Part shown: piece after piece, positions 1 to 64,000 of the stretch
Numbering within the stretch: the stretch's first letter is position 1
Layout of the letters: every line of letters begins with the position of its first letter
Assembly (NCBI GenBank): GCA_951406725.2
Contig: OX597836.1
Coordinates: 1 to 64,000, forward strand
DNA: 64,000 nt
Direction: 5' to 3'
Origin: Octopus vulgaris
Taxonomy: Eukaryota
Made by a program: the position numbers and the translations under genes
Notes under the pieces: model-generated
Databases searched by the model: none
What the model saw: the letters and a program-made list of their open reading frames with translations, nothing else
What the model was told of the DNA's origin: nothing

Positions 1-2021
<2,021 letters not shown>

Positions 2022-2051
2022 AAAAAGCAATAAAGATTCAAGTTAATTTAA

Positions 2052-3791
2052 ATGAATTTCCTGGAGAATTTTGAGAAAGACTTGCTGAACCTTATAGATG
2101 ATATTAGCTTCAAGGAACACCCGTTAAGGTATAACCCTCACCTTAAACACCTTAGGAACTTTATTCAGTCAACCCGGTGCAAACATGGAATCCTGGTACC
2201 AGCAGATAAAACGGGTAATATGTATAGAGTTGATTACGATATTTATAGCAAATTAATTAGGAAAGAACTAAACTCCAAATATAAAATTACGACCAGGATT
2301 AATTTGAAGAAAGTAAACTTGGAAATGAAAGAGATCATGGAAAAGCTAAATTTAACGGATAGAACGGAGCCACTTAAACCATGTGAGCCCAGGATCAATC
2401 TTAAAGACCACAAAAAGAACTTCTTGGAAAACCCTTCGGTAAGGTTGATCTGTCCAACTAGGTCGGACATTGGCCGACTTAGTAAATCTATCTTGGATAC
2501 TGTTCTACCCCAAATAACCCCTATTCTCCCCTTAAACCTATGGCTAAGTACCGATGAAGTTCTAAAATGGTTTAACTCTCTAACTAATACTAGTAGTCTG
2601 TCCTTTATTCAGTTCGATATTAATAGTTATTACTCTAGCATTTCCCCTATCTTACTCAACAAATCACTAATATTTGCCATGAATCGCTCCCTCATATCTA
2701 GAGAAGAAATCAATATTGTGCTACTAGCTAGGAAGACATTTATAGAATTTGAAGATAAATTATGGACTAGAGCAGATACACCAAATTTTTTTGATATACC
2801 AATGGGTTCCAGTGATTCGGCTGAGGTAACCAACCTAGTAGGCGCATATCTATTAAAATGCATAAGCAGGGATATCCCAGAATTACAGGGGGGTCTATAT
2901 AGGGATGATGCTCTGTTTGTTATCCCTAGTAATAATAAATCTGTTATAGAAAGGATTAGAAAGAAAATTAATAAGTTCTTTAGGGATTTCAACCTCAGTA
3001 TAACGTATGAACCGGGCACTAAAATAGTTAATTTCCTAGATACTACGCTAGACCTTAACTCCAAATTACATTACCCATTTAGAAAGGAAGGTGAAATCAC
3101 GAATTACATAAATAAATTATCAAATCATCCCCCAAATATTATAGAATCTCTAGTAAGAAATATTTCATTAAGAATTTCAAAATTATCATCCAATAAGGAT
3201 ATTTTTAACTCCCATTCTGAGCATTATAATGCGGCGTTAGCTAAGGCTGGATACAACCAAAAGATTACATTCGTTGATAAGGGGAACTCACGTATTCCTA
3301 ATAATGAAGTTATCAATAATCACGTAAGCAGCAATAAAGACCAAGCCCGAAATAAAAGTAGAATTAAACTAATGGTAAACACTAATATAGCGTATAGGCC
3401 CAACAATTCAAATAGAAACATTGACCAGAACATAGGTAACTCGGATAGTATTGAAGTAGATAAACCTAAGATACACACAAATAAAAATAAAAATAATGGT
3501 AACAAATACAATAACTCCGGTGAGATGAATAGTAATAATTCTACGAACCCTAAATTTAATAAAAAAGATATATTATGGCTGAATATTCCGTTCAACTGTG
3601 CGATACAATCGGATATACAGAACAAATTCAAAGTGATTCTGGAAAGAAATTTCCCTATCTCTCATAGATATCATAGAATTATTTCTAGGAAAACAGTTAG
3701 GATTTCTTATTCAACCCTCCCAAATATGTCCACTTTAATAGCTAAGATTAATAATAACAACATTAAACTAGCCAGGAAAGATAGAAATATA

Positions 3792-3822
<31 letters not shown>

Positions 3823-4700
3823 TCAGCATGAATACCAATAGCAATTGTAATAATACTACCAACAATAAAAGCAGCAATAGTAACTATCAAAACATAGGTG
3901 AAATTAGTAACCACAGAATGACTAATAACATTAACATTAATAGTAATAATAGCAATGCCGATATTAGTAGAAGTAATAATGTTAATAATAGAAATAATAG
4001 AAATAGGGAAAATAGAGAAAATAAGGAGAATGAAAATATTAGTGATATCTATAACAACAATATGCAGCCGGATAAAAAGACTAGCAATAATATTAACATT
4101 ACCAATAATATAAGAAATCATGGTAGGACTTTAGATCTAAATAATGAATCAGAAGGATCAAGAAATAATAGCAACACTTTAGATATCAGAACCAACTATA
4201 GAAATGATAATCAAAATAATAGGAACCTAAAACATCTACCCAAGAATAATCCAAAGCCTGAAGGTGTTCCTCCTGTGTGTAAATGTAGAATAAAATCAAA
4301 ATGCCCGGCACCTGGTCTATGTGGAGAAAATAATGTAATCTATAAATGTACCATATCCACGGAGAATAACAAATATCATTACATTGGATGTACAATAAAT
4401 TTTTTAGCTAGAGTTAGAAATCACATCTCGACTTTTAAATTACGTCATAAAGCTGGTACCACCACACTTTCAAACAAAATCTGGGAACTCAAAAATAATA
4501 ATAAAAATTATAACCTTAATTGGGAAATAGTTAGGAGAGCAATTCCGTATAAAAATAGTAGGGTTGGTTGCCAACTATGCTCCATGGAGACATATGAAAT
4601 TCTAAAGCATAGAAAGCATACAAACCTATTGAATAACCATATCGAGCTAGGTCAAGTTTGTGTCCACGCTAAATTAAAGACTTTAAAATATTTTAAATGA
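2052..4700 (+). CDS. Penelope-like (Naiad-type) reverse transcriptase with C-terminal GIY-YIG endonuclease, 882 aa
   Basis: PADKT N-terminal motif; QFDINSYYSSI (first catalytic Asp); IPMGS; GGLYRDD catalytic motif (2898-2909); NFLDTTL; SNHPP thumb; CKC-x5-CP-x4-C linker; VIY...YIG (4335-4388); CQLC..E and C-terminal CVH. No internal stops. Confidence 0.93.
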
Positions 4701-5447
4701 TTAGAATATTTGTAACTAGATAGATTGATATAACCTGTTTTCTACTGGTATAGCACTGCTTTAAGTAGATAAATAAGAGTTCTCAAACTACAGTTATCTT
4801 TGTCCTATATCTGCATCAGTTTTTTGAGAACAGGGAAATGGATAGCACTTATTCGCTGCTTAATTGAGGCTTTATTTAATTTCAAACTCACAACTTTTAA
4901 ATTTTTTTAAATTCTTAATTTTAAATCTTAATTGTAATTTTTAATTTTAGTTCCCAACTTAATCTAATTTGGTTAGTATAACTCTAATTAATTAGAATGA
5001 GTTGCTATAGACCCATAATTCTACTTCAAATTTAAATAAATGAGACTATTCCCTCGGTGATAATATGATTATCTTCATTATGATAGACAATCCCCTAACA
5101 CCTTTTAAATGATCTTCTAAGACTTGACCTGTAGTCCGTCAATGTATGAATAATAACGGCAACTCCTTAAGACAATAAAATGAATAAATTAAATAAGTAA
5201 ATTTTAATGACTTTTTGATAAGATCATACCTAGTTTTCCCTAATGTATTTTCTGATGATTTTAGCATCTGACCCCGAAACCCCTAACTGTGTTATCTCTT
5301 TAGATTCTCTTTAAATTCATAGCTGGTTTCAACAGCAATAAATTAGCTGTTTTAACTGGTCAAAGAATAATATTCTCCCCTAATTCCTAGATGCCTGTAA
5401 GCTAAAACCAGACTTGTCGTCTACTAATTCTTCCGTATAAGTAGAAT

Positions 5448-5700
5448 CTTTTTTTTTCTTTTTCTTTCTTCTTTCTTCTTTTTCTTTTTTTCTTTTTTTT
5501 CTTCTTTTTCTCTTTTTTTTCCCTTCCTTCCCTATTTCTTTCTCTTTTCTCTTTTTTCTTTTTCTTCTTCTTATCCTCTTTTTCCTTTTCTCTTCTCTTT
5601 GAGTCCCCCTTTCCCCCCTCCCTTTTTTGCTCCCTCCTCTTTTATTTTCTCTCTATTTTATTTTCTCTCTTCTCTTCTATGCCCTTCCCTCTTCTATTCT
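5448..5700 (+). repeat. Polypyrimidine (T/C) low-complexity tract in the 3' region of the Penelope-like element
   Basis: About 250 nt almost entirely T/C. Confidence 0.85.
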
Positions 5701-6256
5701 ATACAGCTCTAGTAAGCTCTTCAGCCTTAAAAATCAAATAGCTACAGCCTCTTGTAAATAGCAGTAATCTGATTAATGTGACAAATACCTATTCATATAG
5801 CAAGATTTGATACCTACCTCATTGTGTTCAACCATTGATAAATTTATCGCAGGTGAATATGAAATTCCTTGGAAATTTACACCTACACCATTGGAAATTG
5901 TGCATCTATACAAAGGATTAACTCACCCTCTCTGTAATGCTAATAAGCAGGAATTGAAACCCACCTCGTTATAATTGACAATGGATAAATTTGCTTTCTG
6001 TGAGTATGTAACCCCTCATCATATCTCTGGAAATTCATATGTGCACTGTGGATCGGGTCACCTTCTCTGTGATGCTATTAAGACTTTTTGAAATTCTGTG
6101 ATGCTATTAAGACTTTTTTGAAATTCTGTAATAAGACTGTAAATCATCTTTAAAGAACTTTAATGAACTTTTGAAATCTGTTTATGTTATTTAATTATCT
6201 ACATTACTTCATGAGTATAGCCTCAACCACTAGGATGTCTAGAGAACTCACATGTA

Positions 6257-6347
6257 TTTTAGCTGATGAGTACGGGACATGTTTATATGCTGTAATTTTT
6301 GCAACTTTTAATAAAACCTGTCCTTGTATGAAACGATCGTACTAAAA
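6257..6347 (+). ncRNA. Type I hammerhead ribozyme with short palindromic stem III
   Basis: Stem I ttttag(6257-62)/ctaaaa(6342-47); core CTGATGA (6263-69); stem II gtacgggaca.../...tgtccttgtat; GAAAC (6330-34); palindromic acgatcgt; cleavage triplet GTA (6339-41). Confidence 0.88.
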
Positions 6348-6378
6348 ACCTATCCATTCTTGTTGCTTCATTCTCGCA

Positions 6379-6872
<494 letters not shown>

Positions 6873-6916
6873 AAAAAATGAAGTTCGAAAATGCTGCTGT
6901 ATTATACAATTTTTAA

Positions 6917-6987
6917 TTTTTATATATACATTATAACATGTTTCAGTTCCTGAAATGAACCTTATCAAAAAAAGTTATATATAAAAA
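6917..6987 (-). ncRNA. Putative minimal hammerhead variant (U3:A8 core)
   Basis: Minus strand reads TTGATAA-ggttc-atttcag-gaact-GAAAC-at-GTT-A. Stem II pairs and stem III is palindromic (aacatgtt), but the proximal stem I pairs poorly. Confidence 0.4.
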
Positions 6988-7296
6988 GAGACAGCTCATG
7001 CCGTCAAACACAAGAAATTCATTTATAATACACAACCGAGTCAGACATCTTAGATTTCATGTATAGTTGATATATAGTTCATGTATAGTTGATATATAGT
7101 TTGAAGTATATTTCAAAGTGTTCGATGCAGTGTCCCACGGTGGCGATACGTATTCAATACAAGAAACAGATCAAAGTGGTGGAAAGCGGTCAATACAGAA
7201 GATTGATGTTTCCGAAAGAGCGAGGAATTCATTTTTACCTTAAGCAATTGTGATGACCCATGGTGGAAGTTCGCTGGGTTCTATATATATATATAT

Positions 7297-7530
7297 GTTT
7301 TTGTTTTTGTTTTGTTTTTGTTTTTCCAGTTTCAGCTCTTGAGCTGTGGCCATGTTGGGGCACCGCCATTGTGGTGAAAGAGTACAGCAGGGATCACCAC
7401 CCCCTGCCGGAGCCTCGTAGAGCTTTTAGGTGTTTTCGCTCAATAAACACACACAACGCCCGGTCTGAGAATCGAAACCGCGATCCTGCGACCGCGAGTC
7501 CGCTGCCCTAACCACTAGGCCATTGCGCCT
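7297..7530 (-). mobile_element. tRNA-derived SINE
   Basis: Minus strand: A box TGGCCTAGTGG, B-box-like GGTTTCGATTC, 3' tail ggcggtgccccaacatggccacagc...gctgaaac followed by (AAAAAC)n. Confidence 0.75.
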
Positions 7531-7534
7531 CTAC

Positions 7535-7577
<43 letters not shown>

Positions 7578-7639
7578 CATACGTATATATATACATACAT
7601 ATATATATATATACATACATATATATATATACATATACA

Positions 7640-8033
7640 CTAGCAGTATCGCCCGGCGTTGCTCGCGTTTGTAAGGGAAATAATTATATAAGCATTTTTA
7701 GAGATGTATAGTATAAAAGCCATCTCAATATGGCTAACCACAAAGGGGGAGGGGTGTTACTGTAGCTTTTTACGTTCTGAGATTTAATAATAAATTTTAG
7801 AGAGTTACTTCCCTTATATATGTCAAAAATGGATTAAAAATGGGAAAAATTGATGGTAAATTTTTTTTTAAATCATAGACTCATCGTAGACGCGCGCTAA
7901 TACCCAGAGGTCTCGATATGCATCACGACCATAAGATACCCGGTTTTGGTTAAACTGCACCTCAAAATGTGGGAGTAGTTAGGAATCTAAATCGTAGGAG
8001 ACAGACACACAACCTCACTTTTATATATAAAGA
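7640..8033 (-). mobile_element. Non-autonomous Helitron
   Basis: Minus strand 5' TCTTTATATATAAAA... and 3' ...gcaacgccgggcgatactgCTAG; homologous to 12660-13294. Confidence 0.75.
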
Positions 8034-8201
8034 TTTCCTCTATTTACATAATATTGAGGTCTCTTTCTTTCTTTTGTTATCTTACTGTTTTTACCAATAT
8101 ACATATATATATATATATATATATAAATATATATATAGTTACAGAGATGTACTTGCATAGCAAGTGACTTGATCTGAGATCGTGTGATGGAACGAAAACA
8201 G

Positions 8202-8460
8202 TTGCAGCGTTGAAGGTGTTTATAAGCCATTTAAGAAACACACAAAAACCGTTAGATTCACTTCAACATTTAAATTTAATTTGTCAAAATATTTTCGTCG
8301 CTTTGAGACCGCGACCTGTTAGCACGATATTTTTGTCAGTGAACAGGTCGCGGTCTCAAAGTGAGGAAAATATTTTGGCAAATTAAATTTAAATGTTGAA
8401 GTGAATCTAACGGTTTTTGTGTGTTTCTTAAATGGCTTACAAACACCTTCCACGCTGCAA
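8202..8460. repeat. Long inverted repeat (about 119-bp arms, 21-nt spacer) containing a hammerhead-like motif
   Basis: 8202-8320 is the reverse complement of 8342-8460 with few mismatches; (TA)n on the right and nearby on the left. Confidence 0.9.
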
Positions 8461-8480
8461 TATATATATACACATATATA

Positions 8481-8511
<31 letters not shown>

Positions 8512-8824
8512 GTGTATATGTGTATGTGTGTGTGTGTGCGTGTCTGTGCTTGTGATTGTCCTCCACCACTGCTTGACAACGAATGTTGGTTTGTTTACAT
8601 CCCTGTCACCTAGTGGTTTGACAAAGGAAACAGATAGAATAAGTACAATGCTTACAAAAATAAAACTGGAGTTGATTCATTAAACTACAATTCTTCAAGG
8701 CATTGCCCCAGCATGGCCATAGACCAATGGCTGGAAAAAGCAGAAGAATAAAAGAATGCATTCTCTGCTTTGGTCTTATGTTCAAGGCATGAGAAAGCTT
8801 GAGTTTACATGAGAAGGCCTAACA

Positions 8825-9100
8825 GACCTGGTAGAAACAGCAGCCAAATCTCCCTGAAATCACACCTTACTGTCTTATGTATGTATATATATATGAGCCA
8901 ATGAGGCGGACCTCTACATGGTAGCTAGACCTGGTAGAAATAGCAGCCAAATTTCCCCCAAATCACACCTTACTGTCTTATCTATGTATATATGTATGTA
9001 TGAGCCTATGAGGGAGACCCCTACATGGCAGCTAGACATGGTAGAAATAGCAGCCAAATCTCCCTCAAATCACACCTTACTGTCTTATGTATGTATATAT
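8825..9100. repeat. Tandem repeat, about 105-110 bp unit, about 2.7 copies
   Basis: Recurrent gac(c/a)tggtagaaa(c/t)agcagccaaat...aaatcacaccttactgtctta at about 8825, 8928 and 9035. Confidence 0.85.
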
Positions 9101-9112
9101 ATATACAAGCCA

Positions 9113-9575
9113 CTACGGTTATTTAATGTAAAGTCTTCCTCAAATCACTCTCGCTATTTACTCTCTTCCAAGAACATTTTCACTCACTCTTATCTCTTAG
9201 CTTGCCATACATTTTACTCATGTATCTATCAGCGTGATAGACAGAAACAAATATTACATCGCCATCGCATTCTATTGTCAACCTGTCAACACACACACAG
9301 TGAATTAGTTTCATTTTATTCGTTGCACACTGTGTGTGTGCGTTTGTGTGTGCTGTAAACCAGACTAAGAAAAGCATTTGACATACACACCAGAATGTGA
9401 GTTTTCTGTAAATTTTGCTTAATTGGAGTTTAAATTTTAAAAACTGGACCTGGCATGACCCGATGCATTCTACTCTTAAAAATGCTAGGTAAATTGTAAT
9501 TGAAGAAATCCTATATTGTAGATTTCTATAAGTGACAAAGGGAGGCAGATAAAATCTGCCTTTTATAATAAGAGA
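9113..9575 (-). mobile_element. Helitron-like 5' fragment (inverted copy of 11338-11762)
   Basis: Reverse complement begins TCTCTTATTATAAAAGGCAGATTTTATCTGCC and matches 11338-11762. Confidence 0.65.
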
Positions 9576-9978
9576 TATATATACATAATAAACCTTTACA
9601 TAAATAAATAACGTGAAATACACGAAGGGACGAACAAAAAGACAAACAGGTCATTCAAAGCCTTCATTCTTCAGTCAGAAACTGATCCCTCATCGCAGAT
9701 TTCGGCTGTTTAATTCTGAGATCCGCTCTGAATCAGCCAGCCACAGAAGGAAAGAATGCATACATACATATATATATATATATATGTATATACATATATA
9801 CATACATATATGTATGTGTATACATATATATGTATATGTATATACAGCAATAAGAAAATGGAGGGGATCAGGAGGTGCTAGTCATCAACTTTTAGAGATT
9901 ATATTATGTCGATTTATTTATTTTTTAAAAACCATTATAACAATATACATTGACCTATAACATATTATGCTTTACATA

Positions 9979-10350
9979 TCTCTCTATATATAAACAGCAA
10001 AATGTCTGTGTGTGTGTGTGTGTGTGAGTGTCCTTTATATAAATCCACAATTTTTCAGTTAGAGGGCTCGCACTTTCTATGGTCATTCAAAACCGCCCAA
10101 GGGTGGTCGTGCACATCTTTACATTTCCCCAGTCACCCTGCAAAGCCATTAAAAAATCAATAGAAGTGACTTTTTTGTGAATTTTCTATCCAAAACTCAA
10201 TCAAAATGCCTGAAACCCTATACGCCAATTGAATGCCAGCTAGCTGTATGTGATTGGTCAGAGATTTGGACAGTACTCGCATTCATGTGCGCATGCACAC
10301 AGCCGTATATGCATGCACTATGACCTGGCGTTGCCGGGTCATAGTACTAG
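9979..10350 (+). mobile_element. Non-autonomous Helitron
   Basis: 5' TC(TC)TATATATAAA, internal (TG)n, subterminal hairpin atgacctggc..gccgggtcat, 3' CTAG followed by T. Confidence 0.75.
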
Positions 10351-11337
10351 TATAATATATAGAACTATAAAAATACCAGTAATTATTAAAATATATAATG
10401 TAAAGCATAGGAAGTAGAATAGTATCTTACAGGTGTTTCAGCCAAGAGGTCATGGTACCCCACTTTACTTCCATCTCTTCAGTGAACTGAAGTATTTGGT
10501 AGATAAGATTAAGGTATCTATATATATATTAGTATTTTAGGTTACAGTAATATTACTAAGAGGGTATTGTTTTAATAGACTGCATATGAAAGATAAGTTA
10601 TTACAAATTTATTTAAAAAAAAAAAAACAGTATATAATAATGTATGTATCTGTCTAATTAGGGGAATCATTTGTATATTTACTTAACCATACAGGTGATA
10701 TAGGGTTAAAATCATATGTTGTAGGTCACTCAGACCAAATTCAAATAAGGAACAAAAGACCAAAAGTGACCGCATAAATTGTTTCACTAAGTTGTTATTA
10801 TTGCTAAAATTGTGCTTAAAAAGTATTCTCCAATAAAATGCATTAATTGTAATTCTTCATGCAACAGTGTTGTTACTAAATTAATGAACCAGCTCAATAT
10901 ATATCCTTATAAATCCTCTTTTATACATACCTACATATTACTAAGTTGTTATTTATCGCTAAAATTATGTTTAAAATATATTTTATCTTACAAAATGCCT
11001 CAAATGCAAGACTCAGTGTAATAGTGTTGAGTCAATTAATGAATCAATCAGTAATTCAGTCCTTTAAAATATTTATTTGTCTATTCAGTTAATTACTTTT
11101 AATGTTATATTAATGTCTAAAAGTTAATGAATACCACTTCTTGATCCCATCCATGTTCTTATTGCTGTATAAATTAAGGGTAAAACTACTTTTTACCCTC
11201 GTCTATTTATTACATTCAGTAGTGTAATTACCATGCAGTATTCTACCAGCAGTATATTGGATAGATATTATACCTTAGTTGGTTGGATTCACAACCTCTA
11301 ACTCTCTTGGAATTATATATATATATATATATATATA

Positions 11338-11762
11338 TCTCTTATTATAAAAGGCAGATTTTATCTGCCTCCCTTTGGGAGTTATACAAATCTACAATAT
11401 AGGATTTCTTCAATTACAATTTACCTAGCATTTTTAAGAGTAGAATGCATCGCGTCATGCCAGGTCCAGTTTTTAAAATTTAAACTGCAATTAAGCAAAA
11501 TTTACAGAAAACTCACATTCTGGTGTGTGTGTCAAATGCTTTTCTTAGTCTGGTTTACACCACACGCAAACGCACACACACAGTGGGCAACGAATAAAGT
11601 GAAACTAGATGTAATATTTGTATCTCTCTATCACGCTGATAGATACATGAGTAAAATGTATGGGAAGCTAACACATAAGAGTGAGTGAAAATGTTCTTGG
11701 AAGAGAGTAAATAGCCAGAGATAGTGATTTGAGGAAGACTTTACAATAAATAACCGTAGTGG
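11338..11762 (+). mobile_element. Helitron-like 5' fragment
   Basis: Starts TCTCTTATTATAAAAGG after a (TA)n run; homologous to 9113-9575. Confidence 0.65.
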
Positions 11763-11889
11763 CTTGTGTTAGTAATAAAGTAAACATACACTCATACATA
11801 CATACATACATACATACATACATACATACATACATACATACATACATACACACACACACATACATACATACACACACACATACATACAC

Positions 11890-11950
<61 letters not shown>

Positions 11951-12208
11951 GTATTGAAGCTTCAGAACAATCAGATACATTTGCAACACATCTGTTGAAA
12001 ATATTATTGTTCACACACATACATATACATATATATATACAGACAGACAGACAGATAGACACACACACACACACACATGATTCAGCATGGCCACAACCTC
12101 AAGGCTGAAACATATAAAAGAATAACAGAATATAAATGTGTGCATGTGTGTGAGAGAGAGAGTGTGTGTGTATATGTATGTATGTATGTATGTATGTATA
12201 TATATATA

Positions 12209-12640
12209 ATAATGCGGTTTTTTCAACAGCTTGAACTAAAAGTCAGAGGGGAATGGGATAAACTACTTATATTAACTTGCTATAAAAGCAGGTAGTAATT
12301 TTATCTTGTCCTTATTCATAGTGCAAGTTTTGAAGAGTGCATTTCGATTTTAACAGCTATTTTTTTCAATGCTATATTGGAACAGCCTAGAAGATGAGCC
12401 TCATCCTGAAAGATCTGTAGAACTCGACAAGGACATCCTGAAAACCCTGGTGGAACAAAATCTCATCGTAACTGTTGAGGAACTAGCAGAGAAGCTTGGA
12501 TTTGGTCATTCAACCATTCATTGAGACCTGTGTGCTATCAGAAAAGTCAGCAAATTGGGTCAATGGGTTCCTCACGAACTTTCCGAGTCTAATTGCATGC
12601 AGAGAGTGAATGTATGCTTTTCTTTGCTGTCACATCTCAC
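12209..12640 (+). mobile_element. Mariner transposase relic
   Basis: Hand translation from about 12384: SLEDEPHP..VELDKDILKTLVEQN..VTVEELAEKLGFGHSTIH*DL..KLGQWVPHEL (HTH plus WVPHEL motif, internal stop). Confidence 0.85.
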
Positions 12641-12659
12641 CATTACTGCGCTATGTATA

Positions 12660-13293
12660 TCTATATATATAAAACTGTAGGTGTGTGAGTGTCTGTCCCC
12701 TTCGATTTAGATTCCTAACTACTCCCACATTTTGCGGTGCAGTTTAACCAAATTCGGGTAGCTTATAGTCGTGATTCATATCGAGCCCGTCTGAGTATTA
12801 GCGCGCGTCTACGATGAGTCTACGATTTTAAAAATAATTTAACATCATTTTTTATTCCATTTTAATGCATAATTTTTCGTGTATCGATGGCGGCGGAGTT
12901 GGCGTCCACGCTCACACCTGCACCTGTGGGGAAGGGAGTGCAAGGAAATCAACGTCGTAATGCGTTGTCAAGGAGACCAGCGTTCTTTTAGAACAACGAC
13001 TTCATGGCTTGAAGACACCAAAACAGAAATGGCTAAGAAAGCGTCTACATGAGTCTACGATTTAAAAAAAAATTTACCATCGTTTTTTCCCCATTTTAAT
13101 GCATTTTTTCGCTATTATATAAGGGAAGTAACTCTCTAAAAATGTCTACGATGAGTCAACGATTTAAAAAAAAATTTACCATCATATTTTTTCCATTTTT
13201 AATGCATTTTTTGCTATTTTTTGGCTATAACTCTAAAAATGCTTATATAGTTATTTCCCTTACAAACCCGAGCAACGCCGGGCGATACTGCTA

Positions 13294-13294
<1 letters not shown>
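12660..13294 (+). mobile_element. Non-autonomous Helitron
   Basis: 5' TCTATATATATAAAA, 3' hairpin cccgagcaacgccggg then CTAG; inserted between A and T. Confidence 0.8.
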
Positions 13295-13343
<49 letters not shown>

Positions 13344-14049
13344 ATAGAAATGATAAGACAACAAAAGAATGAAAGAGACCTCGATATTATGTAAATAGAG
13401 GAATTTATCTGTAAATGTAATATGTGACAATTATTTGGTAGCCATGATAAAGCTCCGAGTTTCGGATGTTGGGGTGGAAATCCATGCCACCATCTTCAGT
13501 TATCCGGCCATCAGAAAAAATTCTATGTAAATGACCGTTAAAACAAAGGGAAATTACTCTTTTATTGACTGTTATTAAGACAAAAGAGCTATTTGAATGA
13601 CCGCTAAGTGAGGGGAGGGAGTAAAAGTAAGGGGGTAAAATTGTACATAGTATTCGCGTAAGCGCGCATGTCCATACCTACACATGCACGCCTGCACACC
13701 CATGTACATGTGCCTATAAGTATACACTCATCCACCCTCACTTGAAACATACACATTCTCACCCATGCCATTCACCAAATATATATATATATACAATCCC
13801 ACACACACGCACACCAAAAAGTTTCATACACACGTCTATATACACACAAGCACAAGAAAAAACAGGGTTAAGGGCAACAATACAGAAAGTGTAAAGAAGT
13901 ATAAAAAAAATATATAAGCAATAAGAGTAAAACACGTCCTTATACACACATACTCACATACACACACACATACACAGCTATATATGCACATACCTGCACA
14001 CATGCACATACACAAAGGATTCCATATACATGTCTATACATTAAGTCAA

Positions 14050-14620
14050 ACCCAAAGGCCTTTCATTACATGAAAGAAACAGCCTCAGTACACTGCAAGA
14101 TAGGGCCACTCTTCCAAAAGGATGGCTCCCTCACAGACAGTCCAACTAAGATCAATGAGATACTGAATGACCAGTTCAAAAGTGTCTTTACCACCCCGTT
14201 GGAACACAGACAAATGAACGAACCAGTTGACTTCAGCCCATCTGTAAACTGAGTCCAACTCCTGCTGCAGGTATGCAACATTGCTGGGGTACTGTCTTTT
14301 CTGCAAGACTTTTGCATTGTCTGCGTAGCTTGCAAGGGTTTCCATCTGAGCAGTAGAAGGCATATCTGAGAGGGCCGCTATGAAAAGCAGTGGTCCCAAG
14401 ACAGTGCCCACTGGAACACTACTCACTATTAGTGTTTTCATTGAGGTGGTTCCATTGGCCACTACTACCTGACTTCTATCTTTCAGAAATTCATGTAACC
14501 ACTCTCCAAGTTTTCCAGTTATGCTGAGATCATGTAGTTTATGGCATATCATACTATGATTCACTTTATCAAAAGCAAAGTATATTACATCCACATTTGA
14601 GTTGTTGAGTAACTGCCTCA
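14050..14620. mobile_element. Rearranged CR1-like LINE fragments (two pieces in opposite orientation)
   Basis: Plus strand KIGPLFQKDGSLTDSP..EILNDQFKSVFT; minus strand DVIYFAFDKVNH..VPVGTVLGPLLF..SYADN (degenerate RT). Confidence 0.75.
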
Positions 14621-15001
14621 ACACCCAGTGATGTCCAGTGGCTTCTAGTGGCAGAAGTCTGAACTGTGAAGGGCTTGTCCCATAAAGAATGTTTCTGGTT
14701 ACTTTTGGGTACCCTCTCTTATATACACACATGTATATACACACACACACAGACAGTGTGTGAGGGATTATTGAAGTCACTTATATATCAGCATATTACT
14801 CTTTGCAAACCAAAATCAATGAAAAGGCTCATATTTCTTTTAGATCTTTCACAGCAGATAAAATGCTAATACAAGAAATGAAAATACATGCAGTCATTCT
14901 TGCTATATATGCAAAAAATAAAATTTAACTAGAAAGAACATGCTAATATAAAAATCATTGGGGAAAAAAAATGAAAAAAAAAAATACTATAAAATACTTA
15001 C

Positions 15002-15070
15002 TTGCATACCAGAGAGAGCTACTACACCCATATACAAGAATACACCATATAATACTGGCATAGGAATAAT
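15002..15070 (-). CDS. SLC4: SLC4 bicarbonate transporter exon (IIPMPVLYGVFLYMGVVALSGMQ)
   Basis: Hallmark SLC4 IPMPVLYGVFLYMG motif; aag acceptor and gtaagt donor; 69 bp, phase consistent. Confidence 0.93.
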
Positions 15071-15989
15071 CTTTAAAAGAGATAAAATTATGATTTATTT
15101 ACATTTAGTGTATCTCATGCAATTCTAGACATTACACCCATAATTTCTTGAGAGAGAGAGACTGAGTGAGTGTGTGTGAAAGTGTATTAGTGCTTATACT
15201 TCTGTAGTGCTGTGTGTCTATTAGTGCTTGTACTTTAGTACCATGTCCCACAGTCATGCCCAGGAATTTGGACTTGTATAAAATGGTTTGTGCTTTTTTA
15301 ATCCATGTAAGATGGAGTAAACTTCTCAACCATACAGCCATGCCAACACCTGTTGTGATATGAAGGACATTTAGTTGATATTTCTCAAAGGCTTATCTCA
15401 TAAAATATCTAGTTTGACTATACCACCTATTTTTGATACATCAAAATAAAACACTATATTCTAATTTATTCACAGGGTAACATAAAAAGAAAATATATTG
15501 GGTTCAAATTATTGCATATAATATATAATCCTTTCTACCATAAGCTTGAAATTTTGGTGGGTTGGAGCTAGTTGATTACATCAATCCCAGTGCACAACTA
15601 GTACTTATTTCATTGACCCTGAAAGGATGGAAGGTAAAGTTGACCTTGACAGAATTTGAAATCAAAACTCTAAGACAGATGAAATCCTGCAAAGTATTTC
15701 ATCTGGCATACTAATGACTCTGCCAGCTTGCAACCTTAATAATAATAAAAATGAAAAGAAATAATAATTATCTGTGTATGTGTATGTATATATGACATGT
15801 TGTGTTTTAGTTATGCACGTGTTGTGATTATATTTCTCTAAAGCAATGTAAGCACAGCTGACAGTCATTGGTAGTCATGCTGCTGTATTGATCTATAAAT
15901 AAGATTTATGGTATCAACTGATGTTTTACAAAATCGTGTTGGCATATCTTTGTGAATTTTACAATAACTGGTAATTTTGTGTGAAGAAG

Positions 15990-16550
15990 TGCCATTCCCA
16001 AACTGCTGAAGGAATCCAGGGTAGAGGTAGACCCAGGAAGACATGGGATGAAGTGGTCAAGCATGACCATCATACGCTGAGCCTCACAGAGGTTATGACA
16101 AAAGACTAAGACCTCTGAAGATATGCCGTGACTTCGAAGACCCGACAAATGAAGTGAGTTCATGCCTTGCAGGATGGCCTGCTGCGCTTGAGGAGACCTA
16201 TTGTGTCAAGTTCATCAACATCAAAATAAAAATCATATGGATATTGTAGTTGTGATACCTGTGCTGGTGGCACGTATGGCCTCTCAGAGGAAATGATGAA
16301 GACTGAGACCCCTGAGATATGCTGTGACTGTGAAGACCCGACAAATGAAGTGAGTTCATGGCTCGCAGGATGGCCGCTGTGCTAACCTTGGACCGTAGAG
16401 TGACCCGCTGTTCTTGAGGAGACCAATTGAGTCAAGTACGTCAACATCAAAATAAAAATCAAATGGAAATTGTAGTTAAGACACCTGTGCCGGTGACACA
16501 TAAAAAGCACCGTCTGAACGTGGCAGATGCCAGCACTGCCTGACTGGCAT
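15990..16550 (+). mobile_element. Degenerate RTE LINE 3' fragment with internal duplication
   Basis: ggtagaggtagacccaggaagacatgggatgaagtggtc (GRGRPRKTWDEVV) followed by a twice-repeated 3' UTR segment. Confidence 0.7.
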
Positions 16551-17422
16551 CTCTCTCACAGAGAACCTAAATATGTGTTGGTTAGATATAAAATTTAACC
16601 CTTGATTCTTACTTATTCTTTAGTGAATGGTTCCTATGTTAACTAACTCAAAAGGATGATAAAAGAGAAGTGGATTTACTTGGGATTTAAACTTAGAATT
16701 AAAAGAGAGGTAATCAAATATTTTGATTACATAATATTTTGCCTGATACACTACCAGTTTTGCCATCTTCTAACCACTTGCATATAGAAATAAAATTAAC
16801 AAAAAGTCAAAATGGTTTTCCTTAAAAAGGTTTTAAATATCCAATTCTCAATTAAACTACAAACTTATGAAAAGAGATACTTAAACAGTTCCTTTAATGT
16901 TTCTGACAAACAGCCATTCATGGGAAACATTTTGTTCACAGTACACTAACATATATCTCCCTCTTTCTTTTTTAACAAACTATTGATGCAGACCATCATG
17001 AGTTTCATAAGCTAACTAGTGAGTCTCTATATGATCATTGAACCTGCAAGAGATGGCAGTCAGATATCCCTCAAACCAACCATGGAATATTTTTCTTCTT
17101 AAATATCTTAGGAACAAGGAGACCATTTGAATGGTGAAGAAAATATGTATTTTGGAGTTTGCCGAACACTTAAAAATAAATAAATAAATGTAAAAAATAT
17201 TAAAACTTCTCATTTAACAAATTTGTATTTCAAGAGTGAATTGGTTATCTTCAAAAGTTTTTTGGAAAACTTTAATTACTGATACATTCCTCTCACAGCA
17301 TAGGAATGTAAATTTGGAAATTCACTAGTCTTAAATCTGTTGATTATCCTAACTGAACAATGATAATGAAGAATATACTATGTCAAACAATGGAACTTGT
17401 GAAATAAAAACAAATAACAAAC

Positions 17423-17495
17423 CTTGAGAATTGATGTGAGCAGGACAGACAGACCACTTAAGATGCCAACACAAATTGCTGTTACTCTTTGTTCC
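17423..17495 (-). CDS. SLC4: SLC4 exon (EQRVTAICVGILSGLSVLLTSILK)
   Basis: Conserved EQRVT motif; 73 bp; phase matches neighbouring exons; AG/GT boundaries. Confidence 0.9.
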
Positions 17496-20400
17496 CTTTT
17501 TGGATAATAATAATAATGATGATAATAATAATAATAACAATAATAATAATAATAATAATAATAAATGTGTTCTTTATTAACCACTAAAGGTTTGCAATAA
17601 AGGTTGATGACAGCCAAGGACAATATAATGAGATTACATAAAAGCACAAAAACAATAAAATAACAGAAACTAACAAAAAAAGACTGACTTGAGGATTTAT
17701 TTCCACATTGCATGTACACTACTTGGGTCCACCAAACAGCTTTGTCCTTTCTGTTTTAAAGCACACATCTTTGCTCTGACAAATGCGCATCCCAGGTGGC
17801 ATTCCAGTTGCCTACTAACACTAAAATACTAGAGTGGATGTTCTAAGGAAACTCTCCAGATGCCTGAAGAAATTTAGTTGCCCCACCATCACTGGGACTA
17901 TTAGTTTGAAGACACCCCGCTTTACTGCTTGCTGTTCATGTGCAGGACCACGACTTTACCTTCTAGGTTAATGAAGATAGTCCATGTCATGAGATTCAGA
18001 CTCTTTTCAACCAACACAGCCACTCCACCTCTAAATCTTGATTGACTTGGAGATTTGTACCCTTTATACCCACTAAAAATGGGTATTAAAGTTTGTGGTT
18101 CAGAAATGCTTGACTCACTGTAGGCTCCTCATCACGATGACTGTGTGGTGTGTGTCAAGGAAGTACAGGTCTTGCTTGGTTTTTGTCCCGTTCTTAGTAT
18201 ATTTTTTTAGTGTTTACTCTTGTCTGTAGTCTTATAACCCTTGGTGGCAATGTATCTTCTGTTGTGTATATTGCTGTTGCATTCACTCTTGGTGTTGTTG
18301 TTGCTGAATGTGTTGCTTCCAGTGTTGTCACTGCTACTGCTGTTGGTGTGTTCGCACTAGTGGAAGCTTTCTTTCAGCTGTTATAGCAGAAAGACTTAAG
18401 GTGATTAGTGTTTCCAGTTGTAGTATTGAGGCCTTCTACCCTCCCCTATCACCTTCAGTTGTCACCATCTTACAATACCTATTAGGTCAGGGATTTGGCT
18501 GAGTGTATCAGAAGTTTCACCTGAATCAAAATCTCCAACTCCACCCCAACGTAATTTTCCTTTTGGAATATTTATCTCAAGCAGAATGCTAAGGTCTTCC
18601 AAAACCAGATATTTCACCATCCACTAGCAGTCTGGTTCTTAGTGGTATGTCTGAGATCACTCTCCATCCTAGGTAAATCAGTGTCAGTGTGAAATTTTCA
18701 GCTCTTTGTGGGGAAATAGAGTGCTTCTGGACAAGGGCTTCCATGTGTAAAATAACTTGGATGTTTCTGATTTATGGGCATGTCCCTTAAAATAAATGTC
18801 TGACCAAATCTTTCTTAAACAGAGATTAGCTTGTTCAGAAGTATATGCTTTTTATTGATAGGTATCCATATAGAATTGTTTTCATTTCTGTTTGGTCTAA
18901 AAGGTGTTGTGATATATTGAGCATAGCTTTTTTTTCTGTTCTAGTCTGTTGATGTGCCTCTACTTCTTTTAAATATTCATGTTTTTTGCCCAGTGAGATA
19001 AAGTTGAAAACGATCTTGGCAAAGGAAATATTTCTTGTGTTATCATTGTTACTGTCATTATTACTTTTTATTGAGGAGGTGCTTGTTTCGTTTGTGTGGC
19101 TACATTTTGTTGCTATAGACGAAGTGACAGTGGTAATACATGATTTGCCACTGCTGGTGATTCATAGAACAATTCATTGACATGTCATTGTTCTTGCTAT
19201 GGCTATTATTGTTATGCTATGGCTACTGATGTTGCTGTTACTGTTTTAAAATACTACTGTGGTATTGCTTTTGTATTTAAATTCTACTGTGGTAGAAAAT
19301 TAGTGTAAAAGATGGTATCACCTTCAAAACTGTCTTGCACCTTCTTCTACTGGCTGGTTAGCAAAATCACCATTTCAACAATTTTTTGTATGCTTTGAAA
19401 GATTTTTCTTTCTTTTAAAATTTTACCTCATAAGGCAAATAACAAAAATGGTTGATCAGTCCCTTATGGTTCTGATCAACTAAGAAACAAGGCAGAACAA
19501 TAAAATTAACAAAAACAAGGTACAAACTCATGGCATTTCCCAAATACATTGTTTCAGTGATCAACAACAACAATAATAATAACTGTCTCTCATTTAAGCA
19601 ATTTTGAGGGGAGGGGATAAGTTTATACCATTAACCCAGGTCTAGACTAGAATTTTGTTTTATTGATCTGAAAGGATGAAAATAAAGTTGACCCTCATGA
19701 AATCGAAATAGTACTAGGCATTTTGTTTGACACAAATGATTCAGTTAGTCCACTACACTGAATGATTTCCAACATAGGTACAAACCAGAAATTTAGTGGG
19801 AGGGAACAGTCAATTATGTCACCTCTAGTACTTGGCTGCTACTTTATCAACCAAAGAAGGACAGCTAGAAAAGCTGAACTCAGTAAAATTTGAACTTAAA
19901 TGTAAAGACCTGGTGCAAATATCAAAAAGGAAAGAAAATAAAACAAGTCTGAAAGATGACTAGAGTATACAAAAGAATATACAATTTCTGTCAACAAATT
20001 CATTGTAAGGCAATATCTCCTTTGCCACCCTCACCTACTACTAAGTGCGTGGCATCAATCCTTTCAGTTTTTCCATCATATAACCTTTTTTTGCCAGACA
20101 GAGGAAAAGTATCTGTCCTTTCCAATAAAAGGAAGGTGCTGGGGCACTTCTTACAATGAACATGGATGATAGCAGAACCCATCCTCCATGCAGCTGACTG
20201 GTAGGTCTGCAATACTCAATTACTAAATTGGTGTATACAAAAAGCATCATTATTCTGCACACATTTCAAGTATGTCCAGCTGACAGTGCCTGTAGAGTTT
20301 ATCTCAAATTGACAGTACCTTACCAGTTGCAATGCCCGGCCATGGATTCCTGGAAGTCACATGGTTTAAAGTTCTCTAGAATAAACTGTGAAGTTGATGA

Positions 20401-20650
20401 TCATTAACATCTGCAGTTAACCCAGGAATATTGTCACTTTATTTACCTCATACTACTTGAGTTGCATTGTAAAATAGCATAAAAATTGTTATTTTCTTGC
20501 TTTCCCTTTTTTTGTTTCATTAAAATCATGCAGACAGATACATGTACACTTAAACAGGTGTTCACATTCACACTCATACAGACATACATGTGCACATTCT
20601 CTTTCATCTTTTGCTATATATGACACTTCTTAGAAGAAATTTTCACTGAC

Positions 20651-20829
20651 CGAACACCCAAGAAAACTGGTCTTTCCCCAGGAGCATTACACTCTGATTC
20701 TCTCTTCAAACTCATTATGTGTGCCAGAGCAGACACTGTAGCAGCAACATACCAAGGTAAACCAAACAAAGAACAGAGACCAATCAAAACTGCTACCACC
20801 AACATATCAAGATGATAACCACCACCTTT
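20651..20829 (-). CDS. SLC4: SLC4 exon ([10 protein letters not shown]...[37 protein letters not shown])
   Basis: Conserved GYHLD and PWYVAATV motifs; cag acceptor, gtcagt donor; 179 bp. Confidence 0.95.
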
Positions 20830-21371
20830 CTGTAAATAGAGAGAAGCAAAATAGTTTAAAGCACTGAATGAAAATTTATAATTCAAGAAATGTAGCAAAA
20901 AAAAGTAAAATAAACAAAATATTGGTTTAAAATTAGCAATGAATCAAGGATAGAACTGCCAAGTCAAATCTGAGTTCTGATGGTCGTGTGGAACTTTCAT
21001 TCCAGAAGCGATTTGCATTGTCTTGCTCTGGAGTTCAGTTTCTTATAAGAGTAATTGAGCTCAATATTTATTTATAGTGATGTGAACCCTCAAAGCACCT
21101 CAAATTGAGATAAAATCTTTGGAAACTAAAGCCCAGAATCATTGTAACTAGTTTCTCTATCACCACTGTGACTAATCTTCTAGTAGTCATAAGAAAATTG
21201 ATACAAAATGTAAAGAATGGTGAATGCAACAAACTCCATATCTTCTGCTAACTCTTTTTCCCCATGAGTTTCACATGAGGATTGGCTTTCTTGTTCATCA
21301 ATACTATCAACCATTTACTCAGGGGGAAATTGAAATTCTTGGACATAAGAAGCAACTAATGTTGGACTATA

Positions 21372-21625
21372 TCATCATCGTTTAGCGTCCGTTTTCCATG
21401 CTAGCATGGGTTGGACGGGTCAACTGGGGTCTGTGAAGCTGGAAGGCTTCGTCAGGCCCAGTCAGATCTGGCAGTGTTTCTACGGCTGGATGCCCTTCCT
21501 AACGCCAACCACTCCGCGAGTGTAGTGGGTGTTTTTTACGTGCCACCTGCACAGGTGCCAGACAGAGCTGGCGAACGGCCACGAACGGATGGTGCTTTTA
21601 CGTGTCACCGGCACGGGGCCAGGCA
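21372..21625 (-). mobile_element. RTE LINE 3'-end fragment
   Basis: Shares catcatcgttta..cgtccg..tttccatgctagcatgggttggacgg terminus with the RTE copies at 39270 and 41478. Confidence 0.75.
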
Positions 21626-22505
21626 AAATTGTCCCTATTGACATAATACAGCTACAGTTATGATATGGATCATTGATTTGATGGTTGGATATTTGCCATC
21701 CTATCTATTAAGGTATATGTCTATCCAATAAATTTCTGATCAGTTCTTCACTACCAAATTTTACTTATAAGACTGATTTAAGTAAAAGTTATGATAGAAG
21801 TCATTTGTCCATTGTACCATGGACTGAGATCAAGCCCACAAGTATTTGGCTATAGAGCACTTTTTAACTACAGCAGTATCTATTATGTGCTAGAGATGAC
21901 ATTTAGGAGTAAGTTTACAACAGCAACATAACAGCTTCAATAATATTGATTCTAAACTTACAAACAAGGCCACGCATTTTGGGAGAGATGTATAGTTCTC
22001 TTAAATCAAACCCAGAACTTGGTTCATACTTATTTTATCAACCCTGGAAGAATGAAGAGCTAAGTCAGTCTTGACAAGTTTATTAGGGACCTTTAAACTC
22101 AGAACCTTAACTACCATAAGAAGTGCCTAACACTCCACCAATTTTCTGCAAATAATGATTTCTGAATTCAGTATAGTCAGATTTGCATTGGGATAATGCT
22201 GTTGCTACTGTTAACCATATCCTCAACACCATTTAAAAAAGAAAAAGGCATGTGAGGGTGAGATGTAGGCTACCTTTTTGATTGGTGGTGGCTTTGGTGT
22301 AACCAATCCATTGCAGCGTTGCAGCTGTACTTGAAATCATTGCTCCTGCTGTCGATAATATGTTTGTGCAAAAGATAACAGTCTGAGTCCAAATTGTCTT
22401 GGCTTCTCTTATGGGCAAAAAGCCTTCAAATGTTTTGATACTGAATAATAATAATAACATCAAAAAATACCTTAGGAATGAGAACCCAGGTTCAAAATTT
22501 CCCAA

Positions 22506-22551
22506 GACACCTGATGAAGCCTGAAGGATATATCAGCCAAAACGTTGTGTT
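22506..22551 (+). ncRNA. Degenerate minimal hammerhead (G12>A, probably inactive)
   Basis: gacac-CTGATGA-agcctga...tcagcc-AAAA-CG-TT-gtgtt; stem I gacac/gtgtt; palindromic aacgtt. Confidence 0.6.
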
Positions 22552-23900
22552 AACAACAAACAAAATGAGGACAAATATCCATCAAATGTAAATAATGTAG
22601 AATCATTATTATAGGTCAAATCATTTTTCAAACCACTCCAACTGACTGTGTAAAGGAAAACTTGTTGAAATTTTTGCTCATCTTAATCCGAAGAATAAAT
22701 ATCCATAATTTCCTCATTTGTAAAGAATTTAGGCCTTGCTTGTTTACCAGACAAAGTGCAAGGTTCATCACAAAAGGAACTAATTTCTTTTTCTCAAAAT
22801 CAAAAGTAAACATCAGTTATGGAGGATGCCATTAATAATGAGTCATAAATACTCTACACTGCAAAGCTGCAATGTGACTGATTGTCTATTTTTAGTATTT
22901 TATCTTCTTTTTCTACGTGTGTTGTTCATTACTGCTTTAATGGGAATCTGGTTGAGATTACATTTTGGCAATTCCTACTATAGCAGGAACACAGTTTGAC
23001 AAGGCTAATCCATCTCATCACTTTCCTGCAAAGTCAACTGGCAGAGTCCATCTCCTTTTCTCCCAAAATTAAACCTGGTAGAGCCAATCTCCCTTTTTCT
23101 GTTAAGTCAACCTGACAGAGTCCATCCTCCTCCATAAGAATCAGTAGAGTTCCACCCACCCTATGACCAATGAAACAACCTCTGCATGGAAATTCAAACT
23201 ACCAGAAATAGCAGCCAGTTTTCCTAATCATAGCTTCCCACCTGAGAATATGTTAGTTAATGTGTTTCTAGACTCACTTGCCAAGGGAAAAAAATGGGCT
23301 GATTAGGTCACCTATGACCAAAAGCACGGGTGCTTTTGGTCATAGGTTTGCTCAATCAGGGTGAATATGGGACAAAGCAAAAATGACTCATCCAAACATT
23401 TCATTTTTTTTTCCATACTTGCACAGGCTGGAGAGGTCCTCTTCAGCAGGGCTTATCACCATGTTTTGCAGCTCTTGTTTTCATATGGGTCATTATAACT
23501 TCTTCCCATATTTTCACCGAACTCCTTTTGCTTGGAACTCTTAGCAGTTCACCCATCTTTCATGGCTAATAAACTTAATCTGTCCCGATGTATAAAATCA
23601 CAACCTTTCATTTTGGATGCCTTTTGTAGAGCCCACTTTGGCAAAAGCTTTTGAGCTTGGTCTCCAATCTAAGGATAATTTTTACCTTTTAACCCAGTAA
23701 TATTAGGGGTCTTGGAAATGGCAGTGGATGCCCCCTTTCTCTTCAGACTAAGTTATCAGAAAAGACACCTCTACAAAAAGAAAAAGTAAAAAATAAAAAA
23801 CACTTAACATTCTTCATATACAGCTCCATGCCAATGTATTCTCATTATATGCTCACAACACCAGATCTCAAAACAAAAATAAGATAATATAAAATCTTAC

Positions 23901-24182
23901 CACAAGCTTATTTTCTTTACGGTTAACAATCACACTTGTTATTTGCTGATCTAAAAATACCAGAATTGAAGCCAACATTGCTGGTAAGCAGGCTGCAATA
24001 TATAACCACCATGGATTCTTGCTACTAATTGGGTTGATGACCCAGTCACGCTTTGATGGGTCAGTTGGTTGGAACTTTGTAGGAACTGTTAATTTTGGTG
24101 TGTCCAGACCAACTGCGGCATCTATGCCAGACATCACTATAATTGCGATGAACACAGCAAAGTCACTGGTAATTTGTCGTAC
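23901..24182 (-). CDS. SLC4: SLC4 exon (VRQITSDFAVFIAI...DTPKLTVP...FLDQQITSVIVNRKENKLV)
   Basis: SDF, TPKL.VP and DQQIT.VIVNR.E.KL motifs; tag acceptor, gtaaga donor; 282 bp. Confidence 0.96.
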
Positions 24183-24374
24183 CTAAAAATAGTATATATA
24201 ATAATAATCATCCTTTTACTATATTAACAAAGCCTGAAATTTTAGTCAATTACATTGAGCCACTGGCATTTATTTTATCAACCTTCAAAGGACGAACGGC
24301 AAAGTCAACTATGGCATAATTTTAACACAGAATGTAAAGAAGACTAAATGCTGCAAAACATTTTGTTCAGTTTG

Positions 24375-24851
24375 CTAACATTTATATATATAAAGGGACT
24401 CCACCTGTACTTTTTTACAATAGCAGCAAGAGGCCTCGGGCCATTTAACACTGGGGAAGTTGAATTCCCTCACAAGAAACACACTCACGTGATGTACCAG
24501 TTTCATGAAGGTTTCTTTTATTTTTGTGAGGTAATCTTCAATCTTGGCCATGTGGTTTGGAGCATTTGGTGGATGATATGTATTGCATATGACTATATTG
24601 TGTTGTCTTATGTATACAGCTTGAGTGTTACACACTGAATTTGAGTTTGGCAGTAGGAGCTGGGCCAGGAGGTCCTCATGGATGTATACAGCAACTCCAC
24701 CACAGCTCCTTTCCCTTCTGTCCATTCGCAGTATAGTATATTTTGGTATGTGTACTTCTGCATCCTCCATATCAGGCCTAAGATGAGTTTCCATGAGTGC
24801 TATGCATGGGCTTGATTTTGCTTTTATTGTTATGATGCAACAGGGCTTCAA
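24375..24851 (-). mobile_element. LINE apurinic-endonuclease-domain relic (CR1-like)
   Basis: ETHLRPDMEDAEVHIPKYTILRMDR..GGVAVY, YHPPN and EFNFP motifs. Confidence 0.75.
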
Positions 24852-25599
24852 TATTTAGTAAAAATAGTGGCATGATGACTGTGCAGGCGTTAGGGGAGGC
24901 TGTCCCATGTCTGTTGATTGCAGTAGGCAAGGTTCTGTGCTTGTGCTTGATGTGACCAAAGTTCTGTGTATTTAATGTGCAAAAAAGACTTGCTCAGCTG
25001 CTGCATTTTGCATACCATCTGAGGAGTGCACTACATCTGCATACTTTCTCTTTGGAGACGAGAAGTATTTGGTGGGGTCTCAGGTGAGCAAATTGGTAGT
25101 TTGTACCATCTTCCACATGCCAATATTTGCTTTGCATGTCCTTATCTTTACTCCAATTTTTTACTCTCCTCTAGAGTTGGTAATACCATTGGAGTCTCCA
25201 TATTTGGGTTGTTTTTGTTTTATGTTTGGTGGGTCTTGGTTTTAATTTTGTTTCTTCATTTCCTTTTCCTTCCTCTCCCATTCTTTTGTGGGATCACTGG
25301 ATCTGAGGGACTTCTAGTTGTTGCTTCATCTTCCCTATCCTTATCAGCTTTGCCACAGTTGTTTTTCATAATGGCATCAGAATGTCAATGTGTGGTCTAA
25401 TAAGAGCATATGATTGGCTAAATCCATTTTTCTTCCATTCTATCTGCTCTGTGGTTCTACCATTGTTCTTCAGTGCAGCAGTAATGATGTTGTTTGGAGG
25501 ATTGCCACTAGCAGTTGTCCAAGCTCACAACAGTAGTTTCAGTTCCTTGCTCTCCAATTTTGGTGCCATCTTCGTAGTCAAAACCCAGAGGGGCTAGTA

Positions 25600-25945
25600 A
25601 AGATAGAGAGGAAGTGAGAGAGACAGAAGGGGGTAAAGAGAGAGACAGAAGGATGGAGAGGGAAAGAGAGAGGGAGATATGACGGAGAGAGAAAAGGGAG
25701 TATGAAGTGATAGGGAGAGGAAAGACAGAGGATAATATACAGGAAGGAGAATGGAGCGATAGGGAGATAGAGAGGAAGGGGAAGAGAAAGAGAGAGACAG
25801 AGTGAGGGGGAGAGGAGGGGAAAGAAGGAAGGTATGAAAGGGAGGGGAGAGAAAGATAGAGACAGAGTGAGGGAGAGACAAGAGGAAAAAGAAGATATGA
25901 AAGAGAGAGAGGGACAGCAAGTAAAGAAGATATGAAGGAAAGAGA
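25600..25945. repeat. Purine-rich (GA) low-complexity tract
   Basis: About 350 nt almost entirely G/A on the plus strand. Confidence 0.85.
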
Positions 25946-26859
25946 AAACAGAGGGTATGGAATGAAAATGGCAACTGTAAATGAATGAAATGGCCGCTGT
26001 AATGTTTGCCAAATTCCATTGAGTGAACATATAGAAACGTGGTCAGAAAATGTTTCAAAACTTTCCTTTCTACAAACTACATGACACAAATGAGGTTGGA
26101 AGAAAGATAAAAGAAAAAAGTTTTGAACAGAAATAAGAACAATAATATAACAACCAGTTAATGATGTAGATTAAAAAATATCTTTAACGTATGAATATAA
26201 ACTGATTACAGCAGACTCCCACTAACTGAAATAAAAACAATCAAAACCAGCTAAGTTTGCTCACTCATAAAACCATTACATGTAAACCACAAGCTAATTG
26301 GTTAAAATAAAGGCAAGTTCTATGCCAGTAATATCGGTATGCCCAGAAAACCATGGTGTTTAACTGCATGCAGATTGGACAAAACCATGTTCCAAAAATT
26401 CAGCTTGTTGGAGCCTTCTACGAGGTATAAAAAGGAAGAAGTCAGTCGTTTTACTACAGCTGTCAAGAACTCAACTGTCAGTTGAATACATTTTGAAATC
26501 TGATGATTACTACAAACGTATGAAACTGCTAATTGAACTTTATGAACATTACAAAATATTTTTTAATCTTTAACACATTTCAACATTGTAAGAAAATTTT
26601 TCAAAATACAATAAAAAACGTAAAAATGAGACCACGTTTTAATTCCATTCAACTAATATATTATTCTATACACATTTACGCAAATTCAGAAATATACACA
26701 CACACACACACATATTTGAAAGTGTATGAGAATTACTTGATATGATTTTTAAAGTGTACAATTGATTCTTTACAAATATTTTTTTAAATGTTATGAAATC
26801 TATTATGAGGATGTTACTAACCATTTTTGGGAAGAAGTGTTTTTATAGTGTGTGTGAGC

Positions 26860-27267
26860 GCTTTTACTCTTTTACTTGTTTCAGTCATTTGACTGCGGAC
26901 ATGCTGGAGCACCGCCTTTAGTCAAGCAAATCGACCCCGGGACTTATTCTTTGTAAGCCCAGTACTTATTCTATCGGTCTGTTTTGCCGAACCGCTAAGT
27001 GATAGGGACGTAAACACACCAGCATCGGTTGTCAAGCAATGCTAGTGAGACAAACACAGACACACAAACACATACACACACACATATATATATACATATA
27101 TACGACAGGCTTCTTTCAGTTTCCGTCTACCAAATCCACTCACAAGGCATTGGTCGGCCCAGGGCTATAGCAGAAGACACTTGCCCAAGATGCCACGCAG
27201 TGGGACTGAACCCGGAACCATATGGTTGGTTAGCAAGCTACTTACCACACAGCCACTCCTGCGCCTA
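26860..27267 (-). mobile_element. tRNA-derived octopus-type SINE
   Basis: Reverse complement of the 33981-34355 family: ggcgcaggagtggctgtgtgg head, ggttcagtccc B box, gactgaaacaagtaaaagagtaaaag tail. Confidence 0.85.
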
Positions 27268-27589
27268 TGATTTTTTTAACCTTTTTAAACATACGTACTC
27301 CTTCCTTTCTAATTTGCTGTAATTACACAATGTGTGTGTGTGTGTGTGTGCATATGCACATATATACACAACATGCTTCTTTCAGTTTGTGTCTTCCAAA
27401 TCAACCCACAAGGCATTTTGTTGACCTGGGGCTACATAGTGGAAAACACTTGCCAACACTCCCATGCAGTAGGACTGAACCTAAACACACATGGTTAGGA
27501 AACAAGCTTCGTAACCAAACAGCTATGTCTATGCCTATTATATATATACATACTCACACTAAGAGAGAAAGAGAGAGAAAGATACTCAC

Positions 27590-28046
27590 AATTGTTGGAA
27601 AACATGTTCCGGCACGAAACATTTTTAGTGCCATAGAGATAGTGAAGGTTCCCAGAAACAGTAAAATGCTCATCAAGAAAACATTGTCTTTGTATGAAGG
27701 AGGATTGCATCCATCCCCTTTCAGCGTTCCATTTATAAGGTTACAAGCAGTTTCATTATTAGAATTTGCCACAGCAAGTGAACTATTTTGAAAGCAGCTA
27801 CAGTTGTTAGATATAGGAACATCTGGGTTGACATTCATTGGTGCAATTTTTATACCGATATCAGCAAGTTTATCAAATGCTTCAACAATGAAGATGATGG
27901 CAATTAAACAAGCAAAGCTCTCTTCTGTGAAGCGGGTTATGTATTTTACTAATGCACTCATATCAAAAGCAACAACAATCAATAAGATCAGCACAGTCCA
28001 CATGCCCACCCAGAAACGGAGCGGCATGAAATCCCAGTCATTATCT
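27590..28046 (-). CDS. SLC4: SLC4 exon (TM4-TM6 with Cys-rich glycosylated extracellular loop)
   Basis: RFWVGMW, YITRFTEESFACLIAIIFI, four-Cys loop with N-x-S/T sites; tag acceptor, gtgagt donor; 457 bp. Confidence 0.96.
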
Positions 28047-28268
28047 CTAGAGTAAAAGAAAAAAAGAAACAAGTGAAAAAAAAAAAAGATCATTTCTACA
28101 AAAGGCACAAGGCAGAAATGCTAGGGGAGTGGGTAAGTTGAATGTATCAACTCAAGTATGAAGAAAGACTAAGTTAACCTTTGTGTCATTTGACCTCAGA
28201 ACATAACACTGGAAGAAATACCACTAAGTATTTTGTCTGGCATATTAATGACTGCCAGTTTACCACCC

Positions 28269-28302
<34 letters not shown>

Positions 28303-29700
28303 CCTTTACCTTTTATTTGTTTCAGTTTTTTGAACAGCAGCAAAACTCGGGTACAACCCTGAAGGGTTCTAGTTGAATGAATAGACCACAGTACTTATTT
28401 TTTAAGCCTGGCACTTATTCATCAACTTTTTTGGTCAATCACTAAGTTATGGGTCTATAAACAAACCAACACTGGCTGTCAAGCAGTAGTAGTGAACACA
28501 CACACAATGGGCTTCTTTCAGTTTCTGTCAACCAAACCCAGCTGCAAGCCTGGGGCTAGAGAAGACACTTGCCCAAGTAACATACAGTGAGACTGCATCC
28601 AGAACCACATGGTAAGGAATAAATTTCTTACACAACAATGCTGGTACCTATAATAATTATTTCTAGGTAATTGTTCAGTTTACATTTGTAAAATTAAAAT
28701 GTGTTGACAATGTTGATAACTTTGATTTTAGTTTCAGTTGTTTCTGCTTTTTGTTATTTCTCAGTTCTTGTTTATTTTATATCTTTTTTGAGGTGTACTT
28801 TTAGCTGCAAGTTTGTTTTATGAAAGGAAAGAGAAAAACAGTAAGGAATGATAGCTAGACAACCACTCAGAAATACAAATTTATGTGTGAGAGATACAAC
28901 TAGATAGTTTTATAAATTGAGTAAATAATTGTTTTCTCCAAGTAAAGCTAAAAATCAGTTGTAAATAACAAAGATGACAAGGGGTGACAAGAGTGAGTAA
29001 AGCATCAGACAACATATTTTGGTGTATTTAGTTATGTCCCTTGATCTTTTTTTAAAAGAGTTAAACTGAACAATTACCTCATTTCTATTCTAGGCACAAG
29101 GCCTGAAATTTTGTGGGAAGAGGCTGGCTGATTCATCAACCCTACTGCTTCACTGGAACCGAATTTATTGGCCCCAAAAAGATGAAAGGCAAGGTGACTT
29201 CAGCAGCATTTGAACTCAGAATGTGAAGACAGATGAAATACTGCTGAGTATTTTGTCCAATATGCTAATAGTTCTGCCAGCTTGATGCATGTCGCTATAT
29301 ATGAATTATTAGTGTTATTATAGCTTGGCACCTATTGTTTTATATATGTAAACAAACACTGGAAACTGGTTTATTTCTAATTCCATGTAACACATATTTC
29401 ATTATAGTATAGGAAAATAGATACTTGTAACTTAACAGTTCAAAAGAAACTGACAAGACAAATGTCAGGCTTAAAAAAAAATTAATACTCGGGTCAAATC
29501 ATTCAATTAAATTCAAGGCAGTGCCCCATCATTTCCAGTCTAATGACTGAAACAAGTAAAAGATAAAAGGATATCTATCTATATCTATAATTTAAATATA
29601 GGATAAAATCTTTATAAGAATTTATCAAGTAGTTAGCATGAAAAATCTCATAAGGGAAAAATTTCTTGATTATTCCCTATAAATAAATAAATAGATAGAT

Positions 29701-29906
29701 ATAGATATATTTATTTATATTAAGGGCATTACTATACATAAATGCCTCATGCTAAGAGGGACTCTTAAAGTTGAAACTACCATAAAAAACACATTGTACC
29801 GAACACGGTACAATGTGGTTATTATGGTGGTTTTGACTTTAAGAGTCCCACTTAGCATGAGGCATTTATGTATAGTAATGCTCTTAATATAAATAAATAT
29901 ATCTAT
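29701..29906. repeat. Near-perfect palindrome (about 100-bp arms, 4-nt loop)
   Basis: Centre cacattgtaccg-aaca-cggtacaatgtg; arms extend to flanking (TAGA)n/(TCTA)n. Confidence 0.92.
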
Positions 29907-30142
29907 CTATCTATCTATCTATCAATATATTATATTATGGAACTATAAATATATATATATTACATGGAAAAATGCGAGCATGAGAAGTAATATTTTAAAG
30001 ATTATAAACCTGGAAAATTACAGGACAAGTTATTATACTTGGAAACGTTTAGGACAACTTATTACATCTGGTAAAGTACAGAACAAGAAAACTTTTACTT
30101 CAAATATTGCAGCTGAGGATAAAATTTCAAATAAAATATTTA

Positions 30143-31183
30143 GATTTAGAAAAGATTAGCTTTTATTAGCCGAAAGGAGGTAGTCACAGTTCTAGGACAG
30201 CACTCTACACCATATGAGATATCATCAGGTGTACCACAGGGATCTGTCCTTGGTCCCCTCTTGTTTGTGGCATACATTAATGACATAGATGCCACTTTAA
30301 AGAATGCCACAGTATTGAAATATGCAGACGACATCAAGCTGTACCTTGAAATCAAGAGGACAGATCCTGATGTCTACAACTCTTTCCTGCAATCAGACCT
30401 AGACACAATGCAGCAATGGATCACAGACTGGCAACTGAAACTGGCTGTGGACAAGTGTACCACCATGCATTTTGGGAGAAAAAACCCTGCGTCCACATAC
30501 TCCCTCCACAACACTGATATCAAGAAATCCTCTTGCGAGCGTGACCTAGGCATCGCTGTCAGCAGTGATTTGCGTTGGACAGGGGCATATCTCTAAAATT
30601 GTCAAGAAGGCCGAGGGTGTCTTGGCATCACTCAGCAAGACTTTTGTTAGCCGCTCTCCAGCCATCTATTTAAAACTGTATATAGCTATGGTACGACCAC
30701 ACTTGGAATTCGCATCATCAGTTTGGAACCCCTATCTTGCTCAGAACATTGACCTCCTGGAATCTGTCCAGAGACGTGCAACCAAACGCATACCCTCCAT
30801 CAGGCACCTACCATATTCTGAGCGCCTTGTTTCCCTGGGCATGGATTCACTGAAGCTCCGGCGTCTGGCGATGGACTTGATAAACACCCACAAAGTTATC
30901 AACCACCTCACCAACAACAACACTGAACACCTTTTTGATCTCCATGTGTCTAACACACATGGACATGCCTACAAAGTCAGAAAACAACACAGCTCCCATG
31001 ACTTTCGGAAACATTTTTTCACGCTCAGAGTTGCTGAAGCATGGAATAAACTGCCTGCGTCAGTTGTTGACTGCCATGACACTGCATCCTTTAAGGCCCT
31101 CATGCTTTCCGAAATCCGCCGAAACTACACCTGATTATATATACACTTTAGATGAGTTGTAGTGCACCTGAGCACTGTACACA

Positions 31184-31212
<29 letters not shown>
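30143..31212 (+). mobile_element. 5'-truncated CR1-like LINE (RT C-terminus, frameshifted) with (TTA)n tail
   Basis: GVPQGSVLGPLLF, KYADDIKLY, ERDLG, VRPHLEFASSVWNP, VQRRATK, FFTLRV..WNKLP; (TTA)n at 31184-31212. Confidence 0.92.
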
Positions 31213-31216
<4 letters not shown>

Positions 31217-31666
31217 ACTGAAAATTTTATTACAAGTTATTACTTCTATTTGTTATTACTTGCTACTTCTATCAAAAATAAAAAAATAAGTCAATATTTT
31301 TTGTATTTAAAAAAAATGAATTTTTAAAATTATTAATTAATAATTAGAAATTTGAAAATAGGTTATAAAAAATAATAATACATTAATTAGTTCAATAAAT
31401 AGAATAATACAAAAATTAGTTATATATTACAGTAAAATTTACCTATAGCAACAACTTAACAATAAAATTTGCTTGAGTTATTGCCGAATCTTCACATTTT
31501 TAGTCTTAACCCAATACCTACTTTTACATAATGAATTTGAATTTGTCTACCATATATACTCTTCTACTTTGCATAAAAATTTAGCTATATTGGTACTTCT
31601 CATTTTTTAAGTATTCTAGTGTGTCAATATTTTAACGAAATGTTACCTTTTTTAATTATAGGGTTA

Positions 31667-32062
31667 CTTTACTCTTTTACTTGTTTCAGTCATTTGACTG
31701 TGGCCATGCTGGAGCACCACATTTAGTCGAGCAAATCATCCCCAGGACTTATTCTATCAGTATCTTTTGATGAACCACAAAGTTACGCGGACATAAACAC
31801 ACCAGCATCGGTTGTCAAGTGATGTTGAGGGGACAAACACAGATGCACAAACACATACACACACCTACACACACATATATATATATATATTATACATATG
31901 CATATATATGACAGGATTCTTTCAGTTTCTGTGTACCAAATCCACTCACAAGGCTTTGGTCAGCCCAAGGCTACAGTAGAAGACACTTGCCCAAGGTACC
32001 ACGTAGTGGGACTGAACCTGGAACCATGTGGTTTGTAAGCAAGCTACTTACCACACAGCCAC
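31667..32062 (-). mobile_element. tRNA-derived SINE
   Basis: Same family as 26860-27267. Confidence 0.85.
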
Positions 32063-33980
32063 AATATTAAATAATTTTTAATATTCAAATTTTTATCCTT
32101 AGCTCAATACTTTAAATAAAAATTTTCTTGTTCTGTACTTTATCAGATGTAACAAGTTGTCCTGAACTTCTCCAAGTCTAATAACTTGTCCTGTAATTTT
32201 CCAGGTTTATAATCTTAAGATTATTTCTCTTGCCCACATTTTTCCATGTAATCCATGTTTTTTCCAGGCTATGCTAATTATGCTAATTAATAATGTGTCA
32301 AATGTGTCAATTGGCAGTGTCATTGATAATTTTTCCTTACTTCAATGACGCCAGTAACATATATTAAAAGTCCCCTTATAGAACTATATTCATAAAAAAA
32401 GTATAGAACTATATTATTACCTTCAAATTTGAGAAACAAACACTCATAATTTTTTCATTTAAAAACTTCACTGCATGAGATTAATACCATGGAATTCATC
32501 AAACTGAGCTCTATCATTTAAGCTTAATTAAAATATAGTTTGTTTTTTAAATAAAAAAGTTAATTATACTTAACTCCAATTTTTTGCCTTAATTATATAG
32601 TTTTTCGTGATATCTTACCTCATAACTTTTTTGATACAAATTTTTGTTGCACGGGAACAAAACAATGAAATTCTTCATGCTTTCTTCTACCACTGAAGCT
32701 AAGATTAATATATTTTGCTTTTAAAATAAAAAGAGTTATTTAGATCTAAATTTGATTGGTGGCATTACTCTCCTATAATGTTGCTACAAATTTTGATGTA
32801 AATTTTCTTCTACTGGATAAAATCTAAATTTTTTATGCCAGAATGTAGCTAGGGACCAGTCCTCTTCAAAATTGTTAACTGATTTCAATTTGGTTTAGAA
32901 CTGAATTAGCAACAAACTCTGAAAGATGCTTCATGTTAGTAAATTGTGGCCTTAAGAATATTATTCAACTACTACTGTAGTTGAATAATATATAAATATA
33001 ATCGGCAAAGACATGGTTGTTTTGTTATGAAGCTTGGTTCCTAACCATGTGTGTTTAGGTTCAGTGCCACTGCATGAGAGTGTCAGCAAGTGCTTTCCAC
33101 TATGTAGCCCCAGACCAACAAAAAGCCTTGTGAGTTGATTTGGAAGACAGAAAATGAAAGAAGCATGTTGTATAAATGCACACACACACACACACACATA
33201 TATATGAAAAATACTGAGAAAATGTTGAAGATGCATCAACATTTTCTTTCATACATATATGTATTGTGTAATTACAACAAATTAGAAAGGAATGAGGCTA
33301 GTATGCATTGCTGGATGTGTAATGTAAGTGTACATGTTAACAGAGTGCTATTTTGGGACAGAAGTTAAGCATAAGAGGAATTTGTTGCTGTTTTCACGAA
33401 AGAAGACTGCACTGGTTTTGTCATGTGATGTGGATGGATGCCAACAACTCCATAAAGAAGTTCCAATCTCTCAAAGTTGATGAAACACATGGAAATGGGA
33501 GACCCAAAAGACATGGGATGAAGTACTGAAGAATGACCCAGCACACGTTATAAAGGAGTTGGTGTTAGGAAGGGCATCCAGCTGTGGAAACTGTGCTAAA
33601 TCAGACTGGAGTCTGGTGCAACTCCTCAGCTCTGGTCAAACAATTCAACACATGCCAACATAGACAACATCTTTAAAATTTCAAGTATAAGTCTAAAATT
33701 CAGTAAAGAAATTTACATACTAAATTTAAATACACAGAAAATAAGTGAAATAACACAAAAATGAAGGGAAATCTGTGAAACAAGATAGAACCTTGTGGTG
33801 TGTGATCAAGTGAAGCATTTGGTGCTGCATTGATGTTTTCTACTCCTTCTCTTTTTCTCTTCTGCATTTTTTCTTTTCTTTCTTTTGTAAAATCTTACAT
33901 TATGGAAGAATCATGACTATTGTTTCAGATTTTTATTTTAATATGGTTTTCTATTATTCATATATCATATACATATACAT

Positions 33981-34355
33981 AGGCACAGGAGTGGCTGTGT
34001 GGTAAGTAGCTTGCTAACCAACCACATGGTTCCGGGTTCAGTCCCACTGCGTGGCATCTTGAGCAAGTGTCTTCTGCTATAGCCCCTGGCCGACCAATGC
34101 CTTGTGAGTGGATTTGGTAGATGGAAACTCAAAGAAGCCCGTGATATATATGTATATATATATGTCTGTGTTTGTCCCCCTAGCATTGCTTGACAACCGA
34201 TGCTGGTGTGTTTACGTCTCCATCACTTAGCGGTTCGGCAAAAGAGACCGATAGAATAAGTACTGGGCTTACAAAGAATAAGTCCCGGGGTCGATTTGCT
34301 CGACTAAAGGTGGTACTCCAGCATGGCTGCAGTCAAATGACTGAAACAAGTAAAA
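33981..34355 (+). mobile_element. tRNA-derived SINE
   Basis: A-box-like tggctgtgtgg, B-box-like ggttcagtccc, tail ccagcatggctgcagtcaaatgactgaaacaagtaaaa. Confidence 0.85.
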
Positions 34356-34413
34356 AAAAAAAATATGCATTATAAAATTCTATAATATAAGATAGATATA
34401 ATAGTGAACTTAC

Positions 34414-34547
34414 TGACAGAATTGGTAAATAATAGTTTCAAGTACCAACATTGGTCCTGTGCTGCCTAGAATGTTTAAAGGCTGACCTGAAAATAAGGCA
34501 AATACCACACCAGAGAGAGCTGCTGTCAAAATACATTCCATTGTCCC
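34414..34547 (-). CDS. SLC4: SLC4 exon (GTMECIL...FSGQPLNILGSTGPMLVLETIIYQFC)
   Basis: GQPL.ILGSTGP signature; cag acceptor, gtaagt donor; 134 bp. Confidence 0.96.
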
Positions 34548-34662
34548 CTGAGGTGAGGGGGGAAAAGCAAAATTATTACATTTAGTTTTTTTTTTATGTG
34601 TGTGTGAAGAGATAAAGAAAAAAATACCAAAAAAGACAAGAAAATTTAAAGTAGTTAAATAC

Positions 34663-34837
34663 CATGTAGCCCTTGGTTTTGCTGCCAAGGATTCCACCAA
34701 AAGTGACATTTTGAGTAAACGTTGCCAAAAATAAGAAAATCACTGAAGCCAAACATTGGACATGAAGACAATCTTTGAAATCACTGGCATACCAAGGTAA
34801 TTTTCGTTTAAAGTCATTAATTAAGCCGCCAAAAATC
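34663..34837 (-). CDS. SLC4: SLC4 exon (IFGGLINDFKRKLPWYASDFKDCLHVQCLASVIFLFLATFTQNVTFGGILGSKTKGYM)
   Basis: Hand-translated: FGGL..D.KRK.PWY.SDF.D and TFGG motifs; tag acceptor, gtattt donor; 175 bp. Not present in this frame in the ORF track. Confidence 0.95.
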
Positions 34838-35289
34838 CTACAAAATAATTATTTAAGAAAATTACACCATTAAAACATTAACAAATAATGATAAAGGCTA
34901 TAGTTTGATATTTTTTCTTCTGCTCTTCTGGTTTCACTATTTAATTCAACTCATATCTGCAGGGAGACAGAACAAAGTTCATGTAAATAGACAAAATAAA
35001 CATGGAAGATATGTTAATTGTTGTGAAAAACCCTACAGTATTACTCAGCTGCATGTTTGTGGATCCCATTAGTCCATACATGGTCAGCTCTATTATGTTG
35101 TGATCCAAGACTAGTGGTGTGTCACTTTCACATTATGGATGAGATCTACATTGTTTGTGAAATTGATCAAGTATATTATTTGTAATGGTTGGTTACATAT
35201 TTGCTCGTTATACATACAACTTGTTGGTGAGGTTGAGCGAGGATTCCACCTGACTTTGCTCACATCATGTTATTCCTGAGAGGAAAAGG

Positions 35290-35650
35290 CATTCAGGCCA
35301 TTTCACATTGGGCAGGTTGAAATCTCCCACGAGAAACATACTCTTCTATTCTTGCAAGGCAGTCTTCAAATAGGCCTGTGTGTTTTGAGGCATCTGGTGG
35401 GTGATATGTAGTGCATCACTATGCTGAGTTGTCATATGTATAAGTTTTGTGTCACACGCTGAGTTTGAGTGTGACAAAAGGATCTGGGCCATTAGATTTT
35501 CATGGATGTATATTGCAATTCCATCATAGCTCCTATCTTTTCTATTGCTTCACAATACCACATACTTTGGTATGTGTATTTCTGCACCTGCAATGTTGGG
35601 TTTTAGGTACATTTCAGTAATTGCTTTGCATAAGACTTGATTGCATGTCA
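35290..35650 (-). mobile_element. Degenerate LINE endonuclease relic
   Basis: TEMYLKPNIAGAEIHIPKYVVL and a downstream VGDFNLP motif; similar to 24375-24851. Confidence 0.6.
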
Positions 35651-35937
35651 ATAGGTCTCTCAGGAAAGTAATTTTGGTTCTGTTATTGAATTGTAACAGT
35701 CCATTTATATTTATAAAGTATATTAGTGTGACTTCTGTGCCGATGCCAGTGGTGGCCACCCTGGATCCACTGGTTGTGGCAGTCTTGTGTGTTGGTGGGG
35801 ATGGCTACAACTCTGGAATTGATGAAGCCAGTTTAGTTGTTGCTCAATCTTTTGAACCATGCATAAAAAAGATTGTTCCTCAGCTGCAACCCTTATGATG
35901 GCTTCTGGATAGAGCTGGTTTTAGAAGTAGTACACAC

Positions 35938-36009
<72 letters not shown>

Positions 36010-36498
36010 TAATATATATATTCATCATCATCGTTTAGCGTCCGCTTTCCATGCTAGCATGGGTTGGAAGGTTCAACTGGGGTCTGGGAAGCCAGAAGGC
36101 TACACCAAGCCCAGTCTGATCTGGCAATGTTTCTACGGCTGGTTGCCCTTCCTAATGCCAACCACTCCGTGAGTGTAGTGGGTGCTTTTTACGTGCCACC
36201 GGCACTATATATATATGTATATATATATATATGTATATGTATATATATATGTATATATGTATATATATATATATGTATATGTATATATATATGTATATAT
36301 GTATATATATATATATGTGTATATATGTATATATATATGTATATATATGTATATATGTATATATATATGTATATATATGTATATATATATATATATATAT
36401 GTGTATATATATATATATGTATATATATATAATATATGTATATATATATAATATATATGTATATATATATAATATATATATATGTATGTATATATATA

Positions 36499-37112
36499 TT
36501 GTCCTAAGCCGCCTGGACTACTGCTCCCAACTGTGGTCACCGCATAGTGTCAAACTAACCACAGAGCTTGAGACAATCCAAAGACATTTCACCAAGAGGA
36601 TTTCCACCATGAAAGAAAAGAACTATTGGGAGAGGCTTAGGGAACTCAATTTGTACTCCTTGGAACGAAGACGAGAGAGATATGCAGTGATATACATATG
36701 GAAAATCCTGGAGGGACTAGCACCAAATTTTAGAATTGAGAGCTGTTCCAATCCCCGTACAGGACGTCACTGTGTGGTGCCAAAGGTCCCGTCTTCCACA
36801 TCCAGGGTAAGGAGCAGATACTGTAATAGCCTGGGGTTCAGGGGCCCTCAGCTGTTCAACAAACTGCCAAGAAAACTAAGAGATCTACATGATGCGGATG
36901 TGGACATTTTCAAAAAACATCTAGACAAGCTGCTTTCCGGGATCCCAGATGAACCCACTGCAAGGTACGAAGGTAACCTAAGGGCAGCAGCTACAAACTC
37001 TCTCTTAGATCAGTGGCCAGCCACGGCAAACTGGACTTAGAGAGGGTAGCAACAAGGGCGGTGCCCCAGCATGGCCTCAGCCGGATGGCTGAAACAAGTA
37101 AAAGAGTAAAAG
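36499..37112 (+). mobile_element. 5'-truncated CR1/L2-like LINE 3' end between TA arrays
   Basis: [51 protein letters not shown]; tail gcggtgccccagcatggcc..ggctgaaacaagtaaaagagtaaaaga. Confidence 0.88.
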
Positions 37113-39268
<2,156 letters not shown>

Positions 39269-39269
39269 A

Positions 39270-40690
39270 CCATCATCATCATCGTTTAACGTCCGCTTTC
39301 CATGCTAGCATGGGTTGGACGGTTCAACTGGGGTCTGGCAAGCTCGAAGGCTGCACCAGGCCAGTCAGATCTGGCAGTGTTTCTACAGCTGGATGCCCTT
39401 CCTAACGCCAACCACTCCGAGAGTGTAGTGGGTGATTTTATGTGCCACCGACACAGGTGCCAGACGAGGCTGGCAGACGGCCACGCTCAGATGGTGTTTT
39501 TATGTGCCACCGACACAGGTGCCAGACGAGGCTGGCAGACGGCCACGCTCGGATGGTGTTTTTATGTGCCACCGACACAGGTGCCAGACGAGGCTGGCAG
39601 ACGGCCACGCTCGGATGGTGTTTTCTTATGTGCCACCGACACAGGTGCCAGACGAGGCTGGCGAACGGCCACGCTCGGATGTTGTTTGTTACGTGCCCAC
39701 AGCACAGAGGCCAGTCGATGCGGTACTGGCTACGGTCACGTTCGGATGGTTTTCTTATGTGCCACCCACAAGGATACAAATTCCATTGATGTTCATCAAA
39801 GACTTTCTCCAAGTCAACGAAAGCCAGGTACAGAGTTTTATCTTTGGCTAGGTATTTCTCCTGCAGCTGTCTCACCAGAAATATGGTATCAGTGGTGCTT
39901 TTCCCTGGCACGAAACCAAACAGCATCTCATCTAGGTTGACTCGCTCTCTAATCAGTTGGGCTATGACCCTTTCTGTAACCTTCATTACCTGATCCAACA
40001 GCTTAATACCTCTGTAATTACTTGTATCTAGGGCATCACCTTTACCTTTGTAGCAGTTGACTATTATGCTACTGCACCAGTCATTGGGTATGACTCCTTC
40101 GTGTATCACCTGGTTTACTATACGGGTGACTAGGCTATAGCCGACACTGCCAGATATTTTGAGCATCTCAGCAGTAATTCCTGACGGGCCTGGGGCTTTC
40201 CCTGTCTTCAAGCTTCCAATTGCCTTAACTACCATGGAACTGTCAACTCGGATAGCTGGTCCCTCTATTGGGTCGACATTCGGCAGACTCTCTTTATCCC
40301 ATTCATTCTCTTTGTTGAGCAACCTTTCATAGTGGCATCTCCAAACCTCTCTCTTTGCATCCTCATTTAGCGCAAGTGAACCATCATCCATGCGAACACA
40401 TTTCTCTCCTACCACATCACGAATCTCTCTCACACACTGTCTTGCAACATGAAACACCTCAAGTCTTTGGTCCTCACGGCACAGAACATTGGCAAATTTT
40501 TTTCTTATCTGCTTCCCCTCTAGCAAAATATACCTGTCTCCTAGCTTCTCTTTTTGCAGTCTGATACAATTCCCTACTATCGCCTTTCCTCCAGTCCTTC
40601 CAAGTCTGTCTCTTGTCTCTAATAGCCCTGTCTACAACATTGTTCCACCACCACGTTACCCTGGGACGAGATGGGACTTTGCTCCATCAC
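39270..40690 (-). mobile_element. Internally deleted RTE LINE (partial RT fused to 3' UTR)
   Basis: KAPGPSGITAEMLK, YKGKGD, NYRGIKLL, FGFVPGKSTTDTIF, AFVDLEKVFD, then a jump into 3' UTR sequence; (GAT)n tail. Confidence 0.9.
39439..39690. repeat. About 62-bp tandem repeat x4 in RTE 3' UTR
   Basis: Unit tatgtgccaccgacacaggtgccagacgaggctggcagacggccacgctcggatggtgtttt. Confidence 0.9.
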
Positions 40691-40695
40691 AGATC

Positions 40696-40731
<36 letters not shown>

Positions 40732-40838
40732 GCATTTCTATTTTGGATGTATTTGGGGTATTTAGTTGTGCTCATGACTTAGTATTTTGCTTCTTCCATG
40801 AGTATGAGTAAGTATCTCGTTTATTTCTTTACCACATT

Positions 40839-40891
40839 TATCACTGACAAAGGGAGGGTTCTTACGAACTAATCCTGAAATCAGTCCGATA
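40839..40891 (+). ncRNA. Decayed minimal hammerhead in a TA-flanked small element (about 40729-41117)
   Basis: tatca-CTGACAA-agg...cct-GAAAT-ca-GTC-cgata. Deviations from a canonical fold are C>T/G>A transitions. Confidence 0.5.
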
Positions 40892-41477
40892 TGGTAATAA
40901 TGGAATTTTTTAGAAATTTCTATCAGCTTTTTTTCGAGTAGTGTGCGTATTGTGAAAAATTATATGGTAATGGACAATATGTCCAATTTTTCGGCATTAG
41001 AGATCTTTTCGTTTGCCCTTATTTATAAGCTGTTTATAATTTTAACCTTTAAAGGTATTTTTTAATATGCTGGCCATTGATAAAATATTTTTAGAAAAAA
41101 TTTTATCCTACATTAAATATATATATATATATATATATATATACATTATATGTGTGTGTTTGAAAGAGAGAACATAGCCTAGTGGTTAGCATGTTTTAAT
41201 CACAACTGCAAGACCATGGTTTCAATTCTTAGAGCAGGTGATGCATTGTGTTCTTCAGCAAAACACTTCATCTCATGTTACTCTGTGATTACTTCGATCC
41301 CTGGTATGTGACACACTGTGCACCTTCTCAGACAACGTTCATTTGATGGAGAGTGAGCTAATATGTGGCATGAACATTTGATCACTGTAAACATCTGTGC
41401 TGGTCATTTGGCAAGCTGAATGCTCATATGTCATCTTCGATGAGAGTGTCCATCATATATATATATATATATATATA

Positions 41478-44400
41478 TCATCCTCATTTAACGTCCGCTT
41501 TCCATGCTAGCATGGGTTGGACGGTTCAACTGGAGTCTGGGGAGCCCGAAGGCTGCACCAGGCCAGTCAGATCTGGCAGTGTTTCTACAGCTGGATGCCC
41601 TTCCTAACGCCAACCACTCCGAGAGTGTAGTGGGTGATTTTATGTGCCACCGACACAGGTGCCAGACGAGGCTGGCGAACGGCCACGCTCGGATGGTGTT
41701 TTTTTTTTTATGTGCCACCGACACAGGTGCCAGACGAGGCTGGCAGACGGCCACGCTCGGATGGTGTTTTTATGTGCCACCGACACAAGTGCCAGATGAG
41801 GCTGGCGAACGGCCACGATCGGATGGTGTTTGTTACGTGCCCACAGCACGGAGGCCAGTCGATGCGGTACTGGCTACAGCCACGTTCGGATGGTTTTCTT
41901 GTGTGCCACCGGCACTGGTACTACAAAGATGCAAATTCCATTGATGTTCATCTATTTTGATTTGGTTTGATTTTCACTTGCCTCAACAGGTCTTCACAAG
42001 TGTCACATACTTGCCTCAACAGGTCTTCACAAGTGTCATAAGAAGGAAGGTATGCACAGGTAGACTGACTACGTCCCAGGTAGGGGCCACGGGTTATGGC
42101 CTGACTAGTCTTGCCGGGTCTTTGGATGGTGTTTTTATGTGCCACCAACACAGGTGCCAGATGAGGCTGGCGAACGGCCACAATCGGATGGTGTTTGTTA
42201 CGTGCCCACAGCACGATGTGGTACTGGCTACCGCCACGTTCGGATGGTTTTCTTGTGTGCCACCGGCATTGGTACCACAAAGATACAAATTCCATTGATG
42301 TTCATCTATTTTGATTTGTTTTGATTGGATTTGATTATGATTATGATTATGATTATGATTATTATTATTATTATTATTATCACTTGCCTCAACAGGTCTT
42401 CACAAGTGTCATTTGATTTGATTGGATTTGATTAGCACTTGCCTCAACAGGTCTTCACAAGTGTCATAAGAAGGAAGGTATGCACAGGTGGACTGACTAC
42501 GTCCCAGGAAGGGGCCACGGGCTATGGCCTGACTAGTCTTGCCGGGTCTTCGGACAGGTGCCAGATGAGGCTGGCGAACGGCGTTTGTTATGTGCCCACA
42601 GCACGGAGGCCAGTCGATGCGGTACTGGCTACAGCCACGTTCGAATGGTTTTCTTGTGTGCCACCGGCACTGGTACCACAGAGATACAGATTCCATTGAT
42701 GTTCATTTGTTTTGATTTTTTTGATTTGTTGATTTGTTGATTTTCACTTGCCTCAACAGGTCTTCACAAGTGTCACAAGAAGGAAGGTATGCACAGGTGG
42801 ACTCCCAGGTAGGGGCCACCACAATCGGATGGTGTTTGTTATGTGCCCACATCACAGAGGCCAGTTGATGCGGTACTGGCTACGGCCACATTCAGATGGT
42901 TTTCTTGTGTGCCACCGGTACTGGTACCACAAAGATACAAATTCCATTGATGTTCATCTATTTTGATTTGGTTTGATTTGATTTTGATTTTCACTTGCCT
43001 CAACAGGTCTTCACAAGTGTCACACACTTGCCTCTGCCTCAACAGGTCTTCACAAGTGTCACACACTTGCCTCAACAAGTGTCACACACTTGCCTCAACA
43101 GGTCTTCACAAGTGTCATAAGAAGGAAGGTATGCACAGGTGGACTGACTACGTCGCCGGGTCTTCGGATGGTGTTTTTATGTGCCACTGACACAGGTGCC
43201 AGATGAGGCTGGCGAACGGCCACGATCAGATGGTGTTTGTTGTGCCCACAGCACGGAGGCCAGTCGATGCGGTACTGGCTACGGCCACGTTCGGATGGTT
43301 TTCTTGTGTGCCACCGGTACTGGAACCACAAAGATACAAATTCCATTGATGTTCATCTATTTTGATTTGGTTTGATTTTCACTTGCCTCAACAGGTCTTC
43401 ACAAGTGTCACACGTGTCACACACTTGCCTCAACAGGTCTCCACAAGTGTCACACACTTGCCTCTGCCTCAACAGGTCTTCACAAAGTGTCACACACTTG
43501 CCTCTGCCTCAACAGGTCTTCACAAGTGTCACACACTTGCCTCAACAGGTCTTCACAAGTGTCATAAGAGGGAAGGTATGCACAGGTGAACTGACTACGT
43601 CGCCGGGTCTTCGGATGGTGTTTTTTATGTGCCACCGACACAGGTGCCAGATGAGGCTGGCGAACGGCCACGATCGGATGGTGTTTGTTGTGCCCACAGC
43701 ACGGAGGCCAGTCGATGCGGTACTGGCTACGGCCACGTTCGGGTGGTTTTCTTGTGTGCCACCGGCACTGGTACCACAAAGAATACAATTCCATTGATGT
43801 TCATCTATTTTGATTTGTTTTGATTTGATTTTCACTTGCCTCAACAGGTCTTCATAAGTGTCACAAGAAGGAAGGTATGCACAGGTGGACTGACTACGTC
43901 CCAGGTAGGGGCCACGGGTTATGGCCTGACTAGTCTTGCCGGGTCTTCTCACGCACAGCATACTTCCATAGGTCTCGGTCTCTAGACATTTCCTTAGTGA
44001 GACCTAAAGTTCGAAGGTCGTGCTTCACCACCTCGTCCCAGGTTTTCCTGGGTCTACCTCTTCCACAGGTTCCCTCAACTGCTAGGGTGTAGCACTTTTG
44101 CACACAACTATCTTCAGCCTTTCTCGTCACATGACCATACCAGCACAGCCGTCTCTCTTGCACACCACAACTGACGCTTCTTAGGTTCAACTTTTCTCTC
44201 AAGGAACTTACACTCTGACGATTATGAACACTGACATTACACATCCATCGGAGCATACTGGCTTCATTTCTTGCGAGCTTACGCATATCCTCAGCAGTCA
44301 CGGCCCATGTTTCACTACCATGTAGCATGGCTGTACGTACACATGCATCATACAGTCTGCCTTTTACTCTGAGCGAGAGGCCTTTTGTCACCAGCAGGGG

Positions 44401-44783
44401 TAAGAGCTCTCTAAACTTTGCCCAGGCTATTCTTACTCTAGCAGTTACACTTTCAGCACACCCACCCCCGCTACTGACTTGGTCTCCTAGGTAGCGGAAG
44501 CTATCAACTACTTCTAGTTTGTCTCCCTGGAACGTGGCAGAAGTTGGTCTCTGCACATTTCCAGTGTTTATTGCTCCTGAGCATTTGCCACAGACAAAAA
44601 CTATTTTCCTAGTTAGCCTTCCTTTGACATTGCTGCACCTCTTATGTGTCCATAGCTTACACTTGGTGCATCTTATAGAGTTTCTACCTACACCTTTTTT
44701 ACAGATCGAGCAGGGCCATCTACCTGAAGGCGTTTGTGATTGATCTACCTTCCTACTTATTAGGACTTTGGTTTTGGCTAGGT
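41478..44783 (-). mobile_element. 5'-truncated RTE LINE with strongly duplicated 3' UTR
   Basis: ORF 43930-44783 part: NLAKTKVL, Cys-rich PCSIC..C..C..WTH..C, FRYLG, MLHGSETW, ERRLCWYGHV, GRGRPRKTW. The UTR (41478-43930) is a modular tandem array. Confidence 0.9.
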
Positions 44784-44807
44784 TGTATATATATATATAT
44801 ATATACA

Positions 44808-44990
44808 TGCTGGTGGCACGTAAAAACACCCACTACACTCTCAGAGTGGTTGACGTTAGGAAGGGCATCCAGCTGTAGAAACTCTGCCAGATCAAGATTG
44901 AAGCCTGGTGCAGCCATCTGGTTCGCCAGCCCTCAGTCATTCGTCCAACCAATGCTAGCATGGAAAGCGGACGTTAAACGATGATGATGA
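44808..44990 (+). mobile_element. RTE 3'-end fragment
   Basis: Ends gctagcatggaaagcggacgttaaacgatgatgatga. Confidence 0.75.
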
Positions 44991-45668
44991 TATATATACT
45001 GCTTGCAGGGACAGCATATTTTCTTCTGCAGCCATAATATACTACCAAGTACATTAAAGGTTTTATTAGTCAACACTCTGTTCTACTTAGCTGTGTGATC
45101 TCTGTAGATTTTCTATAGAAATTAGAGCCAGCTCTGAGATTTATGATGTTTTCTATACAAATATGTTCATGTAACACCATTGGATTGGCCACTTTTACTT
45201 GTTGAATACATGCCTGAAGCCTGGTACATGCATAGTGCTTGCTGGTAGGGACACTGTATTTCATAATTGTTCATAAGTTACTACCAAGTATATTAAAGAT
45301 TTTATGTACACACACACACATGCCCATATTTATTTTGAAATACATGAAATACATGTTTATATATTTTGAAATACATAAATCTTAAAACATTCCCAGGGTT
45401 AACATTGTACTTTGACATTCAGTGCCTTCAGCAGAGTTAACTCCTTTTCAGGCATTTGGTCATTTCCCCAATTCAAGAACTCTGCCTCTGTTCCCCAAAA
45501 TTTCTGAATACTCTGAAAAAATATCCCATGGGTACTGTTTGTCTTCCTTTGTTGAATCCAATAAAAATCATAATCCATTTATATTTCCCTTGTCAAGAGA
45601 AAATCTGAGTAAAAAAAAAAATTATCAGAAAGAAAAACATATAAATTAAATAAAAAACACAAACTCAC

Positions 45669-45760
45669 CTGCCAGATCTTACAAGAGTTGGATCGAAATG
45701 GTCTTCTTCTACTTCTTCCACTTCTTTAAGAGATGAAGCTGATGAATTTCGGCGCATTTG
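45669..45760 (-). CDS. SLC4: SLC4 exon (QMRRNSSASSLKEVEEVEEDHFDPTLVRSG)
   Basis: Hinge region ending DP.L.R.G(R), which precedes FGGL in SLC4; cag acceptor, gtgagt donor; 92 bp, phase matches both neighbours. Confidence 0.88.
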
Positions 45761-45766
45761 CTGTGC

Positions 45767-45801
<35 letters not shown>

Positions 45802-46248
45802 CCTTTCTACAATAGGCACAAGACTTGCAATTTGTGGGGAGGTGACTAGTTGATTACATTAACCCCATGTTTCACTAGTACTTAATTTATCAACCTTCAA
45901 AGGATGAAGGGCAAAGACAACCTCAGTGGAATTTGAACTCAGAATGTAGCAACAGACAAAATACCACAAGGCATTTCACCTGGTATGCTAATGATTCTGC
46001 CTGCTTACTACCTTAATAATAATTATTATAATAATCCTTTCTACTGGAAGCATAAGGCCTCAAATTTGGGGGGAAGGGGTCAAGTCGATTACATCAAACC
46101 CAGTGCGTAACTGGTACTTATTTGATTGACCCCAAAAGGATGAAAGGCAAAATTGACCTCGGTGAAATTTGAACTCAGAATGTAGCAACAGGTGAAATAC
46201 CATTAAGCAATTCCTCCAGCAAGCTAAGGATTCTGCCAGCTCACTGCC

Positions 46249-46283
<35 letters not shown>

Positions 46284-46288
<5 letters not shown>

Positions 46289-48231
46289 TTTCCCCTGTGA
46301 TTTCAAGCTTCCTGAAGCACAATATGTCGTTGTGGAATACAAATCTCCAATTATACCACTCTAATGGAGTACTTGCCTCAGAAAATATAAACATCAACTG
46401 TGGAATTTTTCAAGGTGACTCACTTTCACCTTTAATATTCTGCATAGCCCTAATACCCCTTACAAGTGAATTAAACAGAACAGGGTATGGGTATAAAATT
46501 GCCAATGAAAAAATAAGCCATCTATTTTATATGGAGGACTTGAAACTCTATGGTAAAGACAATAATGAACTTGAAGGCCTATTGCGCACTGTGAAAGCAT
46601 TCAGCGATGACATCGGGATGGAGTTTGGACTTGAGAAGTGTGCCAAGGCCACTTTCCAGAAAGGGAAAGTGAAGACCACAAATTCAATCGTGTTAGATGT
46701 TGACACAGTCATAAGAGAGCTTGAGCAAGAACAAACATACAAATATTTAGGGATAAATGAAGGCTCTGGTATTCAGCATGCAAGCATGAAAGAGAAGATC
46801 AGGAAGGAATGTTATAGGAGAGTTCGTGCAGTCCTGAAATCTGAACTAAATGCACGTAACAAGGTGTTAGCTATAAATTCCTTAGCAGTTCCAGTTGTTA
46901 CTTATAGCTACAATGTGTTGAACTGGAATATGAGTGAAGTAAAGAATATAGATAGGAAAATACGCAAGTTGCTGAGTTGTAATAGGATGCACCACCCAAA
47001 GGCAGACGTAGATCGCCTTTGCCTTCCCAGAGCCCAAGGAGGTCGAGGCCTGATCCAATTTGAACTAGCTTACAAAACAACCACAATTGGACTGGCCAAA
47101 TATCTTGAAATAACGAATGACTGGATGCTAAAGCACGTGGAAAATCACGAGAGACGAAAGAAGCTTCATTCTATCATAAAGGAAAGCAAAAAATTTGCTA
47201 TTGATCTCGTGCAGGATACCCAAACTGAACAACCCAAGGGAAGTACGGCAACTATTGTTGCAAAGAAGGTGAAAATAATGGCAATGAAAAAAGCGCACAA
47301 GCAATTGGCTGATAGGTGGGAGGAGAAACCTCTGCACGGAAAATATGTGGCCCGCAGCAAACAAGCTGATGTTGACCAGAAGCAAACCCATCAGTGGCTA
47401 CGGAGCTCAGGGCTAAAAGCAGAGAGCGAAGGTTTCATCCTGGCTGCTCAAGATCAAAGCCTATTAACCCGGAACTACCAGGCCAATGTGATGAAAAATG
47501 GAGCAGACCCAAAATGCTGATTCTGCAACGACATGATTGAAACAGTGGACCACCTAATCTCTGGATGTAAAGTCTTAGCACCAGTGGAGTATAAATTAAG
47601 ACATGACAGAGTTGGCCAATATCTACACTGGCTAATAAGTCGACATTACAATATCAAAACTGCCGACAAGTGGTATAATCACCACCCTGAAGGTGTAACT
47701 GAAGGAGAAAATGTAACGATTCTGTCAGACTTTCCAGTACATACAGACCGAACCATAAACCAGATATTGTTGTGAAAGACCAAAACAATAAAGTTTGCTT
47801 ATTGATCGACATGAGCATCCCCTGTGATCATAATATCTCGGCGAAAGAGTTTGACAAGCTCAGAAAATATAAAGACCTACTCATTGAAATTGAGAAAATG
47901 TGGCATCTCAAGGCGGTTACAATACCAGTGATCGTATGAGCACTAGGAATGATCAAGAAGGGAACCGAAAATTATATGAGAATGATCCCTGGCTTACCAT
48001 CCCTGCAAGAAGTGCAAAAGATTGTCTTAACTGGTACATCACACATATTGAGAAGAGCATTGTCGATGTGAGAACTATTACTACCCATGTATTTTAATTT
48101 AACTTAAAAAAAAAAAAATGAACGAACTATTGAGTTTAGTTTAATGGCCTACCAATGAGTTTCTTTGCCCTAGGAGTCGGGAAGACACTCGGCAAGAAAT
48201 GGAAGCAAATTTGAAAGAAGGAAAAAAAAAA
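46284..48231 (+). mobile_element. 5'-truncated R4/Dong-like non-LTR element (RT + CCHC + restriction-like endonuclease) in (TAA)n
   Basis: GIFQGDSLSP, HLFYMEDLKLY, YKYLG, GGRGL, AAQDQSL, C*FC...ET..HL.SGC, RHD, PDI. Stop at 47518-47520 and later disruptions; (TAA)n on both flanks. Confidence 0.88.
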
Positions 48232-48607
48232 AATAATAATAATAATGATTTCAAATTTTTACCACAAGGGCAACTTGGGGGAGGGGATTAAGTTAATTAC
48301 ATCAACCCCAGTGTTTCACTGGTACTTAATTTATTGACTCTGAAAGGATGAAAGGCAAAGTCGACCTTGATGGAATTTGAACTCAGAACATTGCGACAGG
48401 TGAAATACCACTAAGCATTCTGTCCAGCATGCTAACGATTCTAATGGGCCAATCAACCTGAAAAAATTCTAACTGGGCTTCACCTGCAAGTTCATGCGCT
48501 GTATATTTTGATATGAGATCACCATGTTGCACACATATAGTTGCGATGCATGTGCCTAGTGTATCCTTATCAGACAGGTAGTCATGATGGTATACTAGAC
48601 TTCGTAA

Positions 48608-48840
48608 GGCGGCGAGCTGGCAGAAACGTTAGCACGCCGGGCGAAATGCTTAGCAGTATTTCGTCTGCTGCTACGTTCTGATTTCAAATTCCACCGAGGT
48701 TGACTTTACCTTTCATCCTTTTGGGGTCGATAATTTAAGTACCAGTTATGCACTGGGGTTGATATAATTGACTTAATCCGTTTGTCTGTCCTTGTTTGTC
48801 CCCTCTGTGTTTAGCCCCTTGTGGGTAGTAAAGAAATAGG
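48608..48840 (+). mobile_element. SINE with Nin-like core
   Basis: ggcggcgagctggcagaaacgttagcacg head and cctttcatccttttggggtcgataa core; many degenerate reverse copies elsewhere (e.g. 45800-46250). Confidence 0.7.
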
Positions 48841-48931
48841 TATACTGGACTTCATATATTTGTACCCCAGTGTCACTTTGATGGCATGCACTGCTCTCTT
48901 ACTCAATAATAATAATAATAATAATAATAAA

Positions 48932-51900
48932 TGGCCATGAGAATAATGCTCCAATGCACATACATGGCTAGACAGCCAATCTAATCCCCTTCACTCCTAA
49001 CATAGCAGACCAAGCCTGAAACCCATTCAGCACCCCACCCCCACCCCACAGAATATCTCCCCCCAAATAGGTAAGAACAGCATGTCGAGGAGAATGAACA
49101 TTAGAACTCCATTTTGGAAGGCCATAGAAAGTGCTCCAAATCAATAATGATAAAAGCTGTCCCACCAACACAGTCAACTACAAAAACGAAGACAAACACA
49201 AAAGCAACAAAGCCACTGACTACAGGAAATAGTCACAGAGAACCGTTGCTTACAACAGTGCTACCACCTCCACCACCACCAATAATACAAGCAAATGGTA
49301 ATAGTACTAATGATAACATGCCCTGGATATGGCATGAAACTGCATCCAGTTGTGGTATCATTACATGAGAAGAACAAAGTTACCCTTAACTACAACTACC
49401 TTCAAATTCTCATTGAGCAAAGTGTAGCACCTGTAAGCCCACTATGGGACCTAAGAAATACCAGATTGGCTTCTGGCATGGTTAAGCCTGTCTCATGGGA
49501 AGATAGATCTCTTTGGCCTTGAAAGTGCACAGTGTATCACACGTCAGGGATTGAAGTAATCACAGAGCAGCCCTCTAGAGGTGATTCAATTAAAACACTG
49601 ATGGTTGTGCCACTGCAGCACCAAAATTCTCAGGAGTGAAAATGTCAAATACAAAGCTATAAAACAATGGATTGAATGAGACTGGTGCTAAAAACAGTGT
49701 ACATGAGGGTAGTTGTGGACTCTCAAAACCTTGGCTAGCAACCCACCTAATTATAGTGTTGTGATAAAAATACTGGTGATCACAACCTTACAAATGCTAC
49801 CTCTAAATGAGTGATGTCAAAATTAAGAAACCACAACTGTGCTAATGGGACTAGAACCGTTAACAGTGAAGGTATCATGCATGGTAGGCAGGGAACATCT
49901 GATCAAGCTCTGGCAGGTTGTCCTCATGCTATTGATTAGGACCAAAATCATAGTCAAAAGAGCAAAAGGAAAAAAATGAAATGGGAAAAAGATGGAAACA
50001 AAATAGTAATAAAAAAAGGCTTCATGAAATGAATGAAGGAAATATGGGATAAAAGAGGTTTTGAAGCATCTGCTCAGCAACTGATAGACCAAGCAAACGC
50101 AATCCAGGTGTAGTGACAGAAATTCAGAGAAGCATAATAAAAAGAGCAGAAGGACAGTGAAACAGCAGTAGCAGAAAGCAGTAATGAAGGGGTAAAAGAT
50201 GAAGAACATGAAACAGATGGAAACCACAGGGTACCAGAGAATATTGATAAAGTAACTAATAAAGACAATCTAGATGAACAAGTGACAGTAAGTACTGCAC
50301 AAGACTTCAATGATGAAGAGAAGAACATTTTAGAAATGACATTTTGAGCTTGATTAAAACAGAAGACATCAGAGAAACAAACCAGCTAATCATAGCTTCT
50401 GCTAATGTCGTAGCTAACATAGTAGGCTACAAGTGAAAAACTGAAGATTCAAAAGTAAATGAAAAGAAAGAACCAAACTGGAGGAAGAGAATGCGAATGA
50501 AGCTGGAAAAGACATGGAAAGAACTAGAGCAATTGAACAGGATGATTAGAAAAGAGCTCAAGAATAAGGTAATAATCAGAAAATTGAATGGACAGTACGT
50601 GTTAGAAGAAATCAAACAGTAGATGAGGAATAGACACAAAAGGTGACAGCATTAAAGGCAAAACTGAAAAGCTATGATGACAAATGCAAAGGTTTCATAC
50701 AGAATAGACTGTTCCAATCAAACAGAAGGCAAATATTTGAGGAAATAGGAGGCCAACACCAGGAACTGATTTCAGAAGCAGAAGAAAGTAAAGAATTTTG
50801 GAGAAGGCTATGGAACAGGCCAGCAAGACATAAAGAAAGTGTGGAGTGGCTAACAAAGGTGGAAAGACAACTTTCAACTGTACTGCGACAAAAAGACGTC
50901 TGAGTTAATCTATATACAGTGAGGCAGAAGTTGAAAAAATAGCAAATTGGAAAGTACTAGGCCGGATAGAGTAGAAGGCTATTGGTTGAAGAACTTTACA
51001 CTGTTATATGAAAGGATCGCTGCACAACTGGATGATTGCTTGCAGTAAGGTCATGTCTTAGTCTGGATGACAAGTGGATGAACACTGCTATGCCTCAAGG
51101 ATCCCTTGAAAGAGAAGTTGACATCAAATTTTCAATCTATGACTTGTTTGCCACTAATGTGGAAGTTTATGACCACTGTCTTGGCAGAAGAGTTATACAA
51201 CCATATGGAAAGTAGCAATCTATTTCTGAACAGAAAGGATGCAGGAAACAAAGTAGGGCAACAAAAGATCATTCATTAGTTGATGAAATGATAATTAAAA
51301 ATTGTAGATGCAGATTGACAGGACTAAATGTAGCATGGCTAGATTACAAAAAAGTATATGACATCGTACCGCACTGTTGGATAAATAAAACAATGAGCAT
51401 GCTTGGAATGGCAAAAATCATGGAGAAAGTGCTAAATGAAAGTATGAAACACTGGAATACTGAATTGATTTGAGGAAAACAAAAACTTGGAAAAGTGACC
51501 ATTAAATGTGTAATATTCCAAAGTGATAGCTTATCTCCATTACAATTCATATTGGCCATGACACTGCTCACTATGATACTATGGAAAGTTAAAATTGCTT
51601 ATGATTTAGGAAAAGGAAATGGTGAGATAAATCATCTCCTTTTCATGAATGATATAAAGGTTTATGTGAAAGATGAGAAACAACTTGAAAGTCTTATACA
51701 TACTATCTTCATTTTCTCATCTAACATAGGTATGGAATTTGGGATAGAAAAGTGTGCTATATTGAAAATGAAATGTGGAAGATTTGAAAGAAGCCAGGGA
51801 ATTGAAATGCCAAATTAGCAAACAATGAGAGCAGTTGGGAAAGGACAGTGGTATAAGTAAGTGGGAATACTGGAAGGGGACAAGATATAAAAAGAAATTA

Positions 51901-52250
51901 AACAAGTTATCAGTAGGGAGTACACAAGGAGAGTAAGAAAATTACAGCAGCCAAAGCTGAATTCCAAAAATCTGATTGAAGCAATAAATTCAAGAGCAGT
52001 ACCCTTAATCAGATATAGAGTTGGAATTATAGACTGGACCAAGAACGATATAAAGAAACATGACAGAAAGCCTAGGAAGTTGTGATAATATCTGGAGCCC
52101 ACCATCTGAAAACTGGTATCAACTGGTTGTACTTGAGGAGAGACTAGGGTGGATGAGGCTAAATAGCAGTAAAAGAATGTGTACATATAGAAAGATAAAG
52201 TCTAGTAGAGTATTTACAGAGCAACACAGAAAAATTACTGAAGACGGTTA
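48932..52250 (+). mobile_element. Old degenerate R4/Dong-like LINE
   Basis: Follows (TAA)n at 48905-48931; broken ORFs QNRLFQSN, AWLDYKKVYDIVPH, IFQSDSLSPL.F, HLLFMNDIKVY, GMEFGIEKCA. Confidence 0.75.
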
Positions 52251-52313
52251 ATAGTCAAAACAACAGAAATTCATAAAAGAATAAAACATAAAAAAATAGA
52301 ACTGTTTTCATAC

Positions 52314-52460
52314 CTGAGAAGGCACTCGTAATGGAGGTTCAATTCTGATTTTAGGATCCCAGCCACCGGGTGGCAAAACAGTTCCTTGTACCATAAATTC
52401 TTCAATTCCTGCCACTAGTTCAGATTTATTGCGACATTTGTATGCAACTTCACGGAATAT
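52314..52460 (-). CDS. SLC4: SLC4 exon ([49 protein letters not shown])
   Basis: Hand-translated: TVLPPG.WDP.IRIEPP motif of the cytoplasmic domain; tag acceptor, gtatga donor; 147 bp. Confidence 0.95.
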
Positions 52461-53137
52461 CTACAATAATAGATGCAAATCTCACTGGTTCTGGAGTTTC
52501 ACTTTTTTTATTTTTCATAATTTTATGCAAATAGCAAACTGAAATGTTGTTAACAAACAGCAGAAAAGTTGACATTAAAAAACAAATTTAAACAATTGTA
52601 AGTAAATTTAGACAAATGTAAGAAATCTTTACATGGTCATTTGCCCTCATAAAAAGAGCCATTAAATCTCTCTTCTAGATGTTGTAAAAGAGGAAAATCA
52701 CATTAGATAGTTTTGCCTTATCTGTATAAAAGTTGATGTACTCACAACTAGAATGTCTGATCATAAATCTGTCTGATTTGAGTTGATCTCAAAATAAACG
52801 ACAGCAACAACTCTACATGGATAAATTTGCAAAGCATTCAAAAGTAGTTGCAAGTGAAAATATATGAGCTATTATACAACTTAATTACCAAGCCAGTTCA
52901 GTGCATGAAAACAGCAAATGTTTATTACAACGTAATATTACTTAAAGTAGTCTAGTTGTGAAAATGATAATATTATGGTTATATACAATATTTTAAACAA
53001 AGTGTTTCTTGAGTGTTCTGTGCAAACTTCATGCAGTCAGGTGCTGACTACACTTTTGTCCAAAGAACAAACTATATAACTCATGAAAGAAACCAAAACA
53101 GTTGTCACATTATGGCATGCCAAAAGTACTTGAAACA

Positions 53138-53615
53138 TGTCACTGGCCAACTGGAGGTGTCTTCTTGGGGTTAAAAACAACAATAACACCGTCCTCAATA
53201 GGACCACCATATTTAGTTGGCAAATATATTTTATGATTCCATACTGTTACTGTTTATCTCTCGCTTAAAAATTTAACATAGCTTATCTCACTCTTTCTAC
53301 TAGATCAACGACTGTGTATTGCTAGAAAAGGAGATAGTATTTTGTGATTGGAATTTCTTCATCACTTGCCAGTGATTAACACACACTGAAGATGGGTAGT
53401 CACTCAGAAACCTGGGTTTGTGTGTATCAAATAAGGATAGAGATGGGAGCGATGACCTTCCTCATAAATACTAATCAGACACAGACTGTGTCAATGGCCA
53501 GCTGGAGGAGATGTCTTCATGGGGTTAAAAACAACAGTAACACCATCCTCTATAGGACCACCACAATGTTTTATGATTCTGTAATGTTACCGCTTATCTC
53601 TCACTCAAAGATTTA
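53138..53615. repeat. Imperfect direct repeat (about 130 bp x2)
   Basis: tgtca.tggcca.ctggagg..tgtcttc.tggggttaaaaacaaca.taacacc.tcctc.ataggaccac at about 53138 and 53489. Confidence 0.75.
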
Positions 53616-54445
53616 ATATTGTTTTCAGAGGAATAAACATGTTTATTTGCATTTCACGATTTAAAAAAAGAAGCATAAAACAACTAATTTCCCTTAACAG
53701 CCCAGAAAAAGTTTACCTTAAACCAGATAACTATCTTAGTAGTTCACCTTGTCATCTCTATCTTATGCCATCAGATTTCAATGAAAAGACTTATTATTCA
53801 GAAGTACCAATTTAGTTCTGTTTAATGTTTTGTCTTCTATTAAAGAATGCTTCACAATAATGACATGCTATGTACCTGGTTCCAAATTGCATAAGCACAA
53901 TTAACTTAAATTACAATGGAATGTTATAAATTAGTTACCATATCCCATTATTGTTATCCTCGTCAGCAGTTTACATCCACTTTTCCATGCTGGTATAAGT
54001 TGGATGGGTATTGGGAAGCATTGTTTTATGGCCAGATGTCCTTGTCACCAACCCTTTTAGTCATCTCTTATAAAACAGAGACAATATACCCATTCTAAAA
54101 CAGTAATACACGTGGTATGGCTAACATATCACATACAGATCATAATTAGAACCAGGTTTCCCAGATTCAAGTTTTAAGTAACAAAATGACAACTGGCAAC
54201 AGAATGTATCGTGGGTGAAGGCTGAATACTCGGACAGGTTACCCATTACATTTTCTAACACACAGACATTGCTGTGTTGCTGAGAAACAGACTTCTCAAC
54301 CATGTAAAACCATGTAACTGAGGGTTCAGTTCCATTATGTTACACTTTGATCAAGGGCACAGAAACTGAAAGAGGTCCATCTCGAGCATATGTATAGACA
54401 TATAAGACATCATAAAGAAGAATGGAGAATTGTACATCTTCAAAA

Positions 54446-54694
54446 ATGTGAGATAATATTTGGCAAATATCTATGTCAGCCACTTCAAAGTAGGCATTGT
54501 TTATTTACTTGAATTAACTTGTGCAATGTGTTTATATAAAGCAAATACATGAAGTTTGTTGGACTTGTGCTGTTGTGTGATCTTACTCCCACAGAATTAC
54601 CACATCAGTGTCCTGCACTGATACAGTTTAAATAAATAAACAATGCCTGCTTTGAAGTGGTTGACATAAATATTTGCCAAATATTATCTCACAT
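54446..54694. mobile_element. MITE-like element with about 62-bp TIRs
   Basis: atgtgagataatatttggcaaatat..ttcaaagtaggcattgtttattta mirrored at 54633-54694. Confidence 0.75.
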
Positions 54695-54989
54695 ACCAGT
54701 AAACCCATGCTATCAGACAAAATTGTCTCTTGGTCGTCATACAAGATTGTGTTGTCCAGAGTCATGCACTATTGACCACCTGTATCTTTGATTTACTGAA
54801 ATATCATCATTGCTATCTGAATCACCCAACTGTGTACTAAGAAAATACTCTCAGAGTCATCGTCCAAATCGGAAGGAATAGATGAGGATGGAAGTATAGT
54901 GGAGGAGCTTAGTGTAGCTGGATGCAATGACCATAAATTGCGTGGAGGCAGAGCTGGATGAGATGACTGTGATGATGCACAAAAGCATA

Positions 54990-55285
54990 GCCGGACATAA
55001 TGACCATAAATTGGATGAAACTGGTGTAGATGATGAAGTTGATGGAACTGAACTGGTAGGACACAATGAGGGTGATGGAACCAGAGCAGTAGGACACGAT
55101 GAGATTGACAGAGCTAGTATGGTAGGACATGACAAGGCTGACAGAATTGGAGTGGTAGGACATGATGAGGCTGACAGTACTGGAGTGGTAGGACATGATG
55201 AAGCTCGAGTGGTAGTACATGATGATGAATGTGATGAAGGTGGAGTGGTACGATGTAATGATGAAGCCAGAGTAGTAGGATGTGA
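54990..55285 (+). repeat. Degenerate 33-bp minisatellite
   Basis: Unit similar to ggagtggtaggacatgatgaggctgacagtact; gives GVVGHDEADST-like repeats in ORF 54927-55388. Confidence 0.75.
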
Positions 55286-55499
55286 CTATAATTTACATAT
55301 GGGATCAGAACCTGACCGTAAATTACAAGCAGGACCACAAGATTCAGCTACAACATTGGCTGAAGATGGAGTGAAATGTGGAGAATAGGGTAGTTGATCA
55401 ACCACTTCAAAGTCAAATCATGCACAGCAGCCATTGAAAGCAAGGACTACTGGGCTGGAGCCTTGTCCCAATGAAACAAGACCCCTTCTGTCAATGTTC

Positions 55500-56403
55500 C
55501 TGGGTGTTTGGTTTCGACAGCTTTTCATAACTGCCTCAGCAAGTTGGCATTGTATTCTCCATTGATGGTTTGACTCTTTTGAAGATAGTCAAACACAATG
55601 CATTTTACATCCCAAAAAACTGAGGCCATCAGCTTCCTTGCAGATGAAATGATCTTGGCCTTCTTTAGGGAAGGTGACGAGAGGTGTTTCCACTGCATGA
55701 ATTGTCTCATTATCTCTGGCTCAAAGTGATGAACCCAATACTCATACTAGCTTAGGAAATGTTCAAGGAGACCAGCTGGATCTGTCTCAAAGTATGTTAG
55801 ATTTTCTTGTGGTCTGATCAACCTGGGGCACTTTTGAGTAGGTGTTAGAAGATGTGGCACCCACCAAGCAGAAACCTTTGTTATGCCAAGTTCATTGTAC
55901 AGAATATTTTCAGCTCTTTCATGGAATATGTTAATAGCATTAGCTATTTGATTTATAGTCAATCATCTGTCATCTATCAGCATATAGTGAACACAGTCAA
56001 TGTTTTCCTTGGTGGTGGCAGTTGCAGGACATCCAAATGTTGATTCACCTTCAAGACTCACTTGCCCTTCCTCACCTAAATTCAGTTGCCCACTTTTGCA
56101 TTGTTGATAAAGCTAGAGTCTCATCATCTAATGTAGCAAGCATGCCAGTATAAATGTAGTTGAGGGCTAAACGCAATTTTTTTTCTGCAGGTACTTGATA
56201 CCTTGATGCAAAATTTTATCTATTTTCAACAAAAGTTGCGACTAGTTATTTGTGAAGTCTTCTTTAAACAGTCAAATGTCAATTTTCCTGAAAAGAAACA
56301 ATGCAGCAATTGATAAGAAGGATTGAAATTAATGTATGCAAGATTTCACAGCTCTAGCATCACTCCTTCATGGTTAGTCTATGATCTTTTCAGCCCATCC
56401 TTA
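55500..56403 (-). mobile_element. Mariner transposon relic
   Basis: KVSAWWVPHLLT, SARKLMASVFWD, TINGEYNANLL; TIR-like taaggatgggctgaaaag.. at about 56403. Confidence 0.85.
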
Positions 56404-56555
56404 ATTAATAATTTTGCTTCTTGTAGCAGATAAACTTTATGCATGGTAGGTATTTAAAGCATCGTTGAGTGACTGAGCCAAAAGTTTGAAATGTGATCAT
56501 AATGTATTTGCGGAAATAGAGTAGGAAATCTACAAAAACCATTATCAGTCTAATA

Positions 56556-57775
56556 TGACTCATCATCATCATCATCATTTAATGTCTGCTTTCCATACTG
56601 GTATGGGTTGGACATTTTTACTGAAAATTGTTAAGCCGGGGAGCTGCACCAGGTCCCAATCTAATTTGGCAAGGTGTCTATGGCTGGATGTTCTTCCTAA
56701 CACCAACCACTCCAAGACTGTAGTGGGTGCTTTTATGTGCCACTGGCATGAGTGCCATTGATGTGACGCTGCCATTGGCCACGACTACAATCTCACTTGG
56801 CTTGACAGGTCTACACAAGCATGGTATATTGCCACTCATCTATCCCTAGTTTCCACATTGATCATCAGATAAGGGATCGGGGGACCCTGTCAAAGGCTTT
56901 CTCCATGTCAACAAAAGCCAAGGACCGAGGTTTATCTTTGGCTATGTATTTCTCCTGCAGCTGTCTTACCAGAAAAATAGCATCAGTGGTGCTTCTCCCT
57001 GGCACAAAACCAAACTGCATCTCATCTAGACTGACTCTTGACCCTCTCTGTGACTTTCATCACCTGATTCAACAATTTGATACCTTTGTTAATTATTTCT
57101 AAGGCATCCTAATCTCTGTGTCTCCCAGGACTACACCTTCTACACCCTCATAGTTGGCCCATCAGGAAGCATTGCTGAGATGTTTAAAATATCTGGTGGT
57201 GTATGTAAGGCCAAGTCGTCTGTATAGTTAATCAGGTGGTACACAAAGGAATCATAACCAATGACTGGTTTAGCAGCACCATAGTCAACTGCTACGAAGG
57301 TAAAGGAGACAGCTTAGATAGAAATAATTACAGAAGTATCAAGTTGTTCGATCAGGTGATGAAAGTCACAGAGAGTGTCTGGACTAATTCAAGTTCAAAT
57401 ACTAAGTAAAAATAAGATATTTTTTAAAACCATATGCGAAATTCTTTTAATTTAAAATTTCTTCCATACCCGTGGCACGTAAAAGGGTACCATTTGAGCA
57501 TGATCATTATCAACGTCGCTTCACTGGCACCTGTACCAGTGGTACGTGTAAAAAGATTCGAGCGAGGTCGTTGCCAGTGCCACCTGACTGGCTCCCGTGC
57601 CGGTGGCACGTAAAAAGCACCCACTACACTCTCGGAGTGGTTGGTGTTAGGAAGGGCCTCCAGCTGTAGAAACTCTGCCAGATCAAGATTGGAGCCTGGT
57701 GCAGTAGTCTGGCTCGCCAGCCCTCAGTCAAAATCATGGAAAGCGGACGTTAAACGATGATGATGATGATGATGA
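56556..57775. mobile_element. Cluster of RTE LINE fragments in both orientations
   Basis: Minus strand FGFVPGRSTTDAIF..LQEKYIAK..VDMEKAFDRVP at about 56880-57030; plus-strand 3' UTR with (GAT)n tail at 57470-57775. Confidence 0.75.
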
Positions 57776-57962
57776 ATGTGTTCTCTTAATTACATTATAT
57801 AATAGATAAGTAGATAAACAGATTATATGTGAAACAATAAACAGAAGCTTCATAAAAAGCAGAAACACGTAACTATTAAAACTGTAACTTGAGAAGTTTC
57901 AGCTATACACACACACACACACACACACACATCATAATACCAGAAAAATTTGAAAAGAGTAC

Positions 57963-58208
57963 CTCATCGACCATCATTGTGGACATACTTCTTCCAATTT
58001 CTTGCACTTCATGCTTATGTCCAACTGGAGACAGCAAGATAAAAAGAAATTTGGTTGGTAGTGTAACCTCTGTCAATTCTCCAATAATCCGGGATTTATG
58101 GAGCCTGACAAAAGCTAAATATTGCTTAGAAAGGGATTCTAGTTCTCCAACCATCATATTGGCAACTTCAGCATCTTTAGGAATCTTTCGCATAAAATGT
58201 AGGTTTCC
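57963..58208 (-). CDS. SLC4: SLC4 exon (GNLHFMRKIPKDAEVANMMVGE...AFVRL...LTEVTLPTKFLFILL...EIGRSMSTMMVDE)
   Basis: Band-3-type cytoplasmic-domain motifs; tag acceptor, gtactc donor; 246 bp. Confidence 0.96.
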
Positions 58209-60063
58209 CTAAAATTTGAAGATGAAAACAGTATGAACATCATTACAATCTGTTTCTAAAAACAGTGCTGGGAGTTTAATTGAACATCAAAATGTATTGG
58301 CCAATGTATGTGGGGAAAAGATGACCATGCTATTAAGGATGAATTTATATGAATGAATGCAAGGAGAGACTCATTATGAAAACAACAGGAAAAATTTAGC
58401 ATAGGTCAAAGGACATTAATTAAACTCCAGATATTTAATTACAAACTAACAATATTGACAAAAAGGTGTACTTATTATCTATCTAACCCATGCTGACATT
58501 AGGTAAAAACACAAAAGCCAAAAGTAGCACTGATATTTAACAAGCTTTCTTCTGTTTGGAGACAATAAGGGTTTATAAATTTATAGGTTTTGCATTTCAA
58601 ACAATTAAGATGTTTTATTGGCAATAATTAATGAGTCATTTAATTTATATGCTCATTTTTTGAATATGTACATTATCCCTTTCTTTGAATTTTGAAAACT
58701 ATAAAGATTTAATAAAATAACTATTTACTAAATTTACTAATACATAATGCCTAAAATTTTTATACAAAATATCAGGAGCAATATAGTAGGATGGCATTAA
58801 ACTTGAGTGTGAAAAGAGAAAAGATAAAATATATTATTGATTTTTTTAATATAAAAAGTGTTGGTGTGTGGGAGAACATTATATTCAAGAATGTATAGTA
58901 CTCAAGTAAACACAGTATGCTTGTTATTATTAAGTTGGTGTTTGAAACAATAAAGAAAGTTTCTCACATAAAATTACGATGGAATGTTTTCATTTAGAGA
59001 TGAGTATTTTAAAATGAGAGGTTTTACATAATAGAATCAGAGGTAGTTCCAAGCAGATTGGAATCAAAAGGATTATATATTAGTTATATTATTATTAATT
59101 TTCCATAATTAAAGATATAGGTCTTATCTTTTGTTGTTTTTTTAATAACCTAAGCAATAGAAGGAAAGTAGCAATGTTTAATCTTTTTCAAGTCAACTGA
59201 AGCTGGAAGCGGGCAGGGAAAGAAGCTATCCTTAGATCAGATACCTGGCTTATATGCTTGCAGCAGAATATACTCTGCTTAAGGTACTCAACAGTCAGAT
59301 CATTGTTAAAAACAGGTCAAGGATTAAGTATACCACTTCAGAACAAGAATGGTTTTCTCATGGGCTTCTACACAGATTCCATCTATCAGATTTACCCTCA
59401 AGACATTTTTGTTCATAAAAGTTGAGCCTGAAAACACTTGGGTAAGGTACCAATGTACAGGGGGATGAACCCAAAATGATATACTGACTTATATGCTTGC
59501 GAGTAAAAAAGTGAGTTGTGACACACGTCTTTCCTCCAAAGACTAACAATTTCTCAGATAAAATAAAATCCAAGCAAATGGTGGTTATCTGCATTGGCAA
59601 TTGTATTATTTGAGAAAAGCAATACATACAGCACTCTTCTGCTTAGCTGAGCTCATCCTAACCCTTAATTTCTTTTCTTTATCTGAAGTATTTTACAAAC
59701 AAATCAATGTTGTTGAGAACCAGCTCTAATTATTTTTTGTAGGCTACATTGAAAAGTAAATCATCACCCAATTAATGGTACCCACCTTAGGGCTGTGCAG
59801 TCACTATATTGACAACTGTGTTGATACTAAGAAAACATCAGCTTGATATGTTCATCACTTTCATTAACTCTTTGTAGCCCAGCTTAGAAGTTACCTCTAC
59901 CATATCTGACACCTCAGTTTTTTCTTGAAATCTCCATCACTATCAATAATATCCACCTGTCCATCTTCATCCACTAAAAAACTGTTGACTTCCATTCCTA
60001 TTTTCACTACTTTTCTGCTAAACCCACAAACTCACTAAATCTGCTGATTATGCAGCATTAACT

Positions 60064-60460
60064 TCATCATCATCATCGTTTAACGTCCACTTTCCCTGTT
60101 GGCATGCGTTGGACGGTTTAACTGAGGACTGGTGAGCCAGAGGCTGCACCAGGCTCAATTTGGACTGGCAAAGTTTCTACAGCTGGATGCCCTTCCTAAT
60201 GCCAACCACTCCAAGAGTGTAGTGGGTGCTTTTTACATGCCACTGGTACAAGGGCCAGTCAGGCAATTCTGGCAATGACCACGCTCATGGTCAAAAGGTG
60301 TTTTTATGCGCTACCTGCATGGAATCCAGTCCAGCAGCACTGGCAACAACCATGCTCTGAATGTTGTTGTTAATGTGCCACCAGCGCATGTGCCAGTAAG
60401 GCGATGCTGGCAACAATCATGCTCGAATGGTGCTTTTCACATGTCACCAGCACAGGGGCT
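60064..60460 (-). mobile_element. RTE 3'-end fragment
   Basis: catcatcatcatcgtttaacgtcc terminus shared with other RTE copies. Confidence 0.7.
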
Positions 60461-62879
60461 GAGCACATACTTTCTTCCTCAATCAAGAGTAACTTTGGTC
60501 TATCCCTCCTCTGAAACACAAATTCATCCACAACTTCCAAACCCAACTTTCTAATCCCACAACTGCTCCAATTTGTCCTGCACTATCTCACCTCACCTTT
60601 AAAAAAGGATAGAGTCTTACTTAGAAATTCCATAGCTTCCAACCACACGTAACCAAGCAAATGTTCTTACCAGTAAAGCAGCATCTGCTCCCTATATTAA
60701 TAACATTACAATTATCACGGGGCCTATGTCACAGTACAATGTTACACAAAAGTTCTGTTGTGCATCTTCTAGCCTCATATATTGCATCATCTGCACACTT
60801 GGTAGAGTACTTTTCAATGGTAGAAACAGGCCATCACCTTGCCAATGACTTTCAAGAGCATACTGTGTATGACACATTGTGTATATCAGGCCAACCTGTC
60901 ACCACCCACTTCAACACAACAAGCCATTCCATTACTCACTTACTGGTGTGTAGCATCTCCACACACCATGGATTTTTGTATTCAAGGGAACAAGAAGAAC
61001 AATATTTCATATGGTACCATGACACTGTCAGGTTTAAATAAATGGTTTTCTTTCTGATTTTACACCTCTTTGTTCAGTAATCCTTTTCTTATCGTCCAAC
61101 CACCCTCCCACCTCCATTTTTCCCTCCAATTCACCCTCACCTGCTTCTCTTCCTCTTTTCATTTCTTCTTCCTCCTGTCTCTCCCACCTATTACTTATAT
61201 GAAATTCACATTGTCTTGTGTTTCTCATCACTTGAAGCTTGTTTCTTAAGCATTGAGCTCGTAAAATGTTGCTGTTTTACTTTAATTTCCCTCCTCTCAG
61301 CTGAAGGTGGGTTCAGTCAGAAACATTAGATATTCAACTTCCCATGGAACTTAACAATTTATTCGCAACAATTAATCTTAGGAAAAGCATCCGACTGATG
61401 ATCATATTGAAACATAACTGGAATGCATTGTCAAATATCAAAATCAAAGGGCTATCATTCTTGTATGAGAATGGAAAAATTATTTTAAAATTTTCTCTCA
61501 AAAAACTAAAGAACAGATAAGACACTATGGAGATAAGTTTCATGCAATAAGTTTTAATATTTTGGGGATCTGGGGCAAAAAGGTTGATGTGTAACCATCT
61601 GTCAGTGTTGACAAAGCATTTTTGTAGGATTAGCAGTAATTTGTATGTAGTGAGAATATTCAGCAGTTACCTAAATATCATGCTTTGCTGGAATGTTGCT
61701 TGCCTGATCAATGACTATGGTCAATCCCGATCTGGTCAATCATGACTTTATGTGGAACAGAGCTCCAGTGACTAATATCAACTTTGGCACTTTTTTTGCT
61801 GAGCCTCTTGATCGGTATAAAATGAACACATGTGACCACCAGCAGTCAGAGAGCCTTGGTTTGAAGCAGAGACAACCAGTAGATGACATGGCAAACAGAC
61901 ACAGGCAGCAGCTGAACCTAGCTAATATCATCATTATAAACAATCCGGCAGAAACATGACAACGAGCAGAAAAACTTTTCTAATACCATTTCAATTATAA
62001 TAATACCCAAACCCTCTCAGCATTTGTCATTATAATATTTCAATTACACTAACCACAATAACATTCAACTCTCTCAACCAGAAATAAAGTTTGCTTATAA
62101 AAGTCTCAACAGGTTTCATAGTTTTCTTCTATGCACAACTGTTGACCTCTGACGCTAGAAATAACAGCCAGCACCTAACAGCTAATAGCCAGCTCACAAC
62201 ATTAGCAGTCAGAGACACTTCCTCACATTTAGCTATTCAGCTCAACTACAAGTGGTAAACACAGGGCTGTCGTCAAGCCCCTGCAACCCCTGTGGTCGCA
62301 AGGGGCCTCTGAGATTGAAGGGCCCAATGTTAAGATCAAAGTACATAGATGAGCCATCTATTTACTTTGGTTAAGATGTTAACTGAAAATTTCAAGCCAG
62401 ACGAGGAAAAATACCAGGGTGCACCATAAATAAATTTAAAAGAAATGAAAAAAGTAAATAAAAAAGTTTGTTGACGAATTCCCTCGGGAGATAAAAGAGA
62501 AATGAAAGAAATCCAAACCAATGAAAATAAGAACAACTTCAATAGAAAAGACAAGAAAAAGAAGTAATGGTGATGAAAGCTGGGGATGTATACTTATAGA
62601 TACATACAAACGTACACACACAAGCATATGTACACGTTCATTCCTTTATACATACACACATATATACAACTAGCTTTTTACACACACACACACATATATA
62701 TACAACTAGCTTTTCTTCTGTTTCCATCTACCAAATCCATTCACAAGGCTTTGGCCAACTCGGGTCAATAGATAGATAGATAGACGTGTACCAAGCACAC
62801 ACATGCATTTCTAAGTCTCTCTGTCTCACACTCTTTCTCTTTTCATTTTTTTTCTCTCTCTCTCTCTGCTCTAATAGAT

Positions 62880-63655
62880 GTGTAATATCAGTGTGCATAC
62901 ATGACAGAATGTAAATGCCCTGAGAGAGAAAAGTTGGACATAAGAAGCATCAGATGACTGCACTGGTATGGTCATGTGTTGCGCATAGACGAGGACAGCT
63001 GTGTGGAAAAGTGTCACACCCTAGCAGTAGAGGGAAACTGTGGAAGAGGTAGACCCAGGAAGACCTTGGACGAGCTGTTGAAGCATGACCTTTGCAAGTT
63101 GGACCTCATCGAAGCGATGACAAATGACCGAGACCTTTAGAGATATACTGTGCTTGAGAAGACCTAGCAAGCCAAGTGAGACTGTAACCGTAGCCTGTGC
63201 AAGTGCAGCATAACCAGCCCATTTAAGAGTACCCTTCAATCATTGGGCAATAAACTGCGCTTGCAAAGATCTGTTGAGGAAAGTGAAGTCATTGTCATGG
63301 CTGATGACAGTACCGCCTAATTAGCACCTGTGCTGGTGGCACGTAAAAAGCACCATTCACACATGGTTGATGCTAGAGCCTCCTGACTGGTCCCATGCTG
63401 GGGGCACATGAAAAGCACCATTCCAGTGTGGTTGATGCCAGTACCAGCTGTCTGGTCCTGTGCCAGTGGCATGTAAAAAGCACCCACTACACTCTCAAAG
63501 TGGATAGTATTAGGAAGGGCATCCAGCTGTAGAAACATTGCCAGATCAAATTGGAGTCTGGTGCAGCTTTCTGGCTCACAAGCCCTCAGTCAAACCGTCC
63601 AACCCATGCCAGCATGGAAAGTGGATGTTAAACGATGATGATGATGATGATGATA
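62880..63655 (+). mobile_element. 5'-truncated RTE LINE 3' end
   Basis: LHWYGHV..CGRGRPRKT, 3' UTR and (GAT)n tail at 63633-63654. Confidence 0.82.
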
Positions 63656-64000
63656 TTTATTTGGTGCTGTTATTTGATGTTGTTGAAAAGCTGGTCACTT
63701 TGTATCCAGAACAGTGGCCTTTGACCTCCCAAGGCAATAAAAACATAATTCTTTCTGTACCAAAACAATGCTTGTGCACACACACACACAGAAGTTTGCG
63801 TGTGTGTATGTATCTATCTATGTACAGATATTGTTTGCTCACTGTCACCAAGCATCTCAATTCTTTAGTGGCAACTAGTTTGTGATCGATGTATTTTATT
63901 TTGCAAAGTACTAGTTTCTCCTTGAATTTGTGATTTCAGAGAAAGGTAAGAAATTCCTCATATTTTGCATCTTTGGTATTTTGACTTTACAGTTTGAATT

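Follow-up and report, generated by a model that had tools for sequence, protein, structure and literature searches.

A probable young, long-form Hydra-type Penelope-like retrotransposon copy, truncated at its 5' end, in a TA microsatellite of Octopus vulgaris

Hydra and Naiad, two clades of Penelope-like elements (PLEs) that occur in octopus, are among the closest described systems to the insertion reported here. In Craig et al. 2021 (PMC8557442), Hydra elements are defined by DKT, CxCX5C, a missing CCHH and the CxxC-E-N-CxH arrangement, with a length 'generally < 3 kb' that is typical but not defining, while for Naiads the defining features are DKA, a nuclease N-terminal to the RT and the lack of canonical hammerheads. 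Naiads are present in octopus (PMC8557442, File S1), where octopus Hydra elements are also already recorded, and the Hydra clade includes Hydra-1_Obim of Octopus bimaculoides, a family of 2507 bp with (TA)n and 'no pLTR' (PMC8557442). Recently active octopus Penelope families have been recorded as well, 30 families with 329 insertions (PMC13282606 Table 1). In the Poseidon PLE of Anolis carolinensis, PAc, reverse transcription begins inside the RNA at two sites, explaining a 30-40 bp tail (Frangieh et al. 2024, PMC11167929).

Here, we analysed the first 64,000 nucleotides of Octopus vulgaris contig OX597836.1 (hereafter the window, 64 kb). The longest of its 81 stop-to-stop ORFs of at least 100 aa, at 2052-4700 on the plus strand, encodes 882 aa and belongs to an insertion that spans 4320 nt in this truncated copy (2058 to 6377). 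Repeat scans place a (TA)n/(CA)-interrupted microsatellite on the left (1..2021, 88-89% matches), likely the target site, and a (TA)n microsatellite on the right (6378..6868), so that this copy, the only one for which both flanks were scanned, lies between (TA)n runs. We consider it probable that the insertion is a young, long-form copy of a Hydra-type Penelope-like retrotransposon, 5'-truncated, likely inactive and likely written into the TA microsatellite by target-primed reverse transcription. A sequence-only reading of this DNA had named the ORF as the longest in the window, (TA)n as the bound on both sides and the insertion as a PLE; all three hold, the second with TA-type microsatellite at 1-2022 and 6378-6868, the last through the folds and motifs that its RT and GIY-YIG domains show. 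Its start at 2022 does not, since family sequence begins at 2058 and 2022-2059 is a separate piece.

Within the single ORF, a telomerase-like RT is followed by a C-terminal GIY-YIG nuclease. The RT, 5'-truncated and with a thumb (2058..3290, plus strand), is recognized by motifs, fold and homologues, with DKT at 2205 (residues 52-54), YRDD at 2898 (residue 283) and NHP at 3123. Its first structure match is TERT 3du5 (E 6.7e-9), and the predicted fold matches TERT 6zdp with Z 16.1. The ORF has 252 homologues, the best at 47% identity, and 63 residues separate D189 from G252, with no fingers insert relative to homologues. The CxCX5C linker and the nuclease, without CCHH, extend to the stop codon at 4698-4700 (4278..4700, plus strand; motifs and predicted fold). 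The linker motif is CKCRIKSKC at residue 743 (C743, C745, C751), and the nuclease residues are Y764, YIG 777-779, R787, H791, CxxC 840-843, E846, N861 and CxH 870-872, with a single Cys between Y764 and Y777, that is, between the GIY-like and YIG strands. In the model, residues 760-864 superpose on the I-TevI catalytic domain 1ln0 (Z 9.7, rmsd 2.5, 90 aligned); a single-sequence fold of the nuclease, at pLDDT 35.5, was set aside. Neighbours in the Atlas include GIY-YIG clusters. We base both domain identities on fold and not on Pfam, which gave 0 families on the 882-aa ORF; Pfam on 14 aligned members gave nothing meaningful, and a PDB search by sequence profile returned 0 matches. The DKT, YRDD, Cys-rich linker and C-terminal GIY-YIG described previously are confirmed by these residue positions and folds.

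Two Asn-rich inserts, both predicted disordered, flank a conserved folded segment 3' of the thumb (3567..3758, plus strand; W509 to N567 region, from alignment and predicted fold). Insert 1 (3279..3566, plus strand; residues about 410-505, 28% Asn) measures 109 residues, against a median of 27 and a maximum of 77 in 129 homologues, and its pLDDT is below 50 at residues 418-495. Insert 2 (3759..4256, plus strand; residues about 570-735, 38% Asn), in which the repeat scan found an (AAT)10 run, reaches 176 residues against a median of 16 and a maximum of 89 in 125 homologues, with pLDDT below 50 at residues 600-734. Both are likely tolerated as disordered linkers.

These features agree with Hydra: a single ORF with RT then GIY-YIG, DKT for DKG, CxCX5C, no CCHH, CxxC and CxH flanking the conserved E and N, no fingers insertion, a predicted type I hammerhead close to the 3' end and, in this copy, insertion into (TA)n. 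The Hydra motif set is also found in homologues (108/129, 104/129 and 117/129). Because the element measures 4320 nt and Hydra elements are generally <3 kb, we file it as a long Hydra variant. The sequence-only reading had placed it among the Naiads, which share the (TA)n target and occur in octopus (PMC8557442, File S1), but there is next to no chance of this, since the domain order refutes it: the nuclease (760-864) is C-terminal to the RT, the motif is DKT and not DKA, the GIY-YIG core has no two-Cys CCHH, there is no fingers insertion and a canonical hammerhead match is present, all of which fit Hydra as described in PMC8557442. The same paper gives Naiads as lacking canonical hammerheads, contrary to the premise of that assignment. 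A tree, built in quick mode, comprised 70 of the 129 homologue rows, all of them unlabelled. Five short motifs taken from the two ends of the element do not occur in the Craig 2021 supplement (PMC8557442), the viral contigs searched held no relative, and a literature search, with subscription papers mostly outside it and without Dfam or Repbase, gave no description of this octopus Hydra-type family.

Downstream of the ORF lies a long non-coding 3' region (4701..6256, plus strand; repeat scan and contigs), matched by the repeated family up to 5400. It contains a pyrimidine-rich low-complexity tract, short direct repeats and a degenerate hammerhead-like core at 5252, and a search for hidden ORFs returned only low-complexity frames. 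It is followed by a predicted type I hammerhead (6257..6347, plus strand), found by descriptor match and with the layout that Hydra hammerheads have in PMC8557442 (File S2). Stem I has 6 bp (6257-6262/6342-6347), the core occupies 6263-6269 and GAAA starts at 6330; the stem II region (6270-6329) has 60 nt, compared with 10-31 in 49 related loci, and the palindromic stem III (6333-6340) precedes the predicted cut after 6341. Strict matches appeared in 0 of 300 Markov shuffles of the 3' region. Thus, the terminal hammerhead noted earlier stands as a motif, with its core at 6263, while Rfam found no hammerhead and only chance-level matches in the window and in 4700-6380, and stem I is absent from the free MFE fold of 6250-6350 (z -1.29).

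The distance from stop codon to hammerhead is 1562 nt, three times the largest value among the 49 related loci (67-515). This would fit a composite insertion, in which a Hydra element ending near the 5252 core was fused to a roughly 1-kb hammerhead unit (another pLTR or a retrozyme-like RNA) as the source of the 3' end and of the intact ribozyme. The CTGATGA...GAAAC core at 5252 has upstream context in common with the 6263 core, and sequencing run X2 increases in depth across 5186-5400, from about 17 to 99, and has loose ends that diverge at 5269 and at 5333. However, neither a TA run nor any other sign of a junction lies within 4700-6257, the 5252 core does not pass the stem I test, and X1 pieces span 4920-5295 at 1-3% divergence. 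Moreover, the two hammerhead regions show no extended similarity (score 30 against a shuffle mean of 30), for which reason we also rejected the 5252 core as a duplicate of the terminal hammerhead. We regard a composite origin as unlikely and prefer a single long Hydra-type element.

The 36 nt from the predicted cut to the (TA)n junction (6342..6377, plus strand) fall, by position and by comparison with related loci, into a 'short end' class: of the 30 TA-ended hammerhead copies in related loci, 17 have their end 31-54 nt past the cut. In the non-coding RNA of these loci, a conserved GCUC...GAGC hairpin lies 3' of the hammerhead, and wherever a TA-ended copy has a longer mate (13 of 13 cases), its end precedes the next conserved hairpin by -1 to 12 nt. 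The hairpin thus marks the insertion ends of the relatives, which suggests that reverse transcription may be initiated inside the RNA. The window copy carries no hairpin, so its role in this element is proposed by analogy. A hairpin behind the hammerhead is undescribed in the literature searched, from which subscription papers were mostly absent. Some relatives are in prokaryote-labelled contigs; as they carry hammerheads and TA runs, we infer that they are animal DNA in those bins and not bacterial elements.

At the 5' end, contigs extend upstream of 2058 by 178 nt in run X2 and by 255 nt in run X11, and the 30 upstream letters seen read KSRKSPPQNP in frame with the ORF, resembling KSRKSPPQ of P0012 and KSRKYPPQN of Hydra-2_Amil. 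Homologue matches start at about residue 62-117 of full-length proteins. Because family sequence runs on upstream of 2058, the window copy has lost about 70-80 codons at its 5' end, and the region of the N-terminal RWK or RWR motif, present in 97/129 homologues, is absent. The same contigs rule out that the N-terminus is short through a frameshift near 2058. Read depth increases 9-29-fold between the second bin and the last in 4/4 runs, which is a hint only. No 5' pLTR or partial tandem was found at this end, and truncation would be expected to remove the pLTR. The missing N-terminal segment, missing 5' pLTR and 5' truncation suspected earlier are all confirmed.

Contigs and depth identify 2022..2059 as a 38-nt piece of another repeated sequence that overlaps the truncated ORF by 2 nt (2058-2059) and contains the in-frame ATG at 2052. 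Contigs with this piece diverge after 2059 in 4/4 runs, and the first depth bin is 2.3-15.6 times the second. It has no second match within the 64-kb window, and a metagenome search returned 0. An inverted copy of the element's own 3' end was rejected (no match in 5700-6377 on either strand), and weak AT-rich scores against 4701-5430 were not accepted. An inverted long end of the family was weakened as a source, as no hairpin or hammerhead signature was seen by eye in that orientation.

Over 2022-5400, the range in which sequencing reads were compared and at the end of which family support stops, contigs of X1 differ from the element at 17 positions in 1628 nt (7 of 8 pieces listed) and those of X2 at 31 in 2232 nt (5 of 8 pieces listed). 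This divergence of about 1% in two runs, together with an unbroken ORF, shows at the level of sequence comparison that the octopus family is young, as had been proposed. Pieces of X3 and X11 are 3-4% away and several listed pieces are 10-15% divergent, so the family comprises older or species-specific layers. Among the sequencing runs with family matches no RNA run is on record, and the RNA status of X2 is a guess.

A host SLC4 bicarbonate transporter gene, seen as ten exon-like matches on the minus strand (14999..58208), provides the context. The antisense orientation claimed earlier is borne out, and the position within an SLC4 intron is likely. A more active role had also been suggested, namely that the element supplies RT/endonuclease to nearby ribozyme elements; in its fullest form, an active or co-opted source would use the junction ATG at 2052 to make an 882-aa N-truncated protein that mobilises them in trans. 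The ATG is available in frame, all 882 codons are open and D189, YRDD, R787, E846 and N861 are intact, but at about 1% divergence an open ORF is expected anyway. About 70-80 conserved N-terminal residues, including the RWK/RWR motif, and the 5' pLTR are missing, the element is antisense to the host gene, and the strict scan of the window gave just one further hammerhead, at 53386, which has no sequence link to it. We find such a role highly improbable; the window copy is likely unable to move or supply enzyme by itself.

How might it have arrived? By analogy with relatives and with an Anolis PLE in vitro (PMC11167929), protein from a full-length copy would nick the (TA)n run. RT would start inside the RNA, 36 nt beyond the site of a hammerhead left uncut and probably immediately 5' of the conserved hairpin of Hydra-type RNAs, copy 4.3 kb and halt at 2058; the cDNA end may then be joined, through the 2-nt overlap, to a 38-nt stretch of RNA or DNA from another repeat. 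The hammerhead would process tandem transcripts; with its short palindromic stem III, it would be expected to cut for the most part as a dimer or when assisted by protein. It is tempting to speculate further, though the odds are clearly against it, that Hydra-type RTs find template and start via the GCUC...GAGC hairpin and that this insertion records a template jump in which the enzyme, once its own RNA was copied, went over to another hammerhead-cut RNA, began at the short-end site of that RNA and copied 38 nt up to its cut 5' end. If so, the family, young and long-tailed, would be a helper that could mobilise octopus retrozymes in trans.

Taken as a locus, the insertion is unremarkable transposon debris, likely within an intron. 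Its modest value lies in correcting a Naiad assignment to Hydra and in extending the Hydra size range through a long 3' region, Asn-rich linkers and a long stem II. Moreover, the family, young and intact in its catalytic core, is a practical choice for the first Hydra-clade biochemistry, and the hairpin of the relatives provides a rule for the RT start site that is precise and can be tested.

Among known systems, telomerase RT (3du5, 6zdp) and the I-TevI GIY-YIG domain (1ln0) are the best structural matches of the two folded domains, with a likeness in fold only (10-17% identity). PAc shares the RT with C-terminal GIY-YIG, the AT-rich target and the hammerhead, and is a model for the likely working of this element; however, it belongs to the Poseidon clade and its start sites are found within the ORF, in an AC-rich stem-loop (PMC11167929), whereas Hydra-type insertions, as judged here from sequence alone, end just before the GCUC...GAGC hairpin in non-coding RNA. 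With Naiads the element has in common the (TA)n preference, the 3.4-4.4 kb Naiad size range and occurrence in octopus, but not their N-terminal nuclease with CCHH, DKA, CxC domain, fingers insertion or lack of a canonical hammerhead. With the Hydra clade it shares the RT-GIY-YIG ORF, DKT, CxCX5C, the missing CCHH, CxxC/CxH around E/N, (TA)n, a type I hammerhead with a short stem III and a 3' end about 36 nt past the cut, while its two Asn-rich inserts set it apart from Hydra relatives. Compared by eye with Hydra-1_Obim, the RT motifs are co-linear and D189-G252 spans 63 residues against 64, without a fingers insertion; nevertheless, at 4.3 kb or more though truncated, the window element appears to be a separate family.

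None of the other stop-to-stop ORFs in the window (81 in all, 100 aa or longer) reaches the length of the element's 882-aa ORF (2052-4700, plus strand), and TA-type microsatellites (1-2022 and 6378-6868) bound the element on both sides. The long ORF, the TA flanks and the motifs DKT (here at residue 52) and YRDD (residue 283) agree with the sequence-only reading; CKCRIKSKC follows at residue 743 and YIG at residue 777. A Pfam search with the ORF matched no family. The proposed RT and C-terminal GIY-YIG nuclease are nevertheless backed by structural matches, since an AlphaFold model built from 130 sequences (mean pLDDT 78.1) had telomerase RT 3du5 as its top Foldseek match (E 6.7e-9) and aligned with telomerase RT 6zdp over 308 residues (VIA; Z 16.1, rmsd 5.8), and its residues 760-864 matched the GIY-YIG catalytic domain of I-TevI (Z 9.7, rmsd 2.5, 90/92 residues). 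A protein Atlas lead, with RT-like and GIY-YIG clusters as neighbours, points in the same direction.

The clade proposed for this protein was wrong. As set out in Craig et al. 2021 (PMC8557442), Naiads by definition carry a CCHH-bearing nuclease at the N-terminus, have DKA and lack canonical hammerheads, while Hydra elements combine (TA)n targets and canonical hammerheads with a protein that has a C-terminal nuclease without CCHH, DKT, RWK, CxCX5C, and CxxC and CxH around E and N. The ORF departs from Naiads in four features and shows every Hydra protein feature in its remaining part. These features recur among the 129 aligned homologues: DKT in 108 (DKS in 16), CxCX5C in 104, the C-terminal CxxC/E/N/CxH pattern in 117 and RWK or RWR in 97. 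An RT tree, run in quick mode on 70 of the 129 rows with unlabelled homologues and hence no test of clade membership, unites the ORF and the homologous proteins P0001-P0004 and P0121-P0123, of which one comes from Argonauta, in a group of 8 rows (SH-aLRT 99). Identity reaches 47% in the best full-length homologue, and fragments at 84-86% identity indicate that closer relatives exist.

On scanning both strands of the window with a descriptor, we found strict type I hammerhead motifs at two places, 6263 and 53386. In the one at 6263, the predicted terminal hammerhead, stem I is 6 bp long, stem III is a 3-bp palindrome and the cut is predicted after 6341; no Markov-shuffled 3' region contained a strict hammerhead (0/300). 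Counting against it, the unconstrained fold of 6250-6350 lacks stem I (z -1.29), and Rfam searches of the window and of the 3' region reported no hammerhead. In animal hammerheads, a short palindromic stem III is described as the usual sign of dimer action, weak alone (PMC4209133). A degenerate hammerhead-like core (CTGATGA...GAAAC) is also seen at 5243-5290, 1011 nt upstream of the terminal hammerhead; its upstream context matches that of the latter, and its stem I test failed.

We compared contigs from four public sequencing runs (X1, X2, X3 and X11) with the window over 2022-5400; the element's last 1 kb is a putative part of the family. Family sequence continues upstream of 2058 for 178 nt in an X2 contig and 255 nt in an X11 contig, and an X1 contig has a further 298 letters upstream. 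The 30 upstream letters listed read in frame as KSRKSPPQNP, resembling the homologue segment ahead of the conserved FE. Because the contigs run past 2058 and the part of the homologues that aligns with the ORF begins around their residues 62-117 (in most of them near 70-85), this copy must be cut short at 2058, with some 70-80 codons missing, as the earlier suspicion of a missing N-terminal segment had it. Contig depth, which gives no copy number, is 9-29 times as high in the last bin as in the second, the pattern expected from 5' truncation. The family is also young: in listed pieces below 6.5% divergence, X1 differs from the window at 17/1628 nt (7 of 8 pieces), X2 at 31/2232 (5 of 8), X11 at 28/662 (4 of 8) and X3 at 8/236 (2 of 8), the other 14 listed pieces being 10-15% divergent. 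Among 40 listed of 250 rows, 28 differences are coding (13 silent, 15 residue-changing), and none alters a listed catalytic or Cys residue. Over 2022-5400, X2 alone among the runs has an excess of T>C (54 vs 30 A>G). Possible sources are divergent copies or, X2 being guessed as RNA, A-to-I editing of antisense transcripts.

Joined to the truncated ORF via a 2-nt overlap is a 38-nt piece (2022-2059) of another, high-depth repeat. The ATG at 2052 lies inside it, preceded by an in-frame TAA. Different letters follow the piece in contigs of 4/4 runs, with a variant form in X11, and no second copy was found in the window or JGI metagenomes. The piece and the following letters of other copies pair into a hairpin. 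One could read the piece as the inverted 3' end of some other repeat. In the forward reading, AATAAA occurs close to its start, as it does after the cut in 19/72 relatives; it has the length of a short end, the class of ends 31-54 nt past the cut; and contig letters after it show, by eye, a variant hairpin likeness about 48 nt from its start. Taken together, these sequence features suggest a template jump to another hammerhead-cut RNA.

Several dimensions of the element are unusual. In the 49 of 94 related loci that were usable (recognised ORF end and strict hammerhead downstream), the distance from stop to hammerhead core is 67-515 nt (median 129) vs 1562 nt in the element, and the stem II region is 10-31 nt vs 60 nt, the latter folding at about -10 kcal/mol. 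Similarly, the first linker of the ORF has 109 residues, 28% Asn (homologue median 27, maximum 77), and the second 176, 38% Asn (median 16, maximum 89); both are predicted to be disordered in the AlphaFold model. As the longest first linkers fall mostly in the element's own tree group, linker expansion looks like a subclade trend. For O. vulgaris, PMC13282606 gives 329 recently active Penelope insertions totalling 1.8 Mb; from their mean of about 5.5 kb, long PLEs of this species may already have been annotated, perhaps the element's own family among them.

The minus strand carries ten SLC4 transporter-like exon matches between 58208 and 14999, with 90-100% identity to a protein of Octopus sinensis, which upholds the antisense part of the proposed gene context. 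A search of 1-15100 did not recover the final ~125 residues that other cephalopod-like orthologues have, so the element likely lies within a long intron. That reading is weakened by both Octopus database models (P0266 and P0267), which stop near the exon at 15064-14999 and may be incomplete. The suggestion that the element supplies enzyme to nearby ribozyme elements was not borne out, as the sole other strict hammerhead in the window (53386) lacks TA flanks and has no sequence in common with the element. That hammerhead (53379-53425) has a CUGAAGA core and a 7-bp stem I, and the sequence around it includes an imperfect direct repeat at ~350-nt spacing. A PLE-retrozyme connection is a published hypothesis (bioRxiv 10.64898/2026.07.22.740005). 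A full-length family member could act as such a helper; this copy likely does not. The window also holds RT-like ORF pieces on the minus strand (39438-40631 and 43930-44832, within 39290-44832, with repeated 62-68-nt units), which by resemblance are probable RTE-type LINE remains, more LINE-like pieces (30150-31134, 36156-37040 and 46228-47520) and an almost perfect ~140-nt inverted repeat (8260-8401), MITE-like or a head-to-head remnant.

Among the 56 hammerhead families of related loci with at least 90 nt past the cut, 47 have a hairpin that begins no more than 110 nt past it, GCUC-stem-(UU/UC/UA)-GAGC with the 2-nt bulge in brackets and mostly ACU next (mean 0.8 and maximum 4 in shuffles). 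The first hairpin starts 36-61 nt past the cut in 46 of these 47, and a second is common near 100-125 nt. Listed examples are L018 246, L024 36, L053 41 and L086 10302. The 30 hammerhead copies ending in (TA)n stop at 31-54 nt past the cut in 17 cases and at 95-118 nt in 9; in 13/13 TA-ended copies having a longer mate, the insertion ends -1 to 12 nt ahead of the next hairpin. The hairpin is likely an RT start-site signal. AATAAA at most 20 nt past the cut (19/72 families of L001-L094) compares with a shuffle mean of 1.5. Loci L078-L094, also of Hydra type and likewise with hammerheads and TA runs, sit on contigs assigned to bacterial genomes or symbiont bins, where they are likely animal DNA.

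The same hairpin motif is visible in Hydra consensus sequences published with PMC8557442, whose main text does not contain the words hairpin or stem-loop. In the Anolis PLE, as reported in PMC11167929, reverse transcription begins inside uncut RNA, at two sites, and the hammerhead requires protein. By likeness to that system, we infer that the (TA)n target of our element would be nicked, RT would start internally, 36 nt beyond the cut site, and reverse transcription would halt early at 2058; the relatives' hairpin falls past the end of this copy, and the start-site step would apply to it by analogy. The element is a genuine, young, 5'-truncated, long variant of the known Hydra clade, in which an octopus family is already on record (Hydra-1_Obim, 2507 bp; PMC8557442); compared by eye, the two are co-linear, yet they are different families.
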